Position numbers and translations under genes: made by a program
Shown here: piece after piece, positions 1 to 64,000 of the stretch
How positions within the stretch are numbered: the first letter of the stretch is position 1
Layout: each line of letters starts with the position of its first letter
The notes under the pieces: model-generated
Database searches by the model: none
Seen by the model: only the letters and a program-made list of their open reading frames with translations
Told to the model about the DNA's origin: nothing
NCBI GenBank assembly: GCA_041661765.1
Contig: JBAZTV010000001.1
Coordinates: forward strand, 7,755 to 71,754
Reading direction: 5' to 3'
DNA length: 64,000 bases
Source of the DNA: Candidatus Shapirobacteria bacterium
GTDB lineage: Bacteria; Patescibacteriota; Microgenomatia; UBA12405

Positions 1-5
1 TCTAT

Positions 6-3000
6 TTGAATACCACCGGTAATTATAATACTGCCAGTGGTTATTGGTCTCTCTACGCAAATAGAACTGGTTCTTACAACACCGCCCTTGGTTATTATGC
101 CCTTGGTGCTGGCACCACATTAAATGCCAACATTGCCGTTGGTTATCGAGCTGGTTTAAATCTATCCATCGGTTCCAGTAATATTTTCTTAGGTAATGAC
201 AATGGCGCCACTGGTGCTTATGATAATCGTCTTTATATTGGTAATGGTCAAAATCCAATTATTTATGGTAATTTAGCTAATAATAATATTAGTATTGGTA
301 CCACTGCCACAGGTGCCCGTCTCACTGTCCTTGGTAATAGCAATTCTGTTACTTCCGATTTCACTTTATTAAATGGCGATGGCACCGCCAATCTTGAAAT
401 CCGCACTGGATTAACTGATTTAAATAATATTTTTATTGGAACTGGAGTTGGTCAAACCAATACTACTGGTAGCGCAAATACCGCTAATGGTTCTGAATCA
501 CTTCGCAATAACACTACCGGCTCATATAACACTGCCAATGGTTATTATTCACTCAATCAAAACATATCTGGTAGTTTTAATACCTCTTTTGGTATGTATT
601 CTTTAGAAGATAACACCACTGGCTCATATAACACTGCTTTGGGTAATCAATCAATTTATAACAATAAAACCGGTAACTATAATACTGCTGTTGGTATTAA
701 CTCCCTCGGATTAGGAACCACTTTAAATTCCAATATTGGTCTTGGTATGATGGCTGGCTACAACCTTTCCATCGGTTCCAGTAACATTTTCCTAGGCAAC
801 AATAATGGTGCTACTGGTGCTTATGATAATCGTCTTTACATTGGTAATGGTCAAAACCCTGTTATTTATGGTGATTTAGCTTTAGGTAATATTGGTATCG
901 GCACCACCAACCCTCGTTTCAAAGCCGAAATCAATAATGCTCTTTATGTCAGTGCTTTAAATGTTGGCATTACTGTTGCTTCTGAAAGTTTTTCTGGAAC
1001 ATCATTTGCTCCCACAAATTACACCACTGGCGTGGGCGATAGTGCTTTTGTTCGAGACGTCGCTAATTATCAAGACACTGCCGGCTCAGCCACAAATGGT
1101 GCCGTTCCAGCGTGGGGTTTCGCTTGGATCGAGACCACTGTTAATATGCCATCCTATGGTTATGTTAATTATTGGTGGAAAGTAAGTTCAGAGGCTAGCT
1201 ACGATTTCTTAGTCGTTTGTGTTGATCGAAGCACTTGTAATCTTACAAATTACGATAGACGTATTTCTGGTACCGTAGATTGGACTCAAGTTAATATTGC
1301 ACTTGCCGCTGGCAGTCACACCATTCGATGGGGTTACGCTAAAGATGGCTATACTGTTGGTGGCACCGATCAAGGTTGGATTGATAATATTACATTTGGA
1401 CTTTCTAGTGGCAATATCTATACCGATGGTAATATTAGTATTGGTACTACTACTGCTAATGCTCGCCTCACTATACTCGGAGACAGTAATCCTCATACTT
1501 CCGACCTTACCTTATTAAATGCCGACGGTACCCCTGGTATTGAAATTCGCACCGATTTAACATGGAACTTGCGAAACACTTTTATTGGATATAATGTTGG
1601 TGCTTCCAATACTAGTGGTGATAATAATACTGCTCTAGGTGCTTATTCTTTTATAAATAACACTAGTGGTTTCGCTAATACTTCTGTTGGCCGTTTTTCT
1701 CTCTATGCTAATATCTCTGGTTTTGGCAATAATGCTTTTGGTAGTGCCGCCCTGTCCAACAACACCACTGGCTACGATAATATTGCTTTTGGGAACAATA
1801 CCCTTTCAGATAATTTATCAGGTCATGATAATATCGCTATTGGTAGTGTTTCTATGTGGAACAATATAACAGGTAATAAAAACGTCGCTTTAGGTAGTGA
1901 GTCACTCTATTACAACAATAGTGATGAAAATGTTGCTATTGGTTATTATTCTCTTAACGAAAACATTGGTGGAACTGGTAATTCTGCCTTAGGCAGTCAG
2001 TCTCTCAAAAACAACACTTCTGGTAATTACAATACCGCCAGTGGATATAAATCACTCTATTTTAGTAATAATGGTTCAAATAATACCGCTTTAGGTAGTT
2101 TTGCGGGTTACAATATTGGTAATGGTAGTAGTAATGTTTTCTTAGGTTACGAAGCTGGTTACAACGAAACTGGTTCCAATAAACTTTATATTGCAAATTC
2201 TCAAAACAATACTCTTATCTACGGTAGCTTTTCTACTGGCAATGTCAGTATTGGCACTACTGTCAACACTGCTCGTCTAACAATAAAAGGAGACAGTGAT
2301 GTTAATAACCCCGATTTTATTCTCCTAAATGCTGATAATAGTACCAATCTTCAAATCAGGACTGGATTAACAGATTTAAATAATATTTATATTGGAAAAG
2401 GATCTGGATGGACTAATACCACTGGTAGTTATAACACCTCTAATGGTTCATTTGCTTTAAGTGGTAATACTACTGGTTCTAACAATACTGCTAATGGTTC
2501 ATTTGCTTTAGCTAGTAATACAACCGGTTATCAAAACACCGCCAATGGTTCATCAGCTTTAGTCAATAACATTTCTGGTAACATTAATGTCGCAATGGGA
2601 TACCAATCCCTCTATACCAATACCATTGGAGGCGGAAATGTCGCCATTGGAAGTAACTCACTCACTCAGAATATTAATGGAAACTGGAACACTGCTGTCG
2701 GTGAAGCAGCCCTAACCAGCAACACTTCTGGTGTCTATAACACCGCTTATGGACAAGGCTCTCTCGGACAAAATAGTACTGGGTCCTACAACACCGTCAT
2801 CGGTTCTTTGGCTGGTTATAGTGTTGGTATTGGTAGTAGTAATGTTTTTCTAGGTTACCAAGCTGGTTACAATGAAACTGGTTCCAACAAACTTTATATT
2901 GCAAATTCTCAAAACAATGCTCTTGTCTATGGTGATTTTTCCTCTGGCAACATCAGTATCGGCACTACTATCAACACTGCCCGACTCACAATAAAAGGAG

Positions 3001-5345
3001 ACAGTGATTCCGCCACTTCCGATTTCACTTTATTAAATGGCGATGGCACTACTAGTCTTGAAATCAGAACTGGTATTGGTGATTCGGCAAATACATTTAT
3101 TGGAATCAATGTTGGTTCTTCTAATACCACCGGATATCGTAATACTGGCCTTGGTTACGGTTCCCTAAGATTAAATACCACCGGATATCGTAACACCGCC
3201 ATTGGTTATGGTTCTCTAAGATCCAATACAGAAGGTTTTGATAACCTTGCTTTTGGTAATAATTCACTTTTTTACAACACCACTGGTAGTTCCAATGCTG
3301 CTTTCGGTGGCGTTTCCCTATTTAATAACACCACCGGTAACTATAATTCTGCTGTTGGTGGTGGTTCACTTTCCTCCAACACCGAAGGTTTTAATAACTC
3401 TGCTTTTGGTTATAATTCACTTTTTTGGAACACCACCGGATACCGTAACTCTACTTTTGGTAGTAATTCACTTTCCTCCAACACAACTGGCAACAATAAT
3501 ACTTCTCTTGGTTATTTTGCCCTCGGTTTCGGTACCACTTTAAATTCCAACATTGCTATTGGCTACGAGGCTGGTATGAACCTTTCTGTTGGTTCCAGTA
3601 ATATCTTCTTAGGCAACAGCAACGGTGCTGGTGGTGCTTACAGTAATCGTCTCTACATTGGTAATGGTCAAAGTCCAATTATTTATGGCGATTTAAGCAC
3701 TGGCTACGTCGGCATCGGCACCACCGCCCCAGGCACTCCATTTGCCGTCGCTGGTCTTACTGGTACTACCAGTGGAAATTATCTTCGCTACTACAATAAT
3801 AATTTTTATTACTATTCCTCCTCTGCTCGTTATAAAGATAATATTGAAGTTTTTGATGATGATTTCTCTAAAATTCTCAATATTGAACCAAAAATATTTA
3901 CCGATAAAACCAGCGGTGAAAGAAATATTGGTTTTATTGCCGAAGAAATGGATGCTGCTGGTCTTAATCATCTAGTCACCTACAAAAATGGATTACCAGA
4001 TACTGTTGAATATCAATTAGTTTCTGCATACCTTCTTCAGCTGGCTAAACAACAAAAAATTAAAATTGACAACATTAATAATGATCTATCCCTCACTCAA
4101 ACTGGTCAAATTTCCGTCAACACCAATGTTTCCGATGAAGTCCTCTCTTCTCTTGGCTACGACGGTGCCAAAAATGAAATTGAAGCTGCCACTTATTCTC
4201 TAACCGACACTCTCGGCAACACCGTCTCTCGTATTTCTCAATTCAGTGAAATCGCTTCCGCCAAAATCAAAACCGGTCTCCTTTCCGCCACCAACATCAT
4301 TACCAAAAATATGGTCGCTGAAAAAATCGTTTCACCTTCGGCCGACATAGGTTCACTGAAGGCGGCCACTGCCACTGTTTCTGGCACTCTTTCCGCTAAT
4401 AAAATCGAAACCAACGATCTAGCCGCTAATACCGCTACAGTCTCCACTCTTTATGCCGACAACATTATTTCCAAAGAAGGTTCAATTGGTGAATTAATGA
4501 CCGCCAAAGTCAGTGCCCTCCGCGATGAACTTAAAAATTTAGTTGCCCTAAATACTCAGTCTTCCGGAGCTTCAGCGGAGGAGACCACCCTCACTGGCAC
4601 TTCCCTTCAATCTCAATCATCCACCTGGTCAATGAATATTGCCAGTGATTCGGCCAAAATAACCGGTGATCTCGAACTCGGCAACAACCTCATTGTTGGT
4701 GCTAAACTTACCGTCAATGGCGACACTCAACTCGGCAATGCCTTCATCACCGGCACTTTCACTGCCGGCGAAATCGCCATTAAAGATAATTTTATCGAAA
4801 CCACCAACACCGCTCTCTATATCCAGCCATCACAAACCGGTTCAGTCCACATCATGGGCGACACTTTAGTCATCGCCGAAAACGGCAATATTCAAATCAA
4901 CGGCAATTTAACTGTTTCCGGTTCCCTCATGGCCAACCTCATCGTCGCCGACGAAATCCAAGCCAATAAATTAACCGCCGCCCAAATAAATTCCAATGAA
5001 ATTAAAATTGCTACCGATTCTGCCCAAACCATCGTTGCCGAATCTGGTTTCGGACAAATCGCCACCTCCTCTGCCAAACTAACCTCCAATGCCACCGCCG
5101 GCACCGCCACCCTCCCATCCGGCAAAACTGAAATTGTTATTACCAACGACAAAATCACCGCCAACTCCATGGTCTACCTCACCCCAGTCGGTTCCACCAA
5201 CAACCAAGTCCCCTACATCAAAACCAAAATGGTTTATTCCGAAGCTGAATTACTCGCCGACCCCACCTTACAAAATTACTTCACCATCTCTCTTGATAAT
5301 TATTTAGATAAAGATATCCAAATCAATTGGTGGATTATTAATTAA
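6..5345 (+). CDS. Giant repeat-rich surface/fibre-like protein (more than 1779 aa; 5' end truncated by the window edge, first codon TTG is not a real start). It has an internal intramolecular-chaperone (peptidase S74-like) domain and a C-terminal WWIIN domain.
   Basis: One uninterrupted 5.3 kb ORF. There are hundreds of short NTxGxxN(T/S)A-type repeats and about 5 super-repeats of roughly 250 aa (LYIGNGQNP.IYG...ISIGTT...ARLT..GDS...DF.LLN.DGT..LEIRTGLTDLNN). The segment SSSARYKDNIEVF...ILNIEPKIFTDK...ERNIGFIAEEMD...LV.Y.NG.PDTVEYQLVSAYLLQLAKQQ matches the autoproteolytic chaperone domain of phage tail spikes/endosialidases. The protein ends in ...DKDIQINWWIIN. Confidence 0.7.
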   Translation: MNTTGNYNTASGYWSLYANRTGSYNTALGYYALGAGTTLNANIAVGYRAGLNLSIGSSNIFLGNDNGATGAYDNRLYIGNGQNPIIYGNLANNNISIGTTATGARLTVLGNSNSVTSDFTLLNGDGTANLEIRTGLTDLNNIFIGTGVGQTNTTGSANTANGSESLRNNTTGSYNTANGYYSLNQNISGSFNTSFGMYSLEDNTTGSYNTALGNQSIYNNKTGNYNTAVGINSLGLGTTLNSNIGLGMMAGYNLSIGSSNIFLGNNNGATGAYDNRLYIGNGQNPVIYGDLALGNIGIGTTNPRFKAEINNALYVSALNVGITVASESFSGTSFAPTNYTTGVGDSAFVRDVANYQDTAGSATNGAVPAWGFAWIETTVNMPSYGYVNYWWKVSSEASYDFLVVCVDRSTCNLTNYDRRISGTVDWTQVNIALAAGSHTIRWGYAKDGYTVGGTDQGWIDNITFGLSSGNIYTDGNISIGTTTANARLTILGDSNPHTSDLTLLNADGTPGIEIRTDLTWNLRNTFIGYNVGASNTSGDNNTALGAYSFINNTSGFANTSVGRFSLYANISGFGNNAFGSAALSNNTTGYDNIAFGNNTLSDNLSGHDNIAIGSVSMWNNITGNKNVALGSESLYYNNSDENVAIGYYSLNENIGGTGNSALGSQSLKNNTSGNYNTASGYKSLYFSNNGSNNTALGSFAGYNIGNGSSNVFLGYEAGYNETGSNKLYIANSQNNTLIYGSFSTGNVSIGTTVNTARLTIKGDSDVNNPDFILLNADNSTNLQIRTGLTDLNNIYIGKGSGWTNTTGSYNTSNGSFALSGNTTGSNNTANGSFALASNTTGYQNTANGSSALVNNISGNINVAMGYQSLYTNTIGGGNVAIGSNSLTQNINGNWNTAVGEAALTSNTSGVYNTAYGQGSLGQNSTGSYNTVIGSLAGYSVGIGSSNVFLGYQAGYNETGSNKLYIANSQNNALVYGDFSSGNISIGTTINTARLTIKGDSDSATSDFTLLNGDGTTSLEIRTGIGDSANTFIGINVGSSNTTGYRNTGLGYGSLRLNTTGYRNTAIGYGSLRSNTEGFDNLAFGNNSLFYNTTGSSNAAFGGVSLFNNTTGNYNSAVGGGSLSSNTEGFNNSAFGYNSLFWNTTGYRNSTFGSNSLSSNTTGNNNTSLGYFALGFGTTLNSNIAIGYEAGMNLSVGSSNIFLGNSNGAGGAYSNRLYIGNGQSPIIYGDLSTGYVGIGTTAPGTPFAVAGLTGTTSGNYLRYYNNNFYYYSSSARYKDNIEVFDDDFSKILNIEPKIFTDKTSGERNIGFIAEEMDAAGLNHLVTYKNGLPDTVEYQLVSAYLLQLAKQQKIKIDNINNDLSLTQTGQISVNTNVSDEVLSSLGYDGAKNEIEAATYSLTDTLGNTVSRISQFSEIASAKIKTGLLSATNIITKNMVAEKIVSPSADIGSLKAATATVSGTLSANKIETNDLAANTATVSTLYADNIISKEGSIGELMTAKVSALRDELKNLVALNTQSSGASAEETTLTGTSLQSQSSTWSMNIASDSAKITGDLELGNNLIVGAKLTVNGDTQLGNAFITGTFTAGEIAIKDNFIETTNTALYIQPSQTGSVHIMGDTLVIAENGNIQINGNLTVSGSLMANLIVADEIQANKLTAAQINSNEIKIATDSAQTIVAESGFGQIATSSAKLTSNATAGTATLPSGKTEIVITNDKITANSMVYLTPVGSTNNQVPYIKTKMVYSEAELLADPTLQNYFTISLDNYLDKDIQINWWIIN

Positions 5346-5493
5346 ACTCAATCTCCCTAAATCCCTCTTTGACAAGAGGGATTTAATAATATTATTTACC
5401 TCCCCCGTCTTGTCAAAGAAGGGGGCCGGGGGGAAGATTGAAACAATCGAGGGGTTTTGAACAAAATTAAAAATTAATTGTTAAACTAAATAT

Positions 5494-6807
5494 ATGCCTC
5501 AACAATTTACCCAAGAACAAATTGAAAAACTTAAAAATCTCGGAATCGAAGTTAATCCCAAAGACACTATTACCAACGAAAATCAACTCGCCGACTTATC
5601 CACTCCCCAACCAACCGAAACACCAAATTTACCTCCACTACCTCAACCAACCGAAACAGAAAATAATAATTTCTCCCCTTCCTCAAGGGGAGATGCGGCA
5701 AATGCCGAGAGGGGTTTAGACAAAAAAAAGACCCCTCCAGTTTTCCCTCTCCTGTCCATTTCCGGTCTCACCCTTCTCTCTTTCGGCGGTCTCGTTTTTT
5801 TAAAAGGCAATGGTTCCCAATCCAACAATCCATCTAAAATCACTCCTTCACCCGTCCGTAGTCAACAAGACGTAGGAGGGCCCACACAAGTACCTAAGTC
5901 TATCCAACATTATCTTTTAACATCACAACAATATTTTTCCCAAGCCGTTTCTAAACAATCCACTGATAATTCATCCTCTGTCGAACTACTTAATAATTCA
6001 ATTATAGCCGCAACTCAGGCAATAAAAGAATTCCCAGACGACTATCGTGGCTACCAACAACGAGGTAATATTTACCAGGCTCTTACTAGTTCAAAACCCG
6101 ATCTTTTAGATCAATCTATATCTGATTTTGCCTCTGCTTTCAAATTAAATTCCAACTCTGCTGAAATCACCCGTTCCCTCGCTTCACTTTATGCCAAAAA
6201 AGGTGATGCCAATAAAACTATTCTCTATTTAAACCAAACCGTTGCTCTCGAACCAACCAAAGCCCAAAATTTTTATGACCTTGCCAAAATCCAGCAACAA
6301 GTCGGTCTTCTTTCTCAAGCCCTCGACACTTACAGTAAACTAACCACTCTAATCACCGATCCAACCCAAAAAATCCAAGTCGAATCCGAAAAAGCTGCCC
6401 TCGAAAAACTAGTTGCTCAAAATCCACGCTCTTCCGAAGCTTCAGCGCAGGAGAGCCAAATTTTACCACCCATCGCCGCTCCATCTTCTCTCGACTCTCC
6501 AACTATTCAAGCCATGGGCGAAGGAGGTCTCATTATTGCTGCTCCCGAAGAAGACAAATCAATTACTGTCACCAACCAAACTGAATCAAATTCTCTTTCC
6601 GGAACCTCAATTATTTCCTCTGGCCAAAAAGAAATTACTATTCCCAACAACAATATTTCTTCTACTTCCCAAGTATATGTCACTGTTACAAAAGGTGGCA
6701 AAAATCAAAATCTCCAAGTCATTTCAAAATCAGAAAAATCTTTCATTGTCGGTCTCGATTCCCCAATTTCCGAAGACATCGAATTCAAATGGTGGATCAT
6801 TAATTAA
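5494..6807 (+). CDS. Membrane-anchored protein with a TPR-like helical region and a C-terminal roughly 60 aa domain homologous to the C-terminus of the upstream giant protein (ends EDIEFKWWIIN)
   Basis: ORF of 437 aa with one predicted TM helix (VFPLLSISGLTLLSFGGLVFL). Its C-terminal SQVYVTVTKGGKNQNLQVI...FIVGLDSPISEDIEFKWWIIN aligns to SMVYLTPVGSTNNQVPYI...FTISLDNYLDKDIQINWWIIN of the 6..5345 protein. An in-frame repeat insert gives SPSSRGDAANAERG near the N-terminus. Confidence 0.55.
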   Translation: MPQQFTQEQIEKLKNLGIEVNPKDTITNENQLADLSTPQPTETPNLPPLPQPTETENNNFSPSSRGDAANAERGLDKKKTPPVFPLLSISGLTLLSFGGLVFLKGNGSQSNNPSKITPSPVRSQQDVGGPTQVPKSIQHYLLTSQQYFSQAVSKQSTDNSSSVELLNNSIIAATQAIKEFPDDYRGYQQRGNIYQALTSSKPDLLDQSISDFASAFKLNSNSAEITRSLASLYAKKGDANKTILYLNQTVALEPTKAQNFYDLAKIQQQVGLLSQALDTYSKLTTLITDPTQKIQVESEKAALEKLVAQNPRSSEASAQESQILPPIAAPSSLDSPTIQAMGEGGLIIAAPEEDKSITVTNQTESNSLSGTSIISSGQKEITIPNNNISSTSQVYVTVTKGGKNQNLQVISKSEKSFIVGLDSPISEDIEFKWWIIN

Positions 6808-6815
6808 ACCCACCC

Positions 6816-7127
6816 CTAACCCCTCCCTTGACAAGGAGGGGAAATTAAATTTGCTAATTTATTTTTTACAATATTGATTTGATTTAATATTTCATCATTA
6901 GTAAATCTAATAGTTTTAATTCCAATTTGATATAAAAATTTATCTCTAGTTTCATCATATCCTTTCCTTTTGTTATGTGAACTTCCATCAATTTCTATTG
7001 CTAAATTTAATTCAGAACAATAAAAATCCAAGATAAAACGGTTTATTGGTTTTTGTCTTAAAAACTTATATCCTGTTTTTCTCTTCATTAAAATTTCTCT
7101 CCATATTTTTTCTTCAGTCATAAACAA
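6816..7127 (-). CDS. DUF559-like (Vsr/endonuclease-fold) domain protein; the C-terminal end runs into a palindromic repeat
   Basis: The motif FILDFYCSELNLAIEIDGSSH...RD.FL...GI.TIRFTNDEI resembles the DUF559 endonuclease-like domain. The ORF tail PPCQGRG is a translation of the CCTTGTCAAGGGAGG repeat. Confidence 0.45.
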   Translation of the reverse strand: MFMTEEKIWREILMKRKTGYKFLRQKPINRFILDFYCSELNLAIEIDGSSHNKRKGYDETRDKFLYQIGIKTIRFTNDEILNQINIVKNKLANLISPPCQGRG

Positions 7128-7247
7128 TTTTTTTTCTCATATTTTTATTCCCCTCCTTGTCAAGGGAGGGGTTAGGGGTGGGTTAAAACAACAAATTGAT
7201 TTTAAATAATTAGTAATATTTTTCACACTTTAATAATAAAGTTTTAA

Positions 7248-7300
7248 GCCTCCCTGTCAAGGGAGGTGGATTCCGATGTAATCGGAAGACGGAGGGTTTT
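7248..7300. repeat. Family-1 structured repeat: hairpin A (GCCTCCC-TGTCAA-GGGAGG), hairpin B (TGGATTCCGATGTAATCGGAAGAC), then GGAGGGTTTT
   Basis: Direct reading. The same three-part organisation recurs more than 40 times in the window, with a conserved loop and tail but variable stems. Confidence 0.8.
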
Positions 7301-7429
7301 AAAAAAAGATTAATTTCTCTCCTTGTTAAGGGGAGATACCGGTTTATCCGGAGAGAAGATTTAAAATAAAAGGTGTTTCCAAACCAAAAACCTCCCTTTC
7401 TTCAAGAGAGGTTTAACTTCTTTATTATT

Positions 7430-7472
7430 TCTCCCCTATCAAGGGGAGATGCGGCGAATGCCGAGAGGGGTT
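7430..7472. repeat. Family-1 repeat: TCTCCCC-TATCAA-GGGGAGA + GATGCGGCGAATGCCGAGA + GGGGTT (a near-identical copy lies inside the CDS at about 5680..5730)
   Basis: Direct reading. Confidence 0.8.
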
Positions 7473-7473
7473 C

Positions 7474-9579
7474 TTATTGTGCCGGTGCCACAGTTACCTC
7501 AGCAACCGTTGGTTGTGCAAACTGCTCAGCTGGCACTTCCACCTTTTGTTCACTTCCCACATCCGTAGCTGCTCCTTGCACCTGCCCATCCGCTGGTGCT
7601 TTTGGTTGTTCCACAGGTTGCATCTGTTCTACTGGCTGTGCCTGTTGTATTGTTTGTGTCTGATTTTTGGCCGCCTCTGCCTTAGCTGCTTCAACTGCCT
7701 TAGCCTGTTGTTCAGTTAATTTTGCCAATTCAGCCTTCCAAGTTTCTAATTCTTTCACCGCTGTTTCATAATCAGTCGAATCAGCCGACACCAAAGTCAA
7801 AGCTTGTTCTAATCTAGCCACCGCCGCAGCCAATTTATTTTGTTGCTTAGCCGCATAAGACCAATTGTACCAAGCATTAGCAAAATCAGCCTTATTTGTT
7901 GCTGCCTGTTCAAAAGCTCTCTCTGCTTGCTCATAACTACCAGCCGCATAAAGCAAACCACCCATATCTAAAGAATAAACCGGATTAACTGGATCCAAAA
8001 TCACTGTTTGTTGATAAGCCTGATAACTCCAATCAGCCGCTCCATCCACCAATCCAACCAAAGTCTTATAAATTCCCGCCAAATTATACCAATACTCTGG
8101 ATTTTTTTGATTCAATGAAATTGCTGCCTTTGCCTCTCGTACAGATTGTTGCACCAAAGTCGAAGCCTTTGTTTTATCATCATCACTAATATCTGTTTTA
8201 CTCAACAAAGTCTGGGCTAAAGACAAATTTACTTGAGAATATGTTTTTCTATAACTTGCTAAATTTGGATTAAATCCAATTGCTTTAATCTGCAATTCAT
8301 AAGTTTTAGTTCCATCATTTTTAGTTGCTGCCACCAACGACTTTCTCATATAAAAATCACCCAAAAACATTCTTCCTGCCCAAAAACTACCAAAACCCAC
8401 TCCTACCAAAACCAACACTGCCACAACATAAGGCATCACATTAAAATTCTTTTCACCCACATTCAAAATCAATTTACTCTCCTTAGTTACAAGAATATTA
8501 TTTGACAAAATCCACACTAATAAAAACACTGTCAATAAATTCAATGGCAATAATAAAGATATAGCCAAAAATAAAGCCAATTGTCCAACTTTAACTGTCT
8601 TCTTTAATCTCAAAACCATTGCAATTAAATAGAAAACTAAAACCAAACCCACCACCCCTAACTCAGTCCAAATTTGCAAAATTCCCATTGAAGAAGATGA
8701 AAATGATCCAGACCAGTAATTTGTCAAATTAAAACTCACTGGTTTAAATGAATTAAAAGCTTCCAAAAAGTTACCAATTCCCACCCCAAAAATCGGAGCC
8801 ACTTTAAAAGTTTCCGCCGCAATTACCCAGGCACTTTTAAAATCCAAAAATATCCACCCAGCTTTAAAAGCTCTATAAATATCCAGTAAAAATAAAAGCG
8901 AGAAAAAGATTGTAGCTCCTGCCTCCATCCAATAATCCTTTAAATCAGATTTTTCTTTCACTTTCTTCAATAACCCCTTTAACCATCCAAAGATTAAAAA
9001 AAGAAACAAAGTCACTTCAGCTAAAACTGAACCAGTCAAAGACCATGCCGCATTGATCGACAATAATGGATCAGTTTTTGGAATCAATAATGGTAATTTA
9101 CTTGCTGGCAACAAAAAAACTATTAATGAAATAATACCTGAAATCAATCCCGCAATTGTCAAAAACAAAAATTGCTTCTTAGTTTCTTCCTTATCATTAA
9201 CTTGAAGCCACACAAAAAACAAAATGAAAAAAGAAATAACCGTCCCCATTCCCATTGGATTCATCAAAGACACCATCTTTGATCCAGTATCAAGTCTAAA
9301 AAACGTCACACCCGACCAAATCACAAAAATTAAAAACAACCAAAAAAGTTTATTTGTCTTTACTGTTTTTTCTTTATCAGTTATCAATTTGACTGTCCAT
9401 AAAATTAATGCCACAAAAGCCATCATTGCCAATGCTAAATTTTTTCCAAAACCAAACCCATCCAACACAACCGGAATAAAAACAATTGGGAAAATTAAAA
9501 AAATTGATCGGACAAAATATTTTAAAATGGTGTTCATAGATTCAGCATAACAAAAGCATTTTTTTTTGACAATCATCAA
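7474..9579 (-). CDS. Polytopic membrane protein with an O-antigen-ligase-like (Wzy_C-type) N-terminal domain and a C-terminal TPR/coiled-coil region
   Basis: ORF of 701 aa with 10 or more hydrophobic helices in the first roughly 430 aa, then TPR-like W/Y-rich helices (PEYWYNLAGIYK, AWYNWSYAAKQQ) and an A/E/K-rich coiled coil. Confidence 0.55.
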   Translation of the reverse strand: MMIVKKKCFCYAESMNTILKYFVRSIFLIFPIVFIPVVLDGFGFGKNLALAMMAFVALILWTVKLITDKEKTVKTNKLFWLFLIFVIWSGVTFFRLDTGSKMVSLMNPMGMGTVISFFILFFVWLQVNDKEETKKQFLFLTIAGLISGIISLIVFLLPASKLPLLIPKTDPLLSINAAWSLTGSVLAEVTLFLFLIFGWLKGLLKKVKEKSDLKDYWMEAGATIFFSLLFLLDIYRAFKAGWIFLDFKSAWVIAAETFKVAPIFGVGIGNFLEAFNSFKPVSFNLTNYWSGSFSSSSMGILQIWTELGVVGLVLVFYLIAMVLRLKKTVKVGQLALFLAISLLLPLNLLTVFLLVWILSNNILVTKESKLILNVGEKNFNVMPYVVAVLVLVGVGFGSFWAGRMFLGDFYMRKSLVAATKNDGTKTYELQIKAIGFNPNLASYRKTYSQVNLSLAQTLLSKTDISDDDKTKASTLVQQSVREAKAAISLNQKNPEYWYNLAGIYKTLVGLVDGAADWSYQAYQQTVILDPVNPVYSLDMGGLLYAAGSYEQAERAFEQAATNKADFANAWYNWSYAAKQQNKLAAAVARLEQALTLVSADSTDYETAVKELETWKAELAKLTEQQAKAVEAAKAEAAKNQTQTIQQAQPVEQMQPVEQPKAPADGQVQGAATDVGSEQKVEVPAEQFAQPTVAEVTVAPAQ

Positions 9580-9696
9580 AATAGCTCTTTCCCCGCACTT
9601 TTATCGCTTTAAAAATCCACCCCTGCCCCTCCTTTGACAAAAGGAGGGAAAATTCCCCTTTAGTCAAAGGGGAAAGCGGCGAAGCCGAAGGGGATT

Positions 9697-10794
9697 TTAC
9701 CTCAACACACTCAACGGATCCAAATTCCCATTTGGACCTTTAATTTCAAAATGCAAATGAGTTCCAGTTGAACGACCGGTACTTCCCATTGTTCCAATTT
9801 TTTGCCCTTGTCTCACCACTTGTCCAGCTTGAACAATCACTGAGTTAGTCACCATATGAGCATACAAAGTTGTATATCCATTTCCATGATTAATCACTAC
9901 AAAATTACCATAACCACCACCATTCCATCCAGCACTCGTCACTGTTCCACCTTGTGCCGCCACAATCGCTGGATTACTATGATTAGCAATATCCACAGCT
10001 CGGTGATACCAATAATATTTTTGACTGATTGTTCCCGAAGTTGGCCACATAAAATTACCTTCGCCTTTAACACCTGCCACTGGTGCCACCGTTCTAGCCG
10101 CATATCTTGTCTTATCCAAAACAGTCTCTTGTGGTTTTATTCCATCTGGAACAATCAATTCTTGTCCAGCACTCAACGCAAAAGTTTCATCATTACTAAA
10201 AGTATTAAAAGGATAATCAATAATATTTTGAGCATCCACCTGATACGCCTTAGCAATACTATAAATAGTTTCTCCTCTTTTTACTTTATATCGAACCCCC
10301 GTCACCGGTAATATTCTTAAAATCTGCCCCACCTTAATCGCACCAACCGTTTTCAAGCTATTTTCCCACATAATTGTATCAATCGTCACCCCAAATTTTT
10401 GAGCAATCGATGATACTGTATCTCCATCCACCACCCGATATTCCGTAGTTTCTCCTTTTGGTAATCCCGAAACTAAAGTATCTGCACCACTATTATCTGC
10501 TGCCATAATCAAATAAGTACTTCCCTCTCCTTGATTACCACTACTATTAATTAAAGCTTCCAATTGACTCGAAAAAACTATAGTTAAGAAAGCCAAAATT
10601 GCCATACTCGCCCCAATAAAAGTCTGAGAAAATCTACCTCTCTGTCGATACATCATTTTCGAAGTCAATACTTTTAAAAAAAAGGTCCAACCCAAAAAAG
10701 TTTTTCCAAATCCATTCAAAAATCTCCCCTGCGCCTTAAGGAATTCACTCCACAATCTTACTTCACTATTAATATTTTCTTTAAAATCCGACAT
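9697..10794 (-). CDS. LysM-domain M23-family metallopeptidase (cell-wall endopeptidase)
   Basis: N-terminal TM helix; two LysM-like segments (DGDTVSSIAQKFGV, RGETIYSIAKAYQV); C-terminal M23 motifs (HRAVDIA, GYGNFVVINHGNGYTTLYAHM, GSTGRSTGTHLHFEI). Confidence 0.75.
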   Translation of the reverse strand: MSDFKENINSEVRLWSEFLKAQGRFLNGFGKTFLGWTFFLKVLTSKMMYRQRGRFSQTFIGASMAILAFLTIVFSSQLEALINSSGNQGEGSTYLIMAADNSGADTLVSGLPKGETTEYRVVDGDTVSSIAQKFGVTIDTIMWENSLKTVGAIKVGQILRILPVTGVRYKVKRGETIYSIAKAYQVDAQNIIDYPFNTFSNDETFALSAGQELIVPDGIKPQETVLDKTRYAARTVAPVAGVKGEGNFMWPTSGTISQKYYWYHRAVDIANHSNPAIVAAQGGTVTSAGWNGGGYGNFVVINHGNGYTTLYAHMVTNSVIVQAGQVVRQGQKIGTMGSTGRSTGTHLHFEIKGPNGNLDPLSVLR

Positions 10795-10844
10795 GACTTT
10801 TATATTATACCAATTAAATTAAAAACCCACCCCATTCTTACCAA

Positions 10845-10875
10845 TTGTAGGGGTCAGGCATGCCTGACCCCTAAC
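10845..10875. repeat. GTAG-led perfect palindrome (TTGTAGGGGTCAGGCATGCCTGACCCCTAAC)
   Basis: 12-bp perfect stem. Adjacent to a second unit at 10889..10918. Confidence 0.75.
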
Positions 10876-10888
10876 TAAAAAATTAACC

Positions 10889-10918
10889 ATGTAGAGACGC
10901 CACGCATGGCGTCTCTAC
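10889..10918. repeat. GTAG-led perfect palindrome (ATGTAGAGACGCCACGCATGGCGTCTCTAC), family 4
   Basis: Near-identical copies at 16001..16030 (GTAGAGATGCCATGCGTGGCGTCTCTAC) and 16199..16228 (GTAGAGACGTTGCGCGCAACGTCTCTAC). Confidence 0.75.
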
Positions 10919-10981
10919 TAAAACAAAACAAATTAAATTCCCCTCCTTTAAGTCAAAGGAGGGGTTAGGGGTGGATTTTGT

Positions 10982-12412
10982 TTACTTTTTCCCAATCTTA
11001 TCCAAAAACTCCTGATTATTTTTAGTCTTAGCCATTTGGCCCAAAATCATCTCAGTAGTTTCTTCCGCCTTGCCTAAAGCATCAAACATTCTTCTAATTG
11101 AAATAATTTTAGCCATTACAGTTGGTTCTAAAAGTAAATTTTCCATTCTAGTTCCCGATCTCAAAATATCAAAAGCTGGAAAAATTCTTCTTTCAGCCAA
11201 ATTTCTTTCCAATCTCAATTCCATATTTCCAGTTCCCTTAAATTCTTCAAAAATCAAATCATCCATTTTTGAACCAGTATCCACCAAAGCTGTTCCAATA
11301 ATCGTCAACGAACCACCACCTTCAATTTTACGAGCGGCTCCAAAAAATCTTTTTGAAGGATACAAAGCAGCAGGGTCAAAACCACCCGACAATGTTCTCC
11401 CAGAAGTTGGAATTGCTAAATTGTAAGCTCGAGCCAGTCTGGTAATTGAGTCAAAAACAATAAACACATCTTTACCCATTTCTACCAATCTTTTAGCTCT
11501 TTCCATGGCAATTTCTGCCGATCGAGTTTGTTCTTCTGGTTTTTGATCAAAAGAAGACGCAATCACTTCACCTTTAATAAATCTTTGCATATCAGTCACT
11601 TCTTCTGGTCTTTCACCCACCAACACCGCCATCAAATGCACTTCTGGATAATTAATCGCAATACCTGCCGCAATTTCTTTCAATAAAGTAGTTTTACCAG
11701 CTTTAGGGGGTGACACCACCATACCTCTTTGACCAAATCCAATTGGTGAAAATAAATCAATAATTCTTGTCGAAGCTATATCAGCAGCAGTTTCCAGCTT
11801 TACCTGTTTTTGTGGATAAATTGGCACTAAATCTTTAAAATCTGGCCTATTTTGAACTTGTGATAATTCCAAATCATTAACTTTATCAATTCTCGTCATT
11901 GCCCAATATTTTTCATTTTCTTTAGGAGCCTTAGCTTGACCCAAAATCATATCCCCCACTCTTAATCCATACCGTCTAATTTGCATTGATCCAATAAAAG
12001 CATCTCTAACTGTTGGAATAAATTTAGGACGAACAAACCCCTGCCCATCTTGCATAATTTCCAAAGCCCCTAAAATAGACTCCGTTTGAACTGGAGCTGG
12101 TGGGTTATATTGAGCCTGTGGTCTTGGAGGTTGAATTGGTGCTTTTTGACCTGGTTGTACGTAAATAGTTTTTGGTTGTTCAGTTTTTACAAAAACCACT
12201 GCATTGTTATCTTTTGGTTTTTCTTCAGTTTTAACAGCCTCCCTGCTTGCCCGCCCACTGGCTGGGTCAAGGGAGGTGTTTCCGATTTCATCGGAAAGGG
12301 AGGGTTTAACCTCAGAGGGATTTTGAACAACAGGTTCTGCAACAGCAGAAACGGGTGGGTTTTTAACAACTGGATCCGCAACAACGACATCGTCGGTTTT
12401 TTTCTTTATCAT
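10982..12412 (-). CDS. rho: Transcription termination factor Rho with an extended N-terminal region that carries an in-frame nested palindromic-repeat insert
   Basis: Walker A and the Rho core (GQRGMVVSPPKAGKTTLLKEIA...VGERPEEVTDMQR...DSITRLARAYN) align residue by residue with bacterial Rho. The N-terminal segment SLSDEIGNTSLDPASGRASREAV is encoded by the composite repeat at about 12225..12330. Confidence 0.85.
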   Translation of the reverse strand: MIKKKTDDVVVADPVVKNPPVSAVAEPVVQNPSEVKPSLSDEIGNTSLDPASGRASREAVKTEEKPKDNNAVVFVKTEQPKTIYVQPGQKAPIQPPRPQAQYNPPAPVQTESILGALEIMQDGQGFVRPKFIPTVRDAFIGSMQIRRYGLRVGDMILGQAKAPKENEKYWAMTRIDKVNDLELSQVQNRPDFKDLVPIYPQKQVKLETAADIASTRIIDLFSPIGFGQRGMVVSPPKAGKTTLLKEIAAGIAINYPEVHLMAVLVGERPEEVTDMQRFIKGEVIASSFDQKPEEQTRSAEIAMERAKRLVEMGKDVFIVFDSITRLARAYNLAIPTSGRTLSGGFDPAALYPSKRFFGAARKIEGGGSLTIIGTALVDTGSKMDDLIFEEFKGTGNMELRLERNLAERRIFPAFDILRSGTRMENLLLEPTVMAKIISIRRMFDALGKAEETTEMILGQMAKTKNNQEFLDKIGKK

Positions 12413-13383
12413 TTTTTTTGGAAATTTTTAATCAATAATAATTACTTACGTAGGAACAGACCCTCGTGTCTGTTCAAATTAACAAAAAAACAAGGCAAAA
12501 ACGGGAAATTTCTTTATATTCAAACTAATTCTATCTATTAATAGCCTCTCTGTCAAGGGGTTCCCCCTCCTTTCGTCAAAGGAGGGGTTAGGGGTGGATT
12601 TAAAAATAGAGTTGAAAGTAGAAGACCTGCCCCCTCTTCTACTCTCAACTCTATTCTCAAAGCTAAATTAATTTAATTTAACCAACAGATCGGTTAATCT
12701 TAATTTGACTTTTCTACCAAATTTACCTATCTTAGATATTGAAGAAACAATGTTATTCGTGTTCCACCTGCTTTGAGAACATCGGTAGCTTTGTTTCTTT
12801 TTCGTTTCTTTAGCTAAAAATTCAAGTCATAGACGATGAATTTTTGTCTAAAGACACGATACCGGCGAAGCCGGTATATAACCGATTAAGTGAAATTCGG
12901 GGTATCAGCCCTTTTCTCTTTTCGGGTCTATTTTTAAAGTTACATCAAAATCAGCTTTCCTCTAAGTTTACCCATCTCTTTAAACTGTTTCTCCGCCCAA
13001 GTATCTTTTTTCTTGCCGGATTTTTTTGCGTTTTTAGAAGAAAACATTTTTTTAATTAATTGAAGCATTAAATTAGTATAACTCCCTTTTTGCCCTTGTC
13101 TATATCCTATATTAATTTGCCTCCCCAAAATCAACAATCCTATAATTTTTTATTTATAAAAAATAGGTTTATTTTTACCACTTTTAAACCATTTTCAGTC
13201 ATTGTGGATAACCTGAGGATAATTAAAATAAGGACTTCTCCCTTGCTTGTCCGTCCGTAGCTTTAGCGAAGGAGGATTAAGGAGAACTGCCCGCAGGGCT
13301 AAGTGGCTTTAAAACCAAAAAAAAAGGGAAAACACAATATCTAAAAAATTAGACATTATATTTCCCCTTAAGACAGACATACT

Positions 13384-13740
13384 TTAACACATTCCATCAG
13401 TCAGATAGAATTCCAAATAATCCTTTATCTCATCAACTCTCTTCCCGGTAAATACACTAATTGTATGAAAAACCTCTATTTGCTCCACCTTTAAGTATTT
13501 CCATTTTACTTCTTCTTTTCCCCACAACTTAAAACTAATTCTCGACCAAAACGTAATTTCTTTAACTTGCCACAACCCGGTTCTTAGAGAAAAACACAAA
13601 AACTGACTTACAATTTTATTACCATTTCTATTATTGATTACTTCCAATTCTAATCCGTTCATAACTGAGCTCCTAATCACCTCTGCCAATTCCATCATTT
13701 CAAAAACCTCCCTCACTTTCTTAAATAATTTCGATATCAA
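13384..13740 (-). CDS. Hypothetical protein (118 aa)
   Basis: ORF only; no recognisable motifs. Confidence 0.3.
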   Translation of the reverse strand: MISKLFKKVREVFEMMELAEVIRSSVMNGLELEVINNRNGNKIVSQFLCFSLRTGLWQVKEITFWSRISFKLWGKEEVKWKYLKVEQIEVFHTISVFTGKRVDEIKDYLEFYLTDGMC

Positions 13741-13928
13741 TAAAGTTAGTTATTAAAGTACTACTGGCCAATTATATCATCACATTTTTTTATTATGCCA
13801 ACATTATTATAAATAATAAAATATTTTAAAATGAAAAAGGCCCCGATCGAAAATTAAAAATTGATAACACATACGCGTCACCCATTTTTAATCACCTCTC
13901 AGAGCCCCTTAAACTAAAAGATAAATTA

Positions 13929-14348
13929 TTATTTTACCGAATGGCGATGTCCTCTATAAAAATCACTGCGTTTAAGTGGAATTTTTTTTATAACAAGTAT
14001 TATTCTTGTTATTTCATTTTCTTCTTGTATTTCTTCAAAAGAAACCTCCTTGAAAGAAAGAATCTCTGGATGAAATCCAATCTCATCATCTGTTTCTAAT
14101 ATTAATAAAACCAAAGATGATGAATTTTTCCCAAAATGTTCCATAAAATTAATAACATCAAAAAACTTACCCTCACAGACTATTATGCTTGTATTTTCAG
14201 AATCGACCACCATTTTATCAATAGTTTTTAAAATTGATTCTCCTTGGTAAAACACCACCTCTGGTCCATACACCTTCCAAATTATTTCCTTTAACTCTGG
14301 ATTTCTTTTCAAAACTCCATTAGAAACAACCACACTTTTTTTCTTCAT
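13929..14348 (-). CDS. Hypothetical protein (139 aa)
   Basis: ORF only; no recognisable motifs. Confidence 0.3.
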   Translation of the reverse strand: MKKKSVVVSNGVLKRNPELKEIIWKVYGPEVVFYQGESILKTIDKMVVDSENTSIIVCEGKFFDVINFMEHFGKNSSSLVLLILETDDEIGFHPEILSFKEVSFEEIQEENEITRIILVIKKIPLKRSDFYRGHRHSVK

Positions 14349-14545
14349 TACAAATTCCCCTTTTCTTATTTTTTATTCTGCATAAGCAGTAATCTAGACA
14401 CCTAGTGTCCACAGTACCACCTACAAGAATATTTAAATTTATCTCTTAATTTTCAAAGTACTTTAAATAACCACTACTATTCATGCTTTTTATAAATAGT
14501 GTAATCATTTAATTCTCAGCATTATATATTATAAGATACAAAAAG

Positions 14546-15928
14546 TCAAGTTTTTAACTCCTTCACATTCTTTATCTCCACCAATTTCCTCCCCAAACTT
14601 TTCGCTTCCTTCTTTCTTTTCTCCAAATTCCTCACCTTTCTCACTTCTCCCAACAAACTCACCTCACCCACATAAACAGGAAGATTTCTCTCCTTGTTAA
14701 GGAGAGATTTAGAGGGGTTTGAACCAAGGGGCAGATTTCGATACGAACTCCACATTGCCGCCAACACCGCCAAGTCCGCCGCCGTCTCATCAATTTTCAC
14801 TCCACCCGTCACCGACAAAAACACATCATATTTATACAAAGGTATCCCTAAACTTTTTTGAGCAATCGCCACCATTAATTGTCCCCGATTATAATCAATC
14901 CCCGAAAAAATTCTTTTCGGCATCGGCGCAAAACTTTCCACTACCAAAGCTTGAATTTCCAACATCATCGGTCTAGTTCCCTCCATCACAACAGTAACAG
15001 CACTCCCAATTTTACTTTCCTTACTCTCGATTAAATTAATTTCTTCCGATTTAATTTCTCGAAGTCCTTTTTCCTCCATTTTAAAAACCCCCACCTCATC
15101 CGTCGGACCAAACCGATTTTTACTAGTTCGAAGAATTCTTAAGTCCCCATTTTTTTCTCCCTCAAAATACAAAACCGTATCTACCATGTGTTCCAACAGT
15201 TTTGGTCCAGCAATATCCCCATCCTTCGTCACATGTCCCACAATAAAAATTGCCATCCCTTTTTTCTTTGCCATTTGTATTAATCTAAAAGTTGATTCCT
15301 TAATCTGACTTACAGATCCGGCTCCCCCAGATATCAGCGATCCGGAGCCATTGGCGTAGGACGCCATCACCTGAATCGAGTCTACCACCGCTATTTTGTA
15401 CAACTTTTGTGTTCGATCCAAAAACTCCTCCAATTCATCAATCGAATTTGTGCCTAAAACATCGAAGTTATTCGCATTTAAACCTAACCTTTTTACCCTC
15501 AACCCAATTTGCTCCGCCGATTCCTCCCCAGCCACATATAATCCACCTATCTTTCCAATTAATTGAGTCAATAAAGTACTCTTACCAATCCCTGGTTCTC
15601 CAGAAAAAAGTACCGCCGACCCTTGAACAATTCCTTTACCCAAAACTCTATCAAATTCGGAAATACCCGTAGAAAACACACATGAATTTGTAGGAACAGA
15701 CCCTCGTGTCTGTTCCTTGTTTTTATCAAAATCCCCTAAATTAACAATTTCTAATTTCTCTCCTCCAATTTTTATTTTATTTTTTATTTTTCCATTTCCT
15801 AAAAATTTATTTGAAACTTCTTTCAATGAATTCCACTCCCCACAACCACCACACTGCCCCGCCCATTTTCCAAATTCATTTCCACAATTACTACATACAA
15901 AAACCGTCTCTTTATTTTTCATTACCAA
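14546..15928 (-). CDS. radA: DNA repair protein RadA/Sms carrying two in-frame palindromic-repeat inserts
   Basis: N-terminal C4 zinc ribbon (CSNCGNEFGKWAGQCGGCGEW); RecA-like ATPase (GEPGIGKSTLLTQL) with KNRFGPT; C-terminal Lon-like domain. The insert NKEQTRGSVPTNSCV is encoded by the GTAGGAACAGACCCTCGTGTCTGTTC hairpin at 15688..15714, and NPSKSLLNKERNLP by the repeat at about 14685..14720. Confidence 0.85.
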   Translation of the reverse strand: MVMKNKETVFVCSNCGNEFGKWAGQCGGCGEWNSLKEVSNKFLGNGKIKNKIKIGGEKLEIVNLGDFDKNKEQTRGSVPTNSCVFSTGISEFDRVLGKGIVQGSAVLFSGEPGIGKSTLLTQLIGKIGGLYVAGEESAEQIGLRVKRLGLNANNFDVLGTNSIDELEEFLDRTQKLYKIAVVDSIQVMASYANGSGSLISGGAGSVSQIKESTFRLIQMAKKKGMAIFIVGHVTKDGDIAGPKLLEHMVDTVLYFEGEKNGDLRILRTSKNRFGPTDEVGVFKMEEKGLREIKSEEINLIESKESKIGSAVTVVMEGTRPMMLEIQALVVESFAPMPKRIFSGIDYNRGQLMVAIAQKSLGIPLYKYDVFLSVTGGVKIDETAADLAVLAAMWSSYRNLPLGSNPSKSLLNKERNLPVYVGEVSLLGEVRKVRNLEKRKKEAKSLGRKLVEIKNVKELKT

Positions 15929-16000
15929 TTATAACAATACTGCTCTGTACGGGCGAGGCGTGACTCGCCCTTAATAATTAATATTTATATATTTTATTAT

Positions 16001-16030
16001 TGTAGAGATGCCATGCGTGGCGTCTCTACA
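16001..16030. repeat. Family-4 GTAGAGA-palindrome copy
   Basis: Direct reading. Confidence 0.75.
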
Positions 16031-16164
16031 AATTTTAAAAATATTTCATCCTTTTTTAAGGGAGGATGTCAAAAAGACAGGAGGGTTTAAAAATAAATTT
16101 AAAAGATAAATTAATCAGAAAAAAATAAAAATTAATTTCTAGGGCCTCTCACGAAGTCACCACT

Positions 16165-16192
16165 AAAAATCCCCGATTTCTCGGGGATTTTT
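16165..16192 (-). terminator. Intrinsic terminator-like hairpin downstream of the S1 gene (AAAAATCCCCGA-TTTC-TCGGGGATTTTT, symmetric)
   Basis: Perfect 9-bp stem flanked by A/T runs immediately 3' of the CDS stop at 16241. Confidence 0.55.
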
Positions 16193-16198
16193 ATAATC

Positions 16199-16228
16199 AT
16201 GTAGAGACGTTGCGCGCAACGTCTCTAC
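16199..16228. repeat. Family-4 GTAGAGA-palindrome copy immediately 3' of the rpsA stop
   Basis: Direct reading. Confidence 0.75.
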
Positions 16229-16240
16229 TAAAACCACAAT

Positions 16241-17416
16241 TTACTTATAAATCACATTCTTCTTACTAGTCTCCACAATTCCCAAAGAGATTTTTCTCTT
16301 TTGGACATCAATACTTTCAATATAAACTTGAACTGTCTCACCTTCTTTTACTGTCACCCCACCAGTCAATTTAGAAATATGGATTAACCCTTCAACTCCA
16401 GTTTCCAATTTCACCAAAGCTCCAAAATTAGCAATTCGAACCACTTCACCTTCAACTTCTTTATCTTTTGGATATTTTTCTTCAATTATTGACCATGGAT
16501 CATCAGACAATCTCTTAATTGAAAATTGTAATCTACTATCATCCTTATTAATCAATTTAATTTTAACTTTATCTTTAGCTCTATACATTTGAGAAAGGTC
16601 ACTCACCTTTTCCCAAGAAATTTCCGAAATATGAACCAATCCTTCCAAATTTAAAGGTGCACCCTTATTATCAGTATTAACTCGAACAAAAATACCAAAT
16701 GGCTCAACTCTAACAATATCAGCATCAAAAACATCACCAACTGCTAAATTCTCAATTGCCCCAACCTCTTCACCCACTTTTTCCGGTTCAGACACTAATC
16801 TCTCCGAAAAAACCAATCTGTTTTTAGCTTGATCAACTTCCAAAACTTTAGTTTTGATTTTCTTACCCATCATTTTATCTGGATCACCATCATATTTACT
16901 TCCAATTTGAGAACCAGGAATAAATCCAAAAAAACCAAATGGTGCAACCACAACCGTTCCACCTCTATTTAATTCCTTAGCAAAGACAGTCACCTCACCA
17001 CCACTCTTTTCCTTTTCTTTAAAGTAGTTCCAACCATAGCCACTAGCTGCTCCACGAATTGAAGCCAAAATTTGGCCCTTATCATTTTCTGGTGATTTAA
17101 TTTGAACTTCAATTTCATCATTTACCTTCAAATCAGCCACATAATCTTTTACAAATTCAAACTCCTTTCCAGCTACCATTGCGTCGGTTTTACCACCAAC
17201 ATCAATATAAATTGCTTTATTCTTAATTGCTGTAATTCTCCCTTTAACTTCCTGTCCTTTTTTAAGTCCAACTAATTGAACTCCTTCCATCTTTAAAAGA
17301 TCCGCCATTGTTAAAGCAGCATCACTTTTTTTTACTTTTTTGTCCTTATTTTTCATATTTTTATCTTTTTTTTGTTTAGTCGACCGTAGCCTTGGCGAAG
17401 GTGACCCATAAAACAA
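16241..17416 (-). CDS. rpsA: Ribosomal protein S1-like protein with four S1 domains; the real start is probably internal (about 17356, MKNKDKK), since the first 20 codons are read from a repeat
   Basis: Four OB/S1-type repeats (GQEVKGRITAIKNKAIYIDVGG, GEVTVFAKELNRGGTVV, GDVFDADIVRVEPFGIFVRV, GEVVRIANFGALVKLETGVEGLIHIS). The N-terminal GSPSPRLRSTKQ is encoded by the GTCGACCGTAGCCTTGGCGAAGGTGACC hairpin. Confidence 0.7.
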   Translation of the reverse strand: MFYGSPSPRLRSTKQKKDKNMKNKDKKVKKSDAALTMADLLKMEGVQLVGLKKGQEVKGRITAIKNKAIYIDVGGKTDAMVAGKEFEFVKDYVADLKVNDEIEVQIKSPENDKGQILASIRGAASGYGWNYFKEKEKSGGEVTVFAKELNRGGTVVVAPFGFFGFIPGSQIGSKYDGDPDKMMGKKIKTKVLEVDQAKNRLVFSERLVSEPEKVGEEVGAIENLAVGDVFDADIVRVEPFGIFVRVNTDNKGAPLNLEGLVHISEISWEKVSDLSQMYRAKDKVKIKLINKDDSRLQFSIKRLSDDPWSIIEEKYPKDKEVEGEVVRIANFGALVKLETGVEGLIHISKLTGGVTVKEGETVQVYIESIDVQKRKISLGIVETSKKNVIYK

Positions 17417-17439
17417 AAAATCCCGATTTATTCGGGATT
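17415..17439 (-). terminator. Intrinsic terminator for the 23S-5S transcript (minus strand: CAATCCCGAATAAATCGGGATTTTTT)
   Basis: Hairpin with a 7-bp stem followed by a T6 run when read on the minus strand, about 135 nt 3' of the 5S gene. Confidence 0.55.
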
Positions 17440-17574
17440 GTAGGGGTACTCTTCCGTAGTTTTAGCGCAGGAGAGCCCAAATAAATTAATAATAAAACAC
17501 TTAAATTTATTGAATCGAATTCTTTTTAAGTCCCTCTTGTCAAAGAGGGATTTAGGGAGATTGTATTTAGTTTC

Positions 17575-17698
17575 TGAATTCTGGCCACGACCTATCTTCA
17601 AGATCCCTTGCGGGAAGACTATTGTCAGCGCTAAAGCGTTTCACTTCTCTGTTCGAAATGGGAAGAGGTGGTTCCACCTCGCTCCAATGACCAGAGTT
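17575..17698 (-). rRNA. rrf: 5S ribosomal RNA
   Basis: The reverse complement reads ...CCACCTCTTCCCATTTCGAACAGAGAAGTGAAACGCTTTAGCGCTGACAATAGT..., which matches the conserved 5S loop B/C region (CCCACCTGACCCCATGCCGAACTCAGAAGTGAAACGCCGTAGCGCCGATGGTAGT). The ends are approximate. Confidence 0.7.
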
Positions 17699-17799
17699 CA
17701 AAAACTAAACTAATCGAAATGTATTGTAATTTAATTAAAATTCTTTTTTCTTGGCCTCTAAATTGAGTTGCCCTATTCAGCTTCCAAACCCAAATTTTG

Positions 17800-20795
<2,996 letters not shown>

Positions 20796-20946
20796 CAATA
20801 TTTGGCAACTCAATTTAGTTGCCAAGAATAAACGAAATTGAAATTAAATTACTTTCGATTCAATAAATTGTTAATGTACAAATACTTAGTTAAAGGAGAT
20901 AAATTTCTTTGTCTCCTTATTTCTAACCATTTATTTAGTGGATTTA

Positions 20947-20972
20947 TCCACCGTAGCTTTAGCGTAGGTGGA
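20947..20972. repeat. Family-2 hairpin (TCCACC-GTAGCTTTAGCGTAG-GTGGA) abutting or overlapping the 3' end of tRNA-Ala
   Basis: Shares the CGTAGCTTTAGCG(A/T)AGG core with copies at 13258, 17385, 17449, 49065 and 49655, and with in-CDS copies at 4560 and 6427. Confidence 0.6.
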
Positions 20973-21042
20973 CCTGGGGAGAGTCGAACTCCCGACCTCC
21001 TCATTGCAAATGAGGCGCTATAACCAACTAAGCCACAGGCCC
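20969..21042 (-). tRNA. tRNA-Ala (anticodon TGC); CC of the CCA end is encoded
   Basis: Cloverleaf: acceptor GGGCCTG/CAGGTCC with the Ala-identity G3:U70 pair, D-arm GCTTAGTTGGTTATAGC, anticodon loop CATTTGCAATG, T-arm GGGAGTTCGACTCTCCC. Confidence 0.85.
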
Positions 21043-21080
21043 AAGTGCTTTCTTCTTTAAAGTACTGCTTTCAAGCATTA

Positions 21081-21108
21081 AAAAACCGAAAGCTAAATGC
21101 TTTCGGTC
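21081..21108 (-). terminator. Intrinsic terminator downstream of the DedA gene (minus strand: ACCGAAAGCATTTAGCTTTCGGTTTTTT)
   Basis: An 8-bp stem with a T6 run when read on the minus strand, 160 nt 3' of the CDS stop. Confidence 0.55.
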
Positions 21109-21267
21109 AATCTCCTATTTTACAATTTACTTTTCTAAGCGGGCAATCCCCCTTTATTAAAGTTTTTATTATTTTTTAGGTTGACTTTTAGCATCTCGAT
21201 AAGTGGAAGTATTCTACCTAATTTAAATATTCCCGTCAACACGCAAATCTATTTTCAATAGAACCAA

Positions 21268-21903
21268 TTATTTCTTCATTTTTACTTTAATTATTTCCAC
21301 TCCAATCGGTATCACTGAGACAAATATTATCGCCAATACCACATATTCAAAATTTGCTTTCATTACCGGAATATTTCCCAAAAAATACCCTCCAAAAATA
21401 AACAAAGTATTCCACAATAAAGATCCGATCACACTAAAAGTTAAAAATTTTAAATAAGGCATCTTCCCAATTCCTGCCACAAACGGAGCAAAAGTTCTCA
21501 CTATTGGTACAAACCTTGCCAAAATCACTGCCTTTGTCCCATATTTAGCATAAAAATCCTGTGTCTTCTCTAAATGTTTTCTTTTAAGAAATTTATTATT
21601 TGATTCAAATAGTTTTTGACCAACCAATCGTCCCACCCAATAGTTAACATTATCTCCAAGAAAAACTGCTGTTATTAACAATAAATAAAGTCCCACCACA
21701 TTAAACATTCCTTGTGCCGCCAAAGCTCCAGCTGCAAATAAAAGTGAATCACCTGGCAAAAACGGAGTGAACACCAATCCTGTCTCCATAAAAAGTATTC
21801 CCGCCAAAATTCCATAACTCAAAGTACCGTATGTTTGGGTAATAATTAAAAGATGTTCATCAATATGTAAAACAAAATCAATTATATTCATTAAAAATTC
21901 CAT
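21268..21903 (-). CDS. DedA/VTT-family membrane protein
   Basis: 211 aa with 4-5 TM helices. The motif FTPFLPGDSLLFAAGALAAQG is typical of the DedA/SNARE-associated (VTT) family. Confidence 0.7.
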   Translation of the reverse strand: MEFLMNIIDFVLHIDEHLLIITQTYGTLSYGILAGILFMETGLVFTPFLPGDSLLFAAGALAAQGMFNVVGLYLLLITAVFLGDNVNYWVGRLVGQKLFESNNKFLKRKHLEKTQDFYAKYGTKAVILARFVPIVRTFAPFVAGIGKMPYLKFLTFSVIGSLLWNTLFIFGGYFLGNIPVMKANFEYVVLAIIFVSVIPIGVEIIKVKMKK

Positions 21904-21906
21904 GTC

Positions 21907-23040
21907 CTAATTATACATTACCAACTCCCAAATACCCTTATCTTCTCCCTCATATCCCAACGCCCAAAATCCTACTCCTCCCAACTGATTTTGTTTCACC
22001 AAGTCAAGCTTTGCTTTCAAACTTCTCTCATTTTCAAAATATATCTGATGTATTTCCCCATCTTCTTCAAATACCACCCACGGCGTCATCGATAGTTCAT
22101 CAAAATTTGATGTAAGGGCAGACCCTTGTGTCTGCCCATCAAAAAACTCTTTCATCCGTTTCCAACTAGCCATTTGATACCAACCTCTAATCACTGGTGC
22201 TTCAAAATCTTTTGTATAAGTTTTCCATTCATATCCATAAAGCGGATAAGCCATCACTATTTTTTCTTTATTTATATTCAAAGCTAAAATTTTTTCCACC
22301 ACTTCCATAATATTTCTATCTCCTGGTTTCGATTCAATTGGTGCCACCGCTCCAGCATAATTCACCCCTGGTCGATGAAAATCATAAGCCATAATAATTA
22401 AATTATCGACTGAATTAATCAGACCATTAATTTGTTCCGCTGATCCCTTATTAATAGTGTTCACAAAAATATCTAAACTAATTTCTCCCAAATCACTTTC
22501 TTTTAACTTAGCCATAAAACCGACCATTTCTTCCGATAAAACTGCTGTCGGATTTCCTTGATATTCAAAATCCACATTAATCCCATCAAACTTTTCTGTT
22601 TGCCGAAGAGTTTTTAATTGATTAATCAAATTATTTTGGGCTTCAGTCGAAGCCATTAATCTATCAATTTTCTCATCAATAAACAGTTTAATCCCCAAAA
22701 TATTTTTGCCACCATTTTCCCAAATCAAGTCTTTTTGTTTTAAATAATTTTCATTATTTATTTTTTTCGATTGACCATCCCAAATCAAATTCCCTTTTTC
22801 ATCAACTTCTATTCCCAAAAAAATCAAATAATCAATTTCATCCGTATATTCAATTGTTTTTCCAACCATCCAAGTCGGCAAAAAACCAAATACTTTAATA
22901 GAAGCTCCCTTGTTAAGGGGAGATTTAGAGGGGTTTTGATTCTCAGACAACGGATTTAATATCTCCATTTTTCCATTCCAATAAAAATATCCAGCTAGTA
23001 TTACCAAAAATAATCCCAAACCTAAAAAAACCTTTTTCAT
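21907..23040 (-). CDS. Secreted glycoside-hydrolase family 18-like protein with an in-frame repeat insert
   Basis: N-terminal signal/TM. FDGINVDFEY matches the GH18 DxxDxDxE catalytic motif, and a TIM-barrel-like hydrophobic pattern is present. NPSKSPLNKGAS (repeat at about 22900..22940) and GQTQGSALTSNFD (hairpin at 22110..22136) are repeat-encoded inserts. Confidence 0.55.
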   Translation of the reverse strand: MKKVFLGLGLFLVILAGYFYWNGKMEILNPLSENQNPSKSPLNKGASIKVFGFLPTWMVGKTIEYTDEIDYLIFLGIEVDEKGNLIWDGQSKKINNENYLKQKDLIWENGGKNILGIKLFIDEKIDRLMASTEAQNNLINQLKTLRQTEKFDGINVDFEYQGNPTAVLSEEMVGFMAKLKESDLGEISLDIFVNTINKGSAEQINGLINSVDNLIIMAYDFHRPGVNYAGAVAPIESKPGDRNIMEVVEKILALNINKEKIVMAYPLYGYEWKTYTKDFEAPVIRGWYQMASWKRMKEFFDGQTQGSALTSNFDELSMTPWVVFEEDGEIHQIYFENERSLKAKLDLVKQNQLGGVGFWALGYEGEDKGIWELVMYN

Positions 23041-23309
23041 TTAATGAAAATCAAACCCAAATTCATAAATAATTCTTGCTTAATTGCCAAAACTACATTT
23101 TCATCAGCATTTTTTATTCGAATATTTTTTTCATCAAAAATCAACTCCGAATAACCTCTTTTAATCATTCTATCTACCATAATCTTAATTATTTCCACAT
23201 ATTCTTCATTTTTATTTTTTTCAAAATGTATCTCTACTATTTTATTCTTATCATCAAAAAATAATTCACCTATTTTTTCATCATTATCCCAAATATTTAT
23301 TTTTTTCAT
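23037..23309 (-). CDS. Small hypothetical protein (90 aa)
   Basis: ORF whose stop overlaps the downstream gene start (operon-style 4-nt overlap with the 23306..25012 gene). Confidence 0.35.
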   Translation of the reverse strand: MKKINIWDNDEKIGELFFDDKNKIVEIHFEKNKNEEYVEIIKIMVDRMIKRGYSELIFDEKNIRIKNADENVVLAIKQELFMNLGLIFIK

Positions 23310-25012
23310 AATTTAGATAAATATAAATTTCTAATTTGTTCCCTTGTAAATCCTTTCCTTTCCCAATGCATTTTACTCAACAATAAATTTAAATTTAAGC
23401 TTACTTTAAATTTGGATAAATTTTCTGAATCCATATACGTTTCAAATAATTCCTTCATATACCGAAACCTACTTTCCGACAATATCTGTAGTAAACTTGG
23501 ATCTTTAGTAAACATCATAAAACTCTCACAGAAATCTTCTCTTTTTTTAGTTGATTTCGATTTATTTCCTGCATATCCAACATACCAAGTTATTTCTGTT
23601 TCATCATCTCTCATCACATTTTCCCACTTCTTTAAGTCATCAACTCCTAAATCATTATGTACTCCATGACCAATTTCATGTGTTAAAGTATCCAAAAAAG
23701 CTCCTCTAATAAAAAATTCTTTTTTTTCATTATTATCACCATTATCCATTTCAAATGGTTCATAGATAGTAATATTTCCATAAATTAATTTTCCTTTATC
23801 ATTTAATATTGGTTTAAACTCACCAACTATTACTTTTTTAGTTTTTCCATTTGCATTATCTTCATTGTTTCCAAAATCAATATCATCTTCTGATCGCTCT
23901 CTCGATACCTCTATTTTTCCTATTTTTAAAAAAGCAGTGGGGAGAGTACCTTCCAAAAAGGCTTTCACTATACCCTCGGTAACTACTAATTTTTTACCAT
24001 CACTTGCCTCTAAACCTATTATTTTTATCTTAATTAAAGTTTTTTCCTCTCTTTTAGATTCAATAAAACATTGTTTTTCATCATCATTTTGAGGTAATAA
24101 TCCACTCTCTATTAATTTCTTTTCATCTTCTATAAACCTCTTCTCTATTGCTTTTAAAAATCTTGGATCATAGTGTGAATCATCAACCTCAGAATCAAAA
24201 TAGTAATGATGATCTAATAATTTTAAAAACAACATTGTTGGATTTTTAAAATTATTCGTCAGCCTATAAATCATATGTAAGGTATTAGTTTCAAGTAATT
24301 TTTCATTAACTCTATTCACCTTCTCTAATAAAGATTTTTTACTTATACTTTCACTTTTTTCATTTTTTCCATCAGACAAATTGTTTTTTTCTTGAAAATC
24401 TAAAAATCCATGATTATCACATCTACTTCTTATCTTTTTCAAAGACTCTTCAATTGAATATAGAGAATAAAGATCATTTTGTTCTAATTTCTCATCATCT
24501 CCCGATACTATCACTTCTCTCAATGAGAGAATATCATCAATTGATACAATATGACCAAGGAATTCATCATTTTTATTGTCTAAAAAATAATTCACTACTT
24601 TATTAAAATTAATTTGGCCCGAAAGTTCGTTTGCAAAGATTTTTATGTCCTCAACTACATAAGGTTTACACTCTTCTTTTAAAGAAAAAAACTCATTTTC
24701 TTTTTTATAAATTTCAAAACCTAAATTTACAATTTTAGTTATATTAGATTGATCTTTATATTCTTCTAAAAGTTTCTCTATCATTTCACTTTTTTCAGAT
24801 AAAGACATTTCATTATTATCTATAACAACAAAAAACGAATCATTTATTTGATCCCGATCACTTTCTGAAAGATTATCATAAAGTTCATTTCCTTCATTTC
24901 TCATTACATCTAAATGACTTTCTGTATTTTTAATATCACTTTCAACTACACTTCTAGACCTAGCCATTATCTCAACTTTAGAATAAAGTTCTCCAACACC
25001 AGTTGTTTCCAT
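23306..25012 (-). CDS. Large acidic protein with a C-terminal HExxH zincin-like metallopeptidase motif
   Basis: 568 aa, very E/D/K-rich. TLTHEIGHGVHNDLG and a downstream E (EDFCESFMMFT) are consistent with a zincin fold. No TM or signal peptide. Confidence 0.45.
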   Translation of the reverse strand: METTGVGELYSKVEIMARSRSVVESDIKNTESHLDVMRNEGNELYDNLSESDRDQINDSFFVVIDNNEMSLSEKSEMIEKLLEEYKDQSNITKIVNLGFEIYKKENEFFSLKEECKPYVVEDIKIFANELSGQINFNKVVNYFLDNKNDEFLGHIVSIDDILSLREVIVSGDDEKLEQNDLYSLYSIEESLKKIRSRCDNHGFLDFQEKNNLSDGKNEKSESISKKSLLEKVNRVNEKLLETNTLHMIYRLTNNFKNPTMLFLKLLDHHYYFDSEVDDSHYDPRFLKAIEKRFIEDEKKLIESGLLPQNDDEKQCFIESKREEKTLIKIKIIGLEASDGKKLVVTEGIVKAFLEGTLPTAFLKIGKIEVSRERSEDDIDFGNNEDNANGKTKKVIVGEFKPILNDKGKLIYGNITIYEPFEMDNGDNNEKKEFFIRGAFLDTLTHEIGHGVHNDLGVDDLKKWENVMRDDETEITWYVGYAGNKSKSTKKREDFCESFMMFTKDPSLLQILSESRFRYMKELFETYMDSENLSKFKVSLNLNLLLSKMHWERKGFTREQIRNLYLSKL

Positions 25013-25058
25013 TAAACTAGATTAAAGAAATTCATTTCAATAGTCAAATAAATCCAAT

Positions 25059-25466
25059 TTAATTCCTTATTTTTGTATATCTACTTTTTCCAAAAGCCAA
25101 AATTGGATAAAAAATCATCGGCAAAAATATCAATCCTAAAACAAATCCCATTGATTTTTTAAATGACTTAACCAAATTAAGCAGAACCACCAATCCAATA
25201 ATTATGTTAACTAAGGGAATAAACATTAAAAATATATACCAAATTGGCATCCCCACAATTTCCAATAAAACCACCATGTTATAAACTGGAACCAATGCCG
25301 CCCAGCCAGGTTTCCCGGCTTTCACAAAAATCTTCCAGGCCGATGCCAACATCAATATTAAAAATAAAAAACAAATAAAATTACCAAACATTCCCATTCC
25401 CCCAATTCCTGCCGCATAACCATAACCAGCATGATAACCAGAAGTATTATAAATGTAATTATTCAT
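25059..25466 (-). CDS. Small integral membrane protein (135 aa, 3-4 TM)
   Basis: Gly/Tyr-rich N-terminus followed by hydrophobic helices. Confidence 0.4.
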   Translation of the reverse strand: MNNYIYNTSGYHAGYGYAAGIGGMGMFGNFICFLFLILMLASAWKIFVKAGKPGWAALVPVYNMVVLLEIVGMPIWYIFLMFIPLVNIIIGLVVLLNLVKSFKKSMGFVLGLIFLPMIFYPILAFGKSRYTKIRN

Positions 25467-25545
25467 ACATTAATATTAATACACCATTTCCAAAAGTCAA
25501 ACGCTTTATCTACGATCTATCATCAACAATCCAAGATCTAATTTG

Positions 25546-25619
25546 TGGGTGATGGGGGACTCGAACCTCCGACCCCTGTCTTATCAGGACAGTGCTCTAA
25601 CCAACTGAGCTAATCACCC
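25546..25619 (-). tRNA. tRNA-Ile (anticodon GAT); CCA not encoded
   Basis: Acceptor GGGTGAT/ATCACCC, D-arm GCTCAGTTGGTTAGAGC, anticodon stem-loop CTGTC-CTGATAA-GACAG, T-loop TTCGAGT. One A:C mismatch in the T-stem. Confidence 0.75.
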
Positions 25620-25686
25620 GTACGTAAAAGTAAACCTATTGTAGCAATAAGTTTACTAAATTTAAATACCAAAACATCAATATCAG

Positions 25687-25742
25687 CCGCCCTGTCAAGG
25701 GAGGTGGCGATCCCGCAGCAGCGGGAAGAGACGGAGGGTTTT
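25687..25742. repeat. Family-1 repeat: CCCTGTCAAGGGAGG + TGGCGATCCCGCAGCAGCGGGAAGAGAC + GGAGGGTTTT
   Basis: Direct reading. More than 90% identical to the copy at 46341..46395. Confidence 0.8.
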
Positions 25743-25755
25743 AAAACAGAGAGGT

Positions 25756-26700
25756 TTAACAATGTTTCAAAAACATCTCCACTATTAATTTTGCCACATT
25801 AATTCCAGTCGACTTTTCAAATCCCTGAAATTGACATTGTCGATTCACTTCCAACACAAAACTATTTCCTTCATCATCTTTCATGATATCTACTCCACAA
25901 TAATCCAATCCACAAACATTAGCCACTTTTTCGGCAATTTCTCTATCTTTCTGAGACAAATCCCAACCTTCAACCTTTCCCCCTAAACTAAAATTACTTC
26001 TAAATTCATCTCCCACCGCCGATCTTTTCATGGCTCCAATTGCTTTTCCATCCAACACAATAATTCTCAAATCCCATCTGGTTGGTAAACATTTTTGCCA
26101 CAAAAACATCCCTACATTTTTTTCATTAATTCTTCTGACAAATTTTCTTAGTTCTTTAAAGTTTTCAAATTTTCTTACCGATTTACCTTGAAACCCTCTT
26201 TCATGTTTAGCAATTATCGGCCAACCAAAACTTTCCCCAATTTTGCTCTCTAAAACTTGTTCCTTCGTATAGAATATTTTTGTCGGAATTACTGACACCT
26301 CATTTTCTAAAAACACCCCATGTTGAGCAATTTTCCCCATTCTTGTCCAATGTAAATATCCTTCTTTATTAGCACAAAATATTGATTTTTCTGTAAGAGC
26401 AGACCCTTGTGTCTGCCCACTCAATAATCTTATTGCTAAATTTCTCGCCTCAGTATATTTTCCCGATCTAGTACCCGCCACCCTAAACCACATTCCCAAA
26501 GTATTTTTCCCATTAATTTCTTCTCCTTTAATAAAAACTTTCGCCTTTCCATTCTCTACATTAAAAGTCAAATCCTTATACAAAGCTCTATTCACTTCCA
26601 CTCCCAATTTCTTTGCCTCAGATTCCAATCTATCCACCTCAAATTGGCTTTGTCTTAACGACATTGTAAATGTAACGATTTTTTTATTCATAATTTTCAC
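25756..26700 (-). CDS. RimK-like ATP-grasp ligase (paralogue 1) with an in-frame GQTQGSA hairpin insert
   Basis: ATP-grasp motifs: the C-terminal LDYCGVDIMKDDEGNSFVLEVNRQCQFQGFEKSTGINVAKLIV is RimK/LysX-like. The insert is encoded by the hairpin at 26392..26418. Confidence 0.7.
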   Translation of the reverse strand: MKIMNKKIVTFTMSLRQSQFEVDRLESEAKKLGVEVNRALYKDLTFNVENGKAKVFIKGEEINGKNTLGMWFRVAGTRSGKYTEARNLAIRLLSGQTQGSALTEKSIFCANKEGYLHWTRMGKIAQHGVFLENEVSVIPTKIFYTKEQVLESKIGESFGWPIIAKHERGFQGKSVRKFENFKELRKFVRRINEKNVGMFLWQKCLPTRWDLRIIVLDGKAIGAMKRSAVGDEFRSNFSLGGKVEGWDLSQKDREIAEKVANVCGLDYCGVDIMKDDEGNSFVLEVNRQCQFQGFEKSTGINVAKLIVEMFLKHC

Positions 26701-26735
26701 TATTAATTAATAAGTCCCTCTTGTCAAAGAGGGAT

Positions 26736-27818
26736 TTAGGGAGATTTCAATGATACTAAAAATTTAACCATTTCCATTGGCACATCAATTCCAGTTGCCT
26801 CCATAAATCCCTTAAATTGTGGTCCTTTATTCACTTCCCAAATTATCGGCTGGCTCAAGTCATTATTTCTAAAAGCCACATCTACTCCTGCCACTGCCAA
26901 TCCACAAACCTTAGCTGCCTTAACTGCCAATTGTTTAATTTCTTCCGACAATTCAGCCAATTCAACCTTTCCTCCAGCTGAATAATTATTTTTAAATTCA
27001 TCTTTATTTTGACTGCTTCTTTTCATCACTCCCAACACTTTTTCTCCCAACACCAACACTCGAAAATCCCCATCATTAGGGATAAACTCTTGCAGCATAT
27101 ATCTTCTTCCCTCATCAATTTCACTTTTTCTCAAATCTCTTACCAATTTTTCTAATTGTTCCAAATTATCCGTCTTAAACACTCTCGTCCCCCTGTCTCC
27201 ACCCGAACCCTTAATAATTACTGGAAATTTCCAAATATAATCAGTCGAGCCAGAAATATTTTTTTGGAGCGCAACATCCGAGGTGCAATGCCGAAGGGCG
27301 TGAGCACCAACAAAAATGTTTTGGCGATCAGACTGATTATTCATAAATTCATACAAATACCACAAACTTCCATAAACTGTTTTCGGTACCTCTATTCCCG
27401 CTTCTTTCAAAGCCAACATTTGCCAAGCCTTACACGCCATACTTGGTTTTCCACTTTCCACTAATGGATCAACGATGATTGGTTTTTTTAAGTCTCCCTT
27501 TAAGTCAAAGGGAGATTTAGAGGGATTTTTTATCTGATTAATAATCAAATCAACTTCTTCCCAATGTTTTCCCGTCGTTCTAAAAAACAACACATCGTAA
27601 TCGTCTACTTTTTTATAATCATCAAATTGGTTTATTCTACTTTCCCCACTTAAATTTGGTCTAATTAAAATTTCTTTTTTTTCCGTATCAAAACAAACTT
27701 TGTTGTATGACACCAAATCCAAACTAACCCCCAATTTTTTAGCCGCCTTTTTAACCAACACCAAATGTTGACTTATCTTCCCTCCAAAAAACACTGCTAT
27801 TTTTGTTTGTTTGTTCAT
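26736..27818 (-). CDS. RimK-like ATP-grasp ligase (paralogue 2) with two in-frame repeat inserts
   Basis: KGSGGDRGTRVFK and LAVAGVDVAFRNND...IWEVNKGPQFKGFMEATGIDV are RimK-like. The inserts are KNPSKSPFDLKGDLKK (about 27485..27535) and HALRHCTSDVALQ (GC-rich element at 27267..27309). Confidence 0.7.
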   Translation of the reverse strand: MNKQTKIAVFFGGKISQHLVLVKKAAKKLGVSLDLVSYNKVCFDTEKKEILIRPNLSGESRINQFDDYKKVDDYDVLFFRTTGKHWEEVDLIINQIKNPSKSPFDLKGDLKKPIIVDPLVESGKPSMACKAWQMLALKEAGIEVPKTVYGSLWYLYEFMNNQSDRQNIFVGAHALRHCTSDVALQKNISGSTDYIWKFPVIIKGSGGDRGTRVFKTDNLEQLEKLVRDLRKSEIDEGRRYMLQEFIPNDGDFRVLVLGEKVLGVMKRSSQNKDEFKNNYSAGGKVELAELSEEIKQLAVKAAKVCGLAVAGVDVAFRNNDLSQPIIWEVNKGPQFKGFMEATGIDVPMEMVKFLVSLKSP

Positions 27819-27895
27819 TTTATGTTTAATATTTAATTATTTTTTATTTTAAGCCTCCCTGTCAAGAGAGGATGCCCGAAGGACAGGTGGGTTTT

Positions 27896-29260
27896 TTATT
27901 TTTTCGCACTAACTAAAAAATCCCCTAAATCCTTTCTCCCCAATAAAAATTTCGTTCTCAATTTTCCTCTATCTGCCACATTCACTGCTGTTATTACTTT
28001 TTTACCATTCAACCAAAAAGTAATTCCTATCACTGGTCGATCTATATGTTTTCCCAAACTTGATCGATAATTTCGATAATATAAAATTCTTTCTTTAGCT
28101 AATAATCCTAATTTTTCAGCCAAATCCCTATCGATTGAACTCCTAAACGCCCCAGTATCCACCTTAGCTCTTACATTTACCACTCGATGTTTTCCTTGCT
28201 TAATAATCGGGCTTTTTTGTAAAATTGGTTTAAATCCTTTTATGATTTTAACCTTAATTATTTCAATTGGTTCCACTGTTTTTCTTTTTTCCTTTTCTTC
28301 AACTTTCTCAAAAAAACTTTCTCCAAATAAATATTTAACCAAAGTAATTGCATGTTCCACACTTCTCACCGTAATTTCATCTACTTTTTCCATTCTCAAT
28401 TTTAATCCTGCCTTATTACAAATCTGAATCGAAAGTCCTGGTCTAGCATTCACTTCTAATACCATTGGTCCCTTTTCTTTATCTAAGACTACATCTACAC
28501 CCATAAATCCTAAAGCCGGAATTGCTCTTTGACAATTAATTGCCGTCTCTAAAATTTCTTTCCAAAACGGAATTTTAATTCCATTTACTTTTCTGTTTTT
28601 CTTTTTTCCATAATCATAAATTCGATAAATTTGTTCCCCTTTTCCTTCAACCCCAAAAGTTGTAATTCCTGTTGCCAAATCTACCCCTAAACCTATCGCT
28701 CCTTGTTGTAAATTTGCCTTACCTCCCGACGCTTCTGTCGGAATTCTAAACATCGCCATCACTGGCACATTATTATAAACAATCACTCTAATGTCTGGTG
28801 TTCCCGATTTAGTCAAAGCCAAAAACAATGGATGAATTTTAATTCTTTCTTCCACAAGTACCTTATCAGGCATCGCATGTAAACTATATTTCCCCGCCAA
28901 AATTTCTTGACAATGCAAACTTAAATCGCTACTACTAACAATTTCTCCATTCATTTTTTGCCACTCACCCGCCCATTTTCCTCTTTTTCGAATAATTAAA
29001 ATTCCCTCCCCGCCATATCCTGATTCTGGTTTAATCACAAAGTTTCCTTCCAAATCTTCCCATCGAAATTTTGCCAAGTCTTGGTCATTCTTAAATCTAG
29101 TAATCAACTTTGGCACCGACACCCCCGCTTTAGAAATTATTTTTTTAGTTTTAAATTTACTATCAGCAATCGCTCTACCACTAGCACTATTTTTCCTCAA
29201 ATAAATTTTATTTCTCTCATTCTTAGTCAGAAATTGCCGATATTTTCTTAAATTAAACAT
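27896..29260 (-). CDS. Fusion protein: alpha-L-glutamate-ligase-related ATP-grasp domain plus a C-terminal retropepsin-like domain (the RimK-associated putative ATP-dependent zinc protease family)
   Basis: N-terminal ...FVIKPESGYGGEGILII...GFMGVDVVLDKEKGPMVLEVNARPGLSIQ is ATP-grasp. The C-terminal VVNVRAKVDTGAFRSSID...ITFWLNGKKV carries a retropepsin-type DTGA motif. Confidence 0.7.
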   Translation of the reverse strand: MFNLRKYRQFLTKNERNKIYLRKNSASGRAIADSKFKTKKIISKAGVSVPKLITRFKNDQDLAKFRWEDLEGNFVIKPESGYGGEGILIIRKRGKWAGEWQKMNGEIVSSSDLSLHCQEILAGKYSLHAMPDKVLVEERIKIHPLFLALTKSGTPDIRVIVYNNVPVMAMFRIPTEASGGKANLQQGAIGLGVDLATGITTFGVEGKGEQIYRIYDYGKKKNRKVNGIKIPFWKEILETAINCQRAIPALGFMGVDVVLDKEKGPMVLEVNARPGLSIQICNKAGLKLRMEKVDEITVRSVEHAITLVKYLFGESFFEKVEEKEKRKTVEPIEIIKVKIIKGFKPILQKSPIIKQGKHRVVNVRAKVDTGAFRSSIDRDLAEKLGLLAKERILYYRNYRSSLGKHIDRPVIGITFWLNGKKVITAVNVADRGKLRTKFLLGRKDLGDFLVSAKK

Positions 29261-29311
29261 AATTTATTTATTTTGTTAAGTCTCCCCTGTCAAGGGGAGA
29301 TTTAGAGGGGT

Positions 29312-30178
29312 TTAAATCTTCTTAGTTCGTATCGCCCCTTTAAACCTATTAATTTCTGTCAATCTTATTCCTGAATAATTCCCAATCAATAAATTTGAAA
29401 CTAATACTACCAATATAATCAACTCCGGATATTTCAAAACCAAATTTTGAATTGAACCAAAACTCATAAATATCGATCCACTCATAGCCAAAACAATTGT
29501 TCCCGCCATTAATTTTTTAGCTTCCTTTTTACTTTTAACCAATTGAGTTCTTACAAACTCTTCAGTTAAAAGTATCATAAATAAAATTGGAAAAATTGAA
29601 ATCTCACTAATATCAATAACGTTAACAAAACTCGTCAATAACATTAATGCAAATACTGCTACTGAAATAAACATCAAATTAATTGCTCTTGCTGGCCAAA
29701 AATGAATCTTCAATTTTTTCAAAACCATATTACCCAAAAGAGAAATTCCCAAAATTAATGCAAACAACAACAATCCTCCAAAAAATCCCGTTGACAGAAA
29801 AGCCACCGCAATCATTGTCGGCATAAAGATTCCATAACCCGACAAGCCCACCACATAATGCAAAAAAGATACCAAAGTTGCTATTAATGGTAATAACAAT
29901 AACAAAACTATTGTATTAGTTGATACACCTCTATCAATTGCCGTCTTTATCATCCATCTAAAACTATTAAACCCATTCCATTTACCCACTTCATAACTAA
30001 TTTTATTACTTTTTGCTTCAGTAATATTAATCGTCGGCACCACTGTCGGCATTAAAGTTGCCGTTGGAGTTGCAGTTACCGTTGGTGTAATTATTGTCTT
30101 AGCTAAAATTGGTTTAAATCCAAAAGCTAAAAAACAAACAGCAAATACTATTAATAGTGGGGCAACTATTTTTTTCAT
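29312..30178 (-). CDS. Seven-TM membrane protein with an N-terminal signal peptide and a Thr/Pro-rich linker; probable partner of the ATP-grasp/protease genes
   Basis: 288 aa with seven hydrophobic helices after a TPTVTATPTATLMPTVVPT linker. It is co-oriented and tightly spaced (51 bp) with the upstream ligase-protease gene. Confidence 0.55.
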   Translation of the reverse strand: MKKIVAPLLIVFAVCFLAFGFKPILAKTIITPTVTATPTATLMPTVVPTINITEAKSNKISYEVGKWNGFNSFRWMIKTAIDRGVSTNTIVLLLLLPLIATLVSFLHYVVGLSGYGIFMPTMIAVAFLSTGFFGGLLLFALILGISLLGNMVLKKLKIHFWPARAINLMFISVAVFALMLLTSFVNVIDISEISIFPILFMILLTEEFVRTQLVKSKKEAKKLMAGTIVLAMSGSIFMSFGSIQNLVLKYPELIILVVLVSNLLIGNYSGIRLTEINRFKGAIRTKKI

Positions 30179-30335
30179 ATGTTTATTTTACTTTATATCT
30201 AGTTCTAAATCTGAGACCTGAAATTTGACATCTAAGATCTCTAATGTTGCGTATTATAACACCGATTTTTCAAAAAAAACCACCAAAGACTTCTCCCTTT
30301 GTTAAGGGGAGATGTCCGCAGGACAGAGAGGTTTT

Positions 30336-30349
30336 TTTATAGTATAATT
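30336..30349 (+). promoter_or_regulatory. Candidate -10 element TTTATAGTATAATT, 10 nt upstream of the ATG of pilin paralogue 1 (an identical 14-mer lies at 32226..32239 before paralogue 6); possible leaderless or short-leader promoter
   Basis: Identical 14-mer with a TATAAT core in both places, each sitting directly after a family-1 repeat tail (GGTTTTT). Confidence 0.35.
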
Positions 30350-30358
30350 CAAACAAAT

Positions 30359-30691
30359 ATGAACTCCGTTTTAGCCTTTAATCTTAGTGACATCCAACTT
30401 GGACAAACTTCTAACACTCTTGGCGGCAGTTACTCCACTACCAGTTCTCTTATTTCTATTATTCTCAAAACTTCCATTACTATTGCCAGTATTATTTTTC
30501 TTGGCCTTTTGATTTTTGGTGGAATTACCTTTATAATGAACGCAGGCAGTGGTGATTCCAAAAAAGCCGATCAAGGCAAAACAGCCATCACCAACGCTGT
30601 AATTGGATTCGCTATTGTGCTTTTAGCCTATACCATAATCCAAATTATCGAAGTTATTACTGGACTAAACATTTTAAATCCAAATTTATAA
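30359..30691 (+). CDS. VirB2/TrbC-like two-helix pilin candidate, paralogue 1 (the ORF-track start at 30299 reads through a repeat; ATG at 30359 preferred)
   Basis: Hydrophobic helix, loop AGSGDSKKADQGK, hydrophobic helix. Same architecture and loop motif as the five downstream paralogues. Confidence 0.55.
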   Translation: MNSVLAFNLSDIQLGQTSNTLGGSYSTTSSLISIILKTSITIASIIFLGLLIFGGITFIMNAGSGDSKKADQGKTAITNAVIGFAIVLLAYTIIQIIEVITGLNILNPNL

Positions 30692-30693
30692 TT

Positions 30694-30999
30694 ATGGCAT
30701 CAATTTTTGGAAACATTTCCAACCCCACTTCTTTTGCTAACGGTCCTCAAGGTTTCTTTGATTTTTTAAGCGCTATTTTTAAAGTTGCCGGCACAGTTGC
30801 TGGTATTTTCTTTATTATTAAAATAATTATGGCTGGTTTTAGTTACCTCAACGCTGGTGGAGATGAAAAGAAAATCTCCCAAGCTTGGGCTACCATTTGG
30901 CAAAGTATAGTTGGTTTCGTTATTGTTGCCTCTGCTTTTGTCATCGCCAGTGTCATCGGCAACTTAACTGGAATTAATATTCTTAACCCTACTCTATGA
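30694..30999 (+). CDS. VirB2/TrbC-like pilin candidate, paralogue 2
   Basis: TM helix, loop AGGDEKK, TM helix. 2-nt spacing from the previous gene. Confidence 0.55.
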   Translation: MASIFGNISNPTSFANGPQGFFDFLSAIFKVAGTVAGIFFIIKIIMAGFSYLNAGGDEKKISQAWATIWQSIVGFVIVASAFVIASVIGNLTGINILNPTL

Positions 31000-31340
31000 A
31001 CCATTTAACCAATAATCTTTTAGCCTACACTCTCACTGGTCCAGGTATTAAACCTGGATCCAATTCTGTTTCCACCTTAGAAAAAATTATTAGTTCTGTC
31101 ATTGGCATTTTAACCCTTGTTGGTGTTATTTACTTCACCATTCAAATAATTTTAGCCGGATATAAATTAATTGCTTCCCAAGGAGATCCAAAAGAATTCG
31201 AATCTGGTAAAAAAAGATTAACCACAAATATTATCGGTTTAGCTGTTATTGTTCTCGCCTACGGGCTCGGTGCCCTAATCGCCAGCTTACTCGGAATGAG
31301 CAGTATTTTTGATTTATCAACCGTTTTTAAACCAATTTAA
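30996..31340 (+). CDS. VirB2/TrbC-like pilin candidate, paralogue 3
   Basis: TM helix, loop SQGDPKE, TM helix. 4-nt overlap with the previous gene. Confidence 0.55.
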   Translation: MNHLTNNLLAYTLTGPGIKPGSNSVSTLEKIISSVIGILTLVGVIYFTIQIILAGYKLIASQGDPKEFESGKKRLTTNIIGLAVIVLAYGLGALIASLLGMSSIFDLSTVFKPI

Positions 31341-31341
31341 T

Positions 31342-31668
31342 ATGGCCATCACCAATCCTGTTTTAAAAAATAGTTCTAATATTAGTAGTAACCCCACTGG
31401 CTACTTTAACAGTGCCATTCAAACTATGATTTCTCTTTTTTTTATTTTTGGCCTAATCTACTTTATTTTTCATTTAGTTCTTGCCGGCTACAAAATGATT
31501 TCCTCTCAAGGGGATCCTAAAAAATATGAAGAGGCTCAACATAGCCTTATCTACTCTTTAATTGGTATTGCTATCGTCTTTTCCATTTTTGCCCTACTCA
31601 AAATTGTTGGCACTATTTTCGGTATCACCGGATTAGAAAGTTTAACCATTACCTGGCCATCCCTTTAA
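31342..31668 (+). CDS. VirB2/TrbC-like pilin candidate, paralogue 4 (start moved to the ATG right after the upstream stop)
   Basis: TM helix, loop SQGDPKK, TM helix. Confidence 0.55.
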   Translation: MAITNPVLKNSSNISSNPTGYFNSAIQTMISLFFIFGLIYFIFHLVLAGYKMISSQGDPKKYEEAQHSLIYSLIGIAIVFSIFALLKIVGTIFGITGLESLTITWPSL

Positions 31669-31717
31669 TATTTAAAATTTACTGGTAAAATTAATTAATA
31701 GTTATTAAATCAAAAAA

Positions 31718-32098
31718 ATGATCAAAGAAATAAAAAACAAAATTCAATTTGCAGCTGTTGCTGCTCCAATCTACGCCGCTCAAAGTTTAGAACTTACTGG
31801 TAAAGAGGGAAGCTTTTCTAACCTCGAAAATTTAACCATTAACGGTATGGTTTCTGGTGCTATTAGTTTAGTTTTAATTGTCGTGTCGTTAGTTTTCTTC
31901 TTTATTCTTGTCATCGGTGGTCTCAAGTGGATCACTTCTGGTGGAGATGAAAAAAAGGTTGCTGCCGCTCGTGCTGAAATTACCAATGCTTTAATCGGTT
32001 TAGTTATTGTCTTTGCCGCTTGGGCCATTATGAAACTTATTGGCTCCATCTTTGGCATCAACATCCTTGGAACTCTAACCATTCCAACTTTCCAATAA
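31718..32098 (+). CDS. VirB2/TrbC-like pilin candidate, paralogue 5
   Basis: TM helix, loop SGGDEKK, TM helix. Followed by a terminator hairpin. Confidence 0.55.
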   Translation: MIKEIKNKIQFAAVAAPIYAAQSLELTGKEGSFSNLENLTINGMVSGAISLVLIVVSLVFFFILVIGGLKWITSGGDEKKVAAARAEITNALIGLVIVFAAWAIMKLIGSIFGINILGTLTIPTFQ

Positions 32099-32114
32099 AA
32101 TCAATTTGATTTTT

Positions 32115-32144
32115 CACCCCTCCAATAATTTGGAGGGGTTTTTG
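32115..32144 (+). terminator. Intrinsic terminator after pilin paralogue 5 (CACCCCTCCAATAATTTGGAGGGGTTTTTG)
   Basis: An 8-bp GC-rich stem followed by a T5 run. Confidence 0.6.
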
Positions 32145-32244
32145 TTTAGACTTCTCCTTTTTTTTAATAAAAATAAAAGTGCCCTGTCAAGGGAAAGGTG
32201 GTACGAAGTACCAAAGGGTTTTAACTTTATAGTATAATTAATCC

Positions 32245-32598
32245 ATGAATTTAATCTCAAATATTTTCTCTCCTCCCCCAGTTTATGCCCAATCAGTTTG
32301 GAATAGTACTTGTGTTAAAGATACCGACGTCGCCACTATCCAAGGTTTTAATTGCCTTTTTGCTAATATTGCCCAAGTTATCGTTTATTTTGCTGGTCTT
32401 GCCTTTTTTATCATGTTCATTCGCGGTGGCTTCAGTTATCTAACTTCCAGTGGCGATCCAAAAAAAACAGCTAAAGCCACTTCCACCCTCACCCTGGCCA
32501 TTATTGGCCTAGTTGGAGTTATTATTTCCTACCTAATCATCAAATTCATCGGTGATTTTACAGGCATCAATATTACTGAGTTTAATATTCCCAGTTAA
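32245..32598 (+). CDS. VirB2/TrbC-like pilin candidate, paralogue 6
   Basis: TM helix, loop SSGDPKK, TM helix. It has its own upstream TTTATAGTATAATT element, identical to the one before paralogue 1. Confidence 0.55.
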   Translation: MNLISNIFSPPPVYAQSVWNSTCVKDTDVATIQGFNCLFANIAQVIVYFAGLAFFIMFIRGGFSYLTSSGDPKKTAKATSTLTLAIIGLVGVIISYLIIKFIGDFTGINITEFNIPS

Positions 32599-34085
32599 TG
32601 AAACGAATCTTAATCGTTTTATTATTTTTCTTATTTTTATTCCCCTCCTTGTCAAGGGAGGGGTCAGGGGTGGGTTTTGTCTACGCCCAACCAACAACTA
32701 TTTTATCTGAAAATCAATCCACCACTCCACCCACCGTCACCCCAGAAGAAAGTTTATGGACCAGATTTTGGAATTGGATTTCCAAAGTTTTTATTAAAAC
32801 TGATTACGCCATTGCCGAAAGATCAACCAAAAATATTAATTCTGACATGACCGAATATGGCACTACCTCAGACAATGGTAAACATTCATCTTCTGGCACT
32901 CGTCTCACCGATTCCCAAAGCCAAACCTGCTACAAAGGCAATGTTATTAAAAAAGTGATTTTAAATACTACTGGTTATCCCAACACTGACCTCACCCAAA
33001 TTTGTAATTCATCAAATGGTTGTGTTGTTTCCTCTGGTTCTGATTCTGATTGTAAAACAGTTTCTATTAAAGATTTAGCTCATTACTTTGTTCAAATTAA
33101 TAAACAATTCTATTGTGATAGTTCAAATAATTTAATTAATATTGAATCCAATATTACTAATGCTGTTATTGGCACCAGCCTTCCAGAAATTTCACAAAAC
33201 AATCTTAATTGTTATCAACAAATATATAATGATTTTTATCTAGTCCCTAAAAACGGTTCCACCGAAGAAGAAAATTCCAAAAATATAGTTCAAACTCCAA
33301 TTTCCGCCAGCAATCAAAGTTCCGGTGACAATGCCAATGCTACAAAAAATAAACTCAATAAAAATTTTATTCCTGCTAATAAAAATTGGAGTGGTTTAAA
33401 CAGCCTCCGCCCCGCTAGTTGGAAAAAAGGTCCATCAGAAGCTGGTACAGGTACCGGCACTGGATTTAATAGTGGTGGTGTCGTTAGTCCTGGTACGTGC
33501 AATGCCAAAGACAGCCACTGTCGAGGCATGAGCACCATTGGTGCTTTTGGTCTTTCTAAGTCAGGCAAAACTTATGAAGAAATACTTAAAAGTTATTACG
33601 GCGACATCACTCTTAAAACCATTGACATCTCCAATGCTAATATTACTATTATTCCCAATGATAACGACGACTGTTCATCAACCACTCTAAATCTCGAAAC
33701 TTACCTTAGTGGTCTTCAAGAAATACCCGATTCTTGGGGTGATTCCAGTGCAGGTGGTTATGAAAGTTTAAAAGCTCAAGTAGTAGCCGCTCGTACATAT
33801 GCTTACGTCTACACTCAAAATTTAACCAAATCAATTTGTACTAGTTCTAGTTGCCAAAATGCTCGTTGCAATGCCATTAATAGTAGTCCTAATTTAGACA
33901 AAGCAATTAAAGATACTGAAGGCCAAATTATTGTTGATTCAAATAATCAAACTCCATTCGCCACCGAATATGCTCGTTCCTTTTGCGGACCATCTCTATC
34001 CGTTACTTTTTCTAACCATACCACTCCTTCATTTAATGGTTATGATGCCGAAGTTCAAACCGGCGAAAAACTTTATTGTTTATAA
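32598..34085 (+). CDS. Secreted Cys-rich protein with a C-terminal SpoIID/LytB-like (lytic transglycosylase-type) domain
   Basis: N-terminal hydrophobic signal (partly repeat-encoded: FPSLSREGSGVGFVYA). C-terminal ...GGYESLKAQVVAARTYAYVYT... matches the conserved SpoIID/LytB signature (ALKAQAVAARTYA). Confidence 0.5.
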   Translation: MKRILIVLLFFLFLFPSLSREGSGVGFVYAQPTTILSENQSTTPPTVTPEESLWTRFWNWISKVFIKTDYAIAERSTKNINSDMTEYGTTSDNGKHSSSGTRLTDSQSQTCYKGNVIKKVILNTTGYPNTDLTQICNSSNGCVVSSGSDSDCKTVSIKDLAHYFVQINKQFYCDSSNNLINIESNITNAVIGTSLPEISQNNLNCYQQIYNDFYLVPKNGSTEEENSKNIVQTPISASNQSSGDNANATKNKLNKNFIPANKNWSGLNSLRPASWKKGPSEAGTGTGTGFNSGGVVSPGTCNAKDSHCRGMSTIGAFGLSKSGKTYEEILKSYYGDITLKTIDISNANITIIPNDNDDCSSTTLNLETYLSGLQEIPDSWGDSSAGGYESLKAQVVAARTYAYVYTQNLTKSICTSSSCQNARCNAINSSPNLDKAIKDTEGQIIVDSNNQTPFATEYARSFCGPSLSVTFSNHTTPSFNGYDAEVQTGEKLYCL

Positions 34086-35659
34086 AGCAATATTTTTTTA
34101 TGCTAAAATTATCTACAATGTCCGTCTCAAATATCTTACAGAAACTCAATTTCCGCGATACCAAATTAATTCCCCAATTTCCCAAATTAAATAAAAAAAT
34201 TAAATTTGCTTCCATTTTAATAGCTTTCGTTTTTCTAGGTTTTCTAGGACACAAAATCCTCGCCGCCGATACTGCCATCGAAAAATTTAAAGCCAAACAA
34301 GCTGCTATAGACAAGGGGAACAATCAAGAATCCTGGATGAACGAATCCATGATGAGTAATGCCATGTCTATTAATACTGCCATTGCCGGCACCATTCCCG
34401 ATTCTGTTCTTAATGGCACAGTCACCTCTTGGATCCCTGGCGGTATGATTGGTTTCACCAACAACGCTATCGCCACTCTTTATAATCCACCTGCCTCCGG
34501 TGTTCAGTATATTGCCGAAACTTTCAACAATTTTCTCGGCAAACCAGCCTACGCTACTAATGGTTATGACGGTTTAAAAGGTATTCAAAATATTTGGAAA
34601 TCCTTCAGAAATGCCGTTTATATTCTCTTTTCAATAGTTTTTGTTGGTATTGGCATTGCCATCATGCTCCGAGTCAAAATAAGTCAACAAGCCGTTATTT
34701 CCATTCAATCCGCCATACCTAGCTTAATCACTAGTCTTATTTTAGTAACTTTTTCCTATGCCATCGCCGGACTTCTTATTGATCTAAGTTATGTTTTTCA
34801 AGGTTTAGTTCTCGCTATACTTTTCAGTTCCAAAGGTGGATTAAATTCTGAACTTTTCCCCGGTTTTCTTAGTATTAGCCCTACATTTTCCAATCTTGTG
34901 ACTGCTGATTTTTGGACTGTTCTTCGTCTGACCTACAAAGCAGTCCCCATCGCAACTATGTCCGCACTATCAGGCATTGTTGCTGGAGCAATTGCTGGTC
35001 TTATAGGCGGATTCACAACTCTTATAACTGCTGGTATAGGTTGGGTCCCTGGCTTAATCGCTGGAGGCGCTGTTGGTGGGTTAGCTTTTATTCTTATATT
35101 TGCAATAATTCTAATAACAATTATCGTAAATGTCGTTAAGTTTTTCATTGGTATGGCTAAATGTTTTATTAATATTATTTTAAGGATAATTCTTGCTCCT
35201 CTTGAAATTGGTATGGGAGCAATTCCCAACAGTAAAATGAATTTTTCAAGTTGGATTTGGAATATAATTGCCAATTTAGCCGTTTTTCCACTCTCTCTTA
35301 TTTTCTTAGTTTTAGTTAACATGATTATCGACAGTGTCAACACAAGTAATCTTTGGGCTCCTCCAATGCTCGGCGGCAGTTGGTTATTAGGTCCTCTAAT
35401 CGGAATTAGCGCTTTAATGATTCTTGCCAAACTCCCAGCCATGATTCCAGAATTTATATTCCAACTCAAACCATCTCCATGGGGCAAAGCCATTGGTGAA
35501 AGTTTCGCTTCAATTGGTAAAACTGGTAAAATTGGCGAAGCTATTACAGGTGAAGGTCTTAATAGAGCATCAGATCTAACTGGTGAAGGCAATCGGTCAT
35601 GGCAAAGAGCCCTCAGAGGAGCCAACACCATATGGCAAAGAGCTCATAATAGACACTAA
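34076..35659 (+). CDS. Large polytopic membrane protein (8 or more TM helices), VirB6/TrbL-like by architecture
   Basis: 527 aa with multiple long hydrophobic helices separated by short loops and Gly/Ala-rich helices (GIVAGAIAGLIGGFTTLITAGIGWVPGLIAGGAVGGLAFILIFAIILITIIV). No enzymatic motifs. Confidence 0.45.
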   Translation: MFIKQYFFMLKLSTMSVSNILQKLNFRDTKLIPQFPKLNKKIKFASILIAFVFLGFLGHKILAADTAIEKFKAKQAAIDKGNNQESWMNESMMSNAMSINTAIAGTIPDSVLNGTVTSWIPGGMIGFTNNAIATLYNPPASGVQYIAETFNNFLGKPAYATNGYDGLKGIQNIWKSFRNAVYILFSIVFVGIGIAIMLRVKISQQAVISIQSAIPSLITSLILVTFSYAIAGLLIDLSYVFQGLVLAILFSSKGGLNSELFPGFLSISPTFSNLVTADFWTVLRLTYKAVPIATMSALSGIVAGAIAGLIGGFTTLITAGIGWVPGLIAGGAVGGLAFILIFAIILITIIVNVVKFFIGMAKCFINIILRIILAPLEIGMGAIPNSKMNFSSWIWNIIANLAVFPLSLIFLVLVNMIIDSVNTSNLWAPPMLGGSWLLGPLIGISALMILAKLPAMIPEFIFQLKPSPWGKAIGESFASIGKTGKIGEAITGEGLNRASDLTGEGNRSWQRALRGANTIWQRAHNRH

Positions 35660-35671
35660 TCTTATTTTCTA

Positions 35672-38278
35672 TTATTTATTTTTTTCCAAAAAAGTTTTCA
35701 TTAATTTCTTGGCCACTTCAACATTCCTTGAATCAATAGCTCTTTTCAAATCTTGATATATTCTTCCAGAATCTTTATTCTTAATTTCCTTTCTATTGAT
35801 CTTTTTAAATTCACCCAAAATATTTTTTATTTCAGAAGACTTCATATCATAATTAAAACTATCAGCTTGCTTTTTAATAAGAGATTTTGTTTGTGTCTTA
35901 TCACTAACCCACTGTGCTTGATTTCTAATTGTCACAAAAAATGATTGAGGATTTTCTCCTTTTTTCAAATCAAGACCCATATACCTCATTATTTCATTTA
36001 AATCAACATCATTATTACTTAACTTTAAAGTTTTAATTAAAAACTCTGATAGAAATATATTATAAGCCGCTTCCACTGCCTTCCCTTCAGAATTCTTATG
36101 TGGCTGGATTTTAAGACGAATATGTTCATTTGAAAGTCGTGACATGTCTGGCCCAAAAGATCCTAGTAAAATACTAGCCCACATAGCAGGATTTGATGTA
36201 TAAGTAAAAGTCCTCTCATTATTTATATTAATAAGATCAACCATACCAAAAGCCGATCTTACTTTATTTACAAACTTATCAACATCTCTCACATCTTCTT
36301 TACCTGTAACACAATTAAAAACCAAAGCTGCAGCCTCTTGTTGATCTCTAAAAAAATTTAAAGAATCAGATTGACCTTTTGCAAAACTGAAATCAACCTT
36401 CTTCTCTTGACCTACTAATTTTCCATTATCAAAATCAGCATACTTCCACAATAATGTTGATAAAGTCTCCCCGTCTTCTTTTTCAAAATTTTTACCATCC
36501 GGTTTACATAAATCTCTAGTTCCGCAAACAAAATCAAAAAATCCATAACAAGTTTTATTTGCAAATATTGGCAAAGTCCCATCTAGAATATTTTCTCTTA
36601 ATGTTTGTTTTCCAGTTATAGGTCTCTTTAAATCTTCTTCTAATTTCATTACAGTTTGAACATAATTTCCCAACGACCCACCAAACCACTCCGCTCCAAA
36701 TATACTTTCAAAAGGAACTTCGTTTCTGGATATTTTCAATTTCCCCAATGCTTTATATTCCATATTTAAAGTTCTTACTCCATCACTAACAATTCCCGTA
36801 AACGTTGGCAATAATCTCATTCTGTCGGCTAAACTCGAATCACCAAACATGTAAAATAAATTCCAAGCAGTATAGGCATTCATTTTATCCATATAATTAG
36901 CCTCTTTCCTTCCATTTTGATTGGCTAAAAATAAAGCCATTTCTTCCTTATAATTCCTAATTTCAAGTATTTTACCAAACACATCTTGATCAATATCCAT
37001 TGATCCTTTATCCTTCCCAAAAATACCTTCTATTTTTCTATCATTTTCATCCAAAAAATAATCCCATCTACCTTTATCCTTCCCAAAAATACCTTCTATT
37101 TTTCTATCATTTTCATCCTTAATAAACTTACCATCGTTATCTTGTTTATAAAACAACTTTTTATAAAATTTCTCTTTATATCTCATACAAGTTTTTCCAT
37201 TCTGGTCTGAATATTCCTCACATAAATCATGCAACATTTTACTCATCACCAACTTAAAATCTTCATTAAATAATTTTGTAAATTTTTCATTATCAAAAGC
37301 AGAATACATTTTATTTCCCCGAATTTTATCCAAATCTTTTCCAGCATAAAGTAAACTAGCTGCTCCATTATTAACCATCACCATATATTCAATTCTAGCC
37401 TGAGTTTCTCTACCCTCTTCGGTTTTACCTAGTTTTTTAAACCACTCTGGTGGAGTATATGTCTGCCATCTCATATCATCCATAAACTTCATCGCCATTG
37501 CCGCATTTTCCGGAGATATTTCCCATCTCGCTCCTCCTCTCATCTCTTGAGTATCTGGATCAGTAGTAAATGGTTCTACATCTACATCATCATCTAACTC
37601 CCTTTGATTTTTTCCAACTTCTATATTTTTATTTTCCAAAACCACCGACACTGCCAATTGTCCATATTGCTTTTCCAAAGAATCATCTGGTTTCTCCTTA
37701 GTCTCTTCTATTATTTGTTTTAAAACATTTTTAATAGAAACATTCTCATCGTCAATAATAGACGACACATTACTATTAATATCTAAAATTGACTTTCTTT
37801 CATTTTCACTCAATCGCGAGTCTGCTTCCACTACATACTTTCCTAATCCTTTCATTTCTACTGGTAAAAAATCATCAATTTGTTGCCCTGTTAACGCTGA
37901 AGTAATCAAACCTTCCGGATAATCTCTAAAAGAAAAATTAATTGCCCTAAAAGCCGTATTACCTAAAATATTCAAATTTTCTGTTGCTATAGTTTTTTGA
38001 ATATCAGTAGCAGATGGATTTTTAAGGGTTGATTCAATACCACCCACCACACTACCTTTTTCATCTGGTTGATATTTTGTCCCTAAATTTACAAAAATCT
38101 CTTGACAAACCAATTGCGATCTTTCTTCTTCAATCTGGCCAGCAAAAATTCCACTATTATCAACCAATTTTTTTGTTATATCTTGAGTTTTTTTATTATT
38201 CTCTTTCACTCTACTAACCTCGGCTGTTTTTTTCATAAACTCCATCGGATTTAATACTGGTGCTTCACTTCCACTCAT
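35672..38278 (-). CDS. Large hypothetical soluble protein (868 aa) with an internal 21-aa tandem duplication
   Basis: Long ORF with no TM. DENDRKIEGIFGKDKG occurs twice (DNA 37005..37118). Confidence 0.45.
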   Translation of the reverse strand: MSGSEAPVLNPMEFMKKTAEVSRVKENNKKTQDITKKLVDNSGIFAGQIEEERSQLVCQEIFVNLGTKYQPDEKGSVVGGIESTLKNPSATDIQKTIATENLNILGNTAFRAINFSFRDYPEGLITSALTGQQIDDFLPVEMKGLGKYVVEADSRLSENERKSILDINSNVSSIIDDENVSIKNVLKQIIEETKEKPDDSLEKQYGQLAVSVVLENKNIEVGKNQRELDDDVDVEPFTTDPDTQEMRGGARWEISPENAAMAMKFMDDMRWQTYTPPEWFKKLGKTEEGRETQARIEYMVMVNNGAASLLYAGKDLDKIRGNKMYSAFDNEKFTKLFNEDFKLVMSKMLHDLCEEYSDQNGKTCMRYKEKFYKKLFYKQDNDGKFIKDENDRKIEGIFGKDKGRWDYFLDENDRKIEGIFGKDKGSMDIDQDVFGKILEIRNYKEEMALFLANQNGRKEANYMDKMNAYTAWNLFYMFGDSSLADRMRLLPTFTGIVSDGVRTLNMEYKALGKLKISRNEVPFESIFGAEWFGGSLGNYVQTVMKLEEDLKRPITGKQTLRENILDGTLPIFANKTCYGFFDFVCGTRDLCKPDGKNFEKEDGETLSTLLWKYADFDNGKLVGQEKKVDFSFAKGQSDSLNFFRDQQEAAALVFNCVTGKEDVRDVDKFVNKVRSAFGMVDLININNERTFTYTSNPAMWASILLGSFGPDMSRLSNEHIRLKIQPHKNSEGKAVEAAYNIFLSEFLIKTLKLSNNDVDLNEIMRYMGLDLKKGENPQSFFVTIRNQAQWVSDKTQTKSLIKKQADSFNYDMKSSEIKNILGEFKKINRKEIKNKDSGRIYQDLKRAIDSRNVEVAKKLMKTFLEKNK

Positions 38279-38389
38279 ATGCCCTAATTATACCAAATCT
38301 AAATTCCTTCTTGTTAAATAAAAAGCCTCCATGTCAAGGGAGGTGGTCTGCTTTGCAGACCGGAGGGTTTAATTTGTTAAAATTATTTA

Positions 38390-40077
38390 TGCCTTCGCTT
38401 TTACCATCCTCCAACATTTCTTCCATCGAAAACCACATCCGTTCTTATCGTTCCGCTCTTCAATCAAATCTCGAAATTACCATCAATTCTCTTTCCAACT
38501 CTCATCTCAAAATGCATTCTCTCCTCCATTCTCTCGGTCACACTAAAGAAGTAGACTTTTCTGCTTTAACTTATTCCCTCGACCGTCTTCCCAAAATCAG
38601 TCACGAAGTTGAAAAAATAATCATGGGTCAAAGCCCAGAAGTTTTTGAAGAGTCTGGTTATAAAAGTGTTTCCAAATGGAAAGAAGTTAAATCAAAAAAT
38701 CGTCGTCGAGTTGCCTATCTTAATATTCAAAAAAAAACTTTGGCCTTTTTTATTGCCTCAGTTTCCGACATTGACGACCTCATTAATATTCTTATTACTC
38801 TTCAAGTCGAATGGAATAAATTAAACCAAGTTCTTCACAAAAATTATTCCCTCTTCTCTCTTCTTCAAAAAGATATTGGATCTGAAAAATTTTTTCAAAA
38901 ATTAAACATTGATCCCAAAAAATGGCAACTATTCACTTCTTCTCTCGGATCAAATTGGCGTTCTAAAATTAAAAAAATTTATCGTTCACCCATTAATCTC
39001 AAGGTTCAACTTCTAGCCGCCTCTTGGCTCAATTACACCAAATCCACTCAAAAATGGTGGAAAAATATTGCCACTAATGTCTCTCCTGCTTTTCACCTTT
39101 CTCATCAAGAAATTTATTTTGTCTCCAGTAATACCCATAGCTTAATGAACATTTTTACTGGTTTCCCCCTTGCCCACCAGTTTGAAATTCTTTCTGATTT
39201 AAAAATCAACCATCCAACTCTTTATCAAATTTGGGAACAAATCAAATCCAAAAATTCACTTTTAAACCCTTCCGATTTTATTTATTTTGTTTCCAAACAC
39301 TTTCTTTCCCATCCAGAAGTCAAAAAAAATTATCAAACTTTTCAAAAAAAACTAAGTATTTTCAATCTCCCAAACACTAATTATCTTGATATTACTTCCC
39401 AAATTTTTCCCATAAAAAATTTAATTAAATCAAAATATCTCGACCCGCGTCTTAAAATTAAAAAACCTCTCACTCTCGAAAAATCAAAAGCTTTAATTTT
39501 AAACATCGACTATCCTCTTGGCTTTGCTGCTTATCATATTCTCAGCGAAATCATGGAAAACGTTAAAAACATTAAAGGAGTTTATATTCTAGGCAAAGCT
39601 GCTGCTCTCAATAGCGAAGTCGGTGACATTCAAGTTCCCCGTCTTGTTTTTGATGAACATACTCAAAATTCTTATCTTTTTAAAAACTGTTTTAATAGCT
39701 TTTTCCCTTTCATCAACAATCAGGGTTCAATTTTAACCAACCAAAAAGCTGTTTCCGTCTTTGGCACTTTTCTTGAAAATAAGGCTCTTTTGAATTTTTA
39801 TTTTAAAAACAACATTACTGTTATTGAAATGGAATCCGGACCCTACTTAAGCGCTATCACCGAAAGCTGCTACGACCAACAAGCCCCAAAAAAATCTATT
39901 ATTGATCTCAATAATTGCCCCTTCGATCTCGGTATTATAAATTATACTTCCGATACTCCCTACTCTAGCCTTCAAAATCTAGGCGACAGTCAACTTGGCA
40001 TCACCGGTATCGAACCAGTCACCCTCGGCAGTTTAGCAATATTACAACGAATAATTAATCTTGAGGAAGAAAAATAA
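38390..40077 (+). CDS. Hypothetical protein (about 560 aa; the ORF-track start at 38260 reads through a palindromic repeat, so the ATG at 38390 is preferred)
   Basis: Long ORF. The first 40 codons of the track ORF (KKPPCQGRWSALQTGGFN) are a repeat translation. Confidence 0.45.
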
Positions 40078-40143
40078 ATTAAAACCCCTCCTTTAAGTCA
40101 AAGGAGGGGTAGGGGTGGATTTTGAAAAATAAAAAATAATTTT

Positions 40144-40437
40144 TTGTTAAAATTACCAATGACCCACACTGACCGACAAGTTTTGTTAATAAAACTTGAA
40201 CAAGCCAAAACCAAAATTAACATCGGCGCCAAATATCAACACACTAAAAGTAGTGGCCAATATCTTGTTTTAAATTTAGTAATCCAAGAAGACACTAAAG
40301 AAATCAGAGTTATTTATCAAGAACTTAATCAACAACCCGCTATTATTTGGAGTCGATCATTCGACGGTCCAGACGGTTGGACCACTCCCACCGAAATCAA
40401 CGGCCAACTCACCCACAGATTCACTAAAATAAAATAA
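40144..40437 (+). CDS. Small protein, possibly DUF1653-like
   Basis: 97 aa. Y..H.K..G.Y.VL.L...E.T.E..V.Y..L pattern; weak call. Confidence 0.35.
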   Translation: MLKLPMTHTDRQVLLIKLEQAKTKINIGAKYQHTKSSGQYLVLNLVIQEDTKEIRVIYQELNQQPAIIWSRSFDGPDGWTTPTEINGQLTHRFTKIK

Positions 40438-40489
40438 TAACTTCTCCCTTTTTCAAGGGGAGATGTCGAGCAAAGCGAGACAGAGGGGT

Positions 40490-42439
40490 TTAAGCCATCA
40501 ATTCTTCAAACTCTTCCTGATTTAAACTTTCCTTTTCTGCCAAAGCCTTTGCCACCTTTTCCAGTTTTTCTTTATTTTTCAATAAAACATTTTTAGCCTC
40601 ATTAAACGATTCATCTACAAATTTTTTAATTTCATCATCCACTTTTCCTTGCATTTTGTCAGAAATTTTTGATGGTTCCATATAAGCCTTACCAAAATCA
40701 CCTACATCAATTTGTGGTCCCAAATTAATTGGTCCCAAATCACTCATTCCCCACTCCACCACCATATTCCTTGCCATCCCAGTTGCATTCGAAATATCTG
40801 ATGCTGCCCCAGTCGTAATATCACCAAAAATAAGATCCTCTGCTGCTCTCCCCCCCATTGCCATTGCCATCTGTTTAATTAATTTACTTTTAGTGTAATG
40901 GATAATATCTTTTTGTGGTGGCACCAAAGTAAAACCCAATGCCATTCCTCGAGAAATTATTGAAATTTTTGACACCGGATCCAATTTTTCCACATAATTC
41001 ACCACCGCATGGCCAGCCTCATGATAAGCCGTCATCAATTTATCTTCATCACTTTGTGTTCGTTTCTTTTCCGCTCCTAATTTTACTTTTAAACTAGCAT
41101 CATCAATATCAGTCATACTAATTTTCGTTTTATTTAATCTAGCCGCCCCAATTGCCGACTCATTTAACATATTTTCCAATTCAGCCCCCGAAAACCCCAC
41201 TGTTGATTTAGCCACTAAATCCCAATTAACATCTTCTTCAAATGGTTTACCTTTCGCATGAATTTTTAATATTTCTTGTCTTGCTTCCAAGTCTGGTAAT
41301 TCTAAAACTACTCTTCGATCAAATCGGCCTGGTCTAAGCAATGCCGGATCCAATAAATCTCCTCTATTAGTTGCAGCCAACACCACCACTGCCGAAGTCG
41401 GTTCAAACCCATCCATCTCTACTAAAATTTGATTCAAAGTTTGTTCTCTTTCTCCATGTCCACCATCCATTCCTCCTCTAATTCTACCAATCGCATCAAT
41501 TTCATCAATAAAAATAATTGCTTTTCCTGCTTTTTTAGCTGTTCCAAACAAATCACGAACACGAGAAGCTCCCACACCCACCAACATTTCCATAAATTCA
41601 GATCCAGCCATACTATAAAATGGTACTCCAGCCTCTCCTGCTACTGCTTTTGCCAATAAAGTCTTACCAACTCCACTTGGTCCAACTAAAAGTACTCCTT
41701 TAGGCGCTCTCGCTCCCATTTTAAGATATTTTTCTGGATGTTTCAAAAAATCAACTATTTCCACTAAATCATTTTTCGCTTCTTCAACTCCTGCCACATC
41801 TTTAAAAGTTAAACTTTGTTTCCCTTTTATAAATAATTTTGCTGTCGACTTTCCAAAGCCAAACATTCCACCACCAGCTCCACCACCTTGCTTTTTAAAT
41901 AACCACAAAATAAACATTATTGGCAATCCTACAGACAAAACCAAAACTAAAAAATCTCCCAACATTTTCCATCCTCGTCTATTTTCTATTTGCAAATTTA
42001 ATGTCGACAAATCCACCCCCTCTTTCTGTAAAATTTCCGTCATAGAAATATCTACTTCTTTTGAAGCTACTAAAATTTTCTTCTCGTTTTTTAATGTTGC
42101 CACTATTTGACTATCAGCCACCACAATTTTTTCAACCTCATTATTTTTAGTTTTCTGAATCACTTCCGAAATTGGCACCTGAGAAACTGTCTCTGGTACC
42201 AAAAGTTGCATTAATGTCAATAAAATCCAATAACCTAAAACCAAATAAATTATAAATTTAACAATCTGTTTTGGTCCAATTTCAATCCTTTTAATTTTCA
42301 CCCCCGGTGGTAATCTATCCAAAAGTTCCTTAGGTATTTGATTTTTATCATTCTGTTTTTTAGTCTCATTTTGCTTTGCAGAATCTTTTTTCTGTTCTGG
42401 CCTCTTTATTTTTTTCTTTAAGTCTTCAAGGAATTTCAT
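40490..42439 (-). CDS. ftsH: ATP-dependent zinc metalloprotease FtsH
   Basis: N-terminal TMs; AAA+ Walker A (GPSGVGKTLLAKAVAGEA), Walker B (IIFIDEIDAIG) and the second region of homology; HEAGHA zinc motif. Confidence 0.9.
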   Translation of the reverse strand: MKFLEDLKKKIKRPEQKKDSAKQNETKKQNDKNQIPKELLDRLPPGVKIKRIEIGPKQIVKFIIYLVLGYWILLTLMQLLVPETVSQVPISEVIQKTKNNEVEKIVVADSQIVATLKNEKKILVASKEVDISMTEILQKEGVDLSTLNLQIENRRGWKMLGDFLVLVLSVGLPIMFILWLFKKQGGGAGGGMFGFGKSTAKLFIKGKQSLTFKDVAGVEEAKNDLVEIVDFLKHPEKYLKMGARAPKGVLLVGPSGVGKTLLAKAVAGEAGVPFYSMAGSEFMEMLVGVGASRVRDLFGTAKKAGKAIIFIDEIDAIGRIRGGMDGGHGEREQTLNQILVEMDGFEPTSAVVVLAATNRGDLLDPALLRPGRFDRRVVLELPDLEARQEILKIHAKGKPFEEDVNWDLVAKSTVGFSGAELENMLNESAIGAARLNKTKISMTDIDDASLKVKLGAEKKRTQSDEDKLMTAYHEAGHAVVNYVEKLDPVSKISIISRGMALGFTLVPPQKDIIHYTKSKLIKQMAMAMGGRAAEDLIFGDITTGAASDISNATGMARNMVVEWGMSDLGPINLGPQIDVGDFGKAYMEPSKISDKMQGKVDDEIKKFVDESFNEAKNVLLKNKEKLEKVAKALAEKESLNQEEFEELMA

Positions 42440-42550
42440 CCCATGATTATACCATCAAAATCGGTTCAAAAAATTAAAAAACAAAGACTTCCGCCCTTGC
42501 TTGCCCGCCTCTGGTGGGTTAAGGGAGGATGTCCGCAGGACAGGAGGGTT

Positions 42551-42868
42551 TTATCTTCCAATATTATTCACCAACTCCAACAATAATTCCCTATTATCCT
42601 TTTTACCCCGATTATCCTCCGCTGCCTTCACCCAAAACTCATGATTACATTTTTCACATTTATAAAAAATTCTAAAATTATCATTTCGACATTCCGCCGC
42701 TTCTGGTCTCATTAATCCCCTACAATGACTTGCCCTATCACCAGGAATTATTTCATCCACATGCTTTCCCCACAAACAATTTGGACAATGATCCGTCGTT
42801 CCATTTCCAATTATCTTTTCCCCACACACTTCGCAAACAAAATTCTCCACCACTTTTTTCATAACCAA
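42551..42868 (-). CDS. Zinc-ribbon protein, RNHCP-domain-like
   Basis: CEVCG...TDHCPNCLWGKH...CEKCNHEF; four Cys pairs. Confidence 0.45.
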   Translation of the reverse strand: MVMKKVVENFVCEVCGEKIIGNGTTDHCPNCLWGKHVDEIIPGDRASHCRGLMRPEAAECRNDNFRIFYKCEKCNHEFWVKAAEDNRGKKDNRELLLELVNNIGR

Positions 42869-42962
42869 TTATAAACCCTATCCCCACCCTTTCCCTTGAC
42901 AGGGCAAGGGTTTAAGCTCCCCTGTCAAGGGGAGCTGGCGAGCAAAGCGAGACTGAGGGGTT

Positions 42963-45959
42963 TTATTTACCAAGCTCAACCCCCATCCTAATATCCTCAT
43001 TCAGTTTTTGATTAAATAACAATTTTCCTCCCATCATACTAGCCTGTGGTTCCACCTGTAATGGTTGCCAATCTTTTGGAAAAGATACTAATGTCACCAA
43101 TCCAGTATCTCCAAACCCAGACTGTTTTTGAACATAACTCACATAAGAAAATTTGTCTTTACCTGTTAAGGTATTTGCACTAGAATATTTTATTTCCACC
43201 GTTTCTTTACTCAACACTGGTACTGTCACCAAAAAACCCACTTCTTTTTTTCCATTAATTTCTTTAATTCTAATTTCATCACCCGTATAAATTTTTCTTG
43301 AATTACTCTTATCATCAATCACACTAATTTGCGATAAACTAATATCCACAGGTAAATAAACCCTTAAATAATTTTTATATTCACCACCAGGAAAATCATT
43401 ACTTTTAGCCAAATTTTCATAATTAACTTTCAATGTCCTCTCCACTAAACTTTCATTAATATCTACCACCTGTTCCATACTTCTAGATAAAAAATAATTC
43501 GTTTTATTCACCCCAAAATTAGAATCCACTACAAATAAATAATCTGAAAAACAATTTTCTTTTGTACATTTCCCTTGATACATTGTTCCATCCCATCCTA
43601 AATCAGCTGCCAATTTAGCTGTTTCATTATTATTAAAAGCCAGTTGAATTTCATTTTTTTCCAATAAATCAACCAAAGAAAAAACTAATTCTAATTGCTG
43701 TTTCGCTTTTAACCCTTTTATTTCTTCAAACATTTGACTTCCCAAAGTCCCTAAGAAACTCGCCTTCTGAGTCGATCCCGGGAAAAATTTACTTTCTGAA
43801 TAATATTCTGCCTGTTCATATAAATTATCCTTAGTAATTTTTTCTTTAAAATCAGTCACATTAATTTCTCCAATCACTCCCACAATTGCTTTCGCCACTG
43901 CCAAATTAATTCCAATCACTCCATCCACCTTTTTATTAATTTCCTGACTTAAAAACCATTGGATATCTGCCGAAGCCTTTACAAAATCAGGATTCCAATT
44001 AGCATCTCTCATAAACCAGTTTGCTTCTCCTAAATAATTTTTTATTTCTATTGGTGGTTCCACATGTCCCTTTAATTGACCATCAGCTTCATAAACATCT
44101 TTTACTTCAAAATTTAAAAGTTTTCCATTTTGAAAACTCAAAATCGCATAACTTCCAATAAATCCTCCTGTTGCCCTCAATTCTGCTTCATTTTGAAGCA
44201 ATACTAAATATTCTCTTTTTCTTCCATCCAAACCCAACATTTCTGGTAAAATTTTTATTCCTTTCGACGCCAAATTCAATTTTTCTTTTATTTCCTTTAA
44301 ATCTTGGGCTTCTTTTTGTAAAGATATCCTCCATTTTGCTGGCATCCAACTATAATCACCGTTCAATCTTGCTAAAACTAAGCCCAACTCATTATCAAAA
44401 TTAACTAAATATTCTTCTTCTTTATTTAATTCATCAGAAAAATTTATTTCTCTTTCTTTAAAAATCGCCTGACTTATTAAATCCGCACTTTGACTGATCA
44501 CAATCGAATCTTTTTCCAGTTTCAAAACATCCTCCCCCACTTTAAGTAATGTCTGATAATTTCTAATTATTTCAAATTTATTTAATCCAGTATCGTCAAT
44601 TTGCTGATCAATTTCTTTAATCCTGGTTAAATTTTTATCCACCAAAGTTTCTACCTGTTTATATTTTTTCGCTTCAATTAAAACTACATTTTCTTTAATA
44701 TTATTAAAAGCCAAAACTGTCGATATTGTCCATTTTATTGGCACTATTAATAATAAAAAAATAATTAAAAATAAAAACGGCAGTGTCCATTTATTTTTTT
44801 TAAAAAATTTATTTTTAAATTTAAATTTCTCCCTTTTTTTAAGGGGAGATGTCTCCGCAACAGCGGAGACAGATAGGTTTTGAATTAACGGGGTGGGTTT
44901 TATTATTTCATCCTCAAAACTATCATCAAATTCCTCCACCACATTTTCTTTAAAAGCCTCCGGCTTAATCTTCTCCACCTCCAACCCCATCTTTTTTTGC
45001 TTATAAAAACTTTCTATCTCCTCTAATTCCCCTGCCCTGTCAAGGGAAGGGTTAGGGATGGGTTTCAAAATTTCCTCTTCCACCACCACCTCCATTTTTC
45101 TTTTATTGACCTCTCTTTTAATCGGCTCCGGCTCTTTTTTTATAGCCTCCCTGTCAAGGGAGGTGTCCCGATTTATCGGGACGGAGGGTTTTTTAGGTTT
45201 TCTACTTTCTTCATCAGCCCTCGAAAAAAAATATTGCAAAGTTTCTATTATTCCATCTTTAAAATCATTTTTTGGCTCCCATCGTAATTTTTTCACTGAC
45301 TCTTTCAATCTTTCTTCATCTATTTTTTCAATTTCAATCTCCTTTTGCATCACCTTATACCGTGTCATTTTTGCCTCATCTATCAGCACTTTTGCCACTT
45401 CTTCACTATTTGTCTCCTTACCCAAAATTAAAAAGAATTCTTTTTCCGTTCCCGACAAAAAACTCGCCCTTAAAATTGCTTCAACCAAATCTTCAATTGC
45501 CAAGATTCTAAACCTACTTTTTAAATTTGGTAACACCAAATTTTTATTAACCACTGCCAATTTTATTGCTTCCGCTAAAAAATTATCTTCGTCCATTCCT
45601 GGACCATAAACCCCTTCCGCTTCCACCATTCTCCAATTCAAATTTAAATTCTCTAAATCATTTTTTAAAAAATCAGCCTTCTTTTTATCATTTACGCAAA
45701 CCAATGTAATTTTTTCACCCTTAAACTGATCCATTTTCCACAGGTTTTTATCTCCCAAAAAATCAAAAACATAATTAAATTTACCACTAACTTCCGACAA
45801 ATCCATCAATAACTCAAAGTTCTTTATATCGCTTAATCCAACCACATATTCCCCCACCCCAACCACATTTATATCTTTATTCGACAATTCCTCCGCCAAT
45901 TTTTTAGCCGCAAATTGATCTATTCCAATAATTAAAGCGTAAGGCAATGCCGAATTCAT
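42963..45959 (-). CDS. 998-aa ORF: N-terminal Rossmann/epimerase-like soluble domain, a low-complexity linker that reads in-frame through three palindromic repeats, one TM helix, then a large extracytoplasmic domain (DUF4012-like, motif RATGGFIGSYA). Possibly two genes fused by the ORF finder.
   Basis: Continuous ORF. Repeats at 44828..44880, 45031..45070 and 45146..45194 are translated as SPLKKREKFKF..., NPSLDRAGELEE and TPLIQNLSVS... The TM segment is WTLPFLFLIIFLLLIVPI. Confidence 0.45.
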   Translation of the reverse strand: MNSALPYALIIGIDQFAAKKLAEELSNKDINVVGVGEYVVGLSDIKNFELLMDLSEVSGKFNYVFDFLGDKNLWKMDQFKGEKITLVCVNDKKKADFLKNDLENLNLNWRMVEAEGVYGPGMDEDNFLAEAIKLAVVNKNLVLPNLKSRFRILAIEDLVEAILRASFLSGTEKEFFLILGKETNSEEVAKVLIDEAKMTRYKVMQKEIEIEKIDEERLKESVKKLRWEPKNDFKDGIIETLQYFFSRADEESRKPKKPSVPINRDTSLDREAIKKEPEPIKREVNKRKMEVVVEEEILKPIPNPSLDRAGELEEIESFYKQKKMGLEVEKIKPEAFKENVVEEFDDSFEDEIIKPTPLIQNLSVSAVAETSPLKKREKFKFKNKFFKKNKWTLPFLFLIIFLLLIVPIKWTISTVLAFNNIKENVVLIEAKKYKQVETLVDKNLTRIKEIDQQIDDTGLNKFEIIRNYQTLLKVGEDVLKLEKDSIVISQSADLISQAIFKEREINFSDELNKEEEYLVNFDNELGLVLARLNGDYSWMPAKWRISLQKEAQDLKEIKEKLNLASKGIKILPEMLGLDGRKREYLVLLQNEAELRATGGFIGSYAILSFQNGKLLNFEVKDVYEADGQLKGHVEPPIEIKNYLGEANWFMRDANWNPDFVKASADIQWFLSQEINKKVDGVIGINLAVAKAIVGVIGEINVTDFKEKITKDNLYEQAEYYSESKFFPGSTQKASFLGTLGSQMFEEIKGLKAKQQLELVFSLVDLLEKNEIQLAFNNNETAKLAADLGWDGTMYQGKCTKENCFSDYLFVVDSNFGVNKTNYFLSRSMEQVVDINESLVERTLKVNYENLAKSNDFPGGEYKNYLRVYLPVDISLSQISVIDDKSNSRKIYTGDEIRIKEINGKKEVGFLVTVPVLSKETVEIKYSSANTLTGKDKFSYVSYVQKQSGFGDTGLVTLVSFPKDWQPLQVEPQASMMGGKLLFNQKLNEDIRMGVELGK
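45146..45194. repeat. Family-1 repeat (GCCTCCCTGTCAAGGGAGG + TGTCCCGATTTATCGGGAC + GGAGGGTTTTTT) lying in-frame inside the 42963..45959 ORF
   Basis: Direct reading. The hairpin B loop GATTTATCG is shared with copies at 49690, 51280 and 56715. Confidence 0.8.
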
Positions 45960-46024
45960 AGTTTATTTTAACTTAAATATTATTTACCGATCTATCTTAT
46001 TCCCCTCCTTTTTTAAGGAAGTTT

Positions 46025-46051
46025 TGTAGGGGCAGACCATTGTGTCTGCCC
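46025..46051. repeat. Family-3 hairpin: TGTAGGGGCAGACC-ATTGT-GTCTGCCC (second copy at 46209..46235 with CGTTGT)
   Basis: 8-bp perfect stem. Further copies lie inside CDSs at 22110..22136, 26392..26418 and 50706..50733. The sub-variant GTAGGAACAGACCCTCGTGTCTGTTC occurs at 12449..12475 and 15688..15714. Confidence 0.75.
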
Positions 46052-46208
46052 AACCATTAATCCCTTGCGGTTATATTTCGGCAATTATGCGGTTATTACC
46101 TTCAAAATATGTTCTAACTTTTATTATCCATACCTCCGAAACGTGAAAAAACGTCATAACCCAATTCCATAGTTTTGTCATAATTTTTAAATTTAAAAGG
46201 GAAATTTT

Positions 46209-46235
46209 ATGTAGGGGCAGACCGTTGTGTCTGCC
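46209..46235. repeat. Family-3 hairpin copy (TGTAGGGGCAGACCGTTGTGTCTGCCC)
   Basis: Direct reading. Confidence 0.75.
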
Positions 46236-46340
46236 CAAAATAAAAGGAAAAATAGTCCCAACCAATTTCAAATGGCCAAAATTAAAATCCAAAATCTGTA
46301 CTAATTTCAAGCAGGGGAATATATCAAAAATAAAAATAAA

Positions 46341-46395
46341 ACCTCCCTGTCAAGGGAGGTGGCGATCCCGCAACTGCGGGAGAGACGGAGGGTTT
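46341..46395. repeat. Family-1 repeat: near-identical copy of 25687..25742 (the hairpin B loop is CAACTG instead of CAGCAG)
   Basis: Direct reading. Confidence 0.8.
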
Positions 46396-46507
46396 GTTCC
46401 TGAAACGCTCCGCATTTCACCAGACATAAAAAATTCGTAGCAAAAAATATATAACGAGAAAAATAAAAAAACAAAGACTTCTCCTTTTGTTAAGGGGAGA
46501 TACCGGT

Positions 46508-47737
46508 TTACCCGGAGAGAGGATTTGAGGTTCTTTTCAGCGCTAAAATCGTCAACACACAAGCCAATGCTTCCGAAAAACCCGTCACCCAAGCCGCTCC
46601 AATAATTCCAAACCTTGGAATCATTAAAAGATTACCCATAAAATTAACCACCAACACCACCAAACCTAAAATCAATATTTGTTTTTGTCCACCTTTAGCA
46701 ATCAAAGTAAAACCAAATAGATGATTGATATAAGAGAAAAAGAGGGGAATCAAAAGAATTCTTAAAACTGTTATTGATGGTTCATACCCACCTCCAGCCA
46801 ATACCGTTACCATTAATGGCGCCAATAAATAGGCGAGAGGGATTAGCACCATTAAAGCCCCCAACATAATTAAAACTGACCATTTAAACAAATTTTTTTT
46901 ACCTTCCGATTTACCTGAAAAAACCGGAAAAACACTATTCACAAAATAATAAGCCGGTTGCACCATTGTCGAATAAATTTTATAAGCTAAACCATAAAAA
47001 GCCACTTCTTTGATTCCAATAAATTTATCAATCATTAATGAATCAATCGCCCTGTCATATCCAGTAAAAACTAACATATAAACACCCATCGGCCACGAAG
47101 CTTTTAAAAAACTTAAAACAAATTTTTTGTTTAAAATTTCTAATTTAAATGTCCCCAAAACCCTCTTCAATAATTTCCATCCAATACTTAAACTTAAAAT
47201 CCTAGCTATCAAATAAACCCCAAATACCCACATTAAACTAATCGGTTCATGCCAAACCAGCAAAACTATTAAAAATATTAACGGAAAAAGAATATCTATT
47301 ATCACTTTTAATCCCATTCTCAACTCTGTTTGAAAAATTATTTCCAAACTTCCAGCCACCGACGTAAACCAAATCATCATCAAAGCTACAAACACCTCAC
47401 CTTTAATCAAAGCAAAACCATTCCAACTAAAAATTAAAATTACCCCCAAAACAAAAGCAAATAAGGTCGTTAATAATCTTGCCCAAGTTACCTGCATGAA
47501 CAAATTATTTCTTTCCTTGCCGTTCTTTCCTGAAGCCTCTTTTACCCCTATCACTTTTGTTCCAAAATCAGATATCGAATCCAAAAGTAACAGCACTGAT
47601 GTCACTAAAATATAACTACCATAAACATCAGCTCCCAATTTTCTTGTCAGTAAACCAGTCGTTACTAAACTAATTAAAACAGTAATTCCTTTAGCTACAA
47701 TCTGCACCCAAGTATTTAACAGCGACTTTTTCAACAT
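46508..47737 (-). CDS. Polysaccharide/oligosaccharide flippase (Wzx-like, MOP superfamily)
   Basis: 409 aa with about 12 TM helices; N-terminal LLNTWVQIVAKGITVLISLVTTGLLTRKLG is typical of the polysaccharide biosynthesis protein family. Confidence 0.6.
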   Translation of the reverse strand: MLKKSLLNTWVQIVAKGITVLISLVTTGLLTRKLGADVYGSYILVTSVLLLLDSISDFGTKVIGVKEASGKNGKERNNLFMQVTWARLLTTLFAFVLGVILIFSWNGFALIKGEVFVALMMIWFTSVAGSLEIIFQTELRMGLKVIIDILFPLIFLIVLLVWHEPISLMWVFGVYLIARILSLSIGWKLLKRVLGTFKLEILNKKFVLSFLKASWPMGVYMLVFTGYDRAIDSLMIDKFIGIKEVAFYGLAYKIYSTMVQPAYYFVNSVFPVFSGKSEGKKNLFKWSVLIMLGALMVLIPLAYLLAPLMVTVLAGGGYEPSITVLRILLIPLFFSYINHLFGFTLIAKGGQKQILILGLVVLVVNFMGNLLMIPRFGIIGAAWVTGFSEALACVLTILALKRTSNPLSG

Positions 47738-47745
47738 TATCTATT

Positions 47746-49023
47746 TTAAACAATTCCCAACACTAATACTAACAACCAAACATTTTGTGGCAAAGTCAAC
47801 CAATAATGATCAACCAAACCACTAATAACCACTACTCCTAAAATTATTTTAAAAATCCAATTTATTTTTTTTCTAGAAAAATTTTCACTAAAAAATAAAA
47901 ACATTAAAAATAATCCCAATATTCCAACCTCACTCCAAGCCAAAATAAAAATATTATGAACCGGCTGCAACCAAAAAATTCCATTGTTTTTTTGAAACTC
48001 AGGTAATCTCACCAAAAAATTTCCCAAACCTACCCCAAATAAAGATGATTCTTTTACCATTTTAAATCCCGCCACATTCAATTGAATCCTTTTTCCAATT
48101 CCGTCTGAATCCCATCCGCCCAAAAAATTAGACACTTGATACTCCATATTAACCAACCTCAATCCAAAAATTATCACTCCAAAAAACAATAATATTAAAC
48201 CAAAAATATTAAACTTGTTTTTTATATTTTTTAATAAAAATCCCAAAATTAAACCCAAAGTCAAAATCCAAATTGTTCTACTCCCCGAAACCATTATTCC
48301 CATAAATCCCAACCAAAATACCACCCACCAAAAAGTATTATTAATATACCCTCTCTTTTTTAATTTAAGCCCCACCCTGTCAAGGGAGGGGTTTGGGGAG
48401 GGTTTCAACCACCACCATAACAATAAACTCACCAATAAAAACCCCGCCAAACTATTTGGATGAGAAAAAGTTCCATAAGCCCTAATTAAACCTCTTCCCA
48501 AAACTGACATTTGCGCGATTCCAATTGTATTAAAACTAAAACTTCTTTCCCCTAACCAATAAAAAATTCCATTTAAACTTCCACTTTTAGCCATTTGAGC
48601 CATCGCCAATAAACTCTCAAAAATAATCCAACAGGGGATAATTTTAATTAAATTTTCTTTTATTAAGGCTTTATTTTTTCTAAAATAAAAAAATGTTATT
48701 AATAATTGAGCCACCCTTAACCATTTATAAAATGCCACCCAAGGATTAACCGCCATTAAAATATTTATTCCCACAAAACCCAAAATCACCAAATTTTTAA
48801 AATTAAATAGCTGCTCCCTTGTCAAGGGGAGCTGTCTCGATTTTTGTCGAGACTGAGGGGTTTTAAAAAGTTCACTTCCAATTAAAATTACCCAAACCAA
48901 ATCCAATAAATACAAAGTAGGGGACAAATAATCAATCCTAATTCCCAATAAATAGCTCCATTCTGGCCAAAAATGCTTACCTAATTGAGTCGGAATTAAA
49001 AGCAAAAATAAAAATAGCCACAC
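47746..49023 (-). CDS. O-antigen polymerase/ligase-like (Wzy-type) polytopic membrane protein with two in-frame repeat inserts
   Basis: About 10 TM helices; WWVVFWLGFMGIMVSGSRTIWILTLGLILGF resembles the Wzy_C core. KPSPNPSLDRVGLKLKKRG (48365..48410) and the repeat at 48815..48860 are in-frame. Confidence 0.5.
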   Translation of the reverse strand: MWLFLFLLLIPTQLGKHFWPEWSYLLGIRIDYLSPTLYLLDLVWVILIGSELFKTPQSRQKSRQLPLTREQLFNFKNLVILGFVGINILMAVNPWVAFYKWLRVAQLLITFFYFRKNKALIKENLIKIIPCWIIFESLLAMAQMAKSGSLNGIFYWLGERSFSFNTIGIAQMSVLGRGLIRAYGTFSHPNSLAGFLLVSLLLWWWLKPSPNPSLDRVGLKLKKRGYINNTFWWVVFWLGFMGIMVSGSRTIWILTLGLILGFLLKNIKNKFNIFGLILLFFGVIIFGLRLVNMEYQVSNFLGGWDSDGIGKRIQLNVAGFKMVKESSLFGVGLGNFLVRLPEFQKNNGIFWLQPVHNIFILAWSEVGILGLFLMFLFFSENFSRKKINWIFKIILGVVVISGLVDHYWLTLPQNVWLLVLVLGIV

Positions 49024-49050
49024 AACCCAATCTTAACATATTAAATACTT

Positions 49051-49127
49051 CTCCCTTGCTTGTCCGTCCGCAGCTTTAGCAAAGGAGGATCAAGGGAGGT
49101 GGTCCGAAATTTCGGACCGGAGGGTTT
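49051..49127. repeat. Composite or nested repeat: a family-1 hairpin A split by an inserted CTTGTCCGTCCGCAGCTTTAGCAAAGGAGGAT unit (family 2), followed by hairpin B (TGGTCCGAAATTTCGGACC) and GGAGGGTTT
   Basis: CTCCCTTG[CTTGTCCGTCCGCAGCTTTAGCAAAGGAGGAT]CAAGGGAGG... Equivalent composites occur at 13240..13300, 12225..12330 (inside rho) and 49638..49717. Confidence 0.7.
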
Positions 49128-49133
49128 AATCCC

Positions 49134-49601
49134 TTAGGATTTCTTTATCACAATATGTCTCTCTTCACCTTCACCCTCTGATTCGCTCTCTATTCCTTCA
49201 ATTTCAGCTAATGTCATATGACAAATTCTTCTTTCATAAGAACTCATACTCGCCATCGGAACCGGATTACCAGTCTCCAACACTTTTTCAGCCAAAGACT
49301 TAACCATGTTTTCCAATCTTATTTTTTGTTCTCCTCGATAATTATTTACATCCAAAAGAACTCTAATTCCCTCACTAATTTGAGATCTGATAATTAAAGA
49401 TAAAACAAATTGGATTGAAGCTAAATTTCGACCTCTAAAACCAATTAATCCAGCTGGATTTTTAACTGTTATTCCAACTAAAACCTGATTTTCTTCACCA
49501 TCCACATCTTCCACAAAAGCTTTTTCCACTTCAAAATTCATTTTTTCCAAAAGTTCACAAGTGAATTTTAATATTTCTTCGTTTCTTTTTTTATTATCCA
49601 T
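49134..49601 (-). CDS. jag: Jag/KhpB-like RNA-binding protein (KH + R3H)
   Basis: 155 aa. The position directly downstream of yidC is canonical, and the GFRGRNLASIQFVL segment is R3H-like. Confidence 0.65.
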   Translation of the reverse strand: MDNKKRNEEILKFTCELLEKMNFEVEKAFVEDVDGEENQVLVGITVKNPAGLIGFRGRNLASIQFVLSLIIRSQISEGIRVLLDVNNYRGEQKIRLENMVKSLAEKVLETGNPVPMASMSSYERRICHMTLAEIEGIESESEGEGEERHIVIKKS

Positions 49602-49637
49602 AGTCGCTATTTTAACACGAAAATTTTAAAAAAATTG

Positions 49638-49717
49638 CTCTCTTGCTTGTCCGTTCGCAGCTTTAGCGTAGGAGGATCAAGGGAAGCTGTTCCGATTTAT
49701 CGGGACTGAGGGGTTTT
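49638..49717. repeat. Composite family-1/family-2 repeat (CTCTTGCTTGTCCGTTCGCAGCTTTAGCGTAGGAGGATCAAGGGAAG + CTGTTCCGATTTATCGGGAC + TGAGGGGTTTT)
   Basis: Direct reading; same nested organisation as 49051..49127. Confidence 0.7.
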
Positions 49718-50494
49718 ATTCATTTTATCAACTACTATTTGTTGAACCACCATAAAACCAGACGTTATAAACCAATATAAAAGCAACCCCAATGAAAAAC
49801 TCCAACCAATAAAAATTGTCATCAACGGCATCATATAAGTCGATTGAGTTCTCATCATCGCCATCATATCATCCTCTTTATCTTTAGTAGTATTAGCAAT
49901 TGATTCACTTACTTTTGGAGCAGGCATCATCAATTTAGCACTTAAATATTGTAAAAAACCCGAACCAAGTAAAAGTATCAATGGCAATATCAAACCTGAG
50001 TCCATTCCTTGAGAAAATATTTTTGCTGGAGTCTGTATTAAATCAGAACCAAAAAAACTCATATCAAATTTAAAATTTTGATCAATTCTAAAAGATTGAA
50101 TTAAATTATTATTAATCTTTTCCAAGGGAACTTTTCCTTCAGAAAAAAGACTCACCATATTAAAAGCATAAAAAAACAAAAGCAATACCGCTATTTGAAT
50201 AATCTGAGGTAAACAACCAGACAATGGATTAACTCCTTCTTGTTTATAAAGATCCATTTGAGCTTTAGCCAAAGCTTGTTTATCCTTTCCAAATTTCTCT
50301 TTTAATTTATTTAGTTTTGGTTGTAATTCTCTTATTCTTTTAGCCGATTTTAAACTTGGCATCACCAATGGTAATAAAACTAATCTAATCACCAATGTCA
50401 CTATAATAATGGCCAATCCAAAATTGCCTACCATATAATAAACAGCAAACAAAGCATTTACAAACGGAGCAAGAAATAAATTCATATCGTTCAT
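49697..50494 (-). CDS. yidC: Membrane protein insertase YidC (short form)
   Basis: 265 aa with 5 TM helices; ...QPKLNKLKEKFGKDKQALAKAQMDLYKQEGVNPLSGCLPQIIQ... is the conserved YidC/Oxa1 core. Confidence 0.85.
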   Translation of the reverse strand: MNDMNLFLAPFVNALFAVYYMVGNFGLAIIIVTLVIRLVLLPLVMPSLKSAKRIRELQPKLNKLKEKFGKDKQALAKAQMDLYKQEGVNPLSGCLPQIIQIAVLLLFFYAFNMVSLFSEGKVPLEKINNNLIQSFRIDQNFKFDMSFFGSDLIQTPAKIFSQGMDSGLILPLILLLGSGFLQYLSAKLMMPAPKVSESIANTTKDKEDDMMAMMRTQSTYMMPLMTIFIGWSFSLGLLLYWFITSGFMVVQQIVVDKMNKTPQSR

Positions 50495-50703
50495 TCTACC
50501 AAATCAATTCCACCTTTTGATAGGGGGTTGCATCTTAAAATTCTTTTTATTCCCAAAAACAAGCCCTTAATCACCCCATATTTTTTCACGGCTACATAAG
50601 TATATTCGGAACAAGTTGGTGTAAACCGACAATGATTTCCAATTCCAGTCCCAGAAATATATTTCTTATAAAAAACCAACATCTTCAATACTATTTTTTT
50701 CAT
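50491..50703 (-). CDS. yidD: Membrane protein insertion efficiency factor YidD
   Basis: CRFTPTCSEYTYVAVKKYGVIKG...RILRCNP is the YidD (DUF37) signature. Confidence 0.8.
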   Translation of the reverse strand: MKKIVLKMLVFYKKYISGTGIGNHCRFTPTCSEYTYVAVKKYGVIKGLFLGIKRILRCNPLSKGGIDLVE

Positions 50704-51069
50704 TTATGTACGGGCAGACCATTGTGTCTGCCCCTCAATAATTCTATTTATTTCTTTTTCAACTTCATCATATTTTTTACCTAAAATTTCTTTTTTCGTC
50801 AAAAAAATCACTCTTGTCCCATTTTCAAATTTTTCTAATTTTTTTCTGACTACTTCTGATAAGACTCTTCTAATTCTATTCCGATCCACCGCTTTTTTAG
50901 AAATCTTTTTCGACACTATAAACCCAAATTTTTTCTGATCATCATTTTCTTTACACGTCAAAAAACCAAAAAGAGGAGAGTATAAAATTCTCCCTTTATT
51001 TTTAATTTCAGCAAATTCCTTCTTCAACCTAATTCTATTTTCTCTTTTTAACACAACCAATTTTATCAT
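50704..51069 (-). CDS. rnpA: Ribonuclease P protein component; the last 10 codons are read from a GTACGGGCAGACCATTGTGTCTGCCC hairpin
   Basis: 121 aa, basic. The position between rpmH and yidD is canonical; KKISKKAVDRNRIRR is the RnpA RNR-like motif. Confidence 0.7.
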   Translation of the reverse strand: MIKLVVLKRENRIRLKKEFAEIKNKGRILYSPLFGFLTCKENDDQKKFGFIVSKKISKKAVDRNRIRRVLSEVVRKKLEKFENGTRVIFLTKKEILGKKYDEVEKEINRIIEGQTQWSART

Positions 51070-51080
51070 TTAATATAGAC

Positions 51081-51218
51081 TTAGCCAGTTATTTTCTTTC
51101 TACCCTTAGTTCTTCTTCTTTTAAGCACGTTTCTACCATCATGATCCATCATTCTTTTCAAAAATCCATGAACACGGGCATGTTTTTTTGCTTTTCGCTG
51201 TAAAGTCATTTTTGTCAT
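51081..51218 (-). CDS. rpmH: 50S ribosomal protein L34 (not in the supplied ORF track; found by translating the minus strand)
   Basis: Minus-strand translation MTKMTLQRKAKKHARVHGFLKRMMDHDGRNVLKRRRTKGRKKITG (45 aa) aligns with L34 (MKRTFQPS..K..R.HGFR.RM.T..GR.VL.RRR.KGRK.L). Confidence 0.8.
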   Translation of the reverse strand: MTKMTLQRKAKKHARVHGFLKRMMDHDGRNVLKRRRTKGRKKITG

Positions 51219-51488
51219 AGCTGCTATTTTATCATAAAAACTAACAATCTAATATTATTTAAACCCTCCTTGTCAAGGGAGGGTCTCCGATTTATCGGAG
51301 GGGTGGGTTTTGTTTAATTTGATATCTTTTCTTTTGTGGAAAACTCATCTAATATAAACATTACCCCAATCGATTTTTCCACAATTTCGATTTTAAACTC
51401 CTGCCTATTTAACCGTTATTTTTTATGATTTTAATCTCCCTTTAATCAAAGGGAGAAACTCCGCGACAGCGGAGAGAGGAATTTAAAA

Positions 51489-52832
51489 ATGGATATTGAA
51501 AGAATTTGGAAAAACACTCAAGAAGAGTTAAAAATAACTCTTGCCCCAGCTATCTTTCAAACTTTTGTTTTAAAAACCCAACTCATTAACCTTGAGAATA
51601 ATCTTGCCATTATTGGTTGTCCCAATACTTACTCTGTTGATTTCAACAAAAAACGCCACTATGACGTCATCAAAAACGCCCTAGACAATCAAACCAAAAA
51701 CAACAACACCCTTAATTTTATTGTCCAAGAAAATTTAAAAACCGATTTTGATACCACCAACAATACTCCACTTTTTTCCTATTCTCCCAACAGGGTTACT
51801 AATTCTTCTCTTCACCCAAAATACACTTTTGAAAACTTAGTTGTTGGTAATAGTAATAATTTTGCCTTTGCTGCCGCTCAAAGTATTGTTAAAAATCCCG
51901 GTCTTTCTTATAATCCTTTCTTTATTTGGGGTGGGGTAGGAGTTGGAAAAACTCATCTTATGCAGGCTATCGGACATGAACTTCTCAAAAAGAATCCTGA
52001 TTTAAAAATAAAATATTTTTCCGCTGAATCATTCGGCAACGAATTAATTGGTGCCCTTAAAACCAAAAACATGAATCATTTTAAAGAAAAATATCGTAAT
52101 TTAGACTGCATTCTCGTTGACGATATTCAATTTATCGCTGGTAAAGAATATACCCAACAGGAATTTTTTCACACTTTCAATGCCCTCCATATGAACGGTA
52201 AACAGGTTATTTTAACTTCCGATCGTAAACCTAGTGAAATTGACCATCTTGAAGATCGTCTTGTCTCTCGGTTTATGGGTGGCTTAACCGTCGATATTCA
52301 ACTTCCCGACTACGAAATGCGCATCGCTATTATCAGCCAAAAAATTGAAGAAAAGGGGATTCAAATTACTCCCGAGGCTGTTGAATTTTTAGCCAATAAT
52401 ATTGAATCAAATATTCGCGAAATTGAAGGTAAGCTTCAACAAATTTCCGTTCAATCTCTATCTCAACAAACAGGGGAGATAGATATTCTTTTTGTCCAAA
52501 AATTTTTCAATCCTTCCTCAACTTCTACTAATTTTAGTTTACCCACCACCAAATTAAATCCTCGTCATATTATTTCTGTCTGTGCTAAACATTTTAATAT
52601 TAAAACCAGTGACCTTTGTGGAAAAAGTCGCAAGAAAGAATTGGTCACCGCTCGTCACATTACTGCTTATTTACTCTTAACCCAAATAAACCTACCTTTA
52701 GAAGAAGTTGGACATCTTCTTGGTGGTCGTGATCATACCAGTATTATGCATGCTCGAGATAAAATAACCAACGACTTTTCCACTAATCCACAAACTCGTC
52801 AACTTATCAACCAAATCAAAAACACTTTTTAA
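51489..52832 (+). CDS. dnaA: Chromosomal replication initiator DnaA
   Basis: AAA+ Walker A GGVGVGKTHLMQAIG, Walker B LDCILVDDIQFIAGK, sensor motifs, and a C-terminal DNA-binding helix-turn-helix (TARHITAYLLL...GGRDHTSIMHA). Confidence 0.9.
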   Translation: MDIERIWKNTQEELKITLAPAIFQTFVLKTQLINLENNLAIIGCPNTYSVDFNKKRHYDVIKNALDNQTKNNNTLNFIVQENLKTDFDTTNNTPLFSYSPNRVTNSSLHPKYTFENLVVGNSNNFAFAAAQSIVKNPGLSYNPFFIWGGVGVGKTHLMQAIGHELLKKNPDLKIKYFSAESFGNELIGALKTKNMNHFKEKYRNLDCILVDDIQFIAGKEYTQQEFFHTFNALHMNGKQVILTSDRKPSEIDHLEDRLVSRFMGGLTVDIQLPDYEMRIAIISQKIEEKGIQITPEAVEFLANNIESNIREIEGKLQQISVQSLSQQTGEIDILFVQKFFNPSSTSTNFSLPTTKLNPRHIISVCAKHFNIKTSDLCGKSRKKELVTARHITAYLLLTQINLPLEEVGHLLGGRDHTSIMHARDKITNDFSTNPQTRQLINQIKNTF

Positions 52833-53143
52833 CCCTTAAAAAGTTTTCCACTTTACCGAACCACTTATCCACAATTTTATCCACATTTCATTTTTCATTT
52901 TTCCCCCGAAGTTTACCCAAACTCAAAAACAAACTATAAGCTATAGCTATTAATTTTTACCTTATTTTAAACCTTTTCTTACTTTATAACACTCCAATTA
53001 CTTTAATTAAATCATAACTTTCCGTTATTTTTAAAACTACCCCACTTATTAACACTCCCTACTAAACATTACTACTGTTTTGGATATTAATTATCTTTAT
53101 TAAAAACCTTTAAACCTAAACTATTTTTTGATAATATAAGTCA
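52833..53143. other. Candidate oriC: the dnaA-dnaN intergenic region with clustered DnaA boxes and an AT-rich unwinding region
   Basis: TTTTCCACT (52853..52861), TTATCCACA (52874..52882) and TTATCCACA (52886..52894), followed by about 200 bp of over 80% AT. Two further TTTTCCACA-type boxes lie upstream of dnaA (51335..51343 reverse, 51375..51383). Confidence 0.65.
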
Positions 53144-54262
53144 ATGAAACTTTCCCTTTTACAAGAAAATTTAAACACTGCATTAACTAATGTTTCTCGA
53201 TTCGTCTCTTCAAAAAATCAATTACCTATATTAAATAATATTTTATTGTCAACCGACAACGGTAGACTGAAACTTTCAGCTACTAATTTAGAATTAAGTA
53301 TTAATTATTGGATTGGAGCCAAAATTGAAGAAGAGGGGACAATAACTATTCCCTCAAAGGAGATAACTGAATTTGTTTCTTATTTAACCCCTGGAAAAAT
53401 TGATCTTTCTCTAAAAGGAAACAATCTTTTAAATTTATCTTCATCAAAAACCGAATCAACTTTCACCACTAATCCTTCCACTGATTATCCTGATTTCCCC
53501 ACCCTCAACCCAGATACTTGTTTTGAATTAGATTTAAACATTTTAACTCAAGCCGTTTCCCAAATTGCTTTTTCCGCTGCCACCGACGACAGTCGTCCAG
53601 TTTTAACCGCCATCCTTTGTCAATTTACTTCTGACAGTTTAAATTTAGTTGCTACCGATGGTTTTCGTTTATCTTTTAAAAAGATTAAACTAATTAATCC
53701 TATTGATTTAAAAACCGACCAAATCACCTTTTTAATTCCTGCCAAAAGCCTTTTAGAGGTCACTAAACTCGCTAAAACCAACACTAAAGTTAAAATAGGT
53801 TTAACATCTGACGAACATCAAGTGGTCTTCGTTCTAGATGATGTAGAGCTGGTTTCTCGACTTATTGAAGGGGAGTATCCCGCCTATCAAAGAATAGTTC
53901 CAGAATCTTTTTCCACTAAAGTCTTTTTAAATAAAGATGAATTAACCCAAGCTGTTAAAATCGCCTCTGTTTTTGCTAAAGAATCAGCCAATATTGTTCG
54001 TTTTAATATTAAAACCAATTTTATTGAACTTACTGCCAACGCTCCTCAAATCGGTCAAAACAAAGCCACTGTCGATGCTAAAATAGAAGGCGAAACCCTA
54101 GAAATCGCCTTTAATTATAAATTTTTAATAGATTTTCTTAGCGTTTGCAAAAGCCAAGAAATTATTATCGAGTTAAATGAATCCCTAACCCCAGCCTTTT
54201 TTCACGATCAATCAGATAAAGATTTCTCCCACATCATCATGCCAGTCAGATTGCAAGACTAA
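53144..54262 (+). CDS. dnaN: DNA polymerase III beta sliding clamp
   Basis: 372 aa with three-domain clamp periodicity. The N-terminal ...LPILNNILLSTDNGRLKLSATNLELSI is typical DnaN, and the position after dnaA is canonical. Confidence 0.85.
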   Translation: MKLSLLQENLNTALTNVSRFVSSKNQLPILNNILLSTDNGRLKLSATNLELSINYWIGAKIEEEGTITIPSKEITEFVSYLTPGKIDLSLKGNNLLNLSSSKTESTFTTNPSTDYPDFPTLNPDTCFELDLNILTQAVSQIAFSAATDDSRPVLTAILCQFTSDSLNLVATDGFRLSFKKIKLINPIDLKTDQITFLIPAKSLLEVTKLAKTNTKVKIGLTSDEHQVVFVLDDVELVSRLIEGEYPAYQRIVPESFSTKVFLNKDELTQAVKIASVFAKESANIVRFNIKTNFIELTANAPQIGQNKATVDAKIEGETLEIAFNYKFLIDFLSVCKSQEIIIELNESLTPAFFHDQSDKDFSHIIMPVRLQD

Positions 54263-54663
54263 TTTATTTTAGAAATTTGAAATTCAAAACTATCTGTTTT
54301 AAATAGTGGATTTTTTTCCAACCATTCTTTAAATTCAGTCTCAGCTTTATCTTTATCTTCTTCTTTTTCAATTAAAATTACCAACACCCCAGGTTTTAAA
54401 TACCCTGCTATTTCCATTATTTTACCTTTATAAGGTATTACTACCACCTCATTATTTTCAGATCTAGGATTGTCAGACTCATATTCAATTATAGTTGGTG
54501 TTATTATTTGTGTCGGTACTACAATCTGGCTTGGTGGCGTAATAGTAATATTTTCAGTATTATTAGTTTGTGTACTTCCATAAAAAACCTTTAATATAAT
54601 TAACACTATTACCAAAAAACCTAAAAAAAACAACATAAAATATTTTTTTAAAAATTCAATCAT
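54259..54663 (-). CDS. Small bitopic membrane protein (134 aa)
   Basis: One N-terminal TM helix; downstream of the hydrolase and VirB4 genes on the same strand. Confidence 0.4.
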   Translation of the reverse strand: MIEFLKKYFMLFFLGFLVIVLIILKVFYGSTQTNNTENITITPPSQIVVPTQIITPTIIEYESDNPRSENNEVVVIPYKGKIMEIAGYLKPGVLVILIEKEEDKDKAETEFKEWLEKNPLFKTDSFEFQISKIN

Positions 54664-54682
54664 TGTTTTATTCTAACTTAAT

Positions 54683-56623
54683 TTATAAAATTCTTGCAAA
54701 TTTTGTAAATCTTGAATAAGTTCCCATTTTTACAAAACCCGATCCTCCTCCACAAATATCAAGATTTCCCCCGGCTCCATCATGAATCCATAATAAATTA
54801 CCAGATGAATCTCTTCCTGCAAAAATTCCAATATGATCATTTGATCCCTCAATTCCTATATCACCCAATTGTAGGCTATTACTTGATATGCTTTTATCTT
54901 TCGCGCCAGCATAAATACTTGCCACATTACCCCTAGTCTCTATTCCAAGTTGATGGTAAGTCCAAATTACAAAACCAGAACAATCTAATCCATAAACATT
55001 TCTATCTGATCCAGAAGGAGAATTATTATTACCAAAGTTAGTAGTACCCCAATTCATATCAATGCCCCTCACTGGTTCACCAGATTGGTGACCTCCACCA
55101 TACCAGTAACAAACTTTGTTTAATAAAGAGCTAGCCATATCCACCACCATTTGTCCTGTAACTGTTTGGTTTGGATCAACTGTTGGTAAAACAATCGGAC
55201 CTGAAGATGAGATATATGGGGTTTCTGAAAATATAGAAGTGGAAGTTTCTGCTTCTTCCGGTGGTACTAAACTTGAAACTGAATTTCCCATTAATATTTG
55301 ATATCCAAATAATCCCCCAAAAACTAAAAGTATTATTGGTCCCATCACTGCTGCCGATACTGCTCCAATTAAAAGAAACGGCAAACCCACAATAAACATA
55401 CCACCACCAATAATTGCCCCACCTACTTTTCCAAAATTTTCTTCCAAACCCTTTTTAATTCCTATTCCCAATTTTTCCGCTATTTTACTAACTACATTTT
55501 TTAATATTTTAGCCGCCGCCGCTACTGCCACCACAATCGCCCCTATTCCAGTTGCCGAAATTGCCGCTGCCCCAGCTGCGGTTGCCGCTCCTGCCGCCGC
55601 CGCAGTACCAGTCGTTGCCGCTGCTTTAACTCCACCACTTAAAATTCCACTTAAAACCGTTGAAATACCCTTTTGAAAACCTTGTTCTGCTATGACGCCT
55701 AAAGAATTTTTTGCAAATTCACTAATTGCTTGATTTCCAATTTTGCTTATTAACTTTTGTTTTGTCCCAAACATTGTCTTATTCAGCCATCCGCCTGTCA
55801 ATTTATCCACTCTTCTATACCAACCCAAATAACCTTGAGTTCTAGAAAATAAATTACTCACACCCTGATCGTTAAAACCAGAAATTACATTTTCAAATGA
55901 TCGCACTTCTTTTATATCCTTCGGAAGATTTACATTTTTTAAGACACCTCTAATTGATTCATATCTATTTTTAATTTCTTTTACTTCTTCCGGCTTCTTA
56001 GTTAAGAAATTAGTTACGCCTCTTAAATCAGTCCAAGCATTCTCTAACTTACCTGGACCAAATTGGTTATTATTTTGTAGTGCCTCGTCTTTTTGCTCGT
56101 CAATTATACTTTCACTAAAATATATTTCCGAAACTAACTTCCCATACGCCCTTACATTATTTGATTCTTCTGCCTTCAAATCGGGATTCATTTTTTTAGT
56201 TTCTTCTAGTAGTTTTTTTTCAAAAACTTCCTTTTTAAACTCATTTATTCCATCTACATTTTCTTTCTTCCACTTATTCATCTCTATTTTTATTTTTTTT
56301 ACTTCAATCTCCGTCTCTTTTTTATCTTCTACTATTAAATTTTTTGAAACCACTTCTATCAAATCTTTTATTTCTTCTCCACTTGTTTTTATCTCTTCTT
56401 CTCCAAAAATAGACTTAATTTTAGATTCAAGTTCATTTTTTAGATTACCATCCCCATTTAAATTTTTTGTTATTTTTTCACCTAATTCTACTATTTTCTG
56501 TTCAACTGGATTTTTATTTTTTTTGTAATCATCTATATTAAAAACTTTCGCACCACCAGAAAAAACATCTCGATCAATATCTTGTAAAGCTGAACTTCCA
56601 TCCGTTCTGTTTGCCATTACCAA
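54683..56623 (-). CDS. Membrane-anchored cell-wall hydrolase with a C-terminal NlpC/P60 (CHAP-like) domain; analogous to Gram-positive T4SS hydrolases of the PrgK/TraG type
   Basis: Coiled-coil N-terminus; Ala/Gly-rich TM region (AAATTGTAAAAGAATAAGAAAISATGIGAIVVAV...); C-terminal YGLDCSGFVIWTY...H.GIFAG (Cys-His papain-like NlpC/P60 signature). Confidence 0.6.
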   Translation of the reverse strand: MVMANRTDGSSALQDIDRDVFSGGAKVFNIDDYKKNKNPVEQKIVELGEKITKNLNGDGNLKNELESKIKSIFGEEEIKTSGEEIKDLIEVVSKNLIVEDKKETEIEVKKIKIEMNKWKKENVDGINEFKKEVFEKKLLEETKKMNPDLKAEESNNVRAYGKLVSEIYFSESIIDEQKDEALQNNNQFGPGKLENAWTDLRGVTNFLTKKPEEVKEIKNRYESIRGVLKNVNLPKDIKEVRSFENVISGFNDQGVSNLFSRTQGYLGWYRRVDKLTGGWLNKTMFGTKQKLISKIGNQAISEFAKNSLGVIAEQGFQKGISTVLSGILSGGVKAAATTGTAAAAGAATAAGAAAISATGIGAIVVAVAAAAKILKNVVSKIAEKLGIGIKKGLEENFGKVGGAIIGGGMFIVGLPFLLIGAVSAAVMGPIILLVFGGLFGYQILMGNSVSSLVPPEEAETSTSIFSETPYISSSGPIVLPTVDPNQTVTGQMVVDMASSLLNKVCYWYGGGHQSGEPVRGIDMNWGTTNFGNNNSPSGSDRNVYGLDCSGFVIWTYHQLGIETRGNVASIYAGAKDKSISSNSLQLGDIGIEGSNDHIGIFAGRDSSGNLLWIHDGAGGNLDICGGGSGFVKMGTYSRFTKFARIL

Positions 56624-56635
56624 ATTATATCAATC

Positions 56636-59221
56636 TTAAACTATCCCGTCTCCAAACAATTTATCATAATCCATCTTATTGTCTTCTTTTTTAAATTCTC
56701 CCTTGTCAAGGGGAGATGTCGATTTATCGACAGAGGGGTTTGAATCAAATATTGGTTGTGGTTTTCTTGCCAATTGTGGTGGTTGAGGTATTCTTTGTTC
56801 TTCAGTTTTAACAAAAATCGGTTTTTTATTTTCCGAGACCACTACAACTTCTGGCCTTTTAAATAACACCGACTCAGTTTTTAACTCCGGTTTTATTTCA
56901 GTCATCGCTACTGTGGGATTAAAGGAGGTGTTCCGCAGTGGCGGAACGGAGGGTTTTACTTCAATTTCCACTGGTTTTATTTCGGGAACACTAACTTTAG
57001 GAGTAAAATTAATGGTTCTTATTTCATCAGTTTTATTAGCAGTCAATGCTGACTCAACTGGTTTTACCTCCATCGGTTTTATTTCTAAAACATTAAAATT
57101 AGTTGTCGTTTCAGGCATTTTAATCTCCATTGATTTTATTTGCCCTGCCCTGTCAAGGGAAGGGTTAGTGAAGGGTTTAGGTACTTCTGGTGGGACTGAG
57201 GGGTTTTGAACCGGAATTTTATTTTCAATCTCTACAGTTTTTATTTCTGGAATATTAAATTTTGGCGCCACTGGAGTCGTTTTTACCTCGACTGGTTTTA
57301 AGTCTCCCTTGTCAAAGGGAGATTTAGAGGGATTGAAAACAGCTGATGGGTTTTGAAACGGTTTCGTTTCTATCGGTTTAATTAGTGGTTTCATTCCATT
57401 ATTTGGCTTTTGATCACTCAATAAACTTTGCTTTTTTAAAATATCTTCTGGATTAGAAGTAATTAAATTATGTTCATCAGCCGAAGCAATTATTTGAATT
57501 GCCACATGGTTTTGCCCAGCAAAGAAAATTCCTTCACCTTTACTTGCCGATAATAATAATTGTTTTTCTCCCTGACTCAAATAAAATACTTCTCCAATTT
57601 GGTCAATAGCCGCACTATGTTGTTTTAATAAAATTTGAATTGAACTATTAGTAACTATTTCTTTACCATAAGCAGTTTTCAAAAAATCATCAACATCTTG
57701 GGTAATTGTTGTCACTCCCAAATAGTATTTTCTGCCTCTTTTAACAATTCCTCTTAAAAATTCAGCTGAATCATCATGTTGCATCAAATACCAGGCTTCA
57801 TCCACCACCAATATTCTTTTTTTCAATGTCTTTTTAACAACCGTCCAAATATAATCCAAAATAATTTGCATTGCCACAGGTCTCAAAGCATCTTCCAAAT
57901 TTCTAATTCCAAAAACTACAAATTTATTAGTTAAATTAACCGTTGTCTTTTGGTTAAAAATTCCCGAAAAGGATCCTTTAATATATTTTTCCAATCTGGC
58001 TGCCAAACCTTTAGCTTTTTCATCTTCCATTCCAATCAAAGATTTATACAAATCCTCAATTAATGGTGGTTCTTTGTCTTGAGTTACTGGATCAGGAGTA
58101 ATCCCTTTCATCTTATAAGCATCCATCATTGCTCTATCCATAATTGATTCCTCAATCGGATCCATTTCACCCAACATCACTTTTAATAGTTTATGTAAAG
58201 ATAAGATCTTAGTATTTAAACCATTTTCACCCTGTTCTTCGGCTAAAGTTAAATCAAACGGATTAATTTTTGAACCTTCACCATAACCAAATGCAATATA
58301 TTGGCCGCCAGAATTATCACACAATTCTTTGTATTCATTTTCCGGGTCAATCACAATAACATCCGTTCCCATCATTAATGATCTAAGAACCTCCAATTTA
58401 ATTAAATAAGATTTACCAGCTCCAGCCATAGCAAAAACAACTGAATTATAATTTGGCATTGAAAATCTATCAAAAATTACCAAAGACCCATTATGCATAT
58501 TAATCCCATACATAATTCCCTGATCATCTGATAAATCTGACGACACAAAAGGGAAAGTAGTTGCCAAAGAGGTAGTATCCATATTTCGACTAACTGCCAA
58601 TCTATCTTGGCAAATAGGTAAAGTCGATACAAATCCATCTTCCATTTGTAACGTCGCTTTTTTACTTATAATCAACAACGATCCCAAGGCTGCCTCTAAA
58701 TTTTTATTTACTCTATCCAGTTCAACTATAGAATCAGCCGTTATCGTTACATAAAGTCCAAATTGAAAAAATCTTTCTTCGCCTTTAACCAAATTAGCCT
58801 GCAAATTCAAAGCATCCTCCAATTTCGCTTGTGTTGCTGGATTAATCAATCTACCCCTTTGAATATCAGTACTTAACTCGGCCTCCATTTCTGTGATTTT
58901 TCGGCGAAGATCATCTAAAACTTCTTTTCCATCGGTCGGATAAATAAACATTGAAATATTTAAAGAAGAATCAAAGTTAATCAATGACGACAACCAATTA
59001 ATTCCCACAAATCTCGGATATGCCGCAACAAATAAAGTTCGATAATATTTATTATCAATTCTAATATGGTTAAAATCCACTTCCAAAGCTGATGGAGCAA
59101 TTATATCTTTAGTTGTCACCAACCCTTGAGTGAAATCTCTTTTATTTGGATCAACTACCTCTGTTGGTGTTGCTGGATTATTTACTACTGTTGTTTTTTT
59201 ATTAATATTAAAAAGTTTCAT
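56636..59221 (-). CDS. virB4: VirB4/TrbE/CagE-family T4SS ATPase with a C-terminal extension of about 270 aa that reads through four palindromic repeats
   Basis: Walker A VFAMAGAGKSYLIKLEVL; Walker B ILVVDEAWYLM; conserved RKYYLGVTTITQDVDDF. The tail contains SKSPFDKGDLKP, NPSLDRAGQIK and TSPLDKGEFKK, encoded by repeats at 56697..57331. Confidence 0.8.
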   Translation of the reverse strand: MKLFNINKKTTVVNNPATPTEVVDPNKRDFTQGLVTTKDIIAPSALEVDFNHIRIDNKYYRTLFVAAYPRFVGINWLSSLINFDSSLNISMFIYPTDGKEVLDDLRRKITEMEAELSTDIQRGRLINPATQAKLEDALNLQANLVKGEERFFQFGLYVTITADSIVELDRVNKNLEAALGSLLIISKKATLQMEDGFVSTLPICQDRLAVSRNMDTTSLATTFPFVSSDLSDDQGIMYGINMHNGSLVIFDRFSMPNYNSVVFAMAGAGKSYLIKLEVLRSLMMGTDVIVIDPENEYKELCDNSGGQYIAFGYGEGSKINPFDLTLAEEQGENGLNTKILSLHKLLKVMLGEMDPIEESIMDRAMMDAYKMKGITPDPVTQDKEPPLIEDLYKSLIGMEDEKAKGLAARLEKYIKGSFSGIFNQKTTVNLTNKFVVFGIRNLEDALRPVAMQIILDYIWTVVKKTLKKRILVVDEAWYLMQHDDSAEFLRGIVKRGRKYYLGVTTITQDVDDFLKTAYGKEIVTNSSIQILLKQHSAAIDQIGEVFYLSQGEKQLLLSASKGEGIFFAGQNHVAIQIIASADEHNLITSNPEDILKKQSLLSDQKPNNGMKPLIKPIETKPFQNPSAVFNPSKSPFDKGDLKPVEVKTTPVAPKFNIPEIKTVEIENKIPVQNPSVPPEVPKPFTNPSLDRAGQIKSMEIKMPETTTNFNVLEIKPMEVKPVESALTANKTDEIRTINFTPKVSVPEIKPVEIEVKPSVPPLRNTSFNPTVAMTEIKPELKTESVLFKRPEVVVVSENKKPIFVKTEEQRIPQPPQLARKPQPIFDSNPSVDKSTSPLDKGEFKKEDNKMDYDKLFGDGIV

Positions 59222-59925
59222 TCCATTTGCCCTCCTGTCACTACCGGTGCTTGATAATTTACATTTTGAACCTTTTGGCTAACGGCAGTTTCTTCATTAT
59301 AAGTTCTATAAAAAAGATCAATTACTTCTTTATTATTCAAAGGTTTTATTTCCAACCCTAGTCTCGAAAAAAGTCTCAATAAGTGATCTACTTTTGGTTC
59401 CAAATTAATTTTAGCCTTTTCTAAAATATATTCTTTAGTAAATGGTAATTCCTGACCCCTGCCTTGCTGTAAAAACATTTTTATTCCTTTAGTTCCACCA
59501 GTTTTAATTCCCAACTCCAAAGACGAAAAAGTAATCGCAATATAAAACGATTTTGATAAAATATCACTCTTTTTAACTGTTTCTTCGATAAATTTTCTAT
59601 ATAGACTAATCCTTTCCTTTAGGCGCGGGTTTAATTGCTTTTCCTCCATATTTTGCAAATTTTTTAAATAAGAACTTACATCTTTGGCATGTGATTGAAT
59701 AATAATTTGTATTGGAAAATTTAAAGAATTTATAATTCCTCCATAAGCAAAGACTAAAGCCGATTGTTCTGGCTCAGACAACAAATCAAAATTAACAGAC
59801 GACACACTTAATACCTTTGAGCAAGATCCATCTTTCATAATCACAATCCCATCAACCACATCTTCTATTGGTAAATGTTCCTGAGTACTTCCTTTAATAG
59901 CAATCTTTAGTGGATCTGTTGGCAT
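59218..59925 (-). CDS. Hypothetical cytoplasmic protein (235 aa) co-transcribed upstream of virB4
   Basis: 4-nt overlap with the virB4 start. No motifs. Confidence 0.4.
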   Translation of the reverse strand: MPTDPLKIAIKGSTQEHLPIEDVVDGIVIMKDGSCSKVLSVSSVNFDLLSEPEQSALVFAYGGIINSLNFPIQIIIQSHAKDVSSYLKNLQNMEEKQLNPRLKERISLYRKFIEETVKKSDILSKSFYIAITFSSLELGIKTGGTKGIKMFLQQGRGQELPFTKEYILEKAKINLEPKVDHLLRLFSRLGLEIKPLNNKEVIDLFYRTYNEETAVSQKVQNVNYQAPVVTGGQME

Positions 59926-59928
59926 ATT

Positions 59929-60843
59929 TTAATTATTAGAAATAATTCTAATTGGTTGAACTATTTGTTCATTTAAATCTATATTAACTCTATCAAAATT
60001 ATAACCATCTTTTTCCGCAATTATCAGATATCTACCATTTGCCAAAGGAGTTGTTATTTTAAATTGACCTAAAGAATTTGTTTTTAATACCCTTGAAGGG
60101 TTTCCTTGTTCATCTTGGACTTCAATAATTACTCCATCAATTATCGCTCCCTCCATATTCGTTGCCATACCCACTATTACATTAGGTACTTCTGGAATAT
60201 CTGGCATTGGAATAGAGCCAAAAATTGCTTTTCCTGTCGCTCCTAATTTTTCTGTTTTAAGATTTAAATTTGCTTTTTGATCTTTCCAATCTTCTACTTT
60301 TTCTTCAACTTTTTCACTCGGACTTACTTCTACTGCTAGTTTTTTTTCAGTGATTATTTTTTTAATTTCAGGTTTTGCTTCAAGTTCTATATTAATTTCT
60401 TCTTTAGTTCCACCTTTTTTTATTCCAATTACACCTATTGCATCTTTTAATTTATTTCCCCAAAGATTAGATTTTAATCGTCCTCCAGTCATTACAATAT
60501 CATCTTCATTCTGGTTTATATTTTTTGTTAAATCTAAATCAAGCCAATTTTTATTAGCCTTTCTCCGATAAATATAAATTGTTGGTGAATAAATTGCTTT
60601 TAAAAATGAAAAAATCCATACTTCCAATGGTCTATCCTCGAAAGGTATAAAAGCCAAAACTAATCCACCCCCAGCAAAAAGTAATATTAACGGCCACTTT
60701 ACCAAAATTATTAATTTAGTTGAATTAATCATTATTGCCAAAACTATTCCCACTGCCGCCTTCAAAAATTGCTTCAACGTCATATCTCCCACAAGTTTAA
60801 ATTCATAGGATGATATTTGCTGTGGAATCGCGTGCTGTTCCAT
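59929..60843 (-). CDS. Bitopic/2-TM membrane protein with an extracytoplasmic carboxypeptidase-regulatory-like beta-sandwich (NGRYLIIAEKDGYNF)
   Basis: N-terminal hydrophobic helices, then a soluble domain. First gene of the virB4-containing minus-strand block. Confidence 0.4.
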   Translation of the reverse strand: MEQHAIPQQISSYEFKLVGDMTLKQFLKAAVGIVLAIMINSTKLIILVKWPLILLFAGGGLVLAFIPFEDRPLEVWIFSFLKAIYSPTIYIYRRKANKNWLDLDLTKNINQNEDDIVMTGGRLKSNLWGNKLKDAIGVIGIKKGGTKEEINIELEAKPEIKKIITEKKLAVEVSPSEKVEEKVEDWKDQKANLNLKTEKLGATGKAIFGSIPMPDIPEVPNVIVGMATNMEGAIIDGVIIEVQDEQGNPSRVLKTNSLGQFKITTPLANGRYLIIAEKDGYNFDRVNIDLNEQIVQPIRIISNN

Positions 60844-60932
60844 CCTTTAATTCTACCAGTAAACGGTTTAATTTAAAATAAAAATGAAGTCGCCCTGTCA
60901 AGGGAGATGTCCGAAGGACAGAGGGTTTTAAT

Positions 60933-61886
60933 TTGATAAACTACCTTATGTCAAAATTAGTCATTGTTGATGGTCATGCCATTATTCATCGAGCCTATCA
61001 TTCAATTCCACCCTTAACTTCCAATGGTCAACCCGTCAATGCTCTCTACGGTTTTTACTCCATGCTTCTCACTGCCATAAACACTCTTAATCCTAAATAT
61101 TTAGTCGTTTGCCTCGATTCTCCCGGTCCTAATTTTCGCAACCATGAATTTTTAGGTTATCGGGCTAAACGTAAACCAGCAGATTCTGATTTAATTTCTC
61201 AATTACCATTACTAGAATCAACCTTAAAACAGGCTGAAATTACCACTTTTTCTATGGGAGGGTTTGAAGCCGATGATTTAATTGCCACTATTACTGCCAA
61301 AGCTCTCAAAAAAATAAATAAAAATAAGCGAAAGTTGATTGACGAAATTATCATTATCACTGGTGATAAAGATTTAATGCAATTAGTCGACAAAAAGGTT
61401 TCTCTTTTTGTCCCTATTCGCGGTCTTTCGGAAACTAAAATGTTTAAACCAAATGATGTCGAAGAAAAACTCGGAGTTTTACCTACTCAAGTTATCGACC
61501 TAAAGGCTCTAATGGGAGATATGTCCGACAATTACCCTGGTGTTGCTGGCATCGGTCCTAAAGTCGCCACTGATCTCCTTTCTGAATATCAAAATTTAGA
61601 CAATATTTATCAAAATTTAGACAATATTAAACCATCCATTAGGGAAAAATTAGAAAATAGTAAAGATAATGCCTATCTTTCGCAAAAATTAGCCACGCTT
61701 ATCAGTAATATTCCTCTCAATTTTAAACTTTCTTCCGCTAGATGGACCCCAACCTCTTTCACTAATTTAATTTCTCTCTTTAAAACCTTTAATTTTAAAT
61801 CTTTAGTTCAACGAGTTGAAAAACAAAATCCAATTAAAATTAATCATAAAAATGAAATCCAAACACACCAAACCTCACTATTCTAA
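60933..61886 (+). CDS. Stand-alone 5'-3' exonuclease (FEN-like, the PolA N-terminal domain family)
   Basis: LVIVDGHAIIHRAYHS...; acidic clusters (GFEADDLIATI, ITGDKDLMQL); H3TH-like GIGPKVATDLL. Confidence 0.8.
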   Translation: MINYLMSKLVIVDGHAIIHRAYHSIPPLTSNGQPVNALYGFYSMLLTAINTLNPKYLVVCLDSPGPNFRNHEFLGYRAKRKPADSDLISQLPLLESTLKQAEITTFSMGGFEADDLIATITAKALKKINKNKRKLIDEIIIITGDKDLMQLVDKKVSLFVPIRGLSETKMFKPNDVEEKLGVLPTQVIDLKALMGDMSDNYPGVAGIGPKVATDLLSEYQNLDNIYQNLDNIKPSIREKLENSKDNAYLSQKLATLISNIPLNFKLSSARWTPTSFTNLISLFKTFNFKSLVQRVEKQNPIKINHKNEIQTHQTSLF

Positions 61887-63105
61887 AGAAAAGTCGCCCC
61901 TGTCAAAGGGAGATGCCCGCAGGGCAGAGGGGTTTGTTCCAAAAATAGTTTTAGTCCAAGACTACATCAAAGAATTCGGAGGTGCTGAGTCCGTTCTCGA
62001 AACATTATCTGAAATTTTCCCTAAAGCTCCTATTTACACCACTCTCTATAAACCAGAATTTCTTGGTCCTCATCAATCTCGTCTCCAAAAAAAATGGGAG
62101 AGCCGGGTCCATCAAAGCTTTTTTCAATATATTCCTTTTGTCCACAAAATCATCAGCCCTCTTCGTCTTTTATCTCCCTTAGCCTTTAAATCTTTTGATT
62201 TTTCTAAGTTCGACATCATTATTACTTCAGCCACTGGTGCCTATTTCCCTAATTTAATTAACAAAAAAAGTGCCAAATTAGTTTGTTATTGCCACACTCC
62301 ACCTCGTTATCTTTATGGTCTTCCTACTGCTCGTAACTTCACTAAAAATAAATTCATTTATGCCTTAATTCAGGTTTTAAATCACCTTTTGAGAATTATC
62401 GATTTCAAATCTTCCCAAAATGTTGACCAATTTATCGCCAATTCTCAAACCACCGCCGACCGCATCAAAAAATTCTACCGCCGCGATTCCATCATTATTA
62501 ATCCGCCTATTGAAACAATAAAAGAAAAGGCGAGCGATGGTGATGTTTCCGCGCGCAATATCCGAGGTGCACTACCGAAGGGCGTGAGCACGGAAAAATT
62601 ATCATCCGAGCCATATTTCTTAACCGGTGGCCGATTAGCTCGTGCCAAACGTTACGACATCGCCATTCAAGCCTGCAATCAATTAAATTTAAAATTAAAA
62701 ATTTTCGGCCGTGATTTTGCCAATTTTTCCGATGAATTAAAAGCCATGGCTGGCCCTACTATTGAATTTTTAGGTGAAGTTACTCAAGACCAAAAAGACC
62801 TACTTTATTCCCAAGCCCAAGCTTTTATTTTTTGTTCCGACAACGAAGATTTTGGCATGGTTCCAGTCGAATCTATGGCCCATGGCTGTCCAGTCATTGC
62901 CTATAAAAGTGGGGGAACCACTGAGACTGTTATCGACAGTAAAACTGGTGTTTTTTTTGATGAATTAACCCCTAAATCATGTGCCACCGCCATTCAAAAA
63001 TTTCAAAAATTAAAAATCAATTCCAAAGACTGCATTTCCCGCGCTGCCGATTTCTCCACCGAAAAATTTGTTTCCAAAATTAAAAAACTAGTTTTTAGCC
63101 TTTAA
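61816..63105 (+). CDS. GT4-family (GT-B) glycosyltransferase. The start is uncertain: the track ORF overlaps the exonuclease by 70 nt, and the N-terminus and one internal loop are repeat-encoded.
   Basis: C-terminal EX7E-type motif ...FCSDNEDFGMVPVESMAHGCPVIAYKSGGTTETV. KSPLSKGDARRAEGFVP (61895..61940) and SARNIRGALPKGVST (62551..62593) are repeat translations. Confidence 0.65.
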   Translation: MKNKIQLKLIIKMKSKHTKPHYSKEKSPLSKGDARRAEGFVPKIVLVQDYIKEFGGAESVLETLSEIFPKAPIYTTLYKPEFLGPHQSRLQKKWESRVHQSFFQYIPFVHKIISPLRLLSPLAFKSFDFSKFDIIITSATGAYFPNLINKKSAKLVCYCHTPPRYLYGLPTARNFTKNKFIYALIQVLNHLLRIIDFKSSQNVDQFIANSQTTADRIKKFYRRDSIIINPPIETIKEKASDGDVSARNIRGALPKGVSTEKLSSEPYFLTGGRLARAKRYDIAIQACNQLNLKLKIFGRDFANFSDELKAMAGPTIEFLGEVTQDQKDLLYSQAQAFIFCSDNEDFGMVPVESMAHGCPVIAYKSGGTTETVIDSKTGVFFDELTPKSCATAIQKFQKLKINSKDCISRAADFSTEKFVSKIKKLVFSL

Positions 63106-63516
63106 TTTTCTCCATTCTTCATTCATTGCTTTATCTAGTGTTACCAGATCAACTTTATTTTTTTTACAATAATCCAATAAGATTAAATCCACCAAACCCA
63201 TTTTATTGTCTTTATATAAATTATCAAATACTTTTCCATCAAAATCTAATTTAGTTTCATTAATAAAACCAAAAATTTTATTATTCAACATGCTTATTTT
63301 TATTTTTTTGAGATCATTCTTTAAAATTCTCTTATATTTTAAAATTGACAACGTTTCAATTAAAACTAATAAATGAATCAAAGGTCTATCGTTCTTTTTT
63401 TGTAGTTTTTGAAAAATATCTACCGCTTTATCGTGCTGGCGATCATTAACATCATAAAAAGCAATCCATACACAGCTGTCAACTAATATTTTATTTTTTT
63501 CCATATAATATCTCAT
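63088..63516 (-). CDS. vapC: PIN-domain ribonuclease toxin (VapC-like)
   Basis: ILVDSCVWIAFYDVNDRQHDKA... with conserved acidic residues in a PIN arrangement. Overlaps the upstream small gene by 26 nt. Confidence 0.65.
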   Translation of the reverse strand: MRYYMEKNKILVDSCVWIAFYDVNDRQHDKAVDIFQKLQKKNDRPLIHLLVLIETLSILKYKRILKNDLKKIKISMLNNKIFGFINETKLDFDGKVFDNLYKDNKMGLVDLILLDYCKKNKVDLVTLDKAMNEEWRKLKAKN

Positions 63517-63790
63517 CTATTCTCATACTATAATTCGTTTTTTTATTACCTTTCGGTTGTGTTGCCCAAATTTTTTCCAAATCATTCCAAAATCCATCCC
63601 AATTAGGTTTCCATTTTTTTGATTTTATTTGTGGAAATACTTTTGCCACCACCACATTCCCTCTTTTTACATTAATCGTTCCCTGACCAGCAATCATTTG
63701 GTCAATATAATTAGAGATGTTATTTCTAAAATCAGATATTTGTACTGTAATTGTCATTTGTACAAAAATTTTATCAAATTTGTACATCAA
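63491..63790 (-). CDS. Antitoxin-like small protein (Phd/YefM or VapB-type) paired with the PIN toxin
   Basis: 99 aa. N-terminal MTITVQISDFRNNISNYIDQMIAGQG resembles the Phd/YefM antitoxin fold; gene-pair architecture. Confidence 0.5.
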   Translation of the reverse strand: MMYKFDKIFVQMTITVQISDFRNNISNYIDQMIAGQGTINVKRGNVVVAKVFPQIKSKKWKPNWDGFWNDLEKIWATQPKGNKKTNYSMRIDEILYGKK

Positions 63791-63799
63791 GTCAATAAC

Positions 63800-64000
63800 T
63801 TAGCCTTTCAACCATTTTTGTGTCTCCAATGCCGCTCGACAGCCTTCACCCGCCGCCAGAATTGCTTGTCGATGATTTTCATTCACACAATCTCCAGCTG
63901 CAAAAATCCCTTCCATACTAGTCATAGTTACTAATTTTTCATTTTTACCTACTATTATTTGACCTGTTTCTCTTAACTCTACCAATCCCTCCAAAAATTT
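63800..64000 (-). CDS. trxB: C-terminal fragment of a thioredoxin-reductase-like FAD/NAD(P) oxidoreductase (the gene continues past the window edge)
   Basis: ...GQIIVGKNEKLVTMTSMEGIFAAGDCVNENHRQAILAAGEGCRAALETQKWL is the TrxB C-terminal signature (GIFAAGD...A.G.G..AA). Confidence 0.6.
   Translation of the reverse strand, partial: KFLEGLVELRETGQIIVGKNEKLVTMTSMEGIFAAGDCVNENHRQAILAAGEGCRAALETQKWLKG

Follow-up and report, generated by a model that had tools for sequence, protein, structure and literature searches.

The class II intrastrand triplex repeats TMECO/BoxC of E. coli (Hoyne et al. 2000; Holder et al. 2015, PMC4666352) are the closest described counterparts of the first of the two repeat families analysed here. 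Triplex formation by TMECO was observed in vitro, its copy number varies strongly between close strains, and the published search for it was defined by stems of 6–15 nt and loops of 1–6 nt (Holder et al. 2015, PMC4666352). For the second family, the nearest systems are REP elements and insertion sequences of the IS200/IS605 kind, whose transposases are described as acting on single strands and as recognising end hairpins such as those considered below. The published ends of IS608 of Helicobacter pylori read GAAT-CCCCTAGCTTTAGCTATGGGG on the right and AAAG-CCCCTAGCTTTTAGCTATGGGG on the left. REP elements are described as a precedent for solitary hairpins that are served in trans by a domesticated relative of the IS200/IS605 transposase, ISPpu9 is described as inserting in them, and according to Di Nocera 2013 they are found inside genes and inside other palindromes.

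Nested repeats in the window

The window, i.e. the whole 64-kb stretch of Shapirobacteria DNA that was analysed, has a low GC content (~34%) and a GC skew that is negative throughout, with the majority of genes on the minus strand. It carries genes for 23S and 5S rRNA, tRNA-Ala, tRNA-Ile, rho and radA, together with dnaA-dnaN, rpmH-rnpA-yidC-jag and a type IV secretion-like cluster. The original prediction had described nested repeats at 49051, 49638, 13240 and 12225, in which a unit of a second family splits the loop of a first-family hairpin. Positions and sequences were found as described, except that the rho copy lacks the CGTAGCTTTAGCGAAGG core and holds a shorter relative instead; a fifth composite at 42490, which had been overlooked, likewise lacks this core. 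In all five, a family-1 copy has an additional hairpin in loop 1, at a position that is always the same, between (T)TG and T(C/T)AA. The insert is a 31-nt family-2 unit in three of them (49059–49089, 49646–49676 and 13246–13276) and a shorter, 19–21-nt relative with a tetraloop in the other two (12246–12266 in rho and 42500–42518). This short form reads CTTG-CCCGCC-(CACT or TCTG)-GG(C)TGGG, or more generally CTTG-CCCGCC-tetraloop-GGYGGG, and spans 21 nt in rho and 19 nt at 42500; it shares with the family-2 unit the CTTG and the kind of pyrimidine/purine stem, with a tetraloop replacing the 14-nt apex. Excision of the insert leaves a canonical simple loop in five of five cases (CCCTTG/TCAAGGG, CCCTG/TCAAGGG or CCCTTG/TTAAGG, where the slash, here and below, marks the junction).

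Composite 1 (49050–49127, plus strand) was delineated from its sequence layout into a Y arm TCTCCCTTG (49050–49058), the family-2 unit CTTG-TCCGTCC-GCAGCTTTAGCAAA-GGAGGA (31 nt, 49059–49089), a purine arm R1 TCAAGGGAGG (49090–49099), a hairpin B (49101–49118) and a mirror arm R2 GGAGGGTTT (49119–49127), all on the plus strand. The unit was matched by the covariance model at 34.6 bits (E 1.4e-6), and its excision leaves the canonical loop CTCCCTTG/TCAAGGGAG. In the DNA fold, the inserted hairpin is coaxial on hairpin A (-17.1 kcal/mol, z -3.4). The remaining composites also lie on the plus strand. Composite 2 (49637–49716) is a degenerate triplex-type repeat over the yidC stop codon, with its unit at 49646–49676 (family D19; 23.9 bits), and composite 3 (13236–13310) is a triplex-type repeat with its unit at 13246–13276 (41.3 bits with the covariance model). 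Composite 4 (12237–12307) lies in frame in the N-terminal region of rho and holds the 21-nt insert CTTGCCCGCCCACTGGCTGGG (12246–12266), which is missing from the orthologue in locus L123. Composite 5 (42490–42549), a triplex-type repeat that was recognised in the sequence and also folded as DNA, holds the 19-nt insert CTTGCCCGCCTCTGGTGGG at 42500–42518, with a weak model match at 42498–42520. The three family-2 composites share about 54 nt at 81–91% identity (family D19), and in each of them a stem formed by CTCCCTTG and CAAGGGAG encloses CTTG-TCCGTCC-GYAGCTTTAGCRNA-GGAGGA. A decayed composite (56890–56956, plus strand) in a VirB4/TraG-like gene has kept R1, hairpin B and R2, with Y arm and unit eroded, and was recognised as the orthologue of an intact composite in L127 (3433–3516), L130 and L132.

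With up to three mismatches, the family-2 core occurs eight times in the window, at 4564, 6434, 13255, 17384, 17454, 20951, 49068 and 49655, always on the plus strand, compared with 0.12 copies expected. Free hairpins with this core, originally placed at 17385, 17449 and 20947, were borne out at 17384, 17454 and 20951. The last of these belongs to a free unit at 20941–20974 (plus strand), which gave the best covariance-model match in the window (43.1 bits) and overlaps the 3′ end of the tRNA-Ala gene, its 3′ arm GGTGGA being the complement of the tRNA-Ala 3′ end TCCACC. The other two (plus strand, within 17374–17477) are diverged units at 17374–17406 and 17444–17477, with 11.8 and 15.8 bits, which flank a terminator-like hairpin 3′ of the 5S rRNA gene. 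The core had also been reported in frame in the first two proteins of the window; matches are present at 4564 and 6434, in paralogous peptide segments and with weak covariance-model scores, and are counted as one event that is old or doubtful.

Layout of the family-1 repeat

In family 1, a pyrimidine arm Y is followed by loop 1 and by a purine arm R1 whose sequence is the reverse complement of that of Y; loop 2 then leads to a second purine arm, R2. The sequence of R2 mirrors that of R1, G standing opposite G-C pairs and either A or T opposite A-T pairs; examples of Y, R1 and R2 are TCTCCCC, GGGGAGA and AGAGGGG, CCCCTCC, GGAGGGG and GGGGTGG, and TCCCTCTT, AAGAGGGA and AGGGAGAT. It thereby shows the succession of blocks (Y, R and R, the third mirroring the second) by which such repeats were defined in Holder et al. 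2015. Loop 1 is conserved (tGTCAa) and is usually GTCA or TTGTCAAG. Stems measure 6–9 nt, and in simple copies loop 1 usually has 4–9 nt and loop 2 has 2–3 nt. Many copies, however, have a loop 2 of 11–27 nt and the composites a loop 1 of 24–35 nt, compared with the 1–6-nt loops of the published search. The contents of loop 2, such as GTCCCGATTTATCGGGAC, GCGGCGAAGCCG or GTCCGCAGGAC, are often unrelated mini-hairpins.

Exact 6-mers in the Y-R1-R2 layout were found at 23 perfect plus-strand loci, against 0.3 in Markov shuffles. A more tolerant scan yielded about 36 non-overlapping copies in 64 kb, 30 on the plus and 6 on the minus strand, with 17 distinct Y arms and a density of roughly one per 1.8 kb. 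Canonical purine-motif triads account for 265 of 288 positions (172 C-G.G, 53 T-A.A and 40 T-A.T), and a register test gave these 265 at offset 0, compared with 137–150 at ±1 and 176 in the best non-mirror register. Folding programs cover hairpins and not base triples, and the triplex assignment rests on the layout and on the published work on E. coli TMECO. Judged by this layout, family 1 is an intrastrand purine-motif triplex-type repeat, a known kind in an extreme form, in which the density, the strand bias, the conserved loop 1 and the loops with GC-rich mini-hairpins are new. R2 could enter the groove of the Y:R1 duplex in an orientation antiparallel to R1, forming G.G-C, A.A-T and T.A-T triads.

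Two other roles were considered for parts of the repeat and rejected. R2 cannot pair with Y because it is the mirror of R1 and not its repeat, which excludes an arm of an alternative hairpin or terminator. A promoter in loop 1, suggested by TTGACA (the -35 consensus) on the gene strand, was discarded because the spacing to -10-like hexamers is inconsistent. Of note, a separate GTAG-tagged repeat is also present in the window (families D11 and D15).

Filled and empty sites in relatives

The rho orthologue in L123, with an identity of 83% in the search and of 85% when aligned, carries the same repeat in the same place, as ...ACCTCCCTTGA/CAGGGAGGCTGTT. The window rho has 21 extra bases at this junction, where the L123 loop TTGA/CAGGG is intact, and the boundary is ambiguous by one base. 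At the protein level, TSLD[PASGRAS]REAV in the window corresponds to TSLDREAV in P0004. In the Wzy gene, the near-identical sister strain L127 has the repeat without an insert, GCCTCCCT-gtta-AGGGAGGT, and L130 and L133 have it with one, GCCTCCCT-g(CCTGCCCGCCCACTGGCTGGG)tta-AGGGAGGT, where the bracketed 21-mer is identical to that of the window rho and sits in a different repeat copy. Two paralogous repeats in the VirB4-like gene of L127 differ only by a 33-nt loop insert, the family-2 variant CTTTGTCCGTCCGTAACTTTCAGTGAAGGAGGA, which is in frame and has one covarying apex pair; this composite is conserved in L130 and L132. The original prediction had proposed that empty sites be sought in related strains, and such sites were found for the rho 21-mer, the Wzy 21-mer and the L127 paralogues. 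Among the relatives compared, no orthologue was found that has the repeat of one of the three family-2 composites but not its unit. At the 13236 site, the repeat of L125 is simple and lacks both the unit and hairpin B, and L124 is devoid of a repeat. Together with the RlmN alleles described below, the comparisons largely support the predicted origin of the composites by insertion of a discrete unit at a clean loop boundary.

At 49 kb, relatives lack whole composites. Composite 1 is wholly missing from the relatives L127, L130, L131 and L133, and composite 2 from L134 (95% YidC identity) and four 90% relatives, which have a 24-nt spacer there. Where YidC is 90–95% identical, the yidC-jag and jag-wzy spacings are 24 and 23 nt, and the window has about 83 and 88 extra bases at these places, which correspond to the two composites in full; the stop codon of yidC is now provided by one of the two. 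In syntenic 20-kb stretches, relatives have 3–9 family-1 repeats, fewer than the window, and the rho N-terminus in this clade is a patchwork of translated repeats. Family-1 repeats thus turn over quickly. Inserts within genes measure 21, 30 or 33 nt, and those of the intergenic window composites 31 nt (three) and 19 nt (42500), lengths that are consistent with a reading-frame filter.

Movement of the 49-kb composites in one piece is conceivable because the relatives lack the whole composite. Composites may accordingly have moved as single pieces, or the insert may have spread between repeats by short-patch gene conversion. In its full form, this alternative holds that the insert reaches new repeats by homology and not by targeting, a single rare loop insertion being handed on through gene conversion or template switching via the 8–10-nt arms, or through copying of whole composites as the repeat proliferates. 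It would account for the identical arms, GCCTCCCTG...T(C/T)AAGGGAGGT, of the two repeats that hold the same 21-mer (window rho and L130 Wzy), for the absence of both 49-kb composites, which lie 587 bp apart, as whole units from close relatives, and for the 13236 Y arm TTCTCCCTTG, which fits the 49051 copy better than its own R1 TTAAGGAGAA. Yet R1, hairpin B and R2 differ among the three family-2 composites and, as detailed below, the unit occurs in other phyla in unrelated hairpin loops and in its own loop without flanking homology, as well as at coding sites outside hairpins. Spread by homology or by copying of whole composites, the main rival reading for the composites, is regarded as unlikely.

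Distribution of the family-2 unit

Units of the form CTTG followed by YCCG-CCGTAGCTTTAGCGAAGG-CGGR are not confined to this genome; besides many bacterial phyla, they occur in phage contigs and in giant-virus-like ones. A scan for CCGYAGCTTTAGCRNAGG with one genome per species returned at least 120 loci, and the matches listed include Acidobacteriota, Verrucomicrobiota, Planctomycetota, Bacteroidota, Proteobacteria, Bdellovibrionota, Nitrospirota, Elusimicrobiota and many Patescibacteria. Chance matches for the core alone were estimated at a few hundred; nearly all listed matches, however, share the flanks (G)CTTG-YCCN/core/NGGR. The four outer stem pairs covary, with 110 double-change cells compared with 40.7 in shuffles (0 of 500 shuffles as high), and 93% of outer stem cells are paired, against 27–56% with the partner columns slid. 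Across phyla and viruses, the 18-nt apex hardly changes, in contrast to the stem. The covariance model found about 22 further diverged copies in 708 kb of listed loci, and the data suggest a copy number of tens to about 100 per genome.

Viral contigs have paired arms in 50 of 70 family-2 matches. In giant-virus-like contigs, recognised by EsV-1-7, DUF5764, RING and SNF2 genes, the arms are AT-rich (TTTCYGATTATATT/core/AATAT), and copies lie between genes in the two that were checked (L318 and L292). On plasmids the unit is rare, with one Rhizobium megaplasmid locus only.

About half of the copies lie within stop-free open reading frames of at least 150 codons, and only in frames in which the unit has no stop codon. 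Host genes include those for ValRS, HsdM, RlmN, DnaG and an E2 subunit, in which the units encode peptides such as PSFAKATAGK, SSAFAKATADK or PSVALAKDG. In the RlmN of Sedimentisphaerales, the segment is missing in 18 of the 21 closest orthologues, two orthologues have 10 additional residues, and one has a further 20 residues inside the segment. The empty allele reads GAC AGC/GGC, and the filled allele has exactly TCCGCCTTCGCTAAAGCTACGGCGGACAAG at the slash, a 30-nt insert that consists of the 26-nt hairpin and CAAG, without duplication. In the third allele, 60 more bases lie in the unit's own apical loop (GCT/AAAGC). Self-nested and tandem copies were also found in L034, L095, L115, L197, L251 and L252.

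An all-against-all comparison of the open reading frames of the 120 loci listed revealed no protein family common to the unit neighbourhoods beyond housekeeping families. Rfam gave no match for family 1 or family 2 in the window, in 18 loci or, at a permissive threshold, in two short stretches. Full-text literature searches with the unit DNA and the translated peptides retrieved no relevant paper, and those on palindromic elements that are nested or in frame led only to background on REPs and MITEs.

Landing sites of the family-2 unit

A metagenome scan with the Shapirobacteria-type arm located units in the loops of terminator-like hairpins, AAAAAGCCGTTAG...CTAACGGTTTTCT, at several loci, in perfect 16-bp inverted repeats (L201, and twice in L247) and in another repeat-like composite (L183). 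A complementarity of 7 bp or more between the flanks was seen for 3.1% of 194 distinct family-2 copies, compared with 0.36% in shuffled pairings. This enrichment is real but concerns a minority of copies, and more than 90% of those elsewhere lie outside any obvious hairpin; units also occupy coding sites without a hairpin. The suggestion that the loop sequence TTGTCAAGG is itself the specific target found no support in that form, as units also lie in terminator-like hairpins, in 16-bp inverted repeats and in their own apical loop. Because units occur in unrelated loops as well and over 90% fall outside hairpins, the landing preference looks structural, for single-stranded loops, and partial.

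At about 17 of the 120 loci listed, a tRNA or tmRNA gene lies within 200 nt of the unit, and in five cases, including the window tRNA-Ala, the tRNA end itself is one arm of the unit stem. These abutting copies prompted the idea of an outer stem templated by the target, which was rejected as a general rule because both arms were inserted in rho, Wzy and RlmN.

The enrichment near tRNA and tmRNA genes, the near-invariance of the 18-nt apex across phyla and viruses along with a covarying stem, and the intergenic position of the copies in the giant-virus-like contigs checked would suit a second alternative, in which the units are selected functional modules rather than selfish DNA, for instance hairpins for protein binding or RNA processing, such as 3′-end formation, or for a nucleoid protein. 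Such a role appears quite improbable in view of the half of the copies that lie inside unrelated coding genes, in any frame free of stop codons, the variable presence among close orthologues, the self-nesting and tandem arrays, and the want of a common gene context and of an Rfam match. The scenario named from the outset as contrary to insertion, namely that the composites represent ordinary divergence within a single repeat whose loop varies without any true boundary, draws on the varying lengths of loops 1 and 2 and on the unrelated mini-hairpins frequent in loop 2, but its probability is next to negligible, as it is contradicted by a junction identical in five copies, by orthologues and sister strains that restore the canonical loop exactly, and by an inserted sequence that exists independently across phyla.

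Proposed mechanism

Our preferred reading, which we consider somewhat probable as a whole, comprises two repeat layers, the triplex-type family 1 and CTTG mini-hairpins that are inserted in its loop 1 and mobilised as single-stranded DNA by a Y1 enzyme. The second layer consists of mini-hairpins starting with CTTG, among which the family-2 unit is composed of CTTG, a 4–7-bp Y/R stem and the near-invariant apex GYAGCTTTAGCRNA. Such units have entered loop 1 of some first-layer repeats, always between (T)TG and T(C/T)AA, where they lengthen hairpin A by coaxial stacking and do not disturb the three arms. In the proposed mechanism, they would travel as single-stranded DNA, on which a Y1 (HUH) transposase, either of the IS200/IS605 or of the REP-associated kind, would act in trans. 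Extruded hairpins and triplexes have a single-stranded loop, which would offer the units an accessible and harmless landing site.

Single-strand mobilisation by Y1 is our best guess for family 2 and is favoured because its hairpin resembles the IS608 end hairpin. Of 21 positions, 16 agree between the consensus CTTG-..GCCGTAGCTTTAGCGAAGGCG.. and the right-end hairpin of IS608, and the two have the 10-mer TAGCTTTAGC in common, a likeness that was noticed after the fact. The conserved tetranucleotide of family 2 lies at the position of the guide sequence in IS608. Several observations speak against this route: no Y1 transposase gene was found in the 64-kb window, 2.3 Mb of retrieved loci contained only one (L181), whose end hairpins are unrelated to family 2, and the units have no fixed target tetranucleotide. 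To our knowledge, transposition has never been shown for a single-hairpin element of 30 nt. Two other enzymatic routes were considered and rejected, namely rolling-circle cleavage after CTTG of the IS91 or phiX174 type and CTTG as the core site of an integrase, neither of which predicts the CTTG-CTTG tandem at the repeat loop.

Beyond this genome, a wider reading is put forward tentatively, as a possibility: family 2 might be a hitherto undescribed family of single-hairpin mobile elements of about 30 nt, present across bacterial phyla, phage contigs and giant-virus-like contigs and derived as minimal descendants from IS200/IS605 ends. These would insert without a footprint into single-stranded DNA, i.e. 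hairpin loops, their own loop, the ends of tRNA genes and permissive sites in housekeeping proteins, and would have colonised the loops of triplex-type repeats in Shapirobacteria.

Implications

Pre- and post-insertion sites are both available, with boundaries exact to about one base, so that insertion can be read directly. A hairpin of only 19–33 bases can behave as a discrete, transferable unit, and the apical loop of a triplex-type repeat receives such units repeatedly. If the repeats fold in vivo, a non-B DNA structure would be directly tied to the spread of mobile DNA; if the proposal is true, non-B DNA structures would serve here, in a natural system, as landing pads for mobile DNA. The unit lengthens enzymes such as RlmN, ValRS and DnaG by about 10 amino acids and would explain odd low-complexity peptides in predicted proteins (SFAKATADK, VALAKAG and SFSEGG). 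It is also a candidate substrate, and a very small one, for work on single-strand DNA transposition. For annotation, repeats extend or interrupt open reading frames in Patescibacteria, as exemplified by the yidC stop codon within a repeat and the rho N-terminus partly built from repeats.

Comparison with known systems

Family 1 shares with TMECO/BoxC the succession of Y block, loop, R block, loop and mirror R block (class II purine motif), G/C-rich arms of 6–9 nt, a frequent TTA loop 2, a tolerance for T opposite A-T pairs, and a dispersed, mostly intergenic distribution with strong copy-number variation between close relatives. It differs in abundance, with about 36 copies per 64 kb compared with 23 in the whole E. 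coli K-12 genome, and in its strong strand bias (30:6), whereas TMECO has none. A conserved loop 1 (tGTCAa), loops with hairpins of 11–33 nt, copies in frame in genes (rho, Wzy and VirB4-like) and a host among the Patescibacteria further set it apart.

Rickettsia palindromic elements are about 100–150 bp long and restricted to their lineage, and are reportedly inserted in protein genes. Family 2 resembles these and the fungal mitochondrial GC clusters and double-hairpin elements in being a GC-rich palindrome in an AT-rich genome, in lying in frame in functional protein genes and in having nested copies; it departs from the Rickettsia elements in size, sequence and host range. We know of no Rickettsia palindromic element or mitochondrial GC cluster in a triplex-type repeat, nor of one with an apex conserved across phyla. 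IS1397 and ISKpn1 target REP loops, which illustrates that a mobile element can target a repeated extragenic hairpin. Unlike these and ISPpu9, which are full insertion sequences with their own transposase, the guest described here is a hairpin of 19–33 nt without coding capacity. This length is below the usual size of MITEs, and neither empty nor filled sites have a target-site duplication as MITEs would.

The remaining comparison is with REP elements and IS200/IS605 ends. As in the latter, a conserved tetranucleotide stands directly 5′ of the foot of the family-2 hairpin, which is short and imperfect; insertion is precise and without target duplication, and the copies are strand-biased. Its tetranucleotide is CTTG, less often TTTA or CCTG, in contrast to the GTAG or CGTC of REPs and the AAAG or GAAT of IS608. 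No conserved target tetranucleotide was found flanking the units, unlike the fixed target of IS200/IS605 elements, and a single 26-nt hairpin with CTTG stands in place of their two ends. Whereas REP families are species-specific, the apex of family 2 is conserved across phyla. Family 2 appears to belong with REP elements and IS200/IS605 ends, as a relative not described before and spread over an unusually wide range of hosts.

Family-2 units within genes, at tRNA genes and in giant-virus-like contigs

The housekeeping gene RlmN was found in three allelic states, namely empty, +30 nt and +90 nt, by comparing a Sedimentisphaerales metagenome contig (L254) with further RlmN loci (L063, L255 and L256). 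The +30-nt allele corresponds to one family-2 unit, a mini-hairpin with a near-invariant 18-nt apex, and in the +90-nt allele the apical loop of this first unit hosts another 60 nt. Within the window, a weak match to the covariance model of the unit (E 0.17) was obtained at 5846–5882, in the second surface-protein gene, where the arms are family-2-like (CCGTCCGTAG...CGTAGGAGGG) but the apex differs (TCAACAAGA).

Family-2 units also adjoin tRNA genes, both in the window (20951–20968) and at loci L007, L009, L038 and L121. The acceptor end of the tRNA, either its CCA end or its 5' end, serves as one stem arm, to which the opposite arm of the unit is complementary. This arrangement may reflect microhomology at insertion, or it may have arisen through compensatory change after insertion.

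An identical 18-nt apex was found in AT-rich contigs with giant-virus hallmark domains, represented by giant-virus MAG contigs from IMG/VR (L274, L292, L298, L308 and L318). These copies have AT-rich, lineage-specific arms and share a conserved 5' flank, TTTCYGATT. They are intergenic in L318 and L292, the two giant-virus loci checked.

Architecture of the family-1 repeats and affected proteins

Throughout the window, family-1 repeats follow a Y/R/mirror-R layout, which, as read from the sequence, matches the geometry expected for an intrastrand purine-motif triplex. Approximately 36 copies occur in the 64 kb, 30 of them on the + strand, and three-way covariation was observed across 17 arm variants. 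Example copies are found at 45030–45190 and 57303–57333, and four + strand copies follow in a row at 7130–7472. Between this series and a − strand repeat (6809–6841) lies a DUF559 gene, with a Vsr-like endonuclease fold (6816–7127, − strand); a DUF559 gene is also present at the syntenic end of the related contig L125.

Loop 2 is often occupied by GC-rich mini-hairpins, as at 45163–45180, 9672–9683, 42531–42541 and 40461–40478. One type is CCGATTTATCGG; others include GNA-type triloops (e.g. GCGAAGC and CCGCAGG) and, in some cases, a tandem G.A motif (contained, for example, in GTCGAGCAAAGCGAGAC). Such motifs are typical of highly stable DNA hairpins. Since copies with equal arms have TTT or TTA in place of the mini-hairpin, loop 2 may take inserts too.

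The repeats alter proteins. The yidC frame enters a family-1 repeat and terminates at a stop codon within its hairpin B (49697–49715), and in-frame repeats are carried by the rho (12237–12307), Wzy, DUF4012 and VirB4-like genes. The loci showing these effects include two in the relative L127 (11913–11950 and 15043–15211 of that contig). In the long upstream leader of rho, a long hairpin (GAGTTGAGAGTAGAAGAGGGGGCAGGTCTTCTACTTTCAACTC) is conserved, as are further blocks (12620–12700, − strand; 420–480 in the relative L123). Relatives have these in common, whereas the surrounding repeats differ.

Origin region and a third repeat family

Cumulative GC skew falls steadily across dnaA and dnaN (51489–54262), and repeat orientation is unchanged from one side of this region to the other, so the replication origin may not adjoin dnaA.

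A third repeat family (D11 + D15), GTAGGGGCAGACC-NTTGT-GTCTGCCC, occurs at 12450, 15690, 22112, 26393, 46026, 46211 and 50708, always on the + strand. It is a palindrome with a GTAG tag, of the classical REP type, a possible sign that the source genome encodes a REP-associated Y1 transposase at another place.

Follow-up and report, generated by a model that had tools for sequence, protein, structure and literature searches.

Close to the replication genes of a Candidatus Shapirobacteria chromosome lie five genes, among them one for a VirB4 ATPase and one for a membrane-bound cell-wall hydrolase, that an earlier note had described as a T4SS-like block. Which machine do these genes build, is it mobile, and what would the hydrolase do in it? 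We addressed these questions in a window of 64 kb (the whole stretch of DNA analysed), to which all coordinates refer. The block is very probably the ATPase-side module of a Patescibacteria-type type IV secretion system (T4SS) derived from the monoderm MPF-FATA class, and its hydrolase gene ends in a module that differs between very close relatives.

Five tightly packed genes that adjoin dnaN

The features of the block, in gene order, are as follows.

60844-60932, 89-bp intergenic region that separates the block from the divergently oriented 5'-3' exonuclease gene; likely operon promoter region
59929-60843, minus strand, PrgI/VirB3-like 304-aa protein: hairpin (residues 6-87), charged linker and CarboxypepD_reg-like beta-sandwich (223-291)
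59218-59925, minus strand, TrsD/TraD-like soluble 235-aa protein, putative equivalent of the VirB4 N-terminal domain
56636-59221, minus strand, VirB4, 861 aa
57452-59221, minus strand, VirB4 core, residues 1-590 (NCBIfam conju_CD1110 and Pfam P-loop_TraG)
56636-57451, minus strand, hypervariable VirB4 C-terminal tail, about 270 residues plus stop codon
54683-56623, minus strand, scaffold-peptidase, 646 aa, TTG start
55256-56623, minus strand, conserved scaffold of the post-VirB4 protein, delimited by alignment with relatives
54683-55255, minus strand, interchangeable C-terminal peptidase module, here NlpC/P60
54259-54663, minus strand, small anchored protein, 134 aa: TM anchor, Thr/Pro linker and domain of about 70 residues (LPY..F.I..Y...WL..N)

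As the earlier note had stated, these five minus-strand ORFs (54259-60843) are co-directional and closely spaced: in gene order they are separated by 3 nt, a 4-nt overlap (ATGA) between the trsD-like stop and the virB4 start, 12 nt and 19 nt. The NCBI call for the scaffold-peptidase is 644 aa, with an ATG start at codon 3. No terminator-like site was found on the minus strand within the block; the divergent intergenic region holds a promoter-like site (TTTAAA-16-TAGAAT with an upstream TG, minus strand 60877-60850), of a kind that is not above chance frequency. The distance of 1.4 kb to dnaN given earlier needs correction, since dnaN directly adjoins the block, its stop codon overlapping that of the 134-aa gene at 54259-54262, and it is the end of dnaA (52832) that lies 1.43 kb from the block. 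The arrangement of hydrolase, 134-aa protein and dnaN, with identical protein sequence, is found in two independent read-set assemblies. We place the block near the origin on the basis of dnaA, dnaN and two perfect DnaA boxes (52865 and 52877); the GC skew keeps one sign across the whole window.

A VirB4 ATPase with PrgI- and TrsD-like partners

The VirB4 core scores 381.9 bits against NCBIfam conju_CD1110 (NF045971; cut-off 325, E 6e-114), in a match that covers profile positions 161-734 of 752 and thus falls short of the full-length architecture, and it also matches Pfam P-loop_TraG (E 1.6e-29). Both nucleotide-binding motifs are intact, as had been claimed: Walker A is AMAGAGKS at residues 263-270 and Walker B is ILVVDEAW at 470-477 (VVDEAW, 472-477). 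A DUF87 match, taken up below, apart, the ATPase scores only with VirB4/TraC/CedB-type families, in agreement with the description of the block as T4SS-like. The core is 96-97% identical to its nearest relatives, VirB4 shows 100% identity with a Candidatus Shapirobacteria MAG protein at NCBI, and among the best 120 homologues listed every named one belongs to Shapirobacteria, Woesebacteria or Patescibacteria. The C-terminal tail is rich in Pro, Lys, Glu and Val and carries the conserved terminal motifs PQPPQL..KPQP.F and DYDKLFGDGIV; here nucleotide identity to the nearest relative drops to 36-68% and recovers at the extreme 3' end. A search of the tail for tandem DNA repeats found none.

Three partners of the ATPase had been listed as uncharacterised, which holds for the 134-aa protein and no longer for the other two. 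The 304-aa protein, which has two TM segments (21-39 and 44-62) as described before, matches Pfam PrgI (PF12666) at E 3.4e-4 with 21.5 bits, short of its gathering score (27), and 28 of its 28 orthologues match this family at E<0.01 (best E 7.7e-12). The carboxypeptidase-regulatory-like domain reported earlier is also present at residues 223-291 (E 1.8e-6), though its 28.7 bits lie below the Pfam cut-off of 32.3, and it is matched by 14 of the 28 orthologues. From these profile matches the protein can be identified as a putative fusion of a PrgI/VirB3-like hairpin with a beta-sandwich. The positive-inside rule would place the beta-sandwich in the cytoplasm, an unusual location for such a fold.

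The 235-aa protein matches NCBIfam TrsD (NF041427) at E 3.2e-8 and 33.7 bits, short of the curated cut-off of 200, and it also matches positions 3-121 of the CD1110 VirB4 profile and positions 103-235 of the Mbov_0397 VirB4 profile. All 30 of its orthologues match TrsD (E<0.01) and 29 of the 30 match the VirB4 N-terminal region; no solved-structure relative was found. These similarities suggest a remote TrsD homologue and no closer relation, which would correspond to the N-terminal domain missing from VirB4. With TrsD and PrgI/VirB3 beside virB4, VirB2-like pilins in the window, no relaxase in its 64 kb and dnaN adjoining, the locus has the features of the Patescibacteria T4SS.

An interchangeable peptidase on a conserved scaffold

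The protein encoded directly after virB4 consists of a helical domain (residues 30-265), an invariant KLTGGWLNKT...KIGNQ...GF..G region, a multi-TM Ala/Gly-rich region at about 325-440, a 'SSLVPP' junction at 450-456 and a C-terminal peptidase module. The module matches Pfam NLPC_P60 (PF00877) at residues 537-605 with 30 bits against a gathering cut-off of 23 and contains Cys548 in GLDCSGF, His597 in DHIGIF and His614 as catalytic motifs, so that the earlier description as a membrane NlpC/P60 hydrolase with an Ala/Gly-rich region stands. AlphaFold2 models scaffold residues 30-265 at pLDDT 85-93, a model for which no PDB fold match was found, and residues 334-454 poorly; the loop at 373-391, read from the sequence, is strongly basic and conflicts with a simple three-TM, C-terminus-out model. 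In a library of 1.84 billion proteins the scaffold is represented by 112 cluster representatives.

In relatives this scaffold is joined to M23, VanY, CHAP, C39-like or undetected domains. At least six peptidase families occur on the one scaffold, and some relatives add an Exo_endo_phos (nuclease/phosphatase-type) module or, as we read their sequences, an esterase-like one. In related loci a peptidase always follows virB4, and its catalytic family varies. This variation is seen at short evolutionary distance: in close relatives with VirB4 cores 96-97% identical and scaffolds 82-88% identical the C-terminal domains are unrelated, and along exactly the stretch from 55300 to 54400 nucleotide identity to the nearest relative drops to about 40%, from about 90% before it, recovering at dnaN. 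The peptidase module and the small gene, at the 3' end of the locus, would form a replaceable cassette with the 'SSLVPP' junction and dnaN as its limits.

The earlier note had called the hydrolase the PrgK/TraG analogue of Gram-positive conjugation systems. In position and function the comparison is apt, and in architecture it fails, since the protein has no SLT or other glycosidase domain and places a 450-residue helical and multi-TM scaffold before the peptidase. Membership of the PrgK/TraG/TrsG family is accordingly rejected, and the hydrolase would be a positional and functional analogue only.

The gene exchanged along with the module encodes, as had been noted, a small membrane protein, with a single N-terminal TM segment (9-27) and a soluble domain of about 70-75 residues. 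Profile searches of Pfam, NCBIfam and PDB found no relatives, including none in the VirB8, PrgL or TraM families, the first two of which the earlier note had suggested searching (its suggestion of VirB3 was borne out for the orthologues of the 304-aa protein), and the domain is smaller than the NTF2-like fold of about 130 residues. Of 17 related loci, 16 have a comparable ORF of 129-360 aa separating the peptidase gene from dnaN, and these small proteins form a single diverged family, present with every module type, whose position is conserved and whose sequence evolves fast.

These observations raise the possibility that the scaffold-peptidase is a host-directed weapon or tool, rather than a housekeeping enzyme that opens the cell's own wall, and that its module is exchanged to match the peptidoglycan chemistry of different host bacteria, with the small protein as its cognate inhibitor or immunity factor, in a polymorphic effector-immunity cassette attached to the T4SS. 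The swapping between such near relatives, the sharp conserved junction motif reminiscent of polymorphic toxins, the extra Exo_endo_phos or esterase-like modules and the replacement of the small gene together with the module all agree with this idea, for which there is also a patescibacterial precedent, a membrane-anchored N-terminal region that occurs with two different peptidases. With phylogeny controlled, the similarity of the small proteins follows that of the modules weakly (partial r 0.24, permutation p 0.04), and physical linkage alone accounts for such a pattern. The small proteins form one family across all module types, however, rather than unrelated immunity families, and Gram-positive T4SS hydrolases likewise vary in their domains. 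With several TM segments and no release or processing site that could be recognised, the scaffold-peptidase looks like a resident membrane protein. We regard the effector-immunity interpretation as worth bearing in mind but rather unlikely.

A second locus and the function of the machine

The earlier note had linked the block to a pilin array in the same window, a link that agrees with the literature, which treats VirB2-like pilin arrays as part of the same system as the virB4 block. The array and its neighbours are as follows.

30299-32598, plus strand, six tandem VirB2-like T4SS pilin genes, all six above the gathering score of PF18895 (T4SS_pilin)
32598-34085, plus strand, secreted SpoIID-domain protein, candidate glycan-strand-cleaving partner
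34076-35659, plus strand, 527-aa polytopic membrane protein with at least eight TM segments, candidate VirB6 analogue

Each of the six pilins has two TM segments, and one also matches the NCBIfam Mbov_0395 pilin-like conjugal transfer protein. The SpoIID protein (Pfam SpoIID, E 6e-10; TIGR02669, E 3.4e-17) keeps its position after the pilin array in relatives, and one relative locus has an extra SLT-domain protein there. The 527-aa gene is conserved beside pilin arrays, and its product has 829 homologues without meaningful Pfam annotation. The five best PDB Foldseek matches of its AlphaFold2 model (pLDDT 76) are TrwJ/VirB5-TrwI/VirB6 stalk chains of R388 (E 0.011-0.2, probability 1.0-0.69, TM 0.31-0.41), a weak structural resemblance that makes the protein a candidate VirB6 analogue.

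We consider it highly probable that the block is the cytoplasmic-membrane and energising module of a Patescibacteria-type T4SS, a domesticated and chromosomally fixed descendant of an MPF-FATA conjugation system. We envision a scenario in which the PrgI/VirB3-like hairpin, by analogy with VirB3, anchors the ATPase at the membrane. TrsD and VirB4 are encoded as separate polypeptides, and TrsD may supply the N-terminal domain that docks VirB4 on VirB3 and the membrane. VirB4 hexamers would power assembly of the VirB2-like pilins, and the VirB6-like channel protein and SpoIID-type glycan cleaver encoded 20 kb away could serve the same machine. The scaffold-peptidase would cut peptidoglycan peptide stems at the site of the machine, the role of VirB1, PrgK, TraG and CwlT elsewhere, and the 134-aa protein may act outside the cytoplasm as an accessory that is conserved but evolves fast. 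Neither a relaxase nor a coupling protein is encoded nearby, and the most likely product of the system is therefore a pilus or conduit for host-cell contact or exchange rather than for DNA conjugation.

The same absence of a relaxase and coupling protein would suit an importer of host DNA, RNA or other macromolecules, comparable to Helicobacter ComB or archaeal Ced. VirB4 is weakly similar to CedB (E 1.9e-13, far below cut-off), reviews have proposed nutrient or nucleotide acquisition by such T4SS because S. epibionticum can do without competence, and a 2026 preprint ties T4SS-like tubes to feeding on host RNA. Import is purely speculative in the literature, however, VirB4 groups with conjugative CD1110-type ATPases and not with CedB, and the content of the window is silent on the direction of transport. 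We consider this model improbable, and favor the pilus or conduit for host contact.

A vertically inherited chromosomal locus

The order GT4-exonuclease-PrgI-TrsD-VirB4-peptidase-small protein-dnaN-dnaA-rnpA-yidC is common to about 20 Shapirobacteria and Woesebacteria genomes, in which the flanking core genes are 60-98% identical. PrgI-TrsD-VirB4 is retained in WWE3 and Dojkabacteria, and TrsD-VirB4 in Saccharimonadia, where PrgI-like matches are weak; the genome relatives all belong to CPR lineages, some under mislabelled record titles. The GC content of the block (0.329, against flanks of 0.325 and 0.347) shows no shift, and the major ORFs of the window yielded no domain of a relaxase, VirD4/coupling protein or integrase, so that the earlier statement that mobile-element hallmarks are absent was upheld. 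Because the order is shared by about 20 genomes, the window contains none of these genes and GC is steady, we conclude that the block is a vertically inherited chromosomal locus and reject its identity as an integrative conjugative element (ICE).

The best family matches of VirB4 are to ATPases of ICEs and conjugative transposons (CD1110, Mbov_0397), and one could suppose an ICE whose relaxase, coupling protein and integrase lie beyond the window. We judge this very improbable: the block sits tightly between dnaN, with which it shares overlapping stop codons, and the exonuclease gene, in an order common to all these genomes, VirB4 identity follows that of dnaN and dnaA, neither a tRNA nor an integrase lies near the block, and the published phylogeny shows class-specific vertical descent, with relaxases in only 103 of 3,035 genomes. 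A match to Pfam DUF87 (HerA central domain, E 2.8e-7) might suggest a non-T4SS translocase of HerA/FtsK type in a block unconnected with secretion. This is scarcely credible, since the strong matches of the ATPase are all to VirB4/TraC/TraG-P-loop families, with the CD1110 cut-off exceeded, and its neighbours are PrgI and TrsD.

Relation to known systems

The plasmid systems pGO1/pSK41 trs and pIP501 tra have what we take to be the same gene order, namely a VirB3-like protein (TrsC/TraC), TrsD/TraD, VirB4 (TrsE/TraE), a membrane-anchored hydrolase (TrsG/TraG) and small anchored proteins. They belong to MPF-FATA, the only subclass with TrsD, and the TrsD homology is supported by profiles. Unlike the block, they are carried on plasmids and include a relaxase, a coupling protein, VirB6 (TrsL/TraL) and a VirB8-like TraM, and they are not known to have the VirB2 pilins of the present system; their hydrolase combines SLT and CHAP behind a single N-terminal TM, whereas here a 450-residue scaffold bears a swappable peptidase. 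The clostridial CTn2 and Tn916-like CD1110 systems provide the best-scoring curated VirB4 family and share an NlpC/P60 wall hydrolase (CD419/Orf14), with Tn916-like hydrolases among the weak PDB profile matches. Their VirB4 is full-length (752-position profile) where ours is split into TrsD and core, and they are mobile, with relaxase and integrase and a secreted hydrolase without the scaffold. The cassette resembles those of CdiA-CT, Rhs and LXG in its conserved N-terminal part, short junction motif, unrelated C-terminal modules and co-exchanged small gene. It differs from them in that the detected modules are all peptidoglycan-type peptidases, the downstream proteins are one family and the polytopic scaffold-peptidase probably stays in the membrane of its producer.

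The closest likeness is to the Patescibacteria T4SS itself. Quiñonero-Coronel et al. 2025 (Microb Genom, PMC12102498) describe the same architecture in Patescibacteria, with proximity to dnaA/dnaN, VirB2 arrays and no relaxase, and Wang et al. 2023 (Cell, PMC10633639) report that the Saccharibacteria counterpart, pilin array included, is essential for epibiotic growth. With these Patescibacteria systems, the SEML1_0006-0019 cluster of Southlakia epibionticum included, our locus shares VirB4 with TrsD and PrgI/VirB3 partners, VirB2-like arrays and the lack of a relaxase and of a nearby coupling protein. In S. epibionticum a cell-wall hydrolase also directly follows virB4, and in Microgenomatia the chromosomal site is likewise beside dnaA, dnaN and rnpA. 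In the Saccharimonadia loci that we compared the pilins lie 5-9 kb upstream of TrsD-VirB4, whereas here the pilin/VirB6-like module is 20 kb away. According to Quiñonero-Coronel et al., VirB3 and VirB1 are poorly associated with virB4 in Microgenomatia and VirB6 is scarce; in contrast, PrgI adjoins virB4 in every related locus that we compared, and the VirB6 candidate is visible by fold only. In so far as the published accounts of Patescibacteria T4SS were available, they report neither the 'SSLVPP' scaffold with interchangeable peptidases, nor the hypervariable VirB4 tail, nor the VirB6 candidate beside the pilins.

The arrangement itself, which is typical of ultra-small Patescibacteria, is thus already known, having been published from 2023 to 2025. 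Its one little-described feature is an enzyme that is bound to the membrane and cuts the wall, with a catalytic end that varies even among very close relatives.

Results

The block consists of five minus-strand genes, as an earlier note on this DNA had proposed, and both their coordinates and their tight junctions hold:

54259-54663, minus: small-protein gene, 134 aa
54683-56623, minus: post-VirB4 scaffold-peptidase gene, 646 aa
56636-59221, minus: virB4, 861 aa
59218-59925, minus: TrsD-like gene, 235 aa
59929-60843, minus: PrgI/VirB3-like gene, 304 aa

From the PrgI/VirB3-like gene onwards, the first two genes are separated by 3 nt, the next pair overlaps by 4 nt, and the last two gaps measure 12 and 19 nt; a promoter and terminator scan returned sites no commoner than chance. 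The domain calls of the note also stand: the 304-aa protein has a CarboxypepD_reg-like domain and two transmembrane segments, VirB4 carries Walker A (AMAGAGKS, residues 263-270) and Walker B (VVDEAW, at 472) motifs, the membrane-embedded NlpC/P60 protein has Cys548, His597 and His614, and the 134-aa membrane protein has a single transmembrane segment. The note's distance of 1.4 kb to dnaN is wrong: dnaN and the 134-aa gene have stop codons that overlap at 54259-54262, and it is dnaA that lies 1.43 kb away. The arrangement of hydrolase, 134-aa protein and dnaN is identical in two independent assemblies, and VirB4 matches a protein from a Candidatus Shapirobacteria MAG with 100% identity.

The window, low in GC content, also holds rnpA-yidD-yidC, dnaA, dnaN and a 23S-5S rRNA unit. 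Calling the block origin-proximal rests on dnaA and dnaN together with two perfect DnaA boxes in the spacer between them (at 52865 and 52877). The window shows a strong GC skew, between -0.2 and -0.49 for most of its length, whose sign is the same on either side of dnaA, especially over 49000-56000; the sign is likewise unchanged across dnaA, within ~10 kb, in all Shapirobacteria relatives examined (loci L003, L011, L017, L019 and L071). This leaves two readings: an origin elsewhere than at dnaA, or a strand asymmetry that replication does not drive in this lineage. Rfam searches of the window detected 23S and 5S rRNA and no 16S rRNA. In the rRNA unit, ~4.5 kb lies between tRNA-Ile (25545-25619) and tRNA-Ala (20967-21042), occupied by genes for a DUF5684 protein, a 568-aa protein of unknown function, a 90-aa ORF, a GH18 glycosidase and a VTT-domain protein. 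A 1779-aa ORF at 6-5345 has, at residues 1272-1318, a domain of the Peptidase_S74 type (endosialidase intramolecular chaperone), a phage-tailspike-like feature that points to a large fibre or adhesin on the surface.

Gene order was compared across 79 genome loci retrieved with VirB4. The order GT4, 5'-3' exonuclease, PrgI, TrsD, VirB4, peptidase, small protein, dnaN, dnaA, rnpA, yidC recurs in ~20 Shapirobacteria and Woesebacteria genomes. Among the 79 loci, PrgI-TrsD-VirB4 is kept in WWE3 and Dojkabacteria, and TrsD-VirB4 in Saccharimonadia, where PrgI-like matches are weak only; dnaN is within reach of the block in WWE3 and Saccharimonadia. Searches near the block for an integrase, a relaxase, a coupling protein or a tRNA found none, and its GC content (0.329) is the same as that of its flanks, in agreement with the note's remark that mobile-element hallmarks are missing. 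Because synteny is conserved, the window lacks the hallmark genes and there is no GC shift, we reject an integrative conjugative element in favor of a fixed chromosomal locus. Just to the right of the glycosyltransferase gene lies a pair encoding a PIN-domain toxin and a Phd/YefM-like antitoxin (63088-63790). Many public MAG records that clearly come from Shapirobacteria-like genomes (VirB4 84-97% identical, same synteny; for example L001, L002 and L004) carry titles that look wrong, either "uncultured Gammaproteobacteria bacterium" or "uncultured Candidatus Saccharibacteria bacterium".

The ATPase scores 381.9 bits against the CD1110 VirB4 family (curated cut-off 325), and profile scores reject a HerA/FtsK identity, which the note had considered. 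The match spans only profile positions 161-734. The 235-aa protein matches TrsD/TraD (E 3e-8) and also positions 3-121 of the CD1110 profile, a pattern seen in 30/30 scanned orthologues; a search of PDB sequences with the TrsD profile gave no match. Because the core covers 161-734 and the 235-aa protein 3-121, VirB4 is split in two here, with TrsD as its detached N-terminal domain. The ~270-residue tail of VirB4 (56636-57451) is hypervariable and rich in Pro, Lys, Glu and Val, with no tandem DNA repeats found in it, and ends in two motifs conserved across Shapirobacteria and Woesebacteria, PQPPQL..KPQP.F and DYD[KD]LFG[DN]GIV, which might serve as a partner-docking peptide. Saccharimonadia VirB4 proteins are without this tail.

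The note had left three partners of VirB4 uncharacterized. Profile searches identified two of them, the TrsD-like protein and the 304-aa protein, whose residues 6-87 form a PrgI (VirB3-analogue) hairpin; its own score falls below the Pfam cut-off, and PrgI is matched by 28/28 of its orthologues (best E 7.7e-12). The hairpin is fused to the CarboxypepD_reg-like beta-sandwich (59929-60843), which is also kept in half of the 28 orthologues; in WWE3 relatives the PrgI proteins are 500-600 aa long. The motif RRKANK follows the second transmembrane segment, and by the positive-inside rule the beta-sandwich would be cytoplasmic, unusual for that fold.

No relative of the third partner, the 134-aa protein, turned up in Pfam, NCBIfam or the PDB. 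Its identification as VirB8 or PrgL is rejected by the lack of a profile match and by a domain too small and too dissimilar. An anchored ORF of 129-360 aa fills the same slot in 16/17 related loci, and these ORFs align as one diverged family with a transmembrane segment, a Thr/Pro linker and a ~70-residue domain. A SpoIIIAH-like Pfam match in 1/17 family members was taken as noise, as was a run of GFP matches from the PDB search.

The post-VirB4 protein combines a conserved scaffold of ~455 residues, ending at an "SSLVPP" junction, with a C-terminal peptidase module. The scaffold comprises a predicted helical domain (residues 30-265, pLDDT 85-93), an invariant KLTGGWLNKT...KIGNQ...GF..G region and Ala/Gly-rich transmembrane segments; its N-terminal domain matches known structures neither in sequence nor in PDB fold. 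Beyond the junction the module is NlpC/P60 in the window and in the related locus L001. In L019, the nearest relative, it is CHAP-like, despite a VirB4 core 96% and a scaffold 88% identical to those of the window; other relatives carry M23, VanY, CHAP, or NlpC/P60 with an Exo_endo_phos domain. A census of 49 database scaffold homologues and 62 cluster representatives found NlpC/P60, M23, VanY, Peptidase_C39_2, CHAP, M15_4, C70 and C39 modules, and a quarter without any detectable domain. Two loci bear a second C-terminal module after NlpC/P60, an Exo_endo_phos (nuclease/phosphatase) domain in L079 (12299-15229) and an alpha/beta-hydrolase-like tail in L006 (3451-6114); neither add-on is a wall peptidase.

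At the nucleotide level the window and L019 are 81-93% identical over the scaffold, 36-53% from ~55300 to 54400 and 89% at dnaN. The low-identity stretch covers both the peptidase module and the small gene and is therefore a replaceable unit, a clear recombination cassette. Two observations weaken the reading of the small protein as a classical immunity protein cognate to the module: 17/17 positional homologues belong to one family, and its similarity follows module similarity weakly (partial r 0.24, p 0.04), a co-variation that linkage alone can explain.

The second locus encodes pilins:

30299-32598: six tandem VirB2-like pilin genes (PF18895)

After these come the genes of a secreted SpoIID-domain protein and of a polytopic protein of 527 aa, which has at least 8 transmembrane segments and 829 homologues, none meaningfully annotated. 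The five best PDB matches to its AlphaFold2 model (pLDDT 76) are R388 VirB5/VirB6 stalk chains, at weak scores (E 0.011-0.2, TM at most 0.41). In distant relatives its homologues are encoded after pilin arrays and SpoIID, in one case alongside an additional SLT-domain protein. We regard it as a candidate VirB6. Adjoining the array, in divergent orientation, are genes for a 7TM_transglut membrane protein and three ATP-grasp proteins of RimK or sugar-transfer type (25756-30178), a pairing kept in relatives with a 44-46% identical VirB6-like protein (L082, 1-1467; L083, 750-3859). Convergent to the VirB6-like gene is one for an 868-aa soluble protein without a family match, whose position is taken by 762-786-aa proteins in relatives, followed by one for a 605-aa DUF6909 protein; the two genes occupy 35672-40077, and both proteins may be part of the pilin/VirB6-like module.

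Discussion

This architecture has been described. In a survey of 3,035 Patescibacteria genomes (Quiñonero-Coronel et al. 2025, PMC12102498), VirB4 forms a monophyletic Patescibacteria clade nested in MPF-FATA, the monoderm conjugation class; TrsD is the commonest partner of virB4, alongside PrgI/VirB3; VirB2 arrays occur above all in Microgenomatia and Saccharimonadia; relaxases are nearly absent and T4CP genes lie far from virB4; and virB4 is close to dnaA, dnaN and rnpA in Paceibacteria and Microgenomatia. VirB1, VirB3 and VirB6 are reported to be hard to detect in Microgenomatia. Since the architecture, the dnaA/dnaN proximity and the VirB2 arrays are already published, the block is a further, typical Microgenomatia instance of the described Patescibacteria type IV secretion system (T4SS), to which the window adds nothing fundamental. 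The note's T4SS-like interpretation is supported. In another patescibacterial operon, two peptidase types share one membrane-anchored N-terminal region; an interchangeable peptidase on a conserved scaffold, together with the VirB4 tail, was not found described in the literature consulted.

We envision a machine in which PrgI would anchor the ATPase and TrsD would bridge PrgI to the VirB4 core, with VirB4 energizing assembly of VirB2 pilin through a VirB6-like channel. At the machine site, the SpoIID-type enzyme could cleave glycan strands and the scaffold-borne peptidase peptide stems. Because no relaxase or coupling protein is encoded near the block, the probable role of the structure is contact with a host cell, or exchange with it, and not conjugation. 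In Southlakia epibionticum, the homologous cluster with its pilin array proved essential to growth as an epibiont in a Tn-seq study (Wang et al. 2023, PMC10633639), reviews propose effector delivery or nutrient import, and a 2026 preprint describes tubular structures, possibly T4SS pili, at the parasite-host interface.

A bolder proposal, which we hold to be rather unlikely, is that the post-VirB4 protein is a T4SS-docked carrier whose conserved scaffold of cytoplasmic helices and membrane segments, ending at the SSLVPP junction, receives by recombination peptidases aimed at the host wall (NlpC/P60, M23, VanY/M15, CHAP and C39/C70-like, with occasional nuclease or esterase add-ons), acting as a host-range determinant with a co-replaced small anchored protein. 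A host-wall substrate would explain rapid peptidase exchange more easily than the producer's own wall. If this were true, a polymorphic cassette shaped by an arms race would sit within the T4SS locus, directly against dnaN.

No T4SS before that of the Patescibacteria had been shown to be essential to the growth of the cell that carries it. The scaffold gives a definition of the wall hydrolase by position, independent of catalytic domain, and the candidate VirB6 and a recombination cassette that can be compared with host identity offer handles for experiments. Should the exchanged peptidases follow the chemistry of the host wall, host range would become predictable from the genomes of uncultivated epibionts.

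Follow-up and report, generated by a model that had tools for sequence, protein, structure and literature searches.

Strand-oriented repeats with a predicted triplex layout as likely passengers in the linker of a VirB4-like ATPase and in other genes of a Candidatus Shapirobacteria bacterium

BoxC/PIT motifs have been known for decades and, to our knowledge, neither their function, nor the mechanism by which they spread, nor their structure in vivo has ever been established; intrastrand triplex motifs, or PIT elements, of E. coli and other bacteria were reportedly described by Hoyne et al. in 2000. Palindromic elements of Rickettsia (RPE) are said to have been found in-frame within protein genes by Ogata et al. 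in 2000, RPE being palindromes of about 100–150 bp without a triplex-type third arm. In vitro, the BoxC/PIT/TMECO motif folds into a triplex, as does its form with TTA as the second loop (PMC4666352, Holder et al. 2015), and in vivo footprinting of TMECO in E. coli did not support stable triplex formation (PMC4666352). REP/BIME elements are mobilised by RAYT (Y1, IS200/IS605-like) transposases (PMC4666352).

The 64-kb stretch of Candidatus Shapirobacteria DNA analysed here (the window) contains a dispersed repeat of which the parts follow one another on one strand in the order pyrimidine arm, loop of sequence GTCA, purine arm complementary to the first arm, second loop (either TTA or TTT, or else an entire additional hairpin), mirror-repeat purine arm and TTT, the whole being GC-rich and approximately 32–55 nt long. 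The order of pyrimidine, purine and third arms on a single strand was observed in 48 copies in the window and in more than 100 copies in other genomes. Since this layout corresponds to a Watson-Crick hairpin with a reverse-Hoogsteen third arm, the repeat would appear, from its sequence and by analogy, to be a variant of BoxC/PIT/TMECO, for which a class II purine-motif intrastrand DNA triplex is predicted.

In common with BoxC/PIT/TMECO are the succession of pyrimidine arm, short loop, purine arm, second loop and reverse-Hoogsteen purine arm (class II), the GC-rich arms of 7–10 nt, and a dispersed, multicopy occurrence with no associated transposase and with copy number varying between close relatives; one subfamily has the TTA second loop of TMECO type A. 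In contrast, the arm sequences (for example CCCCTCCTT/AAGGGAGGGG/GGGGTGGG, TCTCCCTT/AAGGGAGA/AGAGGGA and CCTCCCT/AGGGAGG/GGAGGG) depart from the strict TMECO consensus, CCCTCNCCC N3-6 GGGNGAGGG N3 GGGNGAGGG, GTCA is conserved as the first loop, and the second loop often (12–30 nt), and the first sometimes, holds a whole hairpin, the ITxF loop limit being 1–6 nt. TMECO is present 23 times per E. coli K-12 genome, where it is 'always intergenic' and has no reported strand orientation, whereas the window holds about 48 copies in 64 kb (approximately one per 1.3 kb), with strong strand orientation, 28 being intergenic, 15 wholly within coding sequence (CDS) and five across gene ends.

The initial annotation had likened the repeats to RPE, and the parallel stands in so far as a small genome rich in AT accommodates non-autonomous repeats in-frame in its essential genes, as short hydrophilic segments at permissive sites that are polymorphic between relatives; however, RPE as described are set apart by the shorter inserts (9–26 aa), several families and three-arm layout seen here, and BoxC/PIT is the closer known relative. 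As in H-DNA homopurine/homopyrimidine mirror repeats, the second arm and the third mirror one another as purine tracts, although here the pyrimidine arm on the same strand permits an intrastrand triplex without the unwinding of a duplex partner, and the tracts are only 7–10 nt long.

Rather than one and the same repeat throughout, as had been supposed, at least four unrelated families were distinguished, namely the triplex-type repeat, a GTAG-headed REP-like hairpin, a TCCGTAGCTTTAGCGAAGGAG type and a 42-nt ATCCGAGGTGCA...GTGAGCAC type. The REP-like family (GTAGGGGCAGAC..GTCTGCCC, D15) has seven copies with GTAGG, GTAAG or GTACG heads and a fold z-score of −6.4; it has the form of a REP (an imperfect palindrome of 20–40 nt with a 5' GT[AG]G head), but it is not extragenic, as four of the seven copies lie in radA, GH18, RimK1 and rnpA. 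The short, GC-rich, imperfect palindromes and the second family headed GTAG or GTAA recall REP/BIME, as do the single orientation per family, which is expected for single-strand transposition, and the lack of target-site duplication (longest shared flank string averaging 3.12 against 3.09±0.09 in controls). Unlike REP/RAYT, no RAYT (Y1 transposase) gene was seen in the 64-kb window or in the other loci retrieved, and a third, mirror arm is present in the main family. Pfam searches identified no transposase in the window, the exact motif string was not found in the literature searched, and no earlier description was found in the literature on CPR/Patescibacteria and palindromic repeats. Carriage by phages was considered and rejected, only three matches being obtained in 2.9 million viral contigs.

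The VirB4/TraC-like ATPase is encoded on the minus strand (56636–59221) by a stop-free frame of 861 aa, which is 100% identical to a public Candidatus Shapirobacteria protein (P0121), and its Pfam domains (TraG P-loop and AAA_10) end near residue 562. The peptides quoted for it by the initial annotation (SKSPFDKGDLKP, NPSLDRAGQIK and TSPLDKGEFKK) are encoded by this frame. The features of its C-terminal part are:
56636–57433, minus strand: C-terminal tail of about 265 aa, rich in P, K, E and V, with no Pfam domain
56639–56677, minus strand: C-terminal motif KMDYDKLFGDGIV, in 22 of 22 homologues by alignment
56697–56741, plus strand: triplex-type repeat, long form, composed of Y1 TCTCCCTT, GTCA loop, R2 AGGGGAGA, hairpin TGTCGATTTATCGACA, R3 GAGGGG and TTT
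56916–56956, plus strand: partial repeat copy, with an R2-like arm, hairpin GTTCCGCAGTGGCGGAAC, R3 GGAGGG and TTTT (family D16)
57143–57179, plus strand: triplex-type repeat, short form, CCCTGCCCT GTCA AGGGAAGGG TTA GTGAAGGG TTT (complete-copy span also given as 57143–57174)
57185–57212 (about), plus strand: 3' remnant of a further repeat copy, ..GGGACTGAGGGGTTTTG, part of VQNPSVPPEV
57303–57334, plus strand: triplex-type repeat, short form, TCTCCCTT GTCA AAGGGAGA TTT AGAGGGA TT

The tail had been described as running some 270 aa past the ATPase core through four repeats; its length is borne out, while the GC-rich repeats amount to three complete and two partial copies. Alignment of 22 homologues (61–100% identical) indicates that the tail is ancestral and that the repeats are indels within it, conserved blocks (ESVLFKRPEVVV and KKPIFVKTEEQRIPQPPQLARKPQPIFDS) being present and KMDYDKLFGDGIV being essentially conserved in all 22, the most distant members showing two or three substitutions. 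As KMDYDKLFGDGIV is conserved at the C-terminus of VirB4, the frame read through the repeats is genuine. An earlier stop in relatives, which had been raised as a possibility, was not observed, homologue lengths being 717–960 aa (at least 120 homologues, among the matches listed). The tail is probably a disordered C-terminal linker.

The copy at 56697–56741, read on the minus strand as SNPSVDKSTSPLDKGE, is a 42-nt indel that is missing from L118, P0138, P0141, P0156 and P0235, while that at 56916–56956 has a decayed or missing Y1 arm and encodes KPSVPPLRNTSFNP. The copy with the TTA second loop (57143–57179) encodes PFTNPSLDRAG, other VirB4 homologues having no copy there, and the copy at 57303–57334, with a mirror match of 7/7, encodes NPSKSPFDKGD at a site that is polymorphic among homologues. 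The GACTGAGGGGTTTT tail of the remnant at 57185–57212 recurs in copies at 42916 and 48813.

Orthologue alignments revealed repeat-sized presence/absence indels in many essential and accessory genes, as the initial annotation had proposed, and in particular at its sites in rho, the two ATP-grasp genes, Wzy, GT4 and the first protein of the window. Gene identities in the window were confirmed by Pfam, and polymorphic indels were identified in VirB4, rho, radA (three sites), two RimK ATP-grasp genes, GH18 (first site), Wzy, GT4, DUF4012, TPR437 and the first ORF (1779 aa). Relative to close relatives, of which the compared proteins are 68–93% identical, the inserts measure 27–78 nt (9–26 aa) and the reading frame is kept across them, conserved protein sequence resuming in-frame after every copy, including at the VirB4 C-terminal motif. 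The copies located at these and other sites, each given on the plus strand, are:
4559–4590, plus strand: family C repeat in the 1779-aa ORF, SSGASAEETT (family D13; 6-aa indel relative to L003)
5671–5713, plus strand: triplex-type copy in the plus-strand gene TPR437, sense reading FSPSSRGDAANAERG (none in L003, more copies in L001)
12241–12307, plus strand: composite triplex-type copy, both loops containing nested hairpins, rho N-terminal region, 21-aa insertion PSLSDEIGNTSLDPASGRASR (clean 63-nt indel relative to L001 and L003)
14687–14720, plus strand: triplex-type copy in the radA C-terminal (Lon-like) domain, encoding SNPSKSLLNKER
15305–15371, plus strand: third radA indel site, GC-rich hairpin, ASYANGSGSLISGGAGS versus NCENATGVIGS
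15690–15715, plus strand: REP-like hairpin GTAGGAACAGACCCTCGTGTCTGTTC at the radA zinc ribbon/ATPase junction, peptide EQTRGSVPT (family D15)
17379–17410, plus strand: family C repeat upstream of the rpsA start (ATG at 17356)
22905–22937, plus strand: triplex-type copy in the GH18 N-terminal region, QNPSKSPLNKGA (variant in L001, none in L003)
26393–26418, plus strand: REP-like hairpin in RimK-type ATP-grasp gene 1, 10-aa insertion GQTQGSALTEKS (clean indel relative to L001 and L003)
27269–27313, plus strand: family D repeat in ATP-grasp gene 2, ..ATCCGAGGTGCAATGCCGAAGGGCGTGAGCAC.., insertion of about 26 aa
27493–27531, plus strand: triplex-type copy in RimK-type ATP-grasp gene 2, IKNPSKSPFDLKGD (a different hairpin repeat there in L001 and L003)
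32642–32673, plus strand: triplex-type copy in the predicted signal-peptide region of the SpoIID-like gene, FPSLSREGSGVG
44828–44866, 45030–45061 and 45145–45194, plus strand: three triplex-type copies in the DUF4012 protein, within the linker that precedes its membrane helix
48370–48401 and 48813–48864, plus strand: two triplex-type copies in Wzy, both polymorphic relative to L117 and L118
50708–50733, plus strand: REP-like hairpin in place of the RNase P protein C-terminus and stop codon (..EGQTQWSART, then stop)
61895–61931, plus strand: triplex-type copy in GT4, 12 codons in, SPLSKGDARRAEG (45-nt indel relative to L117)
62529–62595, plus strand: second family D copy in GT4, ..RNIRGALPKGVS..

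Both radA sites of the initial annotation are indels relative to orthologues, and the site at 15305–15371 was missing from its list. The copy at 14687–14720 is missing from 11 of 30 aligned RadA proteins, the rest carrying other variants, and corresponds to a 10-aa gap relative to PDB 5LKM, while the hairpin at 15690–15715 corresponds to gaps of 8+2 aa; gaps relative to this structure at the three radA sites suggest that the inserts may lie in loops. An AlphaFold RadA model (30 close homologues) was too poor (mean pLDDT 43), and the PDB 5LKM gaps were taken instead. All three DUF4012 sites differ in L119 and L120, the first Wzy site (48370–48401) is empty in L118, and at the GT4 site (61895–61931) L118 has a different subfamily at the identical point. 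Different subfamilies at the same codon (GT4, RimK2 and radA) could reflect repeated insertion, replacement by gene conversion or fast in-place evolution.

The second sites of GH18 and TPR437 (6429–6460) yielded no clean indel and no length change relative to relatives, so that of the GH18 sites put forward previously only the first is an indel; at the SpoIID-like site no empty allele was found in the relatives compared, L119 having an identical segment. The copy ascribed to the rpsA N-terminus lies upstream of the orthologue start codon and is non-coding; the gene is 371 aa in orthologues and in a gene call on the same sequence, and the copies before DUF6909 and o130 are also non-coding. The peptides do recur, but as a by-product and not as modules, as one repeat DNA gives unrelated peptides according to gene strand and frame.

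The abundance of the repeats far exceeds that of controls, with 35 matches to YCCCTTGTCAAGGGR in the window (at most two mismatches) against 0.27 expected from shuffles, and about 50 pyrimidine/purine hairpins against approximately seven distinct sites in Markov controls (6–26 two-strand detections). Intergenic DNA makes up 8.1 kb of the window and CDS 52.7 kb, the repeats being about 12-fold denser intergenically. The canonical orientation is on the plus strand for 43 of the 48 copies and on the minus strand for five, the plus strand having a negative GC skew throughout. Among independent low-GC loci, the strand that is locally C-rich carries 71 copies and the G-rich strand 13, while 45 copies share the strand of the gene and 39 are opposite to it; the orientation follows the C-rich DNA strand and not gene direction. 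Orientation was scored against GC skew as a stand-in for the replication strand, and the link to replication is indirect because the skew does not switch at dnaA. A dnaA replication origin as switch point was rejected, neither skew nor repeat orientation changing there; this lineage similarly lacks a skew switch at dnaA (PMC7143001).

The element had been taken as plainly palindromic, whereas the main family is a three-arm motif. By best 7-mer match, the third arm resembles the mirror of the second arm (6.07/7) more than a direct repeat (5.12) or permutations (5.09), and reading it as a direct repeat, as in an alternative hairpin or attenuator, was rejected since the mirror scored above the direct repeat in 30 copies and below it in three. 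In 104 distinct copies, the within-copy mirror score was 6.87, compared with 6.11±0.06 when third arms were exchanged across copies; the evidence for covariation rests on this cross-copy shuffle because arms 2 and 3 are partly fixed by the regular expressions with which the copies were collected. The three-arm covariation spans 166 copies from several phyla, in which a duplex-arm G lies opposite a third-arm G in 831 of 852 cases and an A opposite A or T in 305 of 316, matching that fits the purine-motif rules (PMC4666352). DNA folding, which considers Watson-Crick pairs only, formed hairpins H1 and H2 and left the third arm unpaired. Short forms such as 57143, 57303 and 7150 fit the ITxF criteria (stems 6–15 nt, at most one mismatch, loops 1–6 nt), while the long forms 56697, 45145 and 12241 exceed those limits, with loop 2 containing a hairpin of 12–30 nt or loop 1 a nested one. 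A G-quadruplex as the general structure was discarded, four G runs occurring only in the GGGAGGGG-TTA-GGGGTGGG subfamily and most copies having two.

We consider it likely that the VirB4-like protein has a disordered linker in which dispersed repeats of triplex layout, here as in other genes, are strand-oriented passengers that survived selection. The linker of this ATPase would have picked up copies of a dispersed GC-rich repeat, and close relatives differ by rapid gain, loss and exchange of copies, a polymorphism which suggests that the repeats are mobile. Spread or retention may proceed via a step that acts on one template while it is single-stranded, the replication fork being an example, and the in-gene copies would be those that survived selection, being multiples of three in length, stop-free and located in a linker, loop, signal peptide or terminus, with the extra peptides tolerated as passengers rather than functional modules. 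The other hairpin families of the genome (GTAG-headed REP-like and others) behave likewise. The GTCA loop, three-arm covariation and one-strand orientation are common to Patescibacteria, Desulfuromonadales, Betaproteobacteria, Oscillospiraceae and other groups; that an intrastrand triplex really forms in vivo on one template strand and is recognised by a widespread copying or replication-linked machinery is conceivable, if doubtful.

The covariation maintained across many variants and phyla, together with an orientation bound to one DNA strand, would also be expected of DNA-structure signals maintained by the host for replication or lagging-strand processing, recombination and plasticity, or DNA uptake, with selection keeping the three arms at each locus. 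The lack of a transposase, both in the window and for E. coli TMECO (PMC4666352), and the association in the literature of TM motifs with local genome variability point the same way, but copies come and go between close relatives at positions that are not conserved, the 12-fold in-gene depletion resembles a cost rather than placement, and tests of PIT elements gave no promoter, terminator or in vivo polymerase-blocking activity (summarised in PMC4666352), which makes such a role improbable. We regard it as very unlikely that the elements act as RNA, whether as terminators, mRNA stabilisers or regulatory hairpins, as has been proposed for REP: although stable H1 and H2 hairpins precede a T run in the canonical orientation and the 3' ends of genes hold several copies, gene direction has no bearing on orientation (45 against 39), and copies near minus-strand genes are mostly antisense and so would have no U-tract after the hairpin. 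Watson-Crick pairing does not account for the covariation of the mirror arm, RNA is reported not to form purine-motif triplexes (PMC4666352), 15 copies are within coding sequence, and no Rfam family matched the repeats, either at gathering thresholds over the whole window or in a permissive scan of 42400–51600.

That the segments might be coding sequence of low complexity inherited from an ancestor, or peptide motifs under selection (NPS..PLDKGE), and not insertions, is compatible with the unchanged length at TPR437 6429–6460 and the second GH18 site and with conservation of the SpoIID-like segment in one relative; it is largely refuted by the alignments, with repeat-sized indels in more than 10 genes, and is difficult to credit when the same DNA is also intergenic and is read on either strand and in different frames as unrelated peptides. 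The chance that assembly or sequencing errors lend intergenic repeats a coding appearance, for which only the general difficulty of assembling repeats from metagenomes speaks, is negligible: an independent assembly (L121) is 99.97% identical to 4546–18248 of the window over 13.7 kb, gap-free and with the repeats included, and conserved protein sequence resumes in-frame after every copy.

BoxC/PIT elements have been described as strictly intergenic and unoriented, whereas the putative variant reported here is approximately 100 times denser, oriented on one strand and in-frame in rho, radA and a VirB4-like ATPase. The covariation is evidence of constraint on the triplex layout itself, and the many naturally filled and empty sites offer a means of working out how the repeats move. 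In practical terms, the repeats inflate ORFs upstream of true starts and may mislead the annotation and alignment of proteins from Candidate Phyla Radiation (CPR) bacteria, in which they appear to be a source of rapid protein-length variation. If a triplex does form in vivo and is recognised by such a machinery, these repeats would provide a natural system for testing triplex DNA biology, and in Microgenomates, with their chromosome-wide G/C strand disparity, the process would be active enough for the continual remodelling of essential proteins.

The window (35% GC) belongs to the genome of a Candidatus Shapirobacteria (Microgenomates group, Patescibacteria), and its RadA, VirB4-like and FtsH products are 100% identical to public proteins of this taxon. 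Pfam matches upheld the gene names of the initial annotation (rho, radA, rpsA, GH18, two RimK-type ATP-grasp genes, Wzy, GT4, DUF4012, SpoIID-like and a VirB4/TraC-like ATPase), placed PrgI, TraC-like and NlpC/P60 genes beside the VirB4/TraC-like gene, and revealed dnaA and dnaN as well. The RNA genes comprise 23S and 5S rRNA and two tRNAs in a split arrangement (17579-25619), in which 5S-23S-tRNA-Ala is followed by four protein genes (VTT, GH18, orf568 and DUF5684) and then by tRNA-Ile; no 16S gene lies within the window.

The VirB4-like ORF (56636-59221, minus strand), in which Pfam domains stop near residue 562, remains open for 861 codons through the repeats and, as originally described, contains the peptides quoted for them. 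The repeat core, expressed as a degenerate 15-mer, has 35 matches in the window versus 0.27 expected, and about 50 hairpins have a pyrimidine 5' arm where Markov controls give about 7 distinct sites. The following copies lie in the stretch under study (56697-57331).

GC-rich repeat copies in the tail of the VirB4-like ORF (minus-strand gene)
56697-56741, complete copy
56916-56956, partial copy
57143-57174, complete copy
about 57185-57212, partial copy
57303-57334, complete copy

These repeats did not give rise to the VirB4 tail. All of the 120 homologues listed measure 717-960 aa, no relative has an earlier stop, and an alignment of 22 homologues (61-100% identical) revealed the conserved tail blocks ESVLFKRPEVVV and KKPIFIKTEEQRIPQPPQLARKPQPVFDS and a common C-terminal end, KMDYDKLFGDGIV. 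Since these blocks and the C-terminal motif are conserved, the tail is ancestral and the reading frame through the repeats is real, the repeats being indels within variable parts of the tail linker. The last copy (NPSVDKSTSPLDKGEFKK) is absent from four homologues and corresponds to a clean 42-nt gap in the DNA of the related locus L118; the first tail site holds other variants or no insert among the aligned homologues, and the NPSLDRAG copy occupies its position in the window sequence only.

In-frame insertion itself, claimed for many genes, stood up to orthologue alignment. The alignments, which took in syntenic regions of two to three relatives (L001, L003 and L117-L120), revealed repeat-sized indels in VirB4, rho, radA, both RimK genes (RimK1 and RimK2), GT4, TPR437 and a 1779-aa ORF. 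The insertion amounts to 63 nt (21 aa) in rho and 10 aa in RimK1; RimK2 has two inserts (9 aa and about 26 aa), as does GT4 (15 aa at codon twelve from the start, and about 18 aa). Wzy is polymorphic at two sites and DUF4012 at three, located in the linker ahead of a membrane helix, and the TPR437 and 1779-aa ORF indels are relative to L003. In radA, an alignment of 30 sequences placed three hot spots at the repeat positions.

Insertion hot spots in radA
Junction of the zinc ribbon and the ATPase domain
Loop past the Walker B strand (not among the sites initially listed)
Loop of the C-terminal Lon-like domain

Each of these holds several distinct repeat-derived variants, or no insert, among relatives, with at least five states at site 1 in 30 relatives, and the Streptococcus pneumoniae RadA structure (5LKM) lacks 8+2, 6 and 10 residues at the repeat sites. 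An independent public assembly matches window positions 4546-18248 at 99.97% identity without gaps, and the in-frame copies of rho and radA are therefore not assembly errors. Between radA and rho, L001 has a 416-aa gene without a Pfam match (12726-13976); the corresponding 1.5 kb of the window (12413-13928) is rich in repeats and largely devoid of ORFs, which may mean that a gene has decayed or been replaced where repeats cluster.

Six genes also have repeats adjoining or overlapping their 3' ends.

Repeats at gene 3' ends
26715-26747, RimK2
40443-40491, FtsH
42916-42964, DUF4012
46480-46526, Wzx
49638-49715, YidC
50708-50733, RnpA

The C-termini of Wzx, YidC and RnpA are repeat-derived, with both the final residues and the stop encoded by the repeat (YidC ..KTPQSR*, RnpA ..EGQTQWSART*). 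A copy previously assigned to the rpsA N-terminus lies upstream of the start both in orthologues and in a gene call on the same sequence (371 aa), and copies ahead of DUF6909 and o130 are likewise upstream of the real starts. The SpoIID-like repeat segment is unchanged in the single relative compared, and orthologue comparison revealed no clean indel at the TPR437 family-C site or the second GH18 site. The 1779-aa ORF is itself rich in 51-nt periodic NxTGxxNTAxG repeats, includes a Peptidase_S74 chaperone domain and shares with the neighbouring TPR protein the ending ..(I/F)(N/K)WWIIN* (5325-5345 and 6787-6807), which is kept in L001 and L003 and may be a common C-terminal sorting/anchoring signal.

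The initial annotation had taken the GC-rich in-frame sequences for one palindromic repeat, but several families are present and the main one is no simple palindrome. This triplex-type element consists, in fixed orientation, of Y1 (e.g. CCTCCCT), GTCA, R2 (AGGGAGG), loop 2, R3 (GGAGGG) and TTT, where loop 2 is either a trinucleotide (TTA or TTT) or an entire additional hairpin whose sequence varies. The arms vary from copy to copy yet covary, and R3 mirrors R2, being neither its complement nor a direct repeat: the best 7-mer R3/R2 match scores 6.07 as a mirror versus 5.12 as a direct repeat and 5.09 under permutation, and ten perfect matches are mirror and none direct. Single-strand DNA folding forms two hairpins and leaves R3 unpaired. 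Because the patterns used for collecting copies keep parts of the arms constant, the meaningful figure is the cross-copy shuffle, in which the mirror score of 104 distinct copies is 6.87 within a copy versus 6.11±0.06 with third arms exchanged between copies; G-run length and the outer base also covary across the arms of these copies. When R2 and R3 are aligned in 166 copies from all sources, R2 G is opposite R3 G at 831/852 positions and R2 A opposite A or T at 305/316, while at the rare duplex inversion sites purine-arm C is opposite T (9/11) and T opposite C (6/6). The antiparallel purine motif has the triplets G*G-C, A*A-T and T*A-T (PMC4666352), and the R2/R3 covariation follows its rules.

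A 'class II' intrastrand triplex motif is known from Escherichia coli as BoxC, later re-described as PIT elements and studied as TMECO (Holder et al. 2015, PMC4666352). TMECO has the consensus CCCTCNCCC N3-6 GGGNGAGGG N3 GGGNGAGGG, with TTA as the second loop in type A, and forms triplexes in vitro; the 23 copies of E. coli K-12 are always intergenic, without strand bias or an associated transposase, and local genome variability is higher (PMC4666352). In vivo footprinting did not support stable triplex formation (PMC4666352), and promoter/terminator activity was not found in the earlier work that this paper reviews. The window element shares the class II layout, and its subfamily CCCCTCCTT GTCA AGGGAGGGG TTA GGGGTGGG very closely resembles TMECO in design, whereas its arm sequences are off consensus, its long forms exceed the loop limits of the PMC4666352 search, and its copies are dense, partly in coding sequence and strand-oriented. 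No Rfam family matches the repeats, and we found no literature description of triplex-type repeats in CPR genomes or of their location within genes. Judged by sequence, the element is a variant of the BoxC/PIT triplex motif with RPE-like behaviour in genes.

The other families are a GTAG-headed REP-like hairpin, a TCCGTAGCTTTAGCGAAGGAG type and a 42-nt ATCCGAGGTGCA..GTGAGCAC type, every listed copy being a direct repeat on the + strand. A second hairpin, often of the TCCGTAGCTTTAGCGAAGGAG family, is nested within loop 1 of triplex-type copies (12241-12307, 13229-13310, 42484-42550, 49042-49128 and 49629-49715), which points to the loops of repeats as insertion sites in their own right. The near-identical 42-nt repeat GCGCAAYATCCGAGGTGCAMTRCCGAAGGGCGTGAGCAC, for which no strong fold was predicted, encodes unrelated peptides in two genes.

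In-frame copies of the 42-nt repeat
27269-27313, RimK2 (minus-strand gene), peptide VGAHALRHCTSDVA
62529-62595, GT4 (plus-strand gene), peptide RNIRGALPKGVS

Further intergenic GTAG/GTAC-headed perfect hairpins, TGTAGAGACGCCACGCATGGCGTCTCTACA and TGTAGGGGTCAGGCATGCCTGACCCCTA (10846-10919, 15937-16030), look like additional REP-type families.

At several sites different elements occupy the same codon in different genomes: the GT4 N-terminus has a long form in the window, a TTA short form in L118 and nothing in L117, and at both RimK2 sites the hairpin family differs from that in L001/L003. As hot-spot flanks are 85-90% identical while the elements differ throughout, repeated insertion or replacement is a likelier explanation than in-place divergence.

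The pattern CCCTGTCAAGGGRRR-N(0-30)-GAGGGKTT, searched for in a single genome of each species, matched at least 113 loci. The matches listed, which all have the three-arm layout, include Patescibacteria (Shapirobacteria, Collierbacteria, Peribacteria), Geobacter and other Desulfuromonadales, Zoogloeaceae, Gallionella, Nitrosomonadales, Burkholderiales, Oscillospiraceae and other Clostridiales, Spirochaetes and Cloacimonadota; in viral contigs the motif hardly occurs. The label 'uncultured Gammaproteobacteria' is probably wrong for several MAGs among the scan loci (L004-L116), whose GC content is 30-42% and which show strong skew and numerous repeat copies of the CPR type.

The window holds 48 triplex-type copies in its 64 kb, 28 intergenic, 15 wholly in coding sequence and 5 overlapping gene 3' ends, a density of about 3.5/kb in intergenic DNA (8.1 kb) versus 0.28/kb in coding DNA (52.7 kb). 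The canonical strand is + in 43 copies and - in 5, and + strand GC skew is strongly negative (-0.13 to -0.43) over the whole window with no switch at dnaA (51489-52832)/dnaN, in agreement with the chromosome-wide G/C strand disparity, without a switch at the origin, of related Microgenomates (PMC7143001). At independent low-GC loci, the canonical strand is the locally C-rich one in 71 copies and the G-rich one in 13. With respect to the ORF that contains a copy or lies closest to it, 45 copies share the ORF's strand and 39 do not, so that orientation depends on strand composition rather than on transcription.

The analysis establishes a three-arm covarying layout, rapid gain and loss, one-strand orientation, depletion from genes and no target-site duplication in the repeat flanks; Pfam identified no transposase within the window. 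Hairpin-recognising single-strand transposition is known from REP/RAYT and IS200/IS605 systems. A comparable step, carried out by a putative enzyme on one single-stranded template, probably underlies the spread or persistence of the elements. The main rival explanation, that the host keeps the repeats as DNA-structure signals, would draw on the triplex-rule covariation of the arms, but we regard it as improbable. Read in minus-strand genes, the repeat DNA yields peptides of the NPSKSPLDKGE type; in plus-strand genes the same DNA gives the SPLSKGD..AEG type. The initial annotation was right about in-frame insertion and mistaken about what the element is, how the VirB4 tail arose and where the rpsA copy lies. 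Genic copies would be survivors that kept the frame, avoided stop codons and lay in linkers, loops, signal peptides or termini, and the repeat-encoded peptides would be by-products.
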